Positions 1 to 64,000 of a DNA stretch of 64,000 nucleotides are shown here, piece after piece. The DNA is from Trichoplax sp. H2 (taxonomy: Eukaryota). The stretch is taken from contig NOWV01000111.1 of the NCBI GenBank assembly GCA_003344405.1, forward strand, positions 124,001 to 188,000. Direction: 5' to 3'. Position 1 is the first letter of the stretch. Each line of letters begins with the position of its first letter. The notes under the pieces are model-generated. The model saw nothing but the letters and a program-made list of their open reading frames with translations. It was not told the origin of the DNA and searched no databases. The position numbers were made by a program, and so were the translations under genes.

Positions 1-304
1 AAATGATCAGTGCGTACCGGAAATGCCCAGCGATGACATGACTAATACTATGGACAAAGTAACACAAAAAGATGAGAAAGATTTAAGGAAGCAATGCCTA
101 CAATACTTTGATAATTCATTCTATGGCAAGAAAACACAATTTTTAAATATGCAATTATTAACAAGGAAAAGGAAAGCAGCGTCCATACCAGTACAAAGTA
201 TACACGAAGACGCCCGGCCGTTAACACCTGTAGAAACTGAACTTATGTCGAGAAGAGGATATCTTCAACCTTTTTCACCTTATTTATCAAATAATCTGAA
301 CTAA
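1..304 (+). CDS. 3' end (terminal exon) of an unidentified protein-coding gene entering from the left edge
   Basis: Frame is open from position 2 to TAA at 302-304 (..EDARPLTPVETELMSRRGYLQPFSPYLSNNLN*), with protein-like composition, followed by AT-rich 3'UTR-like sequence. No family recognised. Confidence 0.5.
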   Translation, partial: NDQCVPEMPSDDMTNTMDKVTQKDEKDLRKQCLQYFDNSFYGKKTQFLNMQLLTRKRKAASIPVQSIHEDARPLTPVETELMSRRGYLQPFSPYLSNNLN

Positions 305-1381
305 TCATAAGCAATGTAATTAGCTTACCAATAGAATCCAAAATTCTCAAAATGTTATATTTTTATTATCAAGACAGTTCATATACTGGAGAGATTAACC
401 CGTATTACGTAATGTATTACTCAATTGGCACTGCATACGTTTATGATGTAATTTGTAATGAAACACGTCGCCTTTGTGTAGCTAGCGACGTACAATACTT
501 GCTCCTTTTTTACTACGCGTATAAACATATCAGATAAGTTTCTAGGATCTCTTATCATAAGTTGCAACGTATTGTAAATCTAACAACCAAAATAGAGCCA
601 ATGCATAATTTATTAATTCTACATTCAACAAAAGGATACACCAACCAATAGCGCGATGTGGTCTTTTTGAAAACTAAGGTAATGTTTTATAACCTACAAA
701 GTGTTTTTCTATTGCATGACCATGATTTTCCACTTTCGAAATATCCCAGATATGACATAGCATCGTTTACATTCGCGTACATCGTGTCCTGGTATGTGAG
801 TTCGTACGTACACTGACACTCAGTTATCTTAATGATCCTATTGAATTAGCACATTCAGTGCATGTAAATGTACGCGTATATATATTCTTACGTATTTATA
901 CCATTTTATTTATTACTGTGTATTGTTTACAAAATTTAGAGCAAAATTTCGATCGTTTATACTATGTTGTTGATGCTATATTCGAAATGTCACGATTCTG
1001 CAACTGTATTGCAAATTGAAATAAAAATTACTTACTGTACCATGATTTTGTATTCATATAAGATTTTTTAGACAATGAAACTATCGTACTTCTTAATCTG
1101 CACGTTAACTGATATTACAAGAATAGACTCTAGACACAACAAGCTTTTAAAAATGCCACAATACCTCAGTGATGGATTACCTTTACAATTATTATCGCAA
1201 AGCGATAATAATTGCATATATACGTATAATTTATTCTTAGTATTTTGGCAATAAAGATTTATAGGGCGGCATGATATCTATCACAATACTATGTAAAAAC
1301 TTCATTATGTCTAAAAATTACAACCGATTAAGTACTAATTTAAGATGATATCAATAAATAATTATCCTAGACTTCGTTCGG

Positions 1382-4228
1382 TTACGAGGAAATAAATCCT
1401 AACTCATTTTCGAGTATGCAACCTGCATCAAATAGTCTATTTTCTCGGAAAGATGGCGCCACCAATGACATAGATATTGGCAATCCTTTCTTTGCCGTCT
1501 TAGTCGGAATAACTAGAGACGGTATACCTAATTAGAGATAGATAAAATTATTATGGATTGTTGAAGGTGATCATAGAATGATCTAGTGCAAAGCAGTAAA
1601 ATTTACCTGCTAAATTCGCTCCTGCAAGATAGAAATCATGATGAAGACTCTCCACAATATTTTGCTCTTCATAAGGCCTAACAGCGTCAGCGACAGTTAA
1701 AACGGAAGGACTTAAAATCATGTCAATTCCATTGCCAAACGCATTCTTATAATCATTCAATATTAAACGGCGAACTTTTTGCGCTTGTTCCAAATAACGG
1801 CCACGGTTACTGAAAAATCGATATTAATTAATTAATATCAGCTAAAGTACGAAGTAGGTAGCATCTACACAAACAGCAACAAGTAGTTGAAAATATTTAC
1901 CTCCTTAAGGAAAAATAAGTGCCAGCAAGAATCCTTCTCCTAACCGCAGGGCCAAAACCTTCTTCGCGGCTTTGACCATAAACTTCGTCTGTAGTTTCAC
2001 CGTTAGCACTTCTATAACCATATTGTAACCCATCGTAACGTGCCATGTTTGAAGAAACTTCAACAGATGTCAATACGATGTAACACGGCATGACTAAATA
2101 AGAGTGTGGTAAGGAAATTTGAACAATTCTTGCTCCCAATGATTCCAACATTTCGGTCGTTTCCGACCAACTTTCTAATATCTCCTTGTCTAATTCCGCA
2201 ATGTGATGTTCCTTGCGAAAGTGAACGTCAATAACGAATTAGTTGTTGCAGGCGATCTGCCAACTCGCTTGTAGTATCATTAAGCAAACGCCCATTGTTG
2301 TCTAAACTAGTCTACTGTACTACATATACCTTTGCTATACCAATAGTAAACATAGATAGTGGCTTATCCGCGACATTTGCGGACTCTTCCAATTGATGAT
2401 CTTGATACCTAATAGGCCTTCGACTCGATGTTGCATCCTTGGGATCATGGCCAGCTACAATTTCATATACCAATTCTATATCCTGTACGCTTCTAGCAAT
2501 AATTCCAGGGGCATCAAAAGAGCTTGCTAAAGGAATAAGCCCATACCTAGATAATCGACCGTAAGTAGGTTTTAAGCCTGCCAACCCACACCAAGCAGCC
2601 GGTAAACGAACCGACCCTCCGGTATCAGATCCCAGGGCCCTAAATGCGTATATCGAATATAATATATATATAAAATGACTTAAGCTTCACTTGACTGTAC
2701 ACACGGAAGGCATTCCTTTAGCCTAAAATTATGGTAAACTACAACGAATTAAAAACAATATGAGTATTATTGTTTAATCTATTATATATTATTACATACA
2801 CTAATGACATGCCTGCAGCGACGGCTGCAGCGCTTCCACCAGAGCTTCCACCAGCTAAATATCTCTGGCTCTTATCAGTGCTATCACATAAGACAAGACC
2901 GAGATATAAACGTTAGTTGCGTACTGTACATTGCAGTTACTAAATTCATACTGTGTAATACATACGCAATTACGCATTTCATTCAATTTTGATACGATTA
3001 TAGACTGTATTAATCTTCGACAAAAGAATTAACCTATCTTCTAAAGGCCAAGGATTTAAGGCAGGTCCGAATTCGCTTATAGCATTAGCGGTTCTATTTA
3101 AATACAGATAATTAATTGCGGCATTTTGGATAATATGAACATAACTACTGTAGTACAGTAGCCATTCTCTTGATGGGATATGTAATTTTGAAATAAGTAT
3201 TTTTTACCTACCCCATAGCAAATTCATCTAAGTTTGTTTTGCCAATTAGTATTCCCCCTTGATCAAGTAATCGCTGCACAACCGTAGCATTAAATGGTGG
3301 GACATATTCTAAAATTTTAATCAGTGACAGCATCTTAGCAGTTATCTCATTAATCGCTACCGCTGTAGGTACTGAAACTAACTAATTACGATCTAGATTT
3401 AAATAAAAAAGCCGACTTCATCTCACCGAAAAGCGTTCGCGATGCACATGTCGTTTTTATACCTTTCGTACTAAAGTTATCTTTGACAGCAAAGGGAATT
3501 CCATCCAGTGGACCTAGAGGTTGGCCTAATAAATATATTGGAAAGAGTCTTGAGTCATAAATTAGATTGCATAGAATCTATTAAAATAATGTACCAATAC
3601 TCTAGCAAGGGAATAAATGGATGGATGAGGCAGTGCTCATCATCACCTTTCCTACATCTTATTTGCAATCTATTGCTGCATACATGCTTTAAACCTAAAT
3701 TATCTACCTTTTCTTAGTCTCTCTTCCGATGCTTTTATTTGTTCAGTTATAATATTCTGGTCGGTGTTGTAAACGAAAGCATTATATTTATCAGCGATAG
3801 CCAAACAGGACGAGCATAATTCTGAAACCGTAAGCTGCCCTTCCCGTAGTAACTGGGCTGCCTTTATAATGATAATAATTCAATGGTATCATAAATTCAT
3901 TTACAACAGGTATGTTCTTCATACATTTTAAGCTATCATTCTATAAACAGATGAAAATTTCTAATTCCTTAGCGACTTCAATCGAGCTCAATCTGCAAAT
4001 ACGTCACTAGACACCATGCAAAATATGCTGCTAACGTGATGCACCAGTACTATACTGATAAAGAACTTCATGTACGTGTATCCAGAAGGAAAATGCACGC
4101 AGCTTGTCATCATCTGCAAAACGGAAGAGGTTGACACCTGATAGACGGTACAGTCCTACACTTTGGAAACTTTTCTATATTAACCTTTTCACTACTGCCG
4201 CTTGGAATCTACTATATTGATTGTCCAT
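1382..4228 (-). CDS. QRSL1: Glutamyl-tRNA(Gln) amidotransferase subunit A, mitochondrial (GatA), multi-exon
   Basis: Spliced exons give amidase-signature motifs: [14 protein letters not shown] (~3470-3515), [13 protein letters not shown] (~3210-3250), [12 protein letters not shown] (~2820-2855), [36 protein letters not shown] (~2535-2640), [31 protein letters not shown], and [15 protein letters not shown]. Stop at 1382-1384. The clearly recognised 5' exon ends at ~3862; the ATG at 4228 plus a micro-exon at ~3977-3992 is tentative. Confidence 0.93.
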
Positions 4229-4937
4229 TACTCACTCTATACCTCAATCATTGGAGATCAAAAATAATAACTGTACGATCTTTATGTGATTTGTAATAAA
4301 ACGAGTGACAATGATGCTACAGTAACACAATATTTCCTATGCATCAAAATCATCCTGACGTGCTTTTCTTTCCATTGCCCAACTACGCTTACATAATATG
4401 TCTTTAATAAGATCTAATACTCTCTTAGCGAACAAATAGAGTGAAATGATGGCATGTAAATTGATGTTATGTTGCGAAGCATCTGATTGCTGCATATCGA
4501 TTTTCTAATTGTCACTTCAAATATTACCAGCTATTACCTTGGTTACTGACATACGCAGCATCTTCCAATCGTATCTACTTGACTGATACCATTCTATCTT
4601 CAAATGCTTTAAGTAATCAATCAGTAGAATGTAGTTTCTACCTGGATCACCACTACGACCTGGCTTAGCACTCTGCCTTCAGTAGTGTAGAAATGAATCA
4701 ATTAAGGCTAATTTTAACTTGAGCAAAGTATATTGTATACCAGAAATACCTAAACATGCCATCCGAGCCATACTGTAAGCCATCAATGAGTACTATCGGT
4801 GTGTACAATTGTTAGCCATCTGACTTTATGAAGAACAACTAGTTCACTATTTGAGATACCGTCTGTCTGTAACTATCTAAAAAAAAAGCTACTATGGTGT
4901 ACAACTGTGCACTAGTGTGGAGAAGGCCATTCCAGCC

Positions 4938-5439
4938 AGCCAAAACATGTTACTAAACATGGCCGAAACTACTCTACAGTTACTCGGGTGCCCGACAAAG
5001 GACTATGGAAGAGACTCTTCTACTTTCCTATGGAAAGTAGCTCTTACTTGAAGTCAATAAAAGTTTTTCTTGCTAGCCAAAACCTGCTACTAAATCGCTA
5101 AAACTGCTCGACAGTTGCTCGGGTGCCCGACAAAGGACTGTGGAAGAACCTCAGCTACAGAAGTCAATAAAAGTTTTTCTTGCTAGCCTAAACCTGCTAC
5201 TAAACATCGCTAAAACTGCTCTACAGTTACTCGGGTGCCCGACAAAGGAATGTGGAAGAAACTCTTCTACTTTCCTATTAGCTCTTACTTGAAGTCAATA
5301 AAAGTTTTTTCTTGCTAGCCCAAACCTGCTACTAAACGTCGCTGAAACTGCTCTACAGTTACTCGGGAGACTGTGGAAGAAACTCTTCTACTTTCCCATG
5401 GAAAGTAGCTCTTACTTGAAGTCAATAAAAGTTTTTCTT
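4938..5439. repeat. Minisatellite, ~4 copies of a 110-136 bp unit
   Basis: Recurring blocks 'tagccaaaacctgctactaaa..ctacagttactcgggtgcccgacaaagga..ggaaga..ctactttcc(tat)ggaaagtagctcttacttgaagtcaataaaagtttttctt', with unit starts near 4938, 5074, 5184 and 5316. Confidence 0.92.
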
Positions 5440-6199
5440 CCATCTCTACACTTTAGTAAATGCACAATAGAAAATGAGTTCTATAAGAATCATACAAGTA
5501 TATTACAGCAAAATATAACTTTATATAGCTGTTAGCTACTGTGGCTTATACGTAAACAGTACAAGTAAATCGTTTCTCATCATACCAACCACCATATGAC
5601 GACTTTATTATTTTATTAAGCATAACAGGCTATTCTACTTCCTAGTGAGACCGTATTTGATGCCACTACTAGAAGTAGCTGAAACCTCTGCAATAAAATG
5701 TGAATGTAATGCGCTGCTGCATGCATACGAGTATATCACCCGCTTAGTGCTGCGGCATATGGCAATAGGCACGCCGCTTAAGTTGCATGCACCCCTAGTC
5801 CTTGCACTTTGCCGGAATACTTAGGCATGAGCAAGGACTATATGTACATTACTATTGATATACCGCAAATTGCGTTTGTGCTAGCAAATGCTTTATGATC
5901 AACTACTGTTGATCGCGTAATATGCGGGGCAGCAGTCTGTATTATTTTTTGATCTTAACATTCCCATTTGCTATAGTTAGTCTTCTAGCTAGGTACAAGT
6001 GACTAACCATAGACTTCTTATTAATGGCTGTGATAACATGCCTTCAAAATAATAATACAAAAGCTACAGTTTCATATAAACTTCACTTTATTACATAAAC
6101 TAGCAAATTAGGTTCGACTTCCACAACTACCAATGATTATCCAGATGCAATCAGACTATCTAAATTATTTAAAATAACATTCATCATTTAAATATACAA

Positions 6200-6370
6200 T
6201 CAGTAAAAGAATGGCTACTGTCCAAGTACAAAATCCAGTCATTTCGCCAAATGCCTAGTCAATTTGCAAACTGCCATACATCTTGTAGTATTAACCAATG
6301 CAAATGCTTTAAGGCTAATGTCAAGTGTAACAGTAAATGTCAAAATCAGAGAACTAGTAAAAATAAATAA
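6200..6370 (+). mobile_element. Isolated Cys-rich C-terminal fragment of a KRBA2/Ginger-type integrase
   Basis: Translates to ..NCHTSCSINQCKCFKANVKCNSKCQNQRTSKNK*. This matches the CxxxCxxxxCxCxKxxxxCNSKC..NK* tail of invertebrate KRBA2-like integrases (from recall). Confidence 0.65.
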
Positions 6371-7117
6371 AAATTTTCATAATCACAACATTATCAATTC
6401 AATAATAACTCTTCATTGATAATAGTATCTCTAAATGTTTGGCAATTACTGAAGGCAATTACTGAAGTAATTGCCAGTTGCATATGTATTGATTATTCAA
6501 ATTAGTCTATTATCATTATTATGCATTATTATTATAATCATCAAAAAAATATAGATTCTCTGTTTTTTTAGTAATATTACTGCATGAATAAAGATAGCTT
6601 CTCAGATTTGTAAAGAAAGACGGTTTCACTGATTGACTTGTTTTACTATTTTTGCAGTTTGCGAACTGACTAGGCATTGCGCAAATACACTGAACTTCGC
6701 ACTCAAACGGGTGCAGTAACATAACCATATCTTACCAATTAGGTCGCAAGATCAGATTACATTTGCTATCGCGATATATTCATAATTCACGCTTTTAATT
6801 AATTACAGCGTTACAATACAAATCCCACATACTTAGGGCAATCTATTTACGTCACGGAACCTTAATATTAACATCTCATAAGAGTCTTATAATTTTAGTC
6901 ATAAAACTTATTCGGGATTGCACTACAATGGTGCTTACAATATACTGTACTGTCCACATAAGTTGAGATGGATCTATATGAGTTTATGTATCAATAGCTG
7001 GCAATTACTAAGTAACCTAAAAGACAGAATGAGAAAATGAAGTATGTTCCTGTCACGTTCTGTAATAGTTACATAATTAGTATGTTACCTTCTTTCTATA
7101 TATGGTTAAATATCACG

Positions 7118-8047
7118 ATGTTATCGCGTCAGGCGTATATATACCGTCAGACGCTTGGACAGTATCCGGAAAGGGGATAAGAAGGTAAAAGCTGATTATG
7201 GCTTGTTGAAGCGGTATGGCTTGGGGTCTATGCCTGGAAAGTTATGCTTTGTAAAGCCAGGAACGAACGTAATTTACGTCAGCGAGAGTGAACTGTTTGA
7301 AGTATTGCAGACTGTTCATAAAGACACTGGCCATGGAGGACGTAATGTGATGAAGCACAATTTGAAAAAAAATATGCCAACGTAACAAAAGAAGTCATAT
7401 CCTTGTATGTGTCATGCTGTGAAGATTGCCAAAGAAAAAAAGTAGTAAAGAGTCATGCTCTGGTCACGAATCCTATTTTATCTGAAGACTTTAATTCGCG
7501 ATGTCAGGTTAATTTTTTTTACATTTTTGACTCTTTAATTTCGGTTTGAGTAAAGCAAAAATTTGACTATTTTAATTAATTAATTATATTATTGTTACAT
7601 AGGTTGATTTAATAGATTTTCAATCACAACCTGATCGGGAATTTCGTTTTATTATGGTTTATCAAGACCATCTAACGAAATTCATACAGCTTAGGCCCCT
7701 AAAAACAAAACAGGCTAAGGAAGTCGCTGAAGTGTTGTATAAAATTTTTGCTATATTTGGAGCACCTGCCATTTTGCATTCTGACAATGGTATTCTAATT
7801 TATTACTAATAATAAAATATTTTAAACACTTTCATTTATAGAATTTCATTTGCTACGAACGCATTATCTCAGTAACTAAATTTGTTAATTTTTGAATTAA
7901 GGCCGAGAATTTGTTAATGCGACAATTGAACAACTGAAAGATAGGTGGCATGGATGCCATTTAGTGAGAGGGAAGCCCAGGCACAGCCAGAGCCAGGGAT
8001 CGGTTGAGAGAGCCAACCAAGACGTTGAGCAAAAGCTCCGTTGCTGA
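7118..8047 (+). pseudogene. Disrupted, intron-containing DDE integrase/transposase (KRBA2/SCAND3-like, Ginger-type)
   Basis: H2C2 zinc motif (VHKDTGHGGRN...CCEDC). rve core RCQ|VDLIDF..VYQDHLTKF..LRPLKTK..FGAPAILHSDNG|REF..GKPRHSQSQGSVERANQDVE. GT-AG introns at 7508-7602 and 7790-7901. Frameshifts at ~7136-7143 (TA run) and 7365-7372 (A8); TGA at 8045-8047. Confidence 0.9.
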
Positions 8048-10869
8048 GTGCAGATCTAGTACTTGTTACAAAATTTGGAAATTGTAACAGTTCCTCTAAT
8101 CAACTGCATAGGTAATTTGGATAAGCTGCTATTTAATTCTGAACATCATATTTCAAATATCTTCGCTTCAATCAGATGAGCATTTACATGATGATATTCT
8201 GTACATTCGGTATCATGAGTCACTTAAGCCTTACGTATTTAGAGCATATTTACTTAATGTGGAAATAATGACTGCAATATAATAATAGTTAATCTTTCAT
8301 CTTTAATCTAATCGCAAGTCATTATAAGAGTGCTTGTATTATGACGACATTAAATACGTATAAAACAATCAACTTTTCTTCCTTTCTAAAATCATCTATG
8401 CGACTAACTCATTTCTAACCGACATAAATTTTTATACTATTTATCAATTTTAATTTTGCTAAATCATGTTGTCGTTATCGACAAACATAACTATTTTACG
8501 AGTACGATATCATTTTGTTTGTTATTAAATATTGCTTACAAATTAGATAATCAATTTAGTCAATCCATATGGTCAGACACGGAATAACTTATTAATAACC
8601 AGCCAAACTATTCCTTAATAATTTTATATACCGGTAAATAATTACTGGAGTTACGAGAGTGATAATATGTTAGCATACTCATATTAATTTAAACTAGCTA
8701 AAGATTTCGAATTTTGATTACAGCAAGTGATATTTGGCCAATCGTAATATAATTTATGACTACTTTCCTAGGTGAACTTTATTAACATTATTGGCGGTTA
8801 GCTCTTAATGGAGGTAGTATCTCTTCAAACACTTACGTTATTTGAAGATATTTGAATTGTACACTTGTAAATATGAACTAAGTTAACATGTAATAAAGTA
8901 AAATCTTACATAAATACAGTAAAATACATTATTATGCAATGATCTACTCATAGAACTGATAATATGGAGTGTAAATACGATTGAGTAAGACAGTATAGAA
9001 CTTTAATTGCTGGTAGGCTGCTTAAACAAGTAAGTCGACCAATAATTCTAGTCTAAAAAAGAATATCCAGATAAAATTAGTCGTTTAAAATTGAAAGTAT
9101 ATTAGCAAAATGAACGATAACGTTATATGCATTTACTTCCTGCAGTCAGATTTTAATTATTCATAAAACAAAATATGGCAGACTACTGTCATTCTTTGGC
9201 TTATTTAGCGCCCTCTTTGAATCAATCACCTATCGCTATATTCTTAGTAGAACACAATCCAGCAGATTGCATGATCTTATTTAACAACATCTTTGAATAA
9301 CATATCTACTACCCATGTTCACAACATACGCGTACATGTCAATCCTGCAGGCATTTATTGTTCTCCTGTATTAATTAAGCTATGGCATGATTGGATATAA
9401 ATTCTACCTAAATATCAATAAATAATTCCATAAAGCAACTTGATATGCAGGCATAACCAACTGTAAATACTTATTAAGCATTCATTGGCATGATTTACTT
9501 GCTTCTCTAGCCTAATCTTTGGACGGAAGGGCTATTTCTCCATTCTTCATAAGTGCCCTTCTATCATGTCGTGATTATGCTATGACCCAATAATAATTAA
9601 CTCAGCTATAGCCTACAGTAATAATATATATCGCCAGGTGCAGTATATAAGCAATTACCGTAGACATTTGATTATTCGATGGACTAGAAAGTGCTTCTTG
9701 ATTTATTGATGCTTTGCCAAAGGTTATCTAGCATCTATGATCATGCAGCGTGCTTCTGTCCTAAAATTATCTGTAGTAGGTCAATCGATATTGACTTGGT
9801 TACTTTACTAAAAAACAAACTACAATTTACCTTTGCAAAGCTCAGCCAGGACTACAAAAAAGAAGGAAGCATAAAAAGTACGTTATAGCTTATGGTGACA
9901 GTTATACACTACAGTTCAGTAATCTGTAAAAAAAAATAGTCAGCCTATCCATTTCTAGTATAGAGGATGATAGCATTGCTTTACTCTCTCCTTTAGTAGC
10001 TTCCGATATAGTTTACAGGAAATATTAAACATTTTCTCATGTTCATGATGAGCTGACCATCAGTATTATTCCAATGCACAGTTTTTATCTATTTCTGTAG
10101 GTATTGCACGAATTTTAATGCTGGAAAATCCTTCTTGACTATTTCTTTAGCCAGTTTGGAGTATATACGCTTACGTGTAAGTAGAATGTTGCAATCATGC
10201 TATCGATTACCTTATCAGATTTATTATTTTATGAATAGTTATATTGAAATACAATACAATTTCTAATGTTCAGAGTACGGAATAAATCTTTAAATAGGTT
10301 AAAAATCAATATTAACCAATTACGCTATTTCAATTAATTTATGAATTAAAGACAATATCATAACCCTCGTAGAATGAAGACTTCGATGAGAGCTAAAAAA
10401 AGTTATCTGGACTAGAAGTCGTAGAAGTATCCGGAAAGTTAAATCTTATGACTGACTTCATTTCTCAAAGAGTTTTTCATTCTATAGGGTATTGCCTGCA
10501 CATAAAAAGTAGATATCGATTATGCAAGTCTTAAATAAGGCTCATAAAGTTAACAAAGACAGAAATATCTGCTCGTACATAATTTTAATCTCGTATCACA
10601 TCTTATATAAATCATTCATGCTAGCAGCGTCGAACATGTCGTTACATTAATCATAACAGGAAAAACTAGTTAGTAATTATAATAACAGTTCATATTAAAC
10701 TTAACATCTGCTATCGAACAAAACTAATAACTAGATATATATGTAAATAGAGTTCACCAATCGCGGAAGGTATTATTTATCGTAAGTAATCTTACGAAAT
10801 GCAACAACAAATAATAAACAATATTTTTGCAACAAGCAATAACGCCTGAGAAAGAATGATCGAACCTTT

Positions 10870-13800
10870 TTAGTATTTTTTGACTGAGGCGTTAGCGTTA
10901 TACTCGTTTTGCTCATTAGTAACTGTGATATTATAATGGCTGTTATTTTGGCTGCTACTTCGGCTGCTATTTCGGCTAATACTTGGAGACTGTATACTTG
11001 GCGACATTCGAGAACCATTTACTTGGAGTACAGATAAATAGTAGTGGTCATCAGTACAAATAGTATTATCTCGAGTAGTAATAAGGTTAGGTTGGATGGA
11101 ACGACTATAACACTTGGTAGCCATATTTCGTACACCACTGACGCAATGAGCCAAATATTGTCGACAACATAACGGTAGACAATTAAAACATTTAAAGAAC
11201 ACCCTTCGCAATAACATCACATCAGTGAAAGTATAAATAAATGGATTAATAGCCGAATTTATAGGCAAAGCTATAATGACAACAAATTGTATTTCAAACA
11301 CATTACTAGTCTGTTGGATAATGGCACGATATAATGTATAATAGAATGGTAACCACGAAGCTAAATCGGATATAATAATAATAAATAATCGAAATGCAAT
11401 AGTTTTATCTTTACTTTCTGTTGATCTACGGATCGTTTTACTACTTTTACGAATGGAATTAAATATTGCAAGATATAAAATGGCAGTAATAAACCAAGCT
11501 ATGATAGTAATAATGGTATATAAAATAATCCAAGCACGATAATAAACATTGATAACATTACTTGGCATGCAAATACTAGAAAAGTAATGTAAGCGTTTAT
11601 CACCATCTTCATTAATGCTAGTTATTGTTGGAATAATACAAAATGTAAATGAGGTTATCCAAGCTGCCAAGATAAGATAACGAGACTGCGATGCTGTTAA
11701 TTTACGAGTTGAAAATGGAAAAACTAGACATATATAACGATCAATAGTAATGATTAACATCATTAAAACCGACATCAGGCTAGAACAAGTACCCAGTAAC
11801 ATCGCAATAGAACATGACCAACTTTTCAACCAAGTTTCAAAGATACTTCCATAAATTCCTTGGTATGTAAGATCAGCTACAGCAAGAATTAATAAGTAGA
11901 TTGCAGTCGTAAAGTCTGCCAATGCCAGATTGGCCACGAGTAAGTGGGGCACTTTTACCGATCGACGTGAATTAATAAAATATTGGACAATAACGCAGAT
12001 ATTACCCACTAACGCAACCAATCCTGTAAACCAGACAAATAATTGTAGAGATAAATGTGTTAATAAGTTACGGCATAATGATAGGCCTCGAAAATTTGTC
12101 TCGGGAGTGCATGTCGTTACTTTAGACGGAACTGCACAACATAGGTAATCTCGTGTTGTTGATCTAGAACAAGAAAAACATAAATTATGATACGTCATAT
12201 TTAACGTAAGCTGGAATTATACAGCATAGGAATTCTCATAATGAAGATCTCAAATACGTGTAAGCATAGACATAAGTCTGAAGAGAGCATAATGTAGTAG
12301 AACTTAGACTGTAATATTACACATGAATAACCTCACTTCTAACAATCTAAAACAAAACAACAGAAAGATGAAAATGTTAATCTGATGGGAACACGGGTAA
12401 GCCGTTACGTCAGTTGGAATTCTGGTCATGGTAAGTAATCTAGTTACAAAAATGCAACTATTAAAATAAAAGAATATATTCCCGACGTATAAGATAAAAT
12501 TTGCAATAAATTAATGTTCATCTAATGTAGCAATCTCTATTACCCGAGGTTATTGAAACATCTCTCAATGCCATACATTTTATCGTTACATTTATATGAC
12601 TATACCTGATTTTTACTGACCTCTATATTACAATTTAAAAATTTTGCATTATCTGTTGACAAGTTTCTAGCATTTAATGTTTATTAATAAAAAGTATATA
12701 ATATCTCACTATCATTCTAATTATTAATGATGATACTGTAAATAAATTAATATTAACTATTAAAGATTTGAGCAAGGATCTAAATATACCGTCCACATCC
12801 TACTTTCGAGAGAAGTTCAGTAACGTATCAATAAAATCATTCTGCTTTTGTCCTGACAATATAGACGTTTATTGTATTACTGACTCTTAACATCACCAAA
12901 TCAATGTTTCTACTGATCTTTATAATAATTTTAATGCTTATTAACAGTATATGATCAAAGCTATCCGAATAAGTAGGAGATATACAAATCCTACTACTGC
13001 TATAAAATAATATTTCTTGATTATGGCTGTAAGCGTAGTAGGATTTTTTCTTTCCAATAACATTTCGAGAGTAAATATTGTTAACAATAATATGTAGGGC
13101 ATATAACAGACAGTGACATCGCAAAAATATCTAGCAAACTCTCATTATACACCTAAAGGCATGCAATAAAACATATATTATTAAATATTATATTTCCTAT
13201 ATACTAAAAGTATTCATCTGACACACAAACATTTTATATGAACATAAACTTACACCGACTGTAATAAAACCGGCCCATAAAATGATTCATGGGTTAAACT
13301 GACCAAACTATTTCGACGCATAGATCTAAACAGACAGATAAACAGCAAAAGCATGTCTAATTAGCATTACTACTGTGTATTGGCTTAGTTACTGACAGAA
13401 TAGCAATATTCAGCATACTATTTTCCGAACAGCTGTTATATAAATTGGGGGATATAGTCTATTTGTTTACTTTCGGATAATAAAGATTTATCATCTTAAT
13501 AATAGTCAGAGACACACAAGAATTAACGGCTCCTTATTATACGAAAGTAATGTAATCATAGTAGCATTCAACTAGTAAAATTGAAAATCATTTCATCAGA
13601 GATAAAATCGATGAAATTTGTAATTTTCGTCAGATGCGACGACATTGAAGTTAAGAATATATAATCAAATTCTCTGTTAAAATCACTGTGTTTTATTCAT
13701 ATAATATATAAATAATCTGCTTAGAAAATAGCACGTTCATTTTAATCTCTTATGCTTGGTACGCCAAATGCCATAAAATACGTAACTAGGGCAACAATAC

Positions 13801-16800
13801 GTGTGATGATATTACTACATCTATCAGATCTATCCAATGTTCCATCACCAGTCATATAAATGATACAGAAACATTAACTGCATTATTACGATCATATATT
13901 TATCTGCATGTTACGTGCATAATTTTGATATTTAGTTCAACTCTTGATGAAATTAGATGCGTCAATGATAACTATTATCAAAACCATTACTGATAGACAA
14001 GTATGTAAACAGACTTCGCTTCACTTCCGCTGGGATGAATAAAATCTATGTCTAATTTCAGAATTGAGTCAGTAAGGATGATAATTAATGGTGATACATT
14101 CTAATTTAGCCTACGTTCATAACATAGATAAAACTAATTTAATTTAATTTTGGACATATAATGGAGTAAATATGCAGATTTTAGTTATATATAGAAATAT
14201 AGTAATCGATAATATTTTGATAACATGCTAACTAAGTCTTTTTAAATTATAATAGGTACGATTTAAAAGACTCTTGTTCATGATCTGATCTCTAGTTGAT
14301 AAATAAGGCATATAACTTAAGTAGCTTTTGTATCCTAGTAAAGAGAGATAATTCTCCGAATTATTGATCTAATGTTGTAGAAAGTTTTGTTTATCAAAGC
14401 TAGCTATTCTGCAAACGAGCTAATTTGATGTATGTACAGATCCTGTAATAAAATCTACATATATTTATTCGAAATCTTTAGCGATCGCTAGTGGCTTTTA
14501 ATCGGAGAAATAGGTATTAGTACATACGCCTACTTACACTGCCTGTAAATTTGATAATCCTCTAAAGCAGCCAGATGTTAAAGAACGAATTCTATTGTTA
14601 TCAGCATACCTAGATTTAATAAAATTAACCAATGATTAGTATGCTAATTTCTTTACAACAGTTAGCTATAAACTGATGATCACAATAAAATCATACAAGT
14701 ATTCCAATTTAGGAAAAACGCCAGGAATATAATTTGTTGCACAAATGTCATGAAAGTTATTTTGAGAGATATTCCTATAATCAATTAAATATGAAAAAAG
14801 TAAATGTAAATGAAATATTTTAGATAATTTTGGCTTTATCTCTTCAAGACTAACAGTAATTCAAGTCCATTCAGACAAATTTTGCTAGATTCTGGAAACG
14901 CTGACAAAAAATTATGGCTTAAATCGCTGAAAAAGATAAGACAAGCCTTTGCGTAAGAACGAAATAGAAGAACGTTACAATGTATTGATGAACCATATTT
15001 ATTCATACAATACAGGAAATAAATGGACAATATCAATTCCTAGATGAATATATCACAAACATATTGACTATAAGGCCCACAGACAATATTTCCATAACTT
15101 CTAATTAACATAACATCAAAAAATGTCGATATTTTTATATTACAAATATGGCTTACAGTCTTTCTAAGTTATCTTCAGAATCTTTAAACAAGATACTGGA
15201 ATCGAAGGTATAGAATTTATTGTATTGCAAATTCCTGAAAAGAGAAAATATAAAAAATATTTTTAAGTCTCATGTACCATAATGTTAAGCGTTATGTAAT
15301 TCCATAAACCAAGTACTAACAATGAGAGTAGGAATCCGCGCAAGTGTTGAAATGTGCCGTTAGGCAAAGTGGATAAATTGCTTCTTGCAATATTTCTGAT
15401 GAAAACAGACATGAAAGAAACCTTCATAAGTCATCGTTAAGTTTCTTCAAAAAGACGTGCAGTTACCCTAATGTAGCGATTAGAGCTTGATAACTTACAT
15501 TTCGAATGTAAAGCAGTCGCGACCGACGGTATTCAGATTGCACCAATATGGAGGTTGTATAGCGGAGACAATTTCGATTATAGTGCTAGTAGTCATATTG
15601 TTATTCCCAAAAGATCTAAAGGATGACAGAGCATTCGTTGATTCTCAATATAAACTTGCATAGTAATTATGAAAGAAGAAATTAAAAATAGCATGAAAGC
15701 TGATATTTTAAAAATTTCTTCATATTTCCTTCAGTATGGTAAATAACTAAAAGAATATTATCATAGCAGAATAGCTGCCCAAGAATCAATATCAATTACT
15801 AATGTGTAATTTTCTGCCTCAACAGTTTAGTTATACGGTATTTACGATAGACCAAAATTGCATATCAATTGCAGTATATGAATAGCACTTACAATTGTCT
15901 CAAATGAGTGGCTAATTTGAAAAATTCAACTGGTAGAGAGATGATATCGTTGCCAGAAATGTCACTAGTACAAAGCGAAAGTTGATAGAGCAAAATCTCA
16001 ACGACAGTATTACTTATGGATTTCTTGAAATAATCAATATCAAAAACTTTTAACCGATTATTGATGACTTACATGCTTTTTAATCGTTTATCCTTTATAT
16101 TAATCAGAACATTTTGGTAAAAATTTCCTAAGTAGCTTTCCAGATGATTGTTGGCAACACCTCTTTAAATTTATATAGAGTTATGTGATCTAGTTTATTT
16201 GATAACGATATGATTTATACCTTTAATAAGTTAAAATATTTTATGTTCACTCACACGGCATACATATGCTCTAACGTATGTTTACAAGGTGCAGAAATAG
16301 TCTTAAATTCATTGCCATTCATATATCTGTAAAATAAAATTATATATTAACAATTAAAAATTTTAATGTTTACATCAGTTATATATTTACGAATTATTAG
16401 GTTAATATCATCATTGCTATATGAACATAAAAACCCCCAACATCGACATTCGATAAATATAATGTCAATTCTTGGCTCATACTGCAACCGCTGACGAGCA
16501 AGATACATGTACAACAGCGTTCTATGGCTCCAATTAGACCTCAAACACAATTTTCTCTATAGCAACTTAAATTACTATATGTGATCATCAACGGTTTTAT
16601 ACCATCAAGTCTATGAAGGAAAGATGTTCACATCGCAAACGTAACATAGTCATCCCTAGATATCCTACCATAACGTCACTGATAACAATTTATTTTCTCT
16701 CAGCATTATCTACATATTCATGTAGATAACGGCATATATTTGCATATATTATCAGTTTATCTAATTTTTGTCCTCACAGCTAAACTTTAGATAACCTATA

Positions 16801-19800
16801 AAGTAAGCGACTGATAATAATTTATTCTTGTCTAAATGTAAGCAGGTAAGCTAATTCATGTCCATACGGCTACGCTATAAATTTAGTTGTTTTTCAATGA
16901 AAATTTACGGTTAATAACCTAAGGAAATATATGTATTTAGTGGTGGCTGTCCGACAACAGAAAATTGTCAGCAGCTGCAACATAACTTAGTATTGGTTTA
17001 TAGATCAATATTAGCCATGTTTAGTATAATGTACTGTAGCTTAGCCTACTAAGTTTAATAGAAGACGTACTTAGTATTCAATAAGCATAAACCATAAATG
17101 AATATTTTATGTTAGAGTACAGACGACCATACACCGTAGAGTGCTAAATCACTATTGATGCTAGAAATAACATAAACATATATTACAACTCTTATATTGG
17201 GATACGGATAATTCATCACACTATGATCAATTGAAATTGATACCTGCATAAATACCGTAGCTGTTACTATAATTAACTATATTAGGTCTACTGTAGTACA
17301 TGTTGCTAGTATATAAAAACCTGAATGCTCATAAAGTAAGATGGAACATTGGTATGCTGATTGTAGCTGCATGTGATACCCAGAGTATATCAGCAGGCGA
17401 CTTAAACCAGAAAATCAATAATCATTTTCTTTCTGGCTCGATTTATCTAAGTATAAATTTTATTTTAGAACTAAAGAGGATAATTAGGTGTCATTTTAAA
17501 AGAGTTTTGTTAGCGGAGATAGTACTTTATGTAACAAGTCTTGGTTTGTAACACTAGTATGAAATATTGGCCGTCAGCTGAAAAATATTCAAGTTAAAGT
17601 GTTAACTAAGGATAATTAACAGGTAAGTACACATGGAACAATAAATGGTCATCTGAGCGTCTAGATATAGCATGAGCTTAAAATTAAGGCTTAACGACTT
17701 ACAAATTTTTAATACCCTCAGGAATTGATTCACACCGCCAGTCAGAAATCCGATTATTATTTAATGATCTGTTTGATATGATATAGAATATTTATAACTT
17801 TTAGTTTGAAGTTATACCATAGAATCATATGCTAGTAGATCTTTATTTTAATTCTTAGATATGATTCAGTATAAAATATGAAGTTAAAAGTCGAGAAAGT
17901 GCATTAATCTTACATGGTAGTTAATTTATTTGCACCGCTAAAAGCATGACGGCCTATGATTTTAATGTTATTTCTGTCCAAGTTGCTTTTCGTTATTACA
18001 ATTAAAGACAAGAAGTCAAATATAAGTTTCAATATATCTAAGACTTATAGCTTTATAAATCAGCATATACCGCTTTTCATTTAGAACATTCACGTGTAAA
18101 GATATTTTCAATTTATTGCACTTCACAATATACAAATCCAGTTAAAGTTAATGTCGATATATAACCTCTGCATTCATCACCAAAAATAGCATATTTTTGG
18201 TGACGACAAATTTTCGTCGCTTGAATCAAAATGATAACAAATTTGCGGCAGTTATAAAGTAAGTTATTGTATTTACATATCTTCAATAAGCATTTGATCA
18301 TCATAATGATTTCGTAATGATAGCGTAAAGAATCTAATAATAAGGAATTGCTATTACAAATAAAAAACATGTATACAAATTTATCTGCAGTATATAGTCT
18401 CTGCACCCCCACTAATATAGTACTAAAATCAAAATAATCTTGCAAAAGAATTTACATTTAAGCAGATCAAATGAAACTATCTCCTAACAAAACCAATCAT
18501 TATTCACGAACAATAAAGCATTACCGCATATGACAGATTCTTTCTTAGCTCAGAATTTAAAATAACCTAATACTAGTTATTGTAATAGCATAACAACTTA
18601 CATCGTCTTTAATTTTTTAAGGTGTTTCAAAGGAGAAGCTTCTAATGTGATAATTGAATTTCCTTGTAAATCTCTGATGTATTACAAATTAAATCAAATT
18701 AATCAACAGCTTGAGACTCAACCCTGAAAGTAGCCTATAAGAATATATTGATTAAAATATCTCACAGTTGCAGTAAAGACGCCAAATCTTGATGAAATGA
18801 GATGTTAACATCAACGACTTTATTGTTATCCAAACTCCTAATCAAATCGAAAAAATGATGATAATATTTCTAAGCTTTCCCAACATATGTTACTTTCATT
18901 ATACCATTTCCGATATAGTAGCTTATCCTCTTTGTCAATTTGAAAACTCACAATTTTTGTAGAGATTTTAAACCTTGAAATGCGCCTGAAAGAATCACTC
19001 TGATATCGTTATTTCCCAAGTTTCTGTAAATTTTTATAAATTAAAAAGGAGAAATTTATGCATATGTAACTACGGTTAATATTTGACAAAATACTGCAGC
19101 AAAATTTAAAATTACTCTATAACGATAACAAACTGATAATGTAAAAATTGTAAACTTAGTAATAAATTCAAAATATATTTTATCTAAATAAGAGATCATT
19201 CATATCTTAGAAGTGACTGAGTGATGAGGAATTGCATAGTAGTTACTGTACAAAGCAAACTATACCCATATATCATATAGCTATCCGTAAGATAAGAGAT
19301 AGATTAGAACTGGCCATATCAATGCATAACTAACATAGTAAGAGCAATTAAAACGCGCAAATTATGCATATGGAACTACCATCAAATTTTTTAAAATATT
19401 CTGCTGCAATTCAAAATTATTCTATGATGCAAACAAAATTATAACAAAGAAATTATTAACTAATTGATAAAATAAAAGTAATTTTATCCATATATGGGAT
19501 TATTTATAACTGGAAGGTAGCTAAGTGATGCTGAATTGTACTATAATAGCTATATAAAGTAAAACTGCACACATTGGTCACACAGTTATCCGTAGGATAA
19601 GAGATAGGGTGGAACCCAGCAATGTCAATACAGAAAACAAGCGTTACAAGGATAATTCTCTTTATTAGCAAACCACATGGTAGATTAGCTAGCTTAGCAA
19701 TAGAAAATTAAAGTTATTCATATAATCTCCTTACGCTATAACTTTGGCCATGACACCTACTTACAAGTTATCTAAATTGAGATTTGATTGAAATATCCCA

Positions 19801-22800
19801 TTACTTAATAAGACAAGACGATTATTACGCAAGGACCTATATGGTGTTGTTCAAGACAAGTGATGAAAGTTTATACGATTGATTTGAGGTATTAATTTAT
19901 AGCGACACCTAAATAGCAAATAATTACAATGATTTTAAACTTTTTAAGTAGGATAAATCTGTTGATAGAAGTACCATTATCCTGTTATCATTGATGTTCC
20001 TGATGGCATCATAAATATAAATCAGTAATCATTTGTTATATCAACAAAAAATTAGCTGGCTTACAATTTCTCTAAATAAGTCAGGTATCTACTAAAGCGT
20101 AAATTTTCCAAGATATTGAACGATAAATCCCTGCTCAAAATACGCAGTAAAAGAAATAGTAAAAATATATTAATCGCTCTCTGTCTTTTATCAATTTTTA
20201 TGGAGCCTAATAATAATAGTATTTTGTAGTTTAAGGAAAAATTCGGAATATTATATAGAATTAATGTATACTCACATATAAGTTAGCTTGTGACAGTTTT
20301 GAAATGTATCAGTCCGAATATTAGAAATATCATTGTCCCGGAATATCCTGTTAGATATCGAAATTGATAATAATGTTGGCAAATATTTCTAGACATATGT
20401 TTCATGAATGAATTCTGTTATTAAATCTTTAAAGTTTAATTAATAGATAGTTTCCTCATGATATAAGGACACTTACAAATTTCTAATCATGTCTCCGTTA
20501 ATCCAACTATCAAGTATATTCTTGTCAAGTCGATGAAGATTATTGTGACTTAAATCGCTAGTCATGGTAGTGTGTGTAAAATATTTTAGTGATTAAATTA
20601 CTTAGGTACTTATTTAGAATCACTCTCACGATCTAAGTGTAGGCATAAAATATAACAAACATCTAGTGAAATGTGATAGTTACGGAATTTATAGTAGTCA
20701 TTGAAATCCTATCTTTTAAGTTACTGATTTGCAAAGATGGAAAGTGATACATTCATAAATGATTCAATGTAGCTAATACTTACAGCCAGCGAAATTCTGA
20801 CACTACTATAATCTAATGTAACAATATTATATTTATTTAGTCTAAATTTTTCTATAAGTCTAGATTTTAGAGCTGATACACTGAACATATAACATCTAAG
20901 CTAAAAGAAGATGAATGAGTAACGGATCTAATCAAATAGATATTGCATTGCTAATTCGATTTCTACTGAATTTAATTTAAAATCGGACATAACAAAAAGG
21001 AAAAGCTAGACTTTTTTCATATCTTGTAACCTGTAAAGGTTTACAGGACTAATGATTGGTAAATAACATAGAATCTATTAAGCATCTCCTGAAAATACTG
21101 GATAATAGTATAACAGCTAAGCAAATTAGAGTAAAGTTGTAGGAAGTCAAATTGGGAGTAGCAACATTAAATTACTCAAACTAAGAAAATTTTATCAATT
21201 TAATCCTACTGTTCTAGATATTATTCGCATCTTCAAGTGACAATTGCAATAATATCATCAAATAGAGCCTCTAAAATATGATTCAACATGCCTGATAATT
21301 CTAAGATAGCATGCTAAAAGAAGTGCGCAACTTATTCATTAATAATCTCTCGTAATCATTAGACATCAAGATAGCTAATAAATACTTTATCTTACAAAAA
21401 TTTGTTATAAAATTTAATATTATTTGTTACATACAGTGTAGTTAGTGTGGTCAAATTCTTCAATTTGAGTACTTTAGATTCATCAAAAGCGTTACCGGAT
21501 AAATTCCTAAAGAGAAAATTCTATATTATAGTAATATTAATCTATAAATTACAAAGACTTAAAGTATTGATAATCTCAGCAAATTGGTTAAAAATGTTTG
21601 TTCTTTCATTATGTTGTACAAGACCTTCCTAATTTAATATTTTAATATTAAAAATCCTAGCTAACAATTTATGATGTACGTGTATACCAGAAACTAATAT
21701 CAACTAGTTATCATTAGTGTTCTTTCTATCTATAGAAATTTGCAAGAATTATTTGTTTAAATGATATTTTTATGTTTGTAATGATTGACTTACAAGACTT
21801 GAAGGCGGATCATCGAGTTGATAGATGGTATAGAATTGACATTGCCATTCGATAAATCTCTGCGATGTTATAATAGCGATACCGATAATTAAAACTTCGA
21901 CAGATGATATTTAAATTAATTACTTAAAATACTTGATATTTAGAGTTGTCGGATAACTACAGTACACCTACAGTTTTGTGATATTTTTCCATATCTCGCT
22001 TCCAACTGCTTTGACCTCTGTTATGATGTTAGAATCAATTTTCCTGTAAATTGGCATGTATGTATTGTAAAATAAAATCGAAAATTTTATCTTTGCCAGG
22101 ATTTCATGATCTATATCGTAATAACTTAAACTATATAATAATTTTAATCGTAAAATACTGTATTGGTCTTATCAATGATATCATCAATTTCCCATTATTT
22201 AAGCATATAACAGAATTTTTTTCAATTTTCTATTCGATAGAATAAGAATTTTATAATTTGAAATCACTTAATTTAGCTATCGAGATTTTGTAAAAGCTAT
22301 TAGGATTATAACTTACAGATCTTGTAGAGCAGGAAAGAATGATTCAAAAATTTCCGCTGGATTACTTATGCGGTTTCCTCCTAGCCAACTAAATAGTATG
22401 TAATCATAATTATTGGCATTCGTTAGCACAGTATCTTTTCGGAGAAGACTGACAGTTATTAAAGTTGTTACATTATTAGGCTATATCACAACTGAATAAA
22501 TTAGATAAACAGAGAAATTACTCATGACTACTTTACTCTATGCAACTTACAGATATTTTAATTGATCAAGTCCACAAAATGCATCTTGACTTATTATTTT
22601 AATAGCGTTGTTTCTTATTTGTCTAGTTGAAACACATATGTGCAAAACACTTAGTACTCAGACTAAAATAATATTCATTCATTGATACGAGGAAATCTCA
22701 ACAAAAACTCCAATTTGATATCGCAATCAATTAATTAATTAATGTATTAATGCAAAAATTTGCGTCGATATTCTAATGAATTAGCTTACAGTCTTTGTAA

Positions 22801-25800
22801 TTGAGTTAAGCCTTCAAATGGACAGTGTTGAAGATGTACAATATTATTTTCGTCTAAAATGCTGGATAAGTATCGTGATTTAATATGCAATTCAACATGA
22901 ATAGTACATAGTAAGCCATATCTATGAATACTTACAGCTTTTGTAGTTGGTTTAAATCTCGGAACATGCTGTTGTTGATTGATACCAGATAATTATATGA
23001 TAAATCTCTGTAATTAATAGAAAGTAATCTATTAAACACGAATCAAGAATTCATAGTGTACCATTAATTCTACAGCATGTTTTAATTTGAATGAAGGAAT
23101 AAAAAGAATATGATCATTTACAATTCCTGCAAAGTTGAAAGACCAATCAACGCATCATCCTCGATTAACGAGAGACGGTTGGAGCTTAGATCACTAATTA
23201 AATATGATAGATTTGAAGGATTTTGGTTAGTTTTCGTTATTTTATCGTCTATTCTTAACTTACTTAAACTAAAAGTCACATTTTAAATTGATTATTTACA
23301 CACTACTGCACGAATTTCACTGTATATAATGTCATAAGCTGCGCATACATTGTTTCTATCGTCTTCAAGCCTTCCAAAACACGATTTTCTAATCTGCTAA
23401 TTTCGTTTACTGATAGATCTCTAGGCATCATTAATCGAATTTTAAGCAATTAATACCACAATCATCTTCTTGAAATGCTTGCTATGAATTATAAATGTTC
23501 TTGAAGACTATTTACAATGTTTTCAATTGCACCAAATCCTGGAATTGATTGGGCTTCAAGCCAGTGATTTTGTTAAAATATAGATTTCTGGGGTAATGAC
23601 GATCAGAAATATTATATGACATTAAATTCTGTTTTAATGATTGTTACTCTACGCAAATATAGCAATTGCACTGCGAAATTTAATTTTCAAAATTTTTACA
23701 GCGAAATCATAAACTTACAAAGTCTGCAATTGATTAAGCCCTTGAAATGTCACATTTACCATGAAACGGATATTGTTATATGGCAATTGCCTGCCACAAA
23801 ATATGGTTAATATTATTAGTAAGTACAAGTTTGTTATTTGCTATAAGATTATAGAGAGATTTAAGAAAAGAATTTTTTTTGTTGATCAAAAATGTTTCTG
23901 CTCAATTCTGTTTCAAATTAGTAATTTCCGATTTACAATATCATTATGGAATAAGAATCATCATTACTAAATACAGAATAGCAATGACTATGAAAGTAAG
24001 CAATTTAGCCGCAATCTTTGACCGCATTATAATAAGGACAGATATATCGAAGCAAAGCTTTGAAAACTGCGATAGGAATATTATGACTATACAGTAGATA
24101 TGTAATAGTGAACAGTAATTAATTTTCTCTAGCTTCATTAAGTAGCATATTTATATCCGTAGTTTCTTAAAATAAGGCAAATTCAGAAGGCAATTTAAGA
24201 ACGACAAAGCTATTGCAGATTTCCGTGAAAAGCTGCCGAAATAGCTAGTAATGTTTATTCTATAAACTAGCTAATTCTAGAAACTGATTATCTCTTGTTA
24301 GAAAATTGAACGGGAATACTTATAATCTCTACCAAATCGAATTGTAGGTAAAAAAGAACTTACAAATTTTGTAAGGAATTCAGCTGTTGTTGAGAGAAAA
24401 ATTGTCCTTGAATTGTTTGTAATACTCCATTTGAAACTAACCTAAAAGTCCGAATGAATTTCTAAATGACCCTTGATATCACTACTAACGTACAGCCTCA
24501 ATTTAGCCAATGGTTTAAAGCCTATGCTATTTATTTGGACTTACAATGTTCTGAGCTTACGTAATGGGTAGAATATCTCAGGTTCAAGGGTTAAAATATT
24601 ATTCTGTTCTATATTCCTACAGATATTTTGCGGAAAAGATGTCGGTAACGATTAAATATTGATAATATAGTAAGAATTTTATAGCTAAAGCATTATTCAT
24701 CGCGATCAAATACACTATAAATATTTCATAATAAAAATTAGTTTAACATCATTACTAGTCATTTGACTCCCATCTATTAAATTATCGATGTAATCTAAGC
24801 GGAATTAAATTAATAAAATGGATAATATAGCTTTCGATTTTTGTATCTTGGGAAGTACGAGATATTTCCTACAAAATTTGTCATCGTATCGAATACCACC
24901 TTATTTGATGGTAAAACTAGTAATAGCAAATTTGTGAGCAATAAGTATTTGTGAATTAATTCATAAACCAACTCACAAAGAAAGTAATTCTGAGCAATCG
25001 CTAAGGCTTTTCGGTTCAATCCATTTTATCTGACATCCTTCTAAATTTCTGTAATATTAAATTTAGGTACTTAGAATATTTAAAACTTTCGTCTTTGGTC
25101 CAAAATGTGCTACTTAATAATACAAGTAGCTTTCACGTCAATTTTTTGTATTGATATTTATACAAAATGGTTCAGTTATGACTTACAAACTTTTAAGTTT
25201 AAATAAATTTTTAAATGTCGTAGAATTAATTCTCTGAATATTATTCCTTGCTAAAGATCTGTCAATGATCGAAATCGGATTCAAATAAAAATTAGAAGAT
25301 TGATTAAAGAAATTTAAGAGACTGGCAAATCGTGAAAATCATCCCTTAGATAAATTATTTACAGTATAGACTTTTCTAAATTACGTTAACTATGTTCTGA
25401 TACTTACAAATGGGCTAGTGAAGGTAATCTGGTAAATGCTCCATCAGTAATTGAGTTAATTTCATTTTCATTTAATAACCTAGAAATATTCGACCGTAAG
25501 ATTGCAAATTAAGTTTTTAGGTATATTTTAAAACATCACATTTTTAAAGTGCTTGGTACATGCTATAATAACAAAGATAAAACATGAATATACTATATGA
25601 AATAGCCTTACAGTGTTTCTAAACTTGTCAAATGAAACATTTTAGCATTTATCATGCTTAACCGATTACCAGCTAAATTTCTGGTCATAAATAGAAATTA
25701 GATTAGCATCTAACTTAACACTACTGAATTATTAAAAATTCGAAACTGATTAATTATTCGAAAATCTTACATAGTTCGCAAAAATTTGAAACCATTGTTA

Positions 25801-28800
25801 TTAAACGCGTCTTTCCCAATATCTTTAATTCTACAGTTGCTAGCTGAACTACAAAATTAAAAGTTAGCAGATAAAAGATTAGCCCTACAGAGCATTCCAT
25901 TCTACTGTACGTGTATGCAGGATACCAGAATCAAATCATTTAAAATAATATACTACAATGTTTCACAGTTTAAATTTTACTACTTCTTTTTGAGAAACAT
26001 TACAGTATAGTTGTGATCTAAATGTACTACCGGATAATTATTTTTAAGTGAAATTAAGAGTTAAAGTTGATTTCGTTTTAATTAGTCAAAGTTATATAAA
26101 TTCGTAACTAACACTTGCATATGATGATTATCAACTAATAATCTACGACTTATTATTAGTTATTACGTTAGTAAAACGGGAACATATGATTATTTCCAAA
26201 CTGAAAATCCTCCTTCTCTAATTATATAATACTATCACGGTATGATTGCAATTTCCTGTAATTCAACTGCTGTAATATAAGACATAAAGCTGGATACCAT
26301 TAGATTATGCAATATGACAGAAACCTAATTAATTTCTGAAGATTTATGTAGAATTGTAGTTTTCTTCAAACTAGGTAAATAACAATATATTACATCAGAT
26401 AAATTATCTCATTCTACTAAATTTTTAGAAAGATGAAGAGAATGCAAGGATAAATTATTCCCATAATTACCAGGTATAAAAATCAAAGCCATTTATCATT
26501 AAGAAACTTACAAATATACGAGCTGTGTCAGACCGGCAATGATACCAAGGCGAATTGATGTTATGGGATTGTTATTAAGGGATCTAATTTAATTCAAATC
26601 ATTAATATACCACATGAAAGTATATTGGTAGAAAAACAGTCTCTACTATATCGTCAATTACTGGTAAATTCAGTAACGAAAGGGAAGATGTTTTATTATA
26701 CGTCATTACAGTGATATTAGGTTTGCCAAATCATCAAATGTTCCGTCTTCAATGTAAGTTATAGAATTTCTTGATAAAGATCTAATTAAAAGGCAAAGGA
26801 TAAAAATTTTTTTTATTGCCGATTTATTGATAAAGTTAAGTTTCTTCTCATAGTAGATCATTTTCATCTAGAAGTAATTTACAATTGTTTTAAATTTGAT
26901 AATCCCGAAAACATTCCTCTGTGTACTTCAACCAAAGAGTTGATTTCCAGCGTTCTACGTTAATAATAACAAAAGCAAACATATCAGTTTTTTGTATCAT
27001 TTCTTGAATAGTTATTAGCTGCGAATATACTATTCTACTATAGTAAATTTTATAAGCGTTTACTATGGATTATCTTGCTTTCTAATATAGATTTATTAAA
27101 TCACTATCAACTACTCTCTACGATGAAATCATAAAATCAATTACATTAAAGGTAGTCAAATTTTTAAATGAAGTATGATCAACTATTGACTTTGTTGATT
27201 GTATAGTTAAAGGTATAATGTTGAATAGACAGTAAACCCAGATAAGTATTTGATAGGCAAAACAGAAATAGAGCTCGCAATCCAACACTTCCATTATTAG
27301 CCAAACTCGTTATTTTAACGGGTATATACTGCTAGTGAGATATGAAATTATTTCTAAAAATCCTTCGTTAAGGTTTATCAATACTAGTAAAGTTTTTGGA
27401 TATCCTTGTTTATATTTATTCACCACTTGTTCAATAAAAATACGCGTATTTATAATAAATGGAAGGTAAATGGCATAAGGTTTTCTATATAATGTACGTA
27501 TTCTTACAGATTTGTGAGGTATTGCAAGTTTTGAAATGATCCGTTACATATTGTTTTAATCTTGTTTGCAGCCAAATTTCTGTATATCCGGATTAATAAA
27601 TAGTTGACAATCGTTAAATAATTAATTAAAAAATGACTCAAAGTATCCATTGATAAAATACACTCATCTATCCGAGATGAAAAACAAGCTTACAATATTA
27701 AGAGCCCACGTAATCCATAAAATGTTTTATTACAAATTTCTTCAATAGCATTGCTGGCTAAATTCCTTTATGAAAATATAACGTATTAATTATGAATAAT
27801 AACTAGTTCATCGTTTACATTAGTGTCAATTAGTACACATTATTTTACTAAAAGAAATGTGAATTTAAAAATGCCCTCAACTCTAAAGATTATCAAGCAT
27901 TACAGGTTTATGAGATTAGGAATCCATAGAAATGGATTTTCGTCCATAGAATCGATTGAGTTGTCATCTACGAATCTTTCAAATATAGCAGATAAAAATA
28001 TCCAAAAATAGCGAGGTGAAAAAGTGGTTTTAAAGTAAGTGTCAATAAAATAAATCATAGCGAAAAAGGACGTACAACTCTCTCAGATTTGGTATTCCAA
28101 TGAAATGTTCATTGCGAATACGCTCGACTTTATTGGCTCGTAAGTTTCTAGAGATAGGTCAAATTAATAGACCAGAGCAAATTCAGTATTTAACAGAATA
28201 AAATGATGCAAATAATTCTATATTCGATTTATAGCTCGGCCATGAAAATTAAAAGAAAGTAATGTATTTATTTTAGGATCGTAAAAATTGTTGAAGTCTG
28301 TTCTTATTTGAAATATTTACAAAAAAATACAGTTAAAATATATATTAGTAAAACTTCTAACGTATCGTAGGGTAATATAACAATATTATTATATTTTTAG
28401 CACTAATATGAGTATACCTATCATTAGAATCTCAACCAGATTACATACCAATTTATCCATGTGTCCAATTAGATACATAGCTGGCATTACATGCATTTTA
28501 CTGTTTATATTACTGTAATTTACTGGAAATTGATCAGAATTTATAGTTACGCCTTGCACACGAGATAATTTCAAAGTAATAATCAAATTGAATAAGGCGT
28601 TACTAGTAGTAATTAATGTATTAATTTAATTTTTATTTTGGAATAGAATATATATATAAGTTTACAGCTATTAATAACGCCTTCTAGATGGTTTAAAGAA
28701 AATTTAAATTTGACAACACTGCTAGGATAAATCGTCAATAACTACATATTTCAAAGTTATTAGATAATCCAATATGTACAAAGACAACGATATTATGGCG

Positions 28801-29913
28801 TAATGCGATAAAACTTACCTCGATTTCAAATTAGTTGTTACTCTATAACTAAGAAATATTATTTGGGTTCATAAATTCATATTCAATAGTTATGAATAAG
28901 TCGCTTAGTTTTTTAAAGCGTAATTACTGTCAATTTTTGTCAAGGTGTTAATTTTGTATCCCTCTTAGTAGCTCGAAATATGAAAGTTGTCAGGATCTGT
29001 ATACATGTACACAATGATGTATACAAGCTCGTAACTAATAATTACAACTAGTTCATTGTAACTCTACCTAAGCTTCAGTAATACTTATAAATAATGTAAG
29101 GTATGATTGTAGGTATGACAACGATTCTAACTTCAATTTAATAATGCAAGGTGTTATAAATTGCATCATAAAATATACTCACAGCGTAGTCAAATTGCTC
29201 AAGCCACTAAAAGTTCGATTGGAAAGATATTCGACGTCATTATGGATTATTGTCCTATTTCATTATTAAAAGTGTTACAAATTCATATTTCTACTTATAA
29301 TATCAGCTTTTGCTATTTCTGAAATATCAATTTATATATACATATGCAACAGTTAAATAGTACAGAATACAGTATCCATCAACTCCACATAACGGCATAG
29401 ACATACAATATTTGCAAGTTCGGATATCGCAAAAAGCTATAAGGTGGTAATAGCTCCAAATTACTGTTTCTAATCCACCTGTAATTATAATAAATAATAT
29501 GCTTGAATTAAGCTTTTATGGGGTGGTATGGAATAGGGTATTTTCATTTGAAAATTTTCTTTATAACATTAGCGATAAGCTTTGAATTACATGTTTGTCT
29601 TCGTTTTATCCGTTGTGCTCAATTGGATAACAGAGATTGATATATCAACGCAACTGATCGATTGATTGTTACAAGTACAGCCAGTGACGCAAGTCGAGGA
29701 AGTAGCTAGAGAAAAGTTAAAGGTATTAAAATTTTAGCAGATATCTTAGATAGAGCAACTGTTACGATAATTAAAACTCTTTTTCATATGATCAGTCTAG
29801 TCAAATGGAGAAGGAAGCTGCTATCCAGTAAACTTACCGTTAGGTAAAAGGGCAATACATATTACTATTGACAGAGGGAGCATATACGTTGAAAGTGATA
29901 TATAGCCCATCAT
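10870..29913 (-). CDS. Giant leucine-rich-repeat class A GPCR (LGR/GRL101-like 7TM), ~49 exons, ~1,600 aa
   Basis: Exon 1, 29838-29913: signal peptide (MMGYISLSTYMLPLSIVICIALLPN). Exon 2, ~29591-29706: LRRNT (CVTGCTCNNQSISC). About 46 small phase-2 exons between ~29478 and ~13253, e.g. NLAANKIKTICNGSFQNLQYLTNL, SLSRNSITYIEDGTFDDLANLISL, DLSSNRLSLIEDDALIGLSTLQEL, NLGNNDIRVILSGAFQGLKSLQKL. Terminal exon 10870-~12166: hinge (DYLCC..C..SLCRNLL) and 7TM (GNICV, NLALADF, ITIDRY, SDLASWLP, LPINSAINPFIYT). Confidence 0.9.
19200..19640. repeat. Diverged direct duplication (~305 bp period) in an LRR-GPCR intron
   Basis: 'tatccgtaagataagagatagattagaac' (~19283) versus 'tatccgtaggataagagatagggtggaac' (~19588), with alignable upstream flanks ('gagtgatgaggaattgca' versus 'aagtgatgctgaattgta'). 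Confidence 0.65.
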
Positions 29914-32900
29914 TACTTACATTTAGCTAAATAAGATTGAAAAGAAACCTTATTATTATCATTATTATTACCTATATATTTGTTATGAATCATATGCTGT
30001 TTCGTATAAAAAATTTAATAAATTTCGATAAAACTGATCGTAATCTATGTATCATACTCTGAAATAAAAATAACTGGCAATTTTAAACATTTTAATTTTT
30101 AAATTTTAATCAAGTACAAGTAAACGGTGCTGACAACTGAAAATGTTAGATTATATCGTTGTTGAAATTGTGTATTAGAATAGATATTTTAAGATGCAAT
30201 CGAGTACATCAGATGCCTGACACTTCTATCTTTAAAGATCTTTTAATGATTTCTAAATTGAAATCTCCTTGAAGAAACGAAACGAAATTTGATGATAGAT
30301 TCTAACCTTTATTCGTTCAGTTTTAACCTTTGTTTTAACGTAACAATTTGATCGTAATAGGTGAAATTGCCAGAAATTATAATATTTTTGTTATAAGGTA
30401 AATCGGCTAGTAGAAGAATTGGTGAATTTCATTGTACAACATTGATATAAGTAGATATTTAAACATTTGCATCGATTGCTAAACTAACTAAAAGCTTTCT
30501 TGATGAAAAGCGCCTTTAATCAATCTAATCACAACGGATAATCTAGAGAAAGCTTTTTAATGGACAATTTCCTGAAATTACGGAAAATGCAATGGTGATT
30601 ATATTTCGAAATTTTGATTTAATTTAAATTGGCATGTGATTAGATCCAATAATAATTTGCTAATAATTGCATATGATGTCATAAACGACTTCATACGCTA
30701 TTCATTGTTGGATAAAATTCTCCTTATTTTCCTTTACAATGGATTAATTAGTGACTGCTAACATGACGCCATTTATACAAATAGATCATGAAAATCATAT
30801 AAGTATTTTATAATATCATTTACTATTGGAATTGGTATTAATTTTGTTTTCTCCTATTTATTATTTAAGCAATTTATAGCAATCATACCGTCTTTACAAT
30901 TGTGTTGAAATAAGACAAAAAATTTTACCATATGCTTACTTCTATAAACATATTGAAAAATTGGGCTTGGTCTGCAATAACGAATTGTGCAAGGTTACCA
31001 GGCATCATTATAACAGCTGATTCTATACTAGCTACAGTATATGACTCTCAATATCTTATGATAGCTCTTCATTTTGACAATTTTACTCCGTGGTATTGTA
31101 TAAATATGAATGGTTTTTGCACGCTTGTTATAGTAACAGTATTTGCTGAGAGCTCAAGGCACTCCAACTAAAGTTCTAATAGTATACCCTGTTTACGACT
31201 AATAATTTTCTTTATTACTTGGTATTCTCTTAACCAATCACTATCGATATCGTATACATCTATCACGTTAGATAGTAATCGCTTGGTAATTTTGTTCATC
31301 ATGGTAGAATTATATGGTAGAATTATAGGTAACTTTACTGCAATAGTTGTTCTATTATCCGGCTAATGCTACAGTAGTGAGATAACAAGCAACAATAATA
31401 TGTATATCTTATTGTCACAAAACTACTTTGCAACCAGATAAAGTAATGTATGATCAATAAGTCAATTCCTTGAACCACGTATCAAGAAACGATATCTACA
31501 CTATCAGAAACACTTTTGCTCTATTAGCAAACTAGACAAAGACTTAAACGCCTCGTATTCTGCGTTAAACACTAAGTTTAAGAATCGACTTTATTACACG
31601 ATATACTTCATTTATATACAGTACTCTTCCTCAATAGTTCATGAATCATAGTTAGTACGATTGACTTTGGAATCATTCACTGAATTAGATAATAATTTTA
31701 GCTACTGCTCCCTTAATACAGACAACAGTATTTACAAACATAGGCATATGATGACTAATACAGAATAGTCAGATTACGATATGTCTCCTATCACAGAACA
31801 TTTCGACGATAATTTACAATCTACCATAAGTAAGTTACAATCACAATGATTCGAACTGTAAGTAGATAGTTTGCATTCCCTACTATAACTATTAATTTCA
31901 GTATGTGTACATGTGTCACTGTCATAAAAAGTCAGTACTATATAAAAACACAGTATATCCAAATTAGAAGTTAACTAAATAAGGACTAGCTAACAGAATT
32001 ATCCTAACATAGATATTTCTACTCTAATACAGTATATAACACTGTCACACTCATCTACATATACTTGTATATAATACAGATATTTATTAGATGGGAATAA
32101 GAACGCCTTAGCAATACAGTACAATTCTTTATATATTTATATTATCATCACCCATGCGTGTATTTCAGATGCAATTCTAGTCCTTTCTTGATTTCAATCG
32201 TCAATTTTTAACCACATTACAACAATTTAATTATCTATTTTTCAAATGGGATAATTTCTCCTACTAAAAATTTCTGTTTACTCACTTTCTCTTTCATGAT
32301 ATTCTCATTTCAAGATTAAATTAAAACCGGATGTAGGGTGTTTTACTTAAAAATTTTCTTGAAGAGTAAATATTTGTAGTAAATTTCTGTATACCAGCAA
32401 TGCGTATGTAAATAAATCAAGCATCATCATAACTTTGTACTACATTATTGTTACGGAGCTTGATGCTCCTTGATAAGTGGCTAGTAGTAAAGCTGTCAAC
32501 CTATCGTTGGACTCGATTTTTATAGTATGGGAACAAGTTCGTTTTCCTTTACTGAGGGTCTGCGGAGTTAGTCGAGGAACCTTAAGAGTAGATAGTTTAC
32601 TTTATGTACGATCACGAAAGCTGTTTTGTGACAATTATTTAGGTTTGTTACAACTACGATTGCAACACAAACGACTAACGAATACTACAAGATCGATTTC
32701 CAATCAATTTCTCAATCGTCCCACTAATTGAGCTAAGCCCTACAGCAATTAACTATAAGTCTGTGAGCGTTTACAAAGGTTAGACAACGATGTGCTAGAT
32801 CGTCTCTCAAACTAGTATCCAAAATCTCGTACAAAAACAATCAACAGCTGTGTACGGCAACTTAAGTTCATTTCTCAGCAAGTACAAATGTTCCCTCCAA

Positions 32901-33865
32901 CATCTAAACCGAATATGATATTTCTAGAAATCTTCAGATCAAGATAACCTAAACCCAGTTTAGATGAGTTATCCAATCACACAATGACAACGCATGCTAA
33001 ATATTTCCAACACGACTACACTTAACCTTAATCAAAAACAATCAATTACTTCACCAAGTCTAAACATAGACAACCGGAAAATACATAAGATGATTTACCT
33101 ATTTTCTAGCAGTCTTTGCACGACAGTACCATACAAATGATGATTAGGAATGATTTCATAGCTCAATTTAATTGCTAATTTTCTACAGCCCTGTTACGGC
33201 TATGTCATACTGAATGCTTGCATAATGAATTCTACTGTTTGTATATATCATTGCTATGCAAAATTGATAATTTTGCTATGACAATTTTGCATAGCAGTGG
33301 ATATATATATCGTTCATTTCAGTGTTGTGTACAGTTCGCCTAAGTATTGTCGAACACGATGTCATGTAGTCGTAAGCATTACCATAATATCATACTACAT
33401 TAACGCTAGCCATGGACAACGAGGGAAATCATTCCCAAATAGATCATGCAATTTACATATTTACTAGCAGTCCTTGCACTCTAGTACTATACGAATGATG
33501 ACTAAGCGTGATTTCATTGCTAAATTTGTCGCTAATTTTATTATACTGTCTAAAAAGATGCTCATTACTCAAAGGCAGCGATCATGTTCGAGTAAAATGT
33601 GCAGGGTGTCCAATACTCAGTGTTCTGGACGAGAGACAGTATAGCAGCAATGGACCCACTAGGTGTAATTTTGTCATTGGTTACTACCAGCTGCTCATAC
33701 CATAGTAAACTATAATACTGTTGTCATGGTAAAATTGTAATAGGAATGATTTGTACAGTACTGCCATACGTAAACTAGGCTAGTGGAAGTTTCTGCCTGC
33801 TTCTTGCTTAGCTCTTTCCATTATGCCATCAAGAAATCTGTGACTCTATAATTTCAACAAGAAAA

Positions 33866-36656
33866 ATGGCTGAAACTGATGCAGTAAACGATGGTTTGTA
33901 ATTCATGATAGTCAAATTTCTTAACAAGATTGTTTCTACCTTCTTAATAGCAGCAATGATTGCATCGAAGGATGCAATGTTATGATCGTCCTAGAAGGAT
34001 CATATTCCTGCATATTTCTACCTCAACGAATACTGTACTGTAGATAGTGTTATAAATAACTGATTCTATTTTTAAAAAGTCTTGCTTAAATAACGTTCTA
34101 CAGAGTGCATAATACTTCTCGTTGCTCGTATGTCAAGTATGTAACTGGCGAATACTGTACAGTAGATAATGTTATAAATAACTGATTCTATTTTGAAAAA
34201 GTCTTGCTTAAATAACGTTCTACAGAGTGCATAATACCCCTCGTTGCTCGTATGTCAAGTATGTAACTGGCGAATCGTACAGTAGATAATGTTATAAATA
34301 ACTGATTCTATTTTGAAAAAGTAATGCTTAAATAGCGTTCTACAGAGTGCATAACACCCCTCGTTGCTCGTATGTCAAGTATGTAACTGGTGAATGCTAT
34401 ACAGTAGATAGTGTTATTTATAACTGATTCTATTTTCAAAAAGTAATGCTTTAATAACGTACTACAGAGTGTATAATATCTCTGTACGTTGTTCGTATGT
34501 CAAGTATGTACCTAGTGAATATTTTTGGATCCTTGTTTGCCAATTTACCTTCGTAGTGCTATTGCACTGTATTTTAATCTCTCAAAGTAGGCTTAATTAA
34601 AGCAACGCTTTGTGCAGATTGTAAACGTACTGTAGGGATTAGAGTCTAAGACTACGGCACACAGCCTTATTCTATTCTTGCGTAAGATACAACTTTCATA
34701 CGTTGTATTTTACACCTCAGTTAACAACTGTTGATCAATCTCTTTTTGATAGCCCATTAATTACTGAAATCGATTGATAGTAATAACAATTTATAATTCT
34801 GTATCATTTTTATGGCATTTATCATTGAACATTATTGGGTATTCGTGTTACATTTCAATGATGCTAGCCTCAAGCACAATATTGAAAGACTAAAAATGTT
34901 ATTGCACATAGAAGGATGAAGTGTTAAAAAACAAATTAATAGTATAACAGCCAGATTGCACTATACTTGCTATCGATCAAAAGTGTTGCAAATAGGACTG
35001 ATTTGATAAATCAGATCAATTTCCACATCGTATATTAAAATATTTTCTAGCTGCTAGTCCACTACTTACAGCTTCTGTATATAACTCTCATTGCGTTACA
35101 ATTCCTATATAAAATTAAAATAAAATTCCAACCTAATCTTTTCTATTCTGCCTTTTATTCTGTATAGACTTACTGCACCAATCCATTAAAAGGAAAAAAT
35201 CAAGCGGCAAAGAAGTAAGTTTAGTCATAATCCCCGACGTTAGGCCGTAATTTCTGCTTGAAATAATGTCACAAAACGAATCTGCCAATATTCTAAGTAC
35301 GAGTACAAATACGCTGCTGCATACGTGCATCAATTCGTCTTAGATTGCTCGTCTGTTTGAGATATCGTCAAAGGACATCGATGATAGTATACAAAGTAGT
35401 ACAGTATATAAAGCTTAAAAGTAATCGTACACTCAATTTTATTGGTGCATAAGCATACTAAGATAGAAAATAGTAATAAGTGTCTCTTATCTCTTTCTAT
35501 GATGATATTTATGAATACTGTCCAGAGACAGAAGGCTCAAGCGATGGTAACCTCCTTTCTAAATAATCATTTGCCTCCAAGGTATAGAATTTCCAACGAG
35601 AATTATCTGCAAGTTATTCAAAAGAGTATTACTCTTGAAAATAAGGGTATCACTAAGATACAAAAAGCTAAAAAAAAGCGATGTAACATAACTCCATATC
35701 GAGAAAAACACAGAGAAAAAATACACTGCAGCTTGGAACTTAGTCAAAGGTACGTCATGTAAATCTCTATCATCAATTCTCAGGCATTGCCTTAATTGAT
35801 AGATGTTAGTTGCTAACATAGCTTTAAATGATACAGGTTTGATGATTATATGCCACTACATAATTTATGGGTCGATTACATGTCCTGCCTTCTCAACATA
35901 CAGAAACGAAGTACAACTTCAACCTGGTAAGCAGCTGACCTGATGTGATATACTTGATTTACCGTAACCAAAACAGTTATGACTTTGAACTTTATAAAAA
36001 TCACCACAGACATTTACGTGATGATTCATCATTATGCATAAATTTGATAATGGAGGTATAAACATTGTCTTTCAGCAGTCTAAGCAAGGAATATACTCAG
36101 AAACTTTTAAAAGCGGATTATCACGGCTGCTGGATTACCGGTACAAATGCCACTATGCGTAATTCCGTATTGCGAAACCTTTCATTATTTAATAATTTAA
36201 TCACTTAAACTTTACACTTTACGTTCCAGTGACTCGATCTAGGTGTCCGTCCTACATTGGCATATCTGGAATTGTGTTACAAGAAACCAAAAATGCTCTT
36301 ACATTAATTGCACCCAGTAATAAAGTCAAATGTAATTATCCAGTAATGATTGAACATTTAACACACAATATTTTAGTGAAAATTTTTTTGTATGATAGTT
36401 TGTTACTGTACTGCCAGAACGTTCAATAGTAATTCTATAATTATAGGTTGTTGTATTTAATTTTCTGCTTAGCTGCATCAATCCCATAAACTCAATGAAT
36501 CATCCTTCATTTATGATAGGCATACCGAAAACAAACAACATTTTCACCTTCAAAATTGGAGATTTAGTTTTTACTCTCTATGGTAACCAGTTTCGATATA
36601 GGTCAACTGACAGGGCTGCAAGAAAATTCAAGCTAAAATCAACGATTGATTTGTGA
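33866..36656 (+). CDS. POP4: Ribonuclease P/MRP protein subunit p29, multi-exon
   Basis: Exons encode FDDYMPLHNLWVDYM (35838-), QKLLKADYHGCWIT (~36100-36140), VTRSRCPSYIGISGIVLQETKN (36229-) and IPKTNNIFTF..LYGNQFRYRSTDRAARKFKLKSTIDL* (36520-36656). The 5' exons (33866-33893, 35167-35213, ~35344-, 35526-35749) are less certain. Confidence 0.92.
34027..34520. repeat. Minisatellite, 4 copies of a ~120 bp unit, in the presumed POP4 intron 1
   Basis: Unit 'gaatactgtacagtagataatgttataaataactgattctattttgaaaaagt..ttctacagagtgcataat..tcgttgctcgtatgtcaagtatgtaactgg', starting near 34028, 34150, 34272 and 34392. Confidence 0.95.
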
Positions 36657-37769
36657 ATTAGTATTCATGCTTCAATTTTGATACACGGCTGTATTAATTG
36701 TACTGTATTTGTTCATGATTCGATTTCTAACCAATTGTTATATTAACAGAAAATCTTTAGCGATATTTAATTTAAGCCTTATTTGGTAATCCACTTGAAA
36801 ATATTGATCTTTCTTGGATGCTGTTACGCATTCTCGAAGCACTCTAGGCTATTTAAGAATTCTATATTTCGAGAAAAACATATGTGTACAGTAAATGTAT
36901 GTGTAAATAATACATAAAATATACAGTAATACGTGAGTGAATTATCGATAATTATAATTCATGTACGGAGTATGCACGAAATCGGATATGCTAAGCGCAA
37001 ATTTTTACTCTTCAATGGGCAAAGATTTGGGCCCTAGTTAGAAGCCAAAGCCGCACACTATAAATAGTAAGTAAGAAAATCTAGATGCCATTCATCAATA
37101 GGCTAGGCGATGCTAACATCACATTTATTACAGTAGAAATTGAATTCTTATAATGATTATTTGTAAATTCGCCCAGTGGGAATCACCACCTGGCATTATT
37201 TCAATCGGTGCCGTAGAATATAAACCCAGTTCAGTAGATAGGGGTGTAACACAGTCAATAGTAGCTATTCGATTATATTCTTACTGATATTAGCAGTCAT
37301 TCATTACTTATAATGACGACATGGATTCATTTTTTTTCATCTTTATGCAACGCTAATTTTGCATTACTTGAATTTCTTGTCAGAATTTTCTTTTTTAAAG
37401 TAGGTATGTATACTAGTATGGGAAGTTGAAGACGTTGCCAAGTACTGTTTGTTAGTTACGGATACCCACCCATACAGTAATAGCTGACATTTGATCCGGA
37501 AGCATTGATGTTTTTAGAAAGGAAGGGTGAGGGAGCTAATGCTGTAACGTCTAATCCTATTGCCATATTTCAATTTGAGCAATATGACGATTCAAAGAAT
37601 TGTGTTGTAGATGTATCATTTCCCCTGTCAGTTATTCTGTAACTTAGGCGTAGTAACTACTGTAATTAGCAGATTAATCCATTCAATGAAGGGTATTAAC
37701 AGTATTATAGTCTAGCACGGTCATTATTGATATTTCTTGATGATATTTATGTTAGTCAATCGTATGCGT

Positions 37770-39080
37770 ACACGTGGACAGTGAGCAGTACAGTACTGTG
37801 CACCGTGCAGTTCTGTCGAGCCAGTCATCTAGCTCATTTACAGTATACTGTACTGTACAGTACAGTGTAAAGTTGTCCCTTTTGAGCATAAAGTTAACCA
37901 ACCATAAGAAACTAGAATACTGTACTGTACTGACTGACTTACCGTACAGTATCATGCTACAGTACTACTGTACACTGTACACTGTACACTGTCGTACGCG
38001 CCCGAGAACCCTGCAATTGGCATACTGTACAGTACCGTACTGTACACAGTATGTACAGTACAATGCAGGCCATACTTTACACTGTAGAGTATTCAACATT
38101 TTGATACACGATTGAACAGTACAGTACAGTACTGCTCCAACATTACTTGTCAACGCACATGGGGAAGAGGTCAGCCCAGCACTCAGCAGTTCCCCCAAAA
38201 ATAAAAAACAGATGAAAAAGTGACCACATCCCACCGTGCTACACAGTGCAGTGTAAACAGGGAAAGTACTGTACAGTACAGTATGTACTACAGTACTCAG
38301 TGTTTGTATCACAGTTATCATCACACAGTACAGTACAGTACTACAGTAGTGTACACTGTGCAGTACAGTACATGTACTGTACGTATTAGAAAGGTTGTGT
38401 GATAGCATGCGAGTACGTCTGAGCGGATCAATATTAAACCGGGAAAGCTGGTCAAGAAGTGAGAAAGACGTTATCGTTCTTTTAGAAATCCCTTCTTTGA
38501 AGTAGCCCCTGGCGTAAAATACAGTAAAAGAGAACGTCAAACGTCTGGCCCTCCCTCCACGACTATTGTGCTGTACAACAATTTAATAATAATAATAATG
38601 ATAATAAGTATAATTAATTATTATTATATAATATATTGTACTGTACAGTACTGTACAGTGTTATACAGTACAGTACTGTACTGTACAGTGCAATGAGACC
38701 CAAGTGCAATACACTACAAATACTGGATGCAGTACAGTACTATAGAGTACTGCACACTGGTAACCGTTATGTGAGTGCAATTTGCAGACGGACAGAAGCT
38801 GTCCCGCAGTTTAAAGGCCGTCAAAAGGGTTTGACACTTTGACAATCGTTTGAAAACTTTGACGAACAGGGTAGTGGAGTGTCATCGATACTGTACACTG
38901 TACAGTGTGCAGCACAGGTTCTGTGGTGTGGACAGCATACTACAGTACTAGTACTGTAGTGTGGACACTGTACAGTCCACACCGGAGCAAATACAGTACA
39001 GTGTATAGTATTGTACAATGTACAGTACTCGGGCTACTCCTTTTGCGCTACTGTAATGTAGTGCCTGGTACAACCTACAG
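37770..39080. repeat. TACAGT/ACTGTA palindrome-rich low-complexity tract upstream of LARP1
   Basis: Dozens of TACAG/CTGTA/ACAGT/ACTGT pentamers in both orientations. Perfect palindromes at 37847-37866 (actgtactgtacagtacagt) and 38664-38685 (tacagtacagtactgtactgta). Confidence 0.9.
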
Positions 39081-39969
39081 TAGAGACGATTACGGCACAT
39101 TTAAGGCTGTCTAGTGCACGGGGGAGTCGATTTTTGTCACTCATCTTTTTCGTCACCGGTTGAAAAGGAACGAGCCCATGTGCTACGAGTGAAGTCATCC
39201 AAACGCGTCACTTGTTGCACTGGAAATCACTCATTTGCTTCTATTTGGTGTTTCTTCTTGGCTGAAGAGTTGGATAGCGCATTTAGCGTGATATTTGCCT
39301 AGCTGACAGTTGGTTAATGTCTTCAATCGGTAGCTAAGAAAATTCAATTTGGCCTACAAGCATTGACTTTGAATTTTCTGAGCTTCGGACTAGCGACCAT
39401 CGGTACTGTAGTCGACAACCTCACGTATACGATAGTATCAATAGAATCTCTATCCTCGTGGTTTTAAAGCAAAGCAGTCATTTGACCGGAAAAAATTTTT
39501 CATTCACCAGTGACGTTGAATCGCCACGCCATTGACTGACCTATTGAAAGTGTCTTCGTATCTTTTCGCCTTGAAGCTTCAACAGTGGAGTTTTGCACAA
39601 ATATCAGATTGCAATAACGTATCTGGTATCTCATTATCCAATAGTTATACTGACCTTTTCAAGATTAACTCAAAGAATACTCCAGAAAAGGGTCGTCTTA
39701 TCGGTGATCAAAATCTGTCGTTTAGACAAGTTTCAATTGAACTTCACCAAAGCTTCTCCAGTTAGCTACTGTGCGATCTATAGTTGCCTTGCGGTGTCCC
39801 CTAATTGGGCAGAAGAGGGATTATTAGTTTAGACTTTGCTTAGTCTAGCACAAAATATCCCCTAACTCTTGGTTCCTGCCGGACTTGTGAAATATTCATT
39901 TCACGCCATTGTCAAAAGTTCAGCGATCACTGATTACCTTGCAAGCTACAAGTGTGGTAGTACTCGAAT

Positions 39970-42900
39970 ATGGAAGCGGAACTGGCCAATAAGGTAGATG
40001 AAATCAAATTGGTTGACAAGGAGTCGAAGAACTCCAAAGAGAACGATGGAGTTAGCAAGCCAAATGAAACTGTAACTCCAGAAGGCGAACAAGATGAAGG
40101 AAAACGTTTACCAAAGAAGGCAGCAGCCTCGGATAGCGAGAATTCTGGTAAAAATCCATGGCAAAAGCCGTCTCCAACAAATGAAGTTGGACGTAAGTTG
40201 ACAATGTCTTTGTGTAGGCTATTACATGATATCAAGTTTTATTGGATTCTGTGTGACCTCAGTTGAACAAGTAAATTCAGTCTGCATCAATGATGTTATA
40301 GAATCCATTTTGGCATCCTCATTCCTTTTATTTATAGTTTCTATCGATTAAGTCAGCGTACAGTAATGCATGATCTTCGATCACGTTAATAATACACATT
40401 TGCTATACTCTTTATCATTTCAAGGTACTGTATTTGATTTATTGCTCAGTGAACGTTAATGCAGTAGTCTACGCTGCGTATCTGTAGTCATTGAAAGTGC
40501 ATGGCTATTTCCCCGTAATCATTTGGTAATGAAATAGATAGCTTCAAAAATTCAATCTTCCAATTTCTACGATTGATTTTAGATACTGAAAAGCGTAGCT
40601 CAGCCAATACTACTCCAATAGCTAGTAATGGTCCTAGCGTTAAAGAGACTAGTCGGCAACAGAAACCGTCAAAGGTATGTAATTGCATCGGATTTCGATG
40701 AAGATTTGAATGCATTCTGTAGGTTGAGTACTGTATAGTGTGATACAGTAGTCGTGTACTCGATTGATTCATTTCATTCTTACATTCTGTCTCTTGTGTC
40801 CTTGATAACGGTGACATCTTTGGATTTAGTTCTATTATAGCACTAACTTTATTACCTAGTTGGATATGCTTTTTTTAGTTTGATTACCAGTGAAAGTGTT
40901 TTTAGCATTGATTTAGTACTATTTCTTACAATGATTATAAATACGGCAGAATGGATCATACGATTGTGGTATCTCGCGGGAGTATTCTTTCTGACAGTAC
41001 ACAGTAACTTATGTTATCATTTTGTTTTTAAACAGGCTAATTTAGTTGATGTAGAAAATTGGCCGACTCCAAGTGAAACAGCAGCAACCCAAGGTCCTAA
41101 TCAGGTTAGCTCGAGCGAATGATTGCTCTCTATTGGAGCGAATTTATTCATTATTGAGTCATGAAATGGCCATTTTTTTTTTACTGGTAACTATGTTTCA
41201 TCCTTTTTTCATTCATGCATAGTACAGTATACAGTATGTTACTATGCGCATACAAGATCGAGATCGTACGTAGTCTGTATAGGCATGAGACCACTCCTCT
41301 CTCTGTCATGCAAACAGTACTCATGTGGTCCGGTCCCCATCTACAGTACAGTACTGTAGATTACAGTCTCCCAAGCTACAGTACTACTAAAAAAGTGGGT
41401 TGATCATGTTGAATTGGATGCACCCTTGTACGGGTACCCTGATACACTAGTTCTGTATGGGAGCTAAAGGAGTCGACAACGCATGTCATTGCTCATTTGC
41501 ACCTTACAGTACATACAATTATTCTAGCGGGCATGGTACTGTAACTGCCACTGGACTAGCCAGCCGGTTTGGTACAGCATGTCTGAAAATTCCACGCGTG
41601 CTATGTTCCACACTTTCCATTGTACTGTATACCGTACAGGGCAGTCCCATTTTTTTCATACTAAAGGCAATCAATCCATGTAGGCTTGGGCAAACGCCTG
41701 TAAAGCAAAAAGTTCTCGTGGAAAAGGCACAAGACTTAATCAACTCGTACTAAAATGCCTAAATGATGCAGCGTTAATGCTACAGTGAATATTGTGGTAT
41801 CGTAGATGGAAAAGGAATAAATCCTTGACATTAACTTCCAGTATGGGACTGTCTGCTAGCCGGAACAGTTCGCTAACTCTTTGACGGACAACTTTGAACA
41901 ATAAGGAACTCGTAGAAATGGTTGTCACTCAAAGTAACGATAGAACCGATAAAAGTACGACATCGCTTATTCAGAAATACAACTTTTCTCTTGATACGCT
42001 ACTGTGTTTACATTGCCAGACGTTATATCGGATAGTGAAGGAGTGATGCAAAAAATAATGGCTTTCCACTAGTAGTTCTGTCGTTTTATTTGCTTACGCC
42101 CCCGTTGAAAGCACGTGATTAGAATAGAATACTGGAAGGCGAGAAGGGCATGGAAAATTGATGTTTGAGTCGAGTATGTTGTACTTCCTCGTTACCGACT
42201 CTTACGTATTCGATTCCCATTCCTATCACTTCCTGGTCTTGAGTCAATACAGTGATAAATCGATGTCGTTTCTCAACTTATCGTCTTATCATATGGAATA
42301 CATGGCATTGGTACATTTCTGTAATGGTTGCAACATCTCTTCCACTATTTGCCAACAGTTTGCGTTCTATGATCGCTTTCGTTTTTTATGAATTACGTAG
42401 TGGTATCGATGCCAAGGACAAAATTCATCGGATGTATTCATGTCATAATAACCTATCGGTTGACGTAATAATAACAATAATAATCAACTATAAAATTGTT
42501 AATCATGCAATAAGGTGTTGATCTTGGTCGGAGCTTGGCACCTTTCCGTTGAGATTGATATTGGATAATAATATAATTGAAAGATCATTTTTAACAGGAT
42601 CGATTTAGTTTTTACCTTATGACTTTAACCGAATGATTATAATTACCATCAGACGGGTTTGAAAGTAGCTTCTGAAAGTTTTCAATGTTAACCCCTGTAA
42701 AATCTTGTACGATATCTTGACTTGTCATGCTTTATCATCATTTTTCTGAAATAATGTATGATAGAATACACTTTACAGCGTATCTAAAGTCTCGTGGAAA
42801 TTTTGCAAGACTAATGAAAAATTATTCATTTCGTAATATCCAGATACCAAATAATATTCCTGCTAATGCTGGAGATAACGCAACTGCATCCGTTAAAATT

Positions 42901-45900
42901 ACAAAAGATCAACAAGAAGAAAACCCAATACAAGCATCACCAACAGCTGAAGAAAGCAGCCAGAAAGTTGGGAAAAAGAAGAGTAAGTGTATAGTTCTTA
43001 AGCATTAAATGCCTACCTTGTGGGATTGATGTTGTTCATTGGATGACCATTTCTATTGATAATATTGCCCATTTCTTACAACAGATATAATATTCTAAAG
43101 TAGTACTTACGGTAGACATGTAAATCTTAGATTAATGACTATTTTTTAGCCACTAGATGCATTAGTCAAATATTCATCAATTACAGTTGTAGTAATTGTT
43201 GCGTTAACTGTATTGTTTGATACCCCATCAGCCAAAAAGTGGGTCCCTCTGGAGATTGATCCTGTACTCCATCATCAGAGAACAAATGAACATGATGACA
43301 GACAGTTTGGAAGTCATCCAAGAGGCCATGGCAGACATTCAAATCATGGTGTATCTGGTCATGGTGGTAATCACCATCATAGGAATAGTAATAATCGTAA
43401 TAGGGGAACTCGAGCCCGTGGAAATAATAAAAATAGAAATCGTGGTGGCAATAATAGAGGTGAGTATTAATTAAATGTGTAAATTGACTCACTATCGGCT
43501 TTCGATTTCATAATATGTAAATGAACACTTTTTTATCATTAGCTGAAAATAATCATCAAGGATATCCAAGGCAACATCAGCCTCCTTACATGTATCCCAC
43601 AGTCAATAATATGATGCCTCAACCGCAAACTATGGCGGCTACTGCAGCAGCTATGGGAACAATTTATCCTAATTATAACATTTATCAGCAAACGTTTTAT
43701 AATCAACAAGCTGCTCTTTATAATCCATCTCTATATCAACCTGTAATACAATCGGATCAAATGGCTTTAAAGGATGCTATTCGAAAACAAATGTAAGATC
43801 CCATTGGTCATTTTATTAATAATACAATGTAGCATGAATTTATATAGTACTATCTTTGTGGTATATAGAATTTAGTAAATTTTGGTAGGTTATTTGGTAA
43901 AGTACAGGGGTGTGATGAAGACATTATTATTAGTGTGTAATAGAATACTAGTAGTATTGCCGCCATATGTAGATATTTAATTGAAATTAAAAAAGCATGG
44001 ATTAAATTATTATTCTTATTACCTAATGGTATCACTTGAATGCGTAACACTTCATAAAGATATTTATAACGTTAGTTTTGGTATACTGATATATTCGATT
44101 TTATAGTAAGTTCGTAATAATTATAATTATCTAGATCTCCATTTGACTTGTTTTTATTTCATTTGTAGTGAATACTACTTTAGCCAAGAAAATCTTTTAA
44201 AAGATTTTTACTTGCGCCGTCAAATGAATGCAGATGGTTTCATCCCTGCAAAAACAATTGCTGTATTTTACAGAATGCAAAAATTAACGAAAGATGTCAA
44301 CGCTATTGTCAATGTAAGGATATGAATATAATGCGTACTTAACGTTTGTTCTGTTGACTCGGCAAATATTTTTTTTAACTTTACTTGATTTATAATCAAT
44401 TAATTTCATACTATTTACAGTAATACAGTAGTGTATAGTGTATTCACAGCGATTTTACTGTAGATAATCTCAATCTTATCTCTGCTACCTTTTCATTTTG
44501 CTTAGGCCGTAAGTGACAGCGAAGTCGTGGAAGTAATAGGTGATCAACTACGGTGTCGAGTTGACCCGAAAAAGTGGCCAATGCAACCGGAAGGTGCGAT
44601 ACCGGAAGCTAATCGGCCGTTATGGGAAAATACTACTCCTCGTCAAGAACAAGTGCAAGGTATTGCACAGTAATATAACCCTGCGAAAAAATAAGAAAAA
44701 CGTCGATTTGTCATACTGAACTTTCGTCGCCATTATATTGATACTAATTCGCAAGAACGAGTATAAAATCTCTTGAAAGTATTATCATAAAAATTATGAA
44801 TAATTTACAATGATACGACGCAAACAAATTGAGTAGTTTGAAGTGTAAACGCCGTGGTACTGTATATAGTCTTGAATTTACACGGGAATCAAGTGAAATT
44901 ATAAAGAATCTTTTATTTTGAAAAGAAGTTCAGTAATTAGCCGTACTTAAATTTGTTGGTACTATCGATCAAGAAATCGATAGCTTCACAAGATAATACC
45001 TTTGCGATAGGTTAAACTGACCGACTTTAGAAGAAACATTTATTTTAAAATATATGGTACCAAACGCCATTGACCAATGCAATGATTGAATAAGATACAG
45101 TACAACACTTGACTTCAACCTAAAGAAATAAATTGTCAAGTGCCATAGTATTTTTTATGATATAATCTGTTGTATGCCATATAACGTGTTTGCCTTTTTG
45201 TTTGTAATTTATATATACTTCACAAAAAAATATATGTAATGAATGAGTTATCACATCAATGTGTATCGGTAGTTTTACCGTTTTCAACAGTAACTCTATT
45301 ACGTTATGGTAAGCGTTGATACTTTGTCATTGTTGGATAATTCATGGAATGACTTAAATGTCTACCAGTTTGGCGTGCATTGTCAAAGTTTGCGTTTTAG
45401 CAAAAATTTACCAACGTCTAATCTTTAGTAATACCTACGCTGTTGATAATAAGGCTGACAAATAGACGTCATGTAATTAAAGTAGCTTGCTAGTTTTGTT
45501 CTTTAACTCGTGCAAGTGGGTATTTGCACGGTAATATCCAACATTGTATATTACTAAGTTCCTACAGGCATCCCTAACTAGTAAGTAGCCAATACTTATT
45601 ATTATTATAATTATATTCCGTATTTTAGCAAAGCTCATCCCAATAAGTTTCGCTAATCTTTAAATGTGTAGTTAATATGTCAGTGCTTAATCTAAGTTGT
45701 ATGCTGCTGACATTAGTAGAAAATTAACTGTGATCATAATGAAGAACTAATACGGTATAGTGCTGTAATACAGTACTTCTTTTGCTACTAAATATTAAAA
45801 CAAATTGGTGTACTAATACTTATCTGCTAAGCCCATTTAATCAGAAAGATGTTTTAAGTTTACTATGATATCGTGCAGTATATCCGTTGATCGATTTTTC

Positions 45901-46189
45901 ATTTTTAAGTTAAGGGTATCAACCTTACTAAATAATTATTAATAACTGATCATGAAATGTATCATGTATATTATCACAGCGCAGTAATGATGTCAATTTG
46001 CTACTATTGTAACCTTAAAATATAGCTCACAGTTACGAGTAGATTGATTTAGTTATGGTATTGTTTTTGCTTATTTTGTTACTACGGTAGTTGATAACGA
46101 TTTAGTTAAGCGATGATTTATTACAAGGTAGATTGTTAGTGGTTCACACTTGTTGTTGCTCCTGTATACAAACATAAAATATATCATAC

Positions 46190-46220
<31 letters not shown>

Positions 46221-49200
46221 TACGAGTAATCTGCATACATTTAGCATGACCACTCATCAATTAAAAGCTTTTGCTTCTTAACCATCAGTTGCTTGTTTTA
46301 TCTTTGTGGTTATTCTGTATCTTGTTGTATTTGCATGTCATTATTACTAGATGCTTAGTTTACGCTGGTTAAGTATATTATTAAAATGATAAGTCCCGGA
46401 ACTAGTTCAGGATAGAAGATGATTAACAGTTACTATTTAAATTCATTACAGAGGAGAGTCAGTCTAATGTTACGAGAAAATCAAAGGGTGAAAGTGGAGC
46501 TAATTTTGAAGGTCAGATTACTCTTCTGGAGCTAATCTAAGCAATTGTATTAATACTTTAATACGTCTGCTTTGTCTTCTTTCGATACTATACAATTTTT
46601 AATTAGGCTAAGTACGATACTGTAGTTTTAATAAGGGTAATGTACAGTGTACATATACACGCATAGATGTGTATTTGCAGCTTACCATTTATTTATTCCA
46701 ATGTATAGATAGATATACGAGATACATAGCTAAATTATTTGTTATTAAGTTAGAAACCTTTTGGCGAAAAAAATCAGACAGTGATATCTGCTAAAGTATG
46801 ATTGAGCGATTTATACGTACTTAATTTCAGGTAGTAGTATGCCTCAGATCGCTCAAACGAATCCGCCATTACCTGAAGCGGAGAAAAATCAGAAAGGTAG
46901 AACCGAATTTTATCTGTAGCTACAACAATGTGTTAATTATATGGTGACTTGCTATCAATCCTAAGTACTATGGTCTGTCAAGGAATCTAACTTGCTAAAT
47001 GAAATCTAGAGGCCAACCTTCAAATACTTTAGTATATCAGTACGAAGCAGTTAAAAAAACAATAGATTATAGCATGATTTCAAATTTGATTCAAAGCAAT
47101 TTAGTAAGGTTGCATTGATATTTAACCAAATGGGATTATATGGCATGAGTATCCAGATAAAATTTTATAATTAAATTTTCCCATATTGGATTTGAGCCTT
47201 TAGTGATCATAAATATTTCAAAATTTTTTCTTGTATTTACGATTCTTCCAATTTCTTTGTAGACCCTGACCTTACTGCCGATAATGAATCGGAAAAGGCT
47301 GATACTTTTAAAACTGTGAAAGGTAATTATAGTCTTCGTTGTTTATGTTATAGGCCCTAATTAACAATATACACTTGTAGCTTTTCTAATAAAACAGTGC
47401 GGCTACTTGCTTATGAAGTCAGCGTAGTATGACCTGTTGCATCAATATGCTTTTTGATAAATTTATCAACATTTGATGATTGTTGGTAACTCTTTCATTG
47501 AATACGTTATATCTGCTAGACACTCATGAAGAAAAAACGAAAACAACTAGAACGCAAGGTATGACAAGCAAGCTACGTATATGAGTAATACAATTGCTAC
47601 CAGCAAAGTTTCACTGTCTTTCCGTCTGATACATGTATAAATATAACATGTGGCTTGTTAATTAGTTATTCAATGGCACAGTATGTAACCGTATTGGCTA
47701 TTATTAGTTATTCGTTTGCACGTTATATTATACCCGTTATGTATCTAAAATCTAACAGAGGAGAGTGTATTTACTACAGCTTCCGTACAGAAATCAAATT
47801 ATGGTAATTAAACCACTTTGTCTAAGTTTTACTGATGGGACTATTTCATATTATTTTACCAAATTTATAATAAGTTTGATTGGTATATTCTCGTTAATCC
47901 TATTCTATACTGCGACGCCACTTTGATTGTATCTGATTTTAAAATTTGTTTACAAGTACACTTGTATAAATGTAATTAGTCATAATAATGTTAAACATTT
48001 CCCATGGTATGCGTCAAAGTCGACAGGAATAAAATTTTAATTCATTGCTGTCTATCGATATTATTCTGTAATATTCTATAGGAAGGTCAGTGCATACAGA
48101 AAAATGGCAAGAAGTAAGAAGAAAAAAGTGGCAAAATACGAAGCCAAGCAAGGTTTTTGATCATGTCCTATTGATAATACTGTACTTAGTAGGAGTCTTT
48201 ATAATTTTCAATTCCTTGCAAGAATTAAAATTTATGTATATTTATAATAAAGAAATATGGTGAAAAATTCACAAGTCAAACCTATCAAGGTAGCAACTAT
48301 GATAGAGAATTAGAATTTGACTTGGAAGAGGAGCTACAGTTTGGAGGGAGAAAGAAAACATTTTCTGAGTGGTACTATCTGCTTATGCTTTTTTTCATTG
48401 TATCTTGCTATCGTGGTATATTTAAAGTGCTGTATTGTAATATTTATTTGTTCAATTAAATCCAATGAACTGCACAATCTTCCTTATAGGTCTGACGACT
48501 CAGATGAAGAATTTGATGATGGTGATGTGCAGAAAATCATAATAATTACGCAGACGCCATATATAAGTAAGAAGCACCCTAGCGGTGATCGAACTGGTGT
48601 CTTTACTTCTAGAAATAAAATGACGGAACAGCATGCTGAAATTATCAATGAAGGGTTATATTATTACGAACAAGTTAGTAGCTATTCTTTTCTGCTTTCA
48701 ATGTTCCTTTCGTTTCCTTAAGGTGCAAATCTTCATTTACAACGTCTAATAATTGCCCTTTGAAATTCAATTAGGACTTGCAGATAGGTGCAGGTTACAA
48801 GGTACTTTTAACATCAGTTTATCAGAGTTGATTACGGAACTGCTAGTATGTATGCATTTACTATATGTTTTTATGGCTAATTGCTCCTATGTCTAATTTA
48901 GAATGAAGTTTCAAGCTGCTTCAAAAAAGTAGATGTAATTTCATCTAAAGAATTTGAAAGTCAATTACATAATAGTGATTCCTATCGAAAACCCAACGTC
49001 CAGGAAGATTTTCCTTCGTTTTATGTTGATAAAGATCAGGATAGCAAAGATAGCAGCAAAAGTGAAGGTAAAAGTCAAGAGAAGAGACAACGAGCAGCTT
49101 CCAAAGGTAATAAAAAGACCGATGCTATAGTCATCGGTAAAGGTGCAAGTGGAGACAAACAGAGAACGAATAAGTCATACGATAAAGTAGAGGCAAGGTT

Positions 49201-50718
49201 TTACCCGTTACCGAATAAATCGCAATCGATGGCGAAGAAGGTAGTAAATGATAAGTTTTGCTGTAATAATAATATTTTCATTACTCAACTCGTAATCGTT
49301 AAAGTAGCTGCTAAATATATACCAACAATATCGATAGGCAACAAACAAACAGAAAACGAAATACAGTCGCAATCCTCCAGTTGAAAGCCATGTTGGCTGG
49401 GTGATGGGAGCTGAATCCTATGGTTCTAAAAGTTCAGAGTAAATATTAAATATTCATAACAACATTTTCCGTACTATATAATTATTTCCCGTAATACAAT
49501 TATTTATTTAAATTTTACCAATCGTAAATGTATTCTCGCTAGAATGAGCGATGCCACAAACGAACTAGTAGCTGGTGAGAGTAGTTATTCAAGCTCATAT
49601 GGTACACCACGATCAATTCCTAAATTTCAGCATCCTTCACACGAAATGCTTAAAGATAGCGGCTTTACTAAGTTAGCTTATTCAAAGTTTAGAGTGAAGT
49701 GTCTTAAAGGTAAGTAGTATATTCATATTGACATTTGCAATTGCATATTCCATGCAAGGAAATCTTGGCAGCTCAGCATAACTTTTTATCATTCGTATTC
49801 GTGCGTTCATTATAAACTAAACAGAGCGACAGAAACTCGGAATTGGTCAGTCTCAGGAAATGAATACGCTATTCAGATTTTGGTCTTTCTTTTTGCGATC
49901 ACATTTCAATAGGTTTATTACCACACTATTAATAATCCTTCTATTAAACCTATCCCAGTATTGTGAAATTAAATAAAATCGTAACCTAATTATTCCCCTA
50001 GAAATATGTACGAAGAATTCAAACAGTATGCAGTCGAGGACAGCAAAGCTAGTTATAGGTATTTAAATTACCTCTAAATACTATTTTATTTACGAGAATA
50101 TCGATCTAAATCGAAATTTTGGTTTTGGTTAACATTTGGATATCTGAATTTATAACCCGATTTAATTGTTGCTTTTATTTCATTCGAATAGATATGGCAT
50201 CGAATGTCTTTTCCGATTTTACAGCTATGGCCTTGAAAAGAAATTTCGTAGCGATCTTATGCAAGATTTTCAAAAAGAAACACTTCAAGATTATAATTCT
50301 GGTACTATAATAACAATAATATAGTCAATTTCTATGCAAAATTACCGAAATATAATTAGTTTATAATGATGATTTAATTATTTTCCACATGTGTGTGTAT
50401 TTCGGGTCTGTAGGCAATCTCTATGGTTTAGAAAAGTATTGGGCATTCCGTAAATACTATAAGGTAAGTGTAGTTGTTTTACACCTAGGTATGCAATTTT
50501 CGAGTACTTTATCCTTTTATGAACATTTTACGTAAATCATAGGGAAGTCGAAAGTATCATACAATGCCTGAGCTAGAGGTTGCTTTGTCAAAATATAAAG
50601 CGTTGGAAGATTTTCGAACGGTCAGTTGCATGATGATATATTATAGTGCACTATATAATTTGAAAGCTTTATCGATACGTTTTTCTGCCCTTAGGCTGTT
50701 GCACCTCAACAGGAGTAA
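39970..50718 (+). CDS. LARP1: La-related protein 1 (La motif plus DM15), multi-exon
   Basis: Motifs [22 protein letters not shown] and an RG-rich segment. La motif [40 protein letters not shown] (43780-44313). [43 protein letters not shown]15 region [72 protein letters not shown]. Last exon 50695-50718 ends in TAA. Confidence 0.95.
46187..46218. repeat. (TA)n microsatellite in a LARP1 intron
   Basis: Run 'tacatatataaatatatatatatatatatatat'. Confidence 0.85.
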
Positions 50719-52547
50719 TGCCAGAATTAGGATAATACAAAGTTATCTTTACTTGTATAAAGATATCTGCAGTAGTAATAAGTTCTAAGTACAAATTTCA
50801 ACGCAAATATGTGACAAATTTTATTTAGTGTTAATTTAATTGGACAGATTTATATTTGCTTAATGATTGCTTGTAAACTTTTTGTTCGTGACATTATTAA
50901 TTATAATAAGACCACTATTACCCTGATTTTTTGTATATGCCGCGCAAAGACGGCGATAATTCTATTCATATCTGATATCAAACATTATTAAAATTTATTG
51001 CTAACTGCTGGGCGAGATCCCTTTATAAAATTTTCTCTTAGTAATCATGATGGTAACACAAGATCAAAAATGAAAGCAAAGCATATATGATCTTTTATTT
51101 GAAATACTTGGCACCAGTGCAATCTTGTTTAAACGCAAAATTTTTATTTCGCAATACAGACAGATATTGAATACTAGATTATTATGTATAGAATGGTCTA
51201 ATATTTACTTATTGATTTGATAATTAACTTTTATAATTTGAAATCAATAATTAATCAGCTACTCATGATCTTTGTAAGTAATCTTGTTTAGAATACCTGC
51301 ATATATTACTTCAGATCTGTAGATTATTACATTTATATTAATATCAGAGGTTTCAAGGTATTTCTATATAAATTTCTCACCACATAGGATATTTACTGTG
51401 TGCTAGTCAGCAATTGGGGAGTATTCGTATTTACTACCAAAAAAAGATGCGTGGTATCTATTAATAAATTGCGTATTACCTCCCTGCCTATATTAATGCA
51501 AATTAAAGTCTAATAAAAGGATCGAAAAGTTGCTTTCCTATGATCTACTTGATATTTCTGCTGGTGACCATAAAATCTATTATTACTGATTTAAGTCTTG
51601 CTGTTACAAAGTAATCACAACCAGATAATATCATTACACTGGTGGTGTTAGCTTATGACTTAAGAAGCGTTTAGTAATCGCCGTTGTAAACTGAAATTTT
51701 ATTAAAATGCAACCGCAGGATACAAGTATCCGTGAACGCTACGTTACTGAACTTGAAAAATCATCACGAGAAGAACTTTAATTTATTAGTAATAACTAAC
51801 AGATTGTTACACCTTATCCATGCTTTAAGATACAGGTACTTTTTAGATAGAACTAGAAATTCCAATCAGCTTAAATTGTCCAGGTATCTTTTAGGCAAAT
51901 TACAAGACCGATTATAAATGATACTATCGTTAGTTAACAAGGCAGAGATGGCATTGCTTCTCCATCTTAGGTATATTACATTTGGATTAATTGTAGTGGG
52001 TAGGAGGTAATGACTAGATATTATTTACGACGTTAGATGCCGCAAAAGTAAAGGAATGGTAAGTAAATGCCTAATGTCATTATATGATATAATACTACTC
52101 TTTCAAGGGGAACAAACATCCACAGGAATCTAACGATCGATAGGCGAAATCTGTATATGTTTAATTTATAAATATTTCATATTCAAATGCAGAATGTCAC
52201 CACAAAGGATTGTAGACAAAACAGTAGTAGTGGAAAATTTAAAAACGTGAACTTGTAAATATTATAAAAATTAAAATCTTGATTGGCTAGCATTAGTACG
52301 TGCTATAAGCGTAAAATTAAGTGGTATACAGTAAAATAGTAGGAGTAATTTATTGATTTACAATTAAAAATGAGAAGCATTATTCCGTAAAATTTACCAA
52401 TCGTAATATTCTTCCTCTACAATAAGTATGAATTCAATATCGTGTAAGCGTTAATTCTATAATAAATGTTAAAAGAGTACATTACAAATCATTTACGAAT
52501 AGACAGATTAGATACTACTTTAAAGGTTCTTCGGATTAGTTTATTTG

Positions 52548-54470
52548 CTATGAATTTATCAGACATCTGGTATCGTCTTCAATATCAAGGGATTCATCAG
52601 CAGTAGAATCGACTAAAGCAATCTGCGCCATTGCAGCAATGGCTTCTAAAAATGGAATAGTAAATAGAAAGAATTAAAAAATGATTTCTTCGCTATGAAT
52701 TATACACCATTTCACGAATAAATAAATAAAATTAAAACGAAATTAAAAAAAATATCTTACCTTCTTTTCTGGATTCATTGGTAGTTTCTATATTACTACT
52801 CTCCATATTAGTAGATTTACTCCCAATAACGATAGGAAAATCGACGTGTAGATCCTTAGAGAATGGAATAATAGCAGCTACCTAAAAGATTCATAAATAA
52901 TAATTTATTAAATCTTGTAGCAAAAGATTAAGCTTCTTTATTGATATCAGTTCTCTACCTGAAATATATAGGTTACATTAACATTTAATGCAAGTGATTG
53001 ACTAGTAGGAGGAGTACTCGGAATAGGAATAGTCTGATTACTGCTTTCATAAGTCTGACAGGGAGAAATTTCATTTTTTGTATATAACTCCTGTATAATT
53101 GTGCGTATAGTCTTGGTATGACCTATCAATTCAAAAATATAGAATTTATTTCTAGCTGGTGGCTTTTATAAATTTGCTAAGATATCAGCAATCAATTTTA
53201 GATTAAACTGAAAGTTTTACCTTCTGCTGCTGCAGCCAGACAGCCGATAAATCTTACTCTGAGATATGGAATGGTTCGATTGGACAAATTTTGGCATTTA
53301 ATATCTAGTGAAATAGACTCCCCTGGGCGATAACCGCTCCGATCAATACTTGCATTTAGCTTAACGAGTCCAGGTCGAAAGCAGAAACAGCAGAATGATA
53401 TATCATTTTGAAGTGGAGATGGTGATTGCTTATTAAGTAAAAAGAATTATAAACGTTAATTTTGGGATGATTTAGCGAGACTGTGTTTAACATTTCCGAT
53501 ATCGTTATAGGCACTGTTGATGATATCATCCATAGGTATAATATATTTCCTTTTCGTGATTGAATTAAATATCAATATACACGCAAGAGTCAGAAATATT
53601 AAAACATACGTATACAGTGTATAACATATGTGGATCACACAGTAGGATATAATGTGATGTCGGAGTTGCCTATTCATCTTCTATGGATACTTACTAGTAA
53701 TGTTGGGCCAATATCAACCTGCTGGGTAACCTGAAAAGCCAATTCCTGCTGATGATCATCATTGGGAGGATTTTCTAAAATTGCAACCATATTATAGCGG
53801 ATATAGCAATCTTTACCACCTTCAAGTGAACTTGGAAGTGCAATATCGGTTGGTAATTGATAGCTAAACTTGAATTCATTTGAGCCTTCTGGTAGTGTTA
53901 AATTACTGATTCGAGGTTGGCTATCTTCTATGCAGGAGAACAGAAATAAATATTATATTCGATAGGCGCAATAATAACGAATATTTATAATCAGACCCGC
54001 AGGGATACTAGCTTTAAACGAAGTAAATTCATGTTATTCTTAATAGACTCATTAAATATAGCTATATAGTAACTTGAGAATTCTCTTGTATAAAATTTGC
54101 AAAGTATTTTAAAATATTACTATTTAGTTCCTAATTTTTCTATCGAACGCTGTAAAATTAACTTATTGATGAAATTACATCTCTGCATTCCTTTCTTAAT
54201 AGTAGTAATACCTTCACCCCAAACGGAAATTGTCGTATCTAAGTAGACTTGCACTTCTTTATAGATATAGGGCTTGCTTCTAACTGATATTCGAGATTGA
54301 ACACCATCTGAAACTTGAGTACATGCAGTTCCGCGAAAACGAAGACGAATAGCTCTAACATTCATCGTATTTCTCAATTGAACTCTAATAGAACCTTCTA
54401 TTACTTCACCAGGTGAATATTCTGCATGTTCTTTATCAAGAATAATTTGCAATTCGATATCTTGAGTCAT
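52548..54470 (-). CDS. Alpha-arrestin (arrestin domain-containing protein, ARRDC-like), 6 exons
   Basis: Arrestin_N: YSPGEVIEGSIRV..VRAIRLRFRGTA; LPEGSNEFKFSYQLP..LPSSLEG..YIRY. Arrestin_C: FCCFCFRPGLVKLNASIDRSGYRPGESI..NLSNRTI; IPIPSTPPT..VNVTYIFQV..DLHVDFPIVIGS. Stop TAG at 52548-52550. Confidence 0.9.
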
Positions 54471-57400
54471 TTTGATTGATGATTTCTATTAAGAAAAGAA
54501 ATATTAGACATTACGGTCATGATTCTTCCATATAATTGTCATACCAACTATCTTAGAACAATATTAGCCAGTATTGGATACAAGAATTAAGCAATAAACC
54601 ATATAGAAGATCTCTTAAGTATGAATTTCAATGACTAATAATCTCTCTGGTTTGATTTATAGGACAAAAGCATAATTAATTCAACCCCATGGTACATTAC
54701 TTTACCTTTATGCCATTATATTAAATACCCTTCACTAGTTATAATCGGTGACAATATTACTAGATAGAAAGTGAATGTGTCCGTTTAAATTCAAAGGGTA
54801 ATACAGAGTTTTTGCGGTGGATACAATATTCGTATCTTGTCATAAATATGCATTTTAGCTTTTGCTAATATAAATACAAATATTCTCCCTGCGCTTATGG
54901 TGGTATACAGTACATGACCGATTATTTTCATATTTACGTATGTTCGATGTAAGATTATGGACTACTCCAGTATTAGTGATGTTTACAACCTCCTTAAGAG
55001 TAATCTAAGTGGATGATGGTTGCTTTAATGCATAAACAACCTTAATTTAGGAATCGATAGACTAAAATAGTAGTTGTGAACTAGTTTAATAACAGCAGTC
55101 AATCGTTTACCTTATTAATGTTAAAAACTGTAAGTGCAACTACTAAATTTAGATGTAATGATTGAGGACTATAAGCTTTTATAAAATTTTGAAACTGCAT
55201 CCAAAAGTTTAGAAGATTTATTGCTAAAGCGAAAAATTGAGAAGGTTGGAATATATTTGCAATTAGCGAGGACAGAGTACTGTATCGCAATTTAATTTAC
55301 AGTTAGTTTAAGATTACCCTAACGACTGAGTAATATATCAATTTTCAATAGCTGTTAGTTGCGGGAAACACATTCCCAGCACAGGTTGCAAGCTAGGAAT
55401 ATTCCTAGCCTGTAACAAATCGTTATCAAATTTAGTAGTATATTTAAAATATGCAAAGAGCATAAGCTATCATTAATTTGATATCTGTATTGTTATCGCA
55501 AGCTCATAACCATAGATTTTATGCATCTATCTAAAATTAATATCAACACTTACGTTAATATTACTACTAGAGCTAAATCAGATAGTAAGTGTATTTTTTC
55601 CCTAGGAAAGTGGTTAAGGCGTTACTGCAGATATATCGCTGATAAAATCCAAATCACAATCACGTTATAAGTAGATCCAATTAACTGATATAATTGTTGC
55701 TTGAAATTTAAGTCGATCTATAATATAGTTTAATCACAGGTGTTAATTTTTTTTCGTATATCGAAACAATCTGAACAAGTAAGTTAAGCATAGTAGTAAA
55801 TGTTGCTGCTTCTTATCTTACTGTCGATTCTCAACTGGTTATAACCTTAGCGAGCCTAACTTATAACAATAGCTGCGATACTATCAAAATTCAAATTTAG
55901 CGCAATATATTTGCATCTTAAGATGGAAAGAAGGAGTAGGATAGTGCTAGATTACGCTATATTTTAATTTGATCTCGATCAAACTAAAGCCAGAACAATA
56001 AGTTTACTTTTAGACTGATGGCATACCTTTCGGATATATTAATTCAATTATTGACCAGTTTTGAAAGTTTTTAGATACGAAGATAGAGAGTAGCATTTAA
56101 TTACCCCCTAAATTTTCCTTTAAGCCGGCTAGAAATGATGGGAAACCTTCAGTAAAGCGTTGTAGTTACCACTCCTTAGCCCCGGTAGGGAAACGCCAAC
56201 AAAAGCCGCGATTTAATAAATCACGACTGTGGGTTAATGAGGCTTTTAACTATACACTTGTCAATATGTATTCTACGTACAATGCTTAACTATTGTTCTC
56301 ATAGGCTGTCTGTACATAACCCAAGGCCTCATTGCATGTAAAATTCAATTCGACTTAATCCGATCTATTGTCGAGGCAGTCAAAGGATTAGATATTGTCT
56401 TGACGAAATTTCCTTGAATTGACCCCTGCTACCTTTGAATATAACTTTAATTAACTACCTTCAACGATTGTGCGTGTCCATTCCATTTACCATAGTACAT
56501 TGTTGTAAGCAGAATATGCAAATGACAATTATTAATAATATTATTCAGCGCCAGGAAAAAATAGTATGTTATGTATACGGTACAATAGTCCTATTAGTCA
56601 AAGTCGAATTCAATTAAAATGCTCCTGAACTTCAATGCGATCATTATGCGGTTTGATAAGGCGATGCTAATTAATATTAAGCATACGAATCTTCATAATA
56701 AGAAAGGTTTTCAGATGGAGTGCGTAACAATATAATCATGACTTCTTTCAAGTATTATAAGAATTTTAGCGAGATATTACTGTACTACTACTGCATTATA
56801 TAGGAGTATTCATTAAATTCTGCATCAGTTAGCAATAAATATTTGTCTTATTTCTCTTAATAAGTTATAATATCCGTATAGCTTTATTATTCAAACCTAT
56901 ATAGAGCTATCAGATAACTTTAAGCAGGCGAAAATAACTGTCTACTTAATTGATTAATGATGTCAGTGACTATGTTACTGTGTAAGGATTATCACATCCC
57001 ATCCCTTGTAGAGAAGGTCGTGCTATTTGCATTCATCGAATAAATTACGAGAAAATGTGTTAAATGACATTTAAATAAAAAAAATATTTCTCACACGTAT
57101 TAACAATTAGGCCACTGAAAAGTTCACCTTTATTTGACAGAGTACGCGTACATTTCGTAATGTTCTGTTACAGAAATTTGCTGATTCTTTACATGTAGTG
57201 TAAATAAAATAAAATAGATTTCATACCTTTATAACTTTATATACAAAAACAAAACTTTTGAATCTTCATCAATATACTTACCCAGTAGCGTATGAATACT
57301 GTAGCTATACTCGGTACACAGAAATTGCAAATATTAACACGATGATAGCCGACAAACTTAACTTAAACCTTATGGAGTTTCACAGTATGTCACATTAGAG

Positions 57401-57535
57401 TACTTCGTGAAGATCGCTATCAAGTATTCATTGCATGACAAAGCTGGCCGATTATGATGAATCTATACTGTACAGTACAACGGAACCCAAATATTAATTA
57501 TATATTATCAATCTTGCGGTTACATAGTGGCTTAT

Positions 57536-60500
57536 TTAAGCATTTGTATTAACTCTTCCCAATTTTTCTTGCACTAATTCCTTCGTTTCTCCAATCCTAG
57601 AATAAGTAAAGGTTAACATTATCTATCGACCAAATCAATCCTTGTACAATCGTATATCAATTTTTTATTTTATAACGTTAAGGATAATTCAAGCATCATT
57701 CCACTAGTGTGAGAATACAAGCATATTAATCCAAAAAATAGCATAACACTGATTTCAATTACAACCTATTGAGTCGATAAGCTATTCTTATTCTTGATAG
57801 CCATAACGATACAACAAAACTAAATGAACTTAACCGCAATACTTACTGTTGACGCAAGCTACCTAGAATGCCATCAAGCGACTCTGAACTTTTTGAATAT
57901 TCCTGATTGTGAAAAACATCAAGTTAGTAATCACTACTTATATCACGTTGGACCCTTGTAGAAATTGTCTTCTGTAAGTTATTAATTACTTTCTACCAAA
58001 ATAGGGGTATAACGATGAAATAAGTAGTACACAACATACAGTCGTATCGAGAGGAGCCTGCTGGTAGCTGCTGTCACCGTAGTACATATCCGTTGAGGAA
58101 TTTTCTTCAGTTGTCAAAAACAATCGATTATTGCTTTCCTGTGGTAATGCATACGAGTATAGTACAAATTGTAAGAGCACTTCCGTTAAGGCAATACGTT
58201 TGTATATATTGCGACTGTACAAAGGAAGTCTAGTAACTTCTTACCTTGTGAAGTTCTTTCGCTAGTTCTTCAACAAGACTTACACGATTCTCCAGTAAAA
58301 ATAAGCGATTTGATAAAGTTTGCTCCAGATCATTATATTTCGCTTTCAGCGCTACTAACTCACTTCTTATATCACTGGTTGACTGCTGGATCTAGTTTCA
58401 ATTACATGATGTTGAAACATTGCGCAGAGAAAGTTCCATTACTTAGCGCCTAAGATGAGAGTATCACCATTTAAATAAATAAATATCAAGCGAAAGAAAA
58501 TACCGTACATGTTCGTTGCAGAGATATGCAAAACGATCTGCTAGTAGTTGCGAAATTATAGAATTCTCATTTTCACCAGTTATCTCGTCAAATTTCAATG
58601 AATCGGTAATCGCCTTATCTTCTTCCGCTGTAACTTTTAATATTTCATCAGAATCATCGTTCTGTACGATTTCAATCTCAGAAACAGGGGTAAAGTTAGC
58701 CTTTGGATCTACAACGAAATAATATCCTTAAAGTTTTTCTCGAAGTAGTCATAAGAATTTCAAATAAAATTAGTTTAATCAAGTTAGTATAAGAAAAATA
58801 GCATTTCTGAGAAGAAAACAATTAAAAAGTAAAAATCCTTAAGTTGATGTATAATAATGTCGCTAAAATGCATGTTAAATTGATATTAATTATGACTTTG
58901 CTACCTTCAATTAAAACTCTTTCAATAAAGTGACTATTTCGATTTTGTCCATGAGTAACGAGTTCAGAATGTTCTCCATCATCCACGCATTGACGAATCA
59001 CCTTAGGTTGAAGCGAAATGTTCACGACATCATCCAAAGCAATAGAATTATTGTTATAAGTTTGATGAAGCGGATTGTCTAATGGATATTCAGCATTAGC
59101 AGCTGTAATAATCTGACTACTGGACTCCTTTTGGGTCGATACAACATTGCCATCTTTACTTAAAGGCAAAGGAGCTGGTCTAATTTTAGCCTGACTTTCC
59201 AAGTGCGAATCACTCCGTTGTTTCAAAACAGGAACCCTGTAACCTTTTTCATTAACCTCTTTATCCACGATAGTTCCCTGAGGACGATCAAGCACTTTAG
59301 TTTGCCTGCTAACCAAATATACCAGATATAAACTTCGTCAAATAGAAGTTTTAATTTTAAAATTAAGTTTGTTATCCGTTTGCTTGCTAATAAATTCAAA
59401 TTTTGCTGTAAACGGTTTTGGATACTAGCAAGATAAAACACAACCAAGGTTAGAATCAACTCACCTTTTGACGATCTTTTTTTGACATCTAGAAATTTCG
59501 ATGAAATCACGTAAGATGAATAAAAAAATTCAATAATACATATTATCTTAGAAGCATAAGAATACCATAATATTAAACAGTCCTGTGGCAAGTTAAAGTT
59601 TGAAACTGTATTATCAAATTGGTCCTGTTATTCGTATCACATCAAATAGTTCGATATAAAACTTAACTTATCGAATGTACACATGCAAAAATGATACGAT
59701 CAATTTATTATTTCCTACACTACACCATATGGAGTACAGTACTATTAACATTCCATAGTTTTTTAGCATCGTATTAATCGGTAATATTTATATTTGTTTG
59801 CGACCATTAATAGGTAATCAAAACGATTAACTAACATTAAAGAGATAAAAGTATCTTTCACTCAATTAATAGCGCATACTATCCCCAAATACCTGGTTAG
59901 TTCTTTGTTTTTATCAATACAGATTCTAGCCAAGTCGCATGTGAGAATAACTTTCCTTTCCGAAAATCCAACAGTAAAAAACTGATCGATACTTATGGTG
60001 GGCTTGTAATTGAAAATCTTACGTAAGACCTACATTAGGATTGCACGGAAAAGATGAAGCCAATGTAAATTGAATATGATATTGTAATATGATAACGTAA
60101 AATTCGTATAAATGCATATTAGTTTATGAAGTAATTGATGTTATTTATTTAAATAAGATATATTATAAAACGTAATCGTAAGTCTATGTTCCTTGAGCAA
60201 GCACGTTATAGTAGTAAGTAGTTACATGTAGCTAGAGAGTAACTTAAATTTACAATGTAATCAATAAATTGTTCGTTTGTCACTTTCTCTTATTTTCAGT
60301 ATTATTTAGTGGTTTAAAAATTACGTTTACGAATTAAAAAATTTCTACTATAATTAGAGATATCCATTAAGAGAAAAATTAAATAGAACTATCAGCATTA
60401 AATCAAAATAACCTTAAAAGTTTCTTCAATAAAGCGTAAATCATTCTTGCTAAAAAATTCAAAACCATTATCAAGTAAATACTTCGATAGTTCCACAGAA

Positions 60501-62753
60501 TAGTCCGTTAGAAGAAAATGCAATAAAGGCAAGAAGGCCGTAGGTATCCCTTTCGCAATGCTGAAAAGCAATAAATATTCCACAAATGAACACGGGCTTA
60601 CGAAATATGTTAGACGTATTTTCAGTTATGATATCTATATTTGCTCTTTTAGTTACAGGATAAGCGATTTCAAAAATTGCTAGTTATCCGTTTGTACATT
60701 GCTAGGTATTTATTTAGAGCTCCTGGCCTAAAATTGAAAGGCATTTAATCTTTTGTACCACTTGTATAGTCATATTAGCATGATTTCAGCAACAACAGGC
60801 CATTAAGGGTTGTTGTTTAATACAAAATTCTTCACATTTGACTACTCCTTGCCTATAGAATAACTAATTTTGCGTTACGGTATATATCATAGTAGCGTAT
60901 AACATTAGGACTGCAAGAGAAAATGTCCTACTTCTAAAGTATATCTTAATACTACAGTTCGGAATCTTGCACTCGAAATGCAAGACATAAATATCCATTC
61001 TATTATGAAATTGGGCAATAAGCAGCTTTAGTTTAAGATAATGTTTTCAGTAGATACTAATGCATTTCATAGTATTTCAAAAAAAGAAATGCTAGCCAGC
61101 CCTACAATAGAAATTGGCATAAAAGTGCCTATTCTGTAGCTAGTATTTGTTACAATAAGTAATTCTGTGATGCAAAGTTTAGCGCCAAGCAGAAATGGCC
61201 ATGCCGTAGTACTATGCAGTATTACGGTGCTAAACTAAAAGTACTCCTAGACTTTATGCAGACAGAAATTTCTTCCTGGTCATGTTCTAAGAAAATGAAT
61301 ATCTGCAGGAATATAGCCATTGTACGAGTGTAAAGCTAGGCTTTCTGCACGTTTGGATTATTAGGTTGCTAAGGTACTCAATTAGACGGCAAATTCGTAA
61401 AAGATCGACTTTAAACTTTTATGTATCGATGCTACTGTACGGAAAAAGTTATTCCACGTTGAGAGATAAAAATCTTTCAAAATATCAATATCAACAAGTC
61501 ATGACGCAACTAGGCCATTAGCAGGTTGGATTACTAAGTTGGTAAGATCGTCAATCGGATTACGAATCTGCGATCGATTGGCTTTAACTTTTACGTATCG
61601 ATGCTACTATAAGTAGAAAGTTGTTCCAAGTAAAGAGATGCAAAATTTTCTAAAACATCAACACTCATAATTATGCTGTAAATATAGATATAAGTCATAG
61701 CACTACAGTACTAGGCTACTAGCACGTTTGGATTACTAGGATGGTCAGACACTCAGTCGGGTTGCAAATCTGCGATAGATTGACTTTAACTATTACGTAT
61801 CGATGCTACTGTAGGTAGAAAGTTGTTCCAAGAATATCTATCTATCTATTACATATATAAGTCAATATAGATCTATCTATAACATATAGAAGCCATGACA
61901 CTACAGTTGAGTCCTAGGATATGAGCACGTTCGGATTACTAGGTTGCTACGATACTCAGTCGGATTGCAAATTTGCAATAGATCGACTTCAATTTTTATG
62001 TTCGATGCTAGTGTGCATAGACAGTTATTCCAAGTTGCCAGATGAAATGCTTCCATAATATCAACATCATTAAGTCATAATACAACTAGGCTACTAGGAG
62101 CACGTTCGGATTACTAGGTTGCTATGATACTCCGTTGGATTGCAAGTCTGTGATAGATTAACTTTTATGTATCGATCTGTTGAAGGTCCAAAGTTGTTCA
62201 AAGTTGGGAGATGAACATCTTCCAAAACATCCACATCCATCAACCATGACGCAACTAGGCTATTAGCCTATTTTAATTAAGGTTGATCAATTCCTAAGCT
62301 AGTCCAATTGGATTGGAATTGTGTGAAAAAATTTTTGACCTCGTCTGTTAGCATTGTAGCACACAAGGACATCGTCGTGGATCAGTACTACAAACCAATG
62401 TTTGGAAAATATCAACATAACCATTTGAAGGATAGGATAAATCCTGTAAGTTGCTAAAATACTCGTTTTGAATTGAATATTTTACACTGTGTATAGACTT
62501 TGTGCAGATCGATTGTAGGCAGACGGCTTCTTCCTGCTTCAAAGGCAGAAATGATCGAAAGAGACTGTACTACTGTATACTGGCGTCCCTTGCAAGAGGA
62601 CAATCAATATCACTTTTACAAGACGATCCTCATCATTTACCTAGCATAATCTATTCGGTCTTTAAATCCTGCTCGTTGGACCAACGACTGTAATATTCTA
62701 ATGTTGTTTTTAATATCGCCTGTTTTTACTATTGCTGACTTCATTGGGGGCAT
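57536..62753 (-). CDS. CEP44: Centrosomal protein of 44 kDa, multi-exon
   Basis: Exon 62641-62753: (MPP)MKSAIVKTGDIKNNIRILQSLV. Exon ~60413-60559: IAKGIPTAFLPLLHFLLTDYS..SKNDLRFIEETFK. Exon ~59893-60029: VLRKIFNYKPTISIDQFFTVGFSERKVILTCD. Together these match the CEP44 N-terminal domain. Later exons give a coiled coil (LEQTLSNRLFLLENRVSLVEE) and the C-terminus IGETKELVQEKLGRVNTNA*. Splice phases are consistent throughout. Confidence 0.88.
61335..62290. repeat. Diverged minisatellite, ~5-6 copies of a 170-210 bp unit, in CEP44 intron 1
   Basis: Recurring 'taggct..agcacgtt(t/c)ggattactaggttg..gat(a)gatcgactttaacttt(t)atgtatcgatgcta..aaagttgttccaag', near 61340, 61510, 61710, 61915 and 62090. 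Confidence 0.9.
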
Positions 62754-63279
62754 AAAATCATTCTATTACCAAATTGAATTTCCTATACTGTATCTGTGTG
62801 AAGTGAGAAAGCGCTGCAATGGACTGATGAGTGAATGGGAAGTTTTGCTTTAGCTTGTTGGACACCACTCCTTCCTTGTAATTGCAGTTGTGTCTTTCAA
62901 TCGATGAATGAGTTCTGCGACGTAATTGCAACTAATTCTCACCAATTCAATCTGGATTCAACAGCAGTCCTTGATTTTCTATTTAAAATAACTACCACAT
63001 GAAAGTTTCACCAATGTCTTTAACTTGGAGCTGACGAATTTTGCTGCAATCTCCTTGTTGTAATTTCTTCTTTGAAATAGGAATGAAATGAACTCCGACA
63101 GCAGGAAAAGTACGATGCCTTGAACACCACCTAATCCTAAGACATCCAGTATGTACGACCACGTCTATCGATGAATCGTCTCTTCAGACCTCATTTGGCG
63201 CCAGACTTTTTGAAATACAGTACACGCTTTACAGTGTACAATGTATAGTACTGTGATGACGCAGAATAGTACTGTGCAA

Positions 63280-63895
63280 TACATCGACTGATACCCAAAA
63301 TTTGTCCAATTTGCTCATAATATTGTGTTAAACTTTTAGGATAATTTCAATTAAAAAGATGTTATTTTCGTATCAGATACCTTAGTAAAAGCATAAATTA
63401 TAAAGTATAAATAAAATTGATTACTAATGTACATCGACTGATACCAAATTTGGTATTAATATTGTGTTTTAAGATAGTTTTAATCAAAAAAATGTTATTT
63501 TCGTATCAGATACTTTAGTACAACTTTAAAAGTATAAAGTATAAAGTATAAATAAAATTGATTGCTATTGTACATCGACTGATACCAAATTTTGTCTAAT
63601 TTGGTTATAATTGTATTTTCATATAATTTCAATCGTCGGCAATTCTTTATGAGCCACCTTATACTACAATGCTATTTTCGTATCAGATACTTTAGTAAAG
63701 GTATAAAGTATAAATAAAATAGATTGCTATTGTATATCGACTGATACCAAATTTGTCTATTTGGTCCTAAAATTGTGTTTCATATAATTTCAATCGCGGG
63801 AATCCTTTATGAGCCACCTTATACTACAATGTTATTTTCGTATCAAATATTTTAGTAAAAGTATAAAATATAAATTTAAAATTTATTGCTATCTA
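63280..63895. repeat. Minisatellite, 4 copies of a 140-165 bp unit
   Basis: Units begin 'tacatcgactgatacc(c)aaa' near 63280, 63430, 63571 and 63733, and contain 'ttttcgtatcagatac..tagta..agtataaa'. Confidence 0.93.
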
Positions 63896-64000
63896 TACAA
63901 CCATTTCTATACTTACAGTTAACTTAAAGATTAGTAAATGTGTCCGTAAAGTCGATTTATCATAATAAACGTTCTAAAATACTCAAAAATTTTGAAAAAT

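What the first reader, a model, noticed from the sequence alone, without database searches (positions are those of the whole stretch)
10870..29913. Giant LRR-GPCR whose ectodomain is ~46 frame-compatible, one-repeat-per-exon cassettes
Seen: one signal-peptide exon, one LRRNT exon, ~46 small exons (mostly 72 nt, some 66-117 nt) that I read as phase 2-2 with lengths divisible by 3, then one 7TM exon. Known: bilaterian LGRs carry about 9-17 LRRs, and 72-nt phase-2 LRR exons are normal in them, so the unusual part is the number. Inference: any subset of exons can be skipped without a frameshift. The locus could therefore produce a combinatorial repertoire of sensory or immune receptors on a single 7TM (analogous in logic to Dscam or VLR), or one exceptionally long solenoid.
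Basis: partly seen in the sequence, partly recalled or inferred. Interest (0 to 1): 0.8.

Follow-up and report, generated by a model that had tools for sequence, protein, structure and literature searches.

The report
Giant 47-repeat LRR receptor gene, Trichoplax
This is one expressed placozoan gene for a G-protein-coupled receptor whose outer part is built from 47 one-repeat exons; it belongs to an already described placozoan receptor family, and the RNA data show the full-length form, not a mix-and-match repertoire.

Summary
On the minus strand, 29913-10870 holds one open 1,648-aa CDS in 50 coding exons: signal-peptide exon, Cys-cap exon, 47 LRR cassette exons (35 of 72 nt, the rest 66-117 nt, all phase 2, all GT-AG), and one hinge+7TM exon. 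Any exon-to-exon jump keeps the frame: 0 stops in 1,176 possible junctions.

The 7TM is 99% identical to a 305-aa Trichoplax adhaerens fragment, TRIADDRAFT_15334. Its nearest solved relatives are RXFP1, TSHR, LHCGR and FSHR. A 2022 review already describes 41 Trichoplax-specific LGRs with unusually many LRRs, for example 34. This gene has 47, and I found no full-length public model.

Spliced contigs from four runs match 15 of 15 displayed junctions. Every model exon is covered at one flat depth, and one 4,363-nt contig appears to carry the 7TM exon plus about 41 cassettes. The dominant product is therefore one very long solenoid on one 7TM.

A combinatorial repertoire has no support. Contigs cannot exclude rare skipping, and 38 of 53 joints were not displayed. 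Verdict: new member of a known kind, moderate-low interest.

The parts
30307..30336 (-). 3' end of a non-coding 5'UTR exon. Its upstream limit was not determined. The intron is 30306-29927.
   Evidence: The X16 loose end behind 29928 maps to 30309-30336. GT/AG borders were read.
29838..29926 (-). Coding exon 1. ATG at 29913; encodes a hydrophobic signal-peptide-like N-terminus; ends in phase 1.
   Evidence: The joint 29705/29838 is seen in all 4 runs. Hydrophobic segment at residues 2-30.
29591..29705 (-). Exon 2. LRRNT-like cysteine cap with four Cys spaced C-x3-C-x-C-x6-C; phase 1 to phase 2.
   Evidence: Joints 29478/29591 and 29705/29838. Pfam finds no family in the 37-aa piece.
13254..29478 (-). 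Array of 47 LRR cassette exons (exons 3-49), one repeat each, all phase 2/2, 3,462 nt in sum. Median intron over all 49 introns of the gene is 132 nt. Eleven introns are 273-1,376 nt; ten of them lie in or flank this array.
   Evidence: HMM hits are confined to this stretch. Thirteen of the 15 displayed joints lie in it or at its ends. Depth-per-exonic-base is flat.
15499..15615 (-). Exon 43 (117 nt). One LRR plus a roughly 15-aa island with two Cys, six cassettes before the hinge. Islands with two Cys at the same relative place were seen by eye in paralogs P0002, P0033 and P0037.
   Evidence: Joints 15395/15499 and 15615/15893.
10865..12163 (-). Exon 50. Cys-rich hinge plus rhodopsin-type 7TM plus C-tail, with the stop at 10872-10870. 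DRY and NPxxY motifs are present.
   Evidence: Pfam 7tm_1 E=1.1e-26. Motifs and seven hydrophobic segments. Joint 12163/13254 in 4 runs. 99% identity to TRIADDRAFT_15334.
10468..10494 (-). Start of a 3'UTR exon. The intron 10864-10495 begins 5 nt after the stop. An unspliced form is also present.
   Evidence: Loose ends of X18 and X20 before 10865 map to 10468-10494. X20 record 24 is colinear over 10501-10894.

Best explanation
This is a single, intact, expressed Trichoplax gene. It encodes a 1,648-aa orphan receptor of the placozoan-specific branch of the leucine-rich-repeat GPCRs (LGRs). The order of parts is: signal peptide, Cys cap, about 47 typical 24-residue LRRs (each on its own phase-2 exon), a short two-Cys island six repeats before the end, a Cys-rich hinge, and a class-A 7TM with DRY and NPxxY.

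Shown: the gene structure, the open frame, its expression as spliced RNA, and the dominant form containing all cassettes.

Inferred:
- The repeats form one continuous solenoid, as in the fold of a 30-repeat paralog. With 47 repeats it must wind beyond a full horseshoe into a superhelix.
- A ligand binds the concave face. My guess is that binding is near the conserved membrane-proximal repeats, island and hinge, with signalling to a G protein as in RXFP1 or TSHR.
- The uniform exon phase is the inherited LGR exon design, which allowed growth by exon duplication long ago. It is not a device for making isoforms.
- Ligand class is open. I lean about 55:45 to an environmental, microbial or other lineage-specific protein ligand over a conserved hormone. 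The reasons are that the family is a 41-member lineage-specific expansion and that placozoans lack canonical TLRs.
For: Gene model and frame:
- 50 coding exons, 1,648 codons, no stop, 49 of 49 introns GT-AG, 47 cassettes all phase 2.

Identity:
- 302 of 305 residues identical to TRIADDRAFT_15334.
- Pfam 7tm_1 at 1.1e-26.
- All 10 PDB sequences at E<=1e-10 are LGR-type. Nine are named: RXFP1 at 5e-34, TSHR x4, LHCGR x2, FSHR x2. One is unnamed.
- The protein is colinear with placozoan paralogs at 30-36% identity, anchored at the 7TM.

Expression and inclusion:
- 15 of 15 displayed joints fall on predicted borders, each in all 4 runs. Those runs come from 3 studies and carry two organism labels.
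- In X16, depth per exonic base is 17.3-18.0 in 19 of 25 exon-containing bins. The other 6 are higher and none is lower. Intron-only bins read 0-2.8, except one.
- The X18 contig of 4,363 nt places the 7TM exon and exon 43 exactly 447 nt apart, which is the sum of the six exons between them. Its length fits exons 50 to 9 plus 7 nt.

No isoform machinery:
- No repeat family above about 80% identity and no shared intronic elements.
- Cassette exons average 40% identity, with a maximum of 62.5%.

Fold (paralog only):
- The AF2 model of paralog P0034 (pLDDT 78) has 31 evenly spaced strands followed by the membrane helices.
- Its best PDB matches are full-length LGR4 (E about 1e-25), then TLR13, TLR7/8 and FLS2.

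Literature:
- 41 T. adhaerens-specific LGRs with their own hinge and unusually many LRRs, for example 34 (PMC9545775, passages).
- No canonical TLRs in placozoans (PMC6321704, passages).
Against: - Only 15 of 53 joints were displayed. My model has 49 introns in the laid stretch, so at least 4 joints are unaccounted for. They could be alternative junctions or alignment variants.
- No displayed joint lies between exon 42 and exon 10. Contiguity there rests on contig length and flat depth.
- X18 has zero depth on exon 8. Its 5' contig runs from exon 7 into 14 letters that match no exon start in the window.
- An X20 contig runs from exon 12 into the upstream intron (to 25934) instead of splicing.
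- The bin 16441-17100 has high depth in X16 and X18 with no model exon.
- Two of the four runs are labelled RNA only by guess.
- The spliced protein could not be given to Pfam, AF2 or the databases, so the fold and the LRR calls for this gene rest on local HMMs and on paralogs.
- Ligand, G-protein coupling and cell type are untested.
Confidence: 0.82

Rival explanations
1. Combinatorial receptor repertoire. Cells skip different subsets of the 47 frame-compatible cassettes, giving many ectodomains on one 7TM. This would be Dscam-like in logic.
For: - Every possible skip is in frame, with a hydrophobic junction residue (1,176 of 1,176).
- At least 4 of the 53 joints are not explained by the 49-intron model and could not be seen.
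- Single LRR-exon skipping exists in human LGR5, as the delta-5 and delta-8 variants (PMC10470845, passage).
- Public models of two paralogous loci differ by 6 and 10 in-frame blocks of 24-51 aa. These are gene predictions, not transcripts.
Against: - All 15 displayed joints join neighbouring exons in all 4 runs.
- Exon coverage is flat, and none of the 25 exon-containing bins falls below the contig depth in X16.
- The donors are strong: the consensus over the 32 clearest cassettes is GTAAGT.
- There are no arrays of similar alternative exons and no conserved intronic pairing elements.
- The same phase design is the ordinary LGR exon layout (as stated in the finding; recalled, no call).
Confidence: 0.07
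2. Two or more genes were read as one. For example, a secreted LRR protein upstream of a shorter LGR.
For: - The only public model is a 305-aa 7TM fragment.
- In X18 the contigs break at exon 8, and in X16 at exon 39/40.
- There are long introns (553-1,376 nt) inside the array.
Against: - One open frame runs across all 50 exons, with a signal peptide only at the N-terminus.
- The X18 contig carries the 7TM exon together with about 41 cassettes.
- Depth is equal on all exons in X16.
- Three of the long introns (1,035, 1,090 and 1,212 nt) are bridged by displayed joints.
Confidence: 0.03
3. The gene is a decaying or non-functional copy of the expanded family. It is transcribed but makes no working receptor.
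For: - It belongs to a large lineage-specific family (41 members; PMC9545775).
- Several repeats are irregular (exons 39-43).
- One LRR-like, out-of-phase relic lies in an intron at about 16853-16780.
Against: - 4,944 coding bases have no stop or frameshift, and 98 splice sites are intact.
- DRY, NPxxY and the hinge cysteines are kept.
- Contigs under two organism labels are mostly 95-99% alike and spliced the same way.
Confidence: 0.04

Closest known systems
Trichoplax adhaerens-specific LGRs (e.g. 'Tadh-LGR-15', 34 LRRs) described in the 2022 review PMC9545775
   Same: - Placozoan origin.
- LRR-only ectodomain with an unusually high repeat number.
- Its own Cys-rich hinge.
- 7TM 37-57% identical to the other clade members.
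- Colinear with paralogs.
   Different: - It has 47 cassettes against the 34 given as the example.
- Among the clade members returned, the longest ectodomain is about 875 aa (P0037), against about 1,220 aa here.
Type-B LGRs (LGR4/5/6)
   Same: - LRR horseshoe plus hinge plus class-A 7TM.
- LRRs encoded by many small exons: LGR5 has 18 exons, with 1-17 extracellular.
- The paralog model's best structural matches are full-length LGR4.
   Different: - 16-18 LRRs against 47.
- A different hinge (review).
- By sequence the 7TM is nearer to RXFP1 and TSHR.
- The review found no type-B LGR in Trichoplax.
GRL101 / relaxin-receptor type-C LGRs
   Same: - They are the best non-placozoan sequence relatives of the 7TM (29-33% identity).
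- RXFP1 is the top PDB hit.
   Different: - There are no LDLa, CUB or lectin modules. The long GRL101-like homologs are mosaics with few LRR_8 matches (0-3 stretches) in 18 of the 21 proteins scanned. The 3 LRR-only ones are placozoan-clade.
- Here the whole ectodomain is LRR.
Large LRR ectodomain receptors (TLR7/8/13, plant FLS2/BRI1)
   Same: - A long single solenoid of more than 25 LRRs.
- The paralog model superposes on them.
- An island interrupts the array a few repeats before the membrane, as in BRI1 (recalled, no call).
   Different: - The signalling part is a 7TM GPCR, not a TIR or kinase domain.
- There is no sequence relationship beyond the LRR motif.
Dscam1 / lamprey VLR diversification systems
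   Different: - No clusters of similar mutually exclusive exons and no docking or selector repeats.
- No sign of cassette choice in the contigs.
- DNA rearrangement was not examined.

Membership tests
LGR (leucine-rich-repeat-containing class-A GPCR) | Rhodopsin-type 7TM domain | tested here: met
   Pfam 7tm_1 at E=1.1e-26, covering profile positions 1-260 of 260. Seven hydrophobic segments, DRY and NPFIY.
LGR (leucine-rich-repeat-containing class-A GPCR) | 7TM sequence closer to LGRs than to other class-A receptors | tested here: met
   All 10 PDB sequences at E<=1e-10 are LGR-type: RXFP1, TSHR x4, LHCGR x2, FSHR x2, and one unnamed.
LGR (leucine-rich-repeat-containing class-A GPCR) | N-terminal ectodomain of tandem LRRs | tested here: met
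   47 cassette exons with consensus xLxxNxIxxIxxxxFxGLxxLxx. The local HMM hits only this array. Paralogs give Pfam LRR_8 down to 1e-100. The spliced protein itself could not be sent to Pfam.
LGR (leucine-rich-repeat-containing class-A GPCR) | N-terminal Cys-rich cap (LRRNT) | tested here: inconclusive
   A four-Cys pattern is present in exon 2. Pfam finds no family in the 37-aa exon at E<=1.
LGR (leucine-rich-repeat-containing class-A GPCR) | Cys-rich hinge between the LRRs and TM1 | tested here: met
   The hinge cysteines and prolines are invariant in 9 paralogs (C709, C710, P713, C719, P721, C731 of P0034). They are present here.
Canonical LGR types A, B, C | Type-specific hinge; LDLa module for type C; 9-18 LRRs | tested here: not met
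   The ectodomain exons encode only the cap plus LRRs, and there are 47 repeats. The review states that the placozoan-specific clade has its own hinge. I did not do a hinge-type comparison myself.
Placozoan-specific LGR clade (41 genes, PMC9545775) | Trichoplax gene with its own hinge, many LRRs, and a 7TM clustering with other placozoan LGRs | tested here: met
   99% identity to a T. adhaerens protein. The named nearest relatives are Trichoplax proteins at 43-48%, against 33% or less for the named relatives from other animals. No tree was built.
Placozoan-specific LGR clade (41 genes, PMC9545775) | Listed among the 41 accessions in the review's Supplementary Table S2 | not testable with these tools
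A full-text search for the two locus tags found 0 papers.
Dscam/VLR-like combinatorial diversity locus | Transcripts that use varying subsets of the cassettes | tested here: inconclusive
   The contigs show only neighbour-to-neighbour joints among the 15 displayed, and flat exon depth. Contigs drop rare variants, and 38 joints were not displayed.
Dscam/VLR-like combinatorial diversity locus | Arrays of closely similar alternative units with shared selector or flanking elements | tested here: not met
   The maximum exon-exon identity is 62.5% and the mean is 40%. No repeat families beyond short 70-80% matches.

The most novel reading that the evidence does not exclude
The uniform phase-2, Leu-junction design may be exploited. 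At low frequency, or in particular cells, cassettes would be skipped in frame. One locus would then yield receptors with different solenoid lengths and binding surfaces on one 7TM. In an animal without TLRs, the 41-gene family would serve as a diversified GPCR-coupled recognition system for microbes or food.

The evidence leaves room for this:
- At least 4 undisplayed joints exceed the 49 model introns.
- One run lacks exon 8.
- Public models of paralogs differ by whole cassettes.
Probability: 0.07. Interest if true: 0.8.

Novelty: new member of a known kind. Interest (0 to 1): 0.3.

Why it matters
The gene shows how far the LGR design can be stretched. It has 47 repeats on one GPCR, about three to five times the 9-18 of canonical LGRs, and more than the 34 given in print for this placozoan family.

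The public annotation found here is only a 305-aa 7TM stub. Automated models of sister loci drop whole in-frame cassettes. Family surveys based on those models will therefore undercount both repeats and genes.

The receptor is an orphan in an animal with no neurons and no TLRs. Finding its ligand would show what a 41-gene LRR-GPCR expansion is for. As a claim of a new diversity-generating mechanism, it currently has no support.

Tried and rejected
- Whole-genome search for paralogs: no genome is held for this window.
- Earlier scan notes by place, sequence and words: nothing returned.
- Full-length ortholog in protein databases. The 'longer' search (785-2,240 aa) returned only paralogs at 48% or less. 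The tool warns that this is weak evidence.
- Extra or relic LRR exons in the long introns:
  - tblastn with 3 paralogs gave only E>1 hits.
  - An HMM on stop-masked frames found none at 6 bits or more (this was a weak test, with only 22 true exons reaching that score).
  - One LRR-like out-of-phase piece was seen by eye at about 16853-16780.
- My first unguided exon-chaining run over-called 76 exons and was discarded.
- A regex LRR count over-calls inside 7TM regions and was not used.
- The intronic direct repeat 19044-19349 / 19350-19655 holds no exon.
- The X18 loose end after exon 7 matches no exon start or any place in the gene at 12 of 14 or better. It is therefore not a simple skip junction, and it remains unexplained.
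- Pfam on single exons is uninformative because they are too short.
- Parts without RNA cover: X18 bin 27001-27660, and several intron bins.
- The AF2 fold is of a paralog. No coordinates were available to measure the superhelix.
Full report
**What is there**

The minus strand between 29913 and 10870 carries one gene. The large open frame at 12216-10870 is a rhodopsin-type 7TM (Pfam 7tm_1, E=1.1e-26, full profile).

I enumerated AG...GT segments open in a phase-2 frame and found a long series of 72-nt exons, each encoding one leucine-rich repeat. Joining them gives:
- 50 coding exons and an uninterrupted 1,648-codon frame.
- Exon 1 (29926-29838, ATG 29913) encodes a hydrophobic signal-like N-terminus.
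- Exon 2 (29705-29591) encodes a four-Cys cap.
- Exons 3-49 are the cassettes: 35 of 72 nt, 4 of 78, 3 of 66, and one each of 69, 75, 81, 90 and 117 nt.
- Exon 50 (12163-10865) encodes the hinge, 7TM and tail.

All 47 cassettes are divisible by three and sit in phase 2. All 49 introns are GT-AG, with a median length of 132 nt; eleven are 273-1,376 nt.

The split codon at each junction is the first hydrophobic position of the repeat (L 36, I 6, V 3, M 2, F 1 of 48). All 1,176 conceivable exon-to-exon jumps give L, F, I, M or V and never a stop.

**More than chance**

An HMM built from 32 cassette peptides scores 10 bits or more at 34 places, all on the minus strand between 13256 and 29477. The best score anywhere else in the window, on either strand, is 9.0 bits. 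Thirty-two of the hits are the training exons, so the control is the silence elsewhere.

**Is it real and is it one gene?**

Thirteen public runs hold at least half of the sampled words of 10870-20869, so the locus is not an assembly artefact. I laid four runs: two on record as RNA and two guessed RNA, from three studies and two organism labels.

- *Junctions.* The tool found 53 joints and displayed 15. All 15 fall on predicted exon borders (allowing for the tool's stated cut offsets), each in all four runs. They include three long introns (1,035, 1,090 and 1,212 nt) that contain no exon.
- *Depth.* Contig depth is flat per contig, so depth times bin width divided by the exonic bases of my model should be constant if every exon, and nothing else, is covered.
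  - In X16 it is 17.3-18.0 in 19 of 25 exon-containing bins. It is higher in 6 and lower in none.
  - In X18 it is 12.4-12.8 in 17 of 25.
- *One long contig.* An X18 contig of 4,363 nt places the 7TM exon and exon 43 exactly 447 nt apart, which is the sum of the six exons between them. Its length equals the 3'UTR piece plus exons 50 to 9 plus 7 nt.
- *UTR introns.* Loose ends revealed a 5'UTR intron (30306-29927) and a 3'UTR intron (10864-10495) that starts 5 nt after the stop. An unspliced 3' form is also present.

The dominant RNA therefore carries the cassettes consecutively, from a single transcription unit.

**Limits of that evidence**

- Contigs drop rare variants.
- 38 joints were not displayed. 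None of the 15 shown lies between exon 42 and exon 10.
- My model predicts 49 introns in the laid stretch, so at least 4 joints are unaccounted for.
- X18 has no cover on exon 8. Its 5' contig continues from exon 7 into 14 letters that match no exon start, or any place in the gene, at 12 of 14 or better.
- An X20 contig runs from exon 12 into the intron up to 25934.
- The bin 16441-17100 has high depth in X16 and X18 without any model exon.

These points are unexplained.

**Identity**

The 7TM exon is 302/305 identical to TRIADDRAFT_15334, a partial 305-aa Trichoplax adhaerens protein. The window therefore comes from Trichoplax, and the public annotation found here covers only the 7TM.

No full-length model appeared among proteins of 785-2,240 aa. 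The best were paralogs at 48% identity or less (the tool calls such absence weak evidence).

All 10 PDB sequences at E<=1e-10 are LGR-type: RXFP1 at 5e-34, TSHR, LHCGR, FSHR and one unnamed. DRY, NPFIY and seven hydrophobic segments are present, and the ectodomain has 18 N-glycosylation sequons.

The spliced protein aligns colinearly with placozoan paralogs at 30-36% identity. The alignment is anchored at the 7TM, with the extra length at the N-terminal side.

A library-wide HMMER search found 204 representatives at E<=1e-30. I scanned 21 of the longest listed hits with Pfam. Eighteen are GRL101-like mosaics (CUB, LDLa, lectin and others) with few LRRs. The 3 LRR-only ones are placozoan-clade, and the longest has an ectodomain of about 875 aa.

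**What is already known**

I read passages and the Figure 5 legend of the 2022 review PMC9545775. It reports 46 LGRs in T. adhaerens. [quoted passage not shown] Its example is Tadh-LGR-15, with 34.

Canonical LGRs have 9 (types A and C) or 16-18 (type B) repeats (same legend).

I could not open the accession table. A full-text search for the two locus tags found no paper.

Human LGR5 has 18 exons, with exons 1-17 encoding the extracellular LRRs. It has variants lacking exon 5 or exon 8 (PMC10470845, passage). Frame-neutral LRR-exon skipping is therefore a known, minor phenomenon in this superfamily.

**Combinatorial idea**

Beyond frame compatibility, nothing supports it:
- Cassette exons are old and diverged: mean 40% nt identity, maximum 62.5%, against 28% for shuffled composition.
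- There are no tandem arrays or shared intronic elements.
- The donors are strong: the consensus over the 32 clearest cassettes is GTAAGT.
- The contigs show inclusion.

Public models of two sister loci differ by 6 and 10 in-frame blocks of 24-51 aa, at 99-99.5% identity otherwise. These are gene predictions. They show that predictors drop such exons, not that cells do.

**How it probably works (inferred)**

An AF2 model of the 1,062-aa paralog P0034 (9-sequence alignment, mean pLDDT 78) has 31 regularly spaced short strands followed by the membrane helices. Its best structural matches are full-length LGR4 (E about 1e-25), then TLR13, TSHR, FSHR, FLS2 and TLR7/8.

By extension, this gene's 47 repeats form one solenoid that must wind past a closed horseshoe. 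That is a geometric expectation; it was not computed.

By eye, the family shares a two-Cys island about six repeats before the hinge. It also shares an invariant Cys/Pro hinge. The N-terminal repeat number varies between members. I therefore guess that signalling-relevant binding is membrane-proximal and that the distal repeats add surface or reach.

Placozoans lack canonical TLRs and have expanded arrestins and lectin-GPCRs (PMC6321704, passages). An environmental or microbial ligand is therefore as plausible as a hormone.

**Verdict**

The gene is an unusually long, under-annotated member of a published placozoan LGR expansion. The single-solenoid reading is supported. The repertoire reading is unsupported but not excluded.

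Noticed in passing
window 1897-2686 (-): Two open frames match the Pfam Amidase family (E=4e-33 and 4e-11). They are probably exons of a neighbouring amidase gene.
   Followed up: partly
window 54120-54485 (-): An open frame matches Arrestin_N (E=2e-12). A placozoan arrestin expansion is described in PMC6321704. No link to the receptor is shown.
   Followed up: partly
window 19044-19349 and 19350-19655: A tandem duplication of about 306 nt lies inside intron 34 (between exons 34 and 35), at about 75% identity. It contains no LRR exon.
   Followed up: yes
window 16780-16853 (-), inside the 1,376-nt intron: An LRR-like peptide (an L..L.L..N.L motif) is followed by a GTGAGG donor, but it is in the wrong register and phase. 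It may be a decayed cassette. The surrounding bin 16441-17100 has unexplained high depth in X16 and X18.
   Followed up: partly
window 27508-27579 (exon 8): Run X18 has zero depth on this exon. Its contig runs from exon 7 into 14 letters that fit nothing in the gene. The other three runs cover exon 8 at full depth. It may be a strain-specific variant cassette.
   Followed up: partly
window 10495-10864 (-): An intron in the 3'UTR starts 5 nt after the stop codon. Both spliced and unspliced forms are present in the contigs.
   Followed up: partly
window 29917-29922 (-): A minimal upstream ATG-TAA pair lies in exon 1, just before the start codon.
   Followed up: no
proteins P0001/P0002 and P0036/P0037 (paralogous loci, not in the window): Pairs of public gene models for near-identical loci differ by 6 and 10 in-frame blocks of 24-51 aa, that is, one or two LRR cassettes each. 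LRR-GPCR models in placozoan annotations are likely to be systematically too short.
   Followed up: yes
window 18113-18451 (-), intron between exons 37 and 38: A 112-aa open frame with no Pfam match. A low-depth X18 contig covers 18247-18412. It is probably chance in AT-rich sequence.
   Followed up: partly
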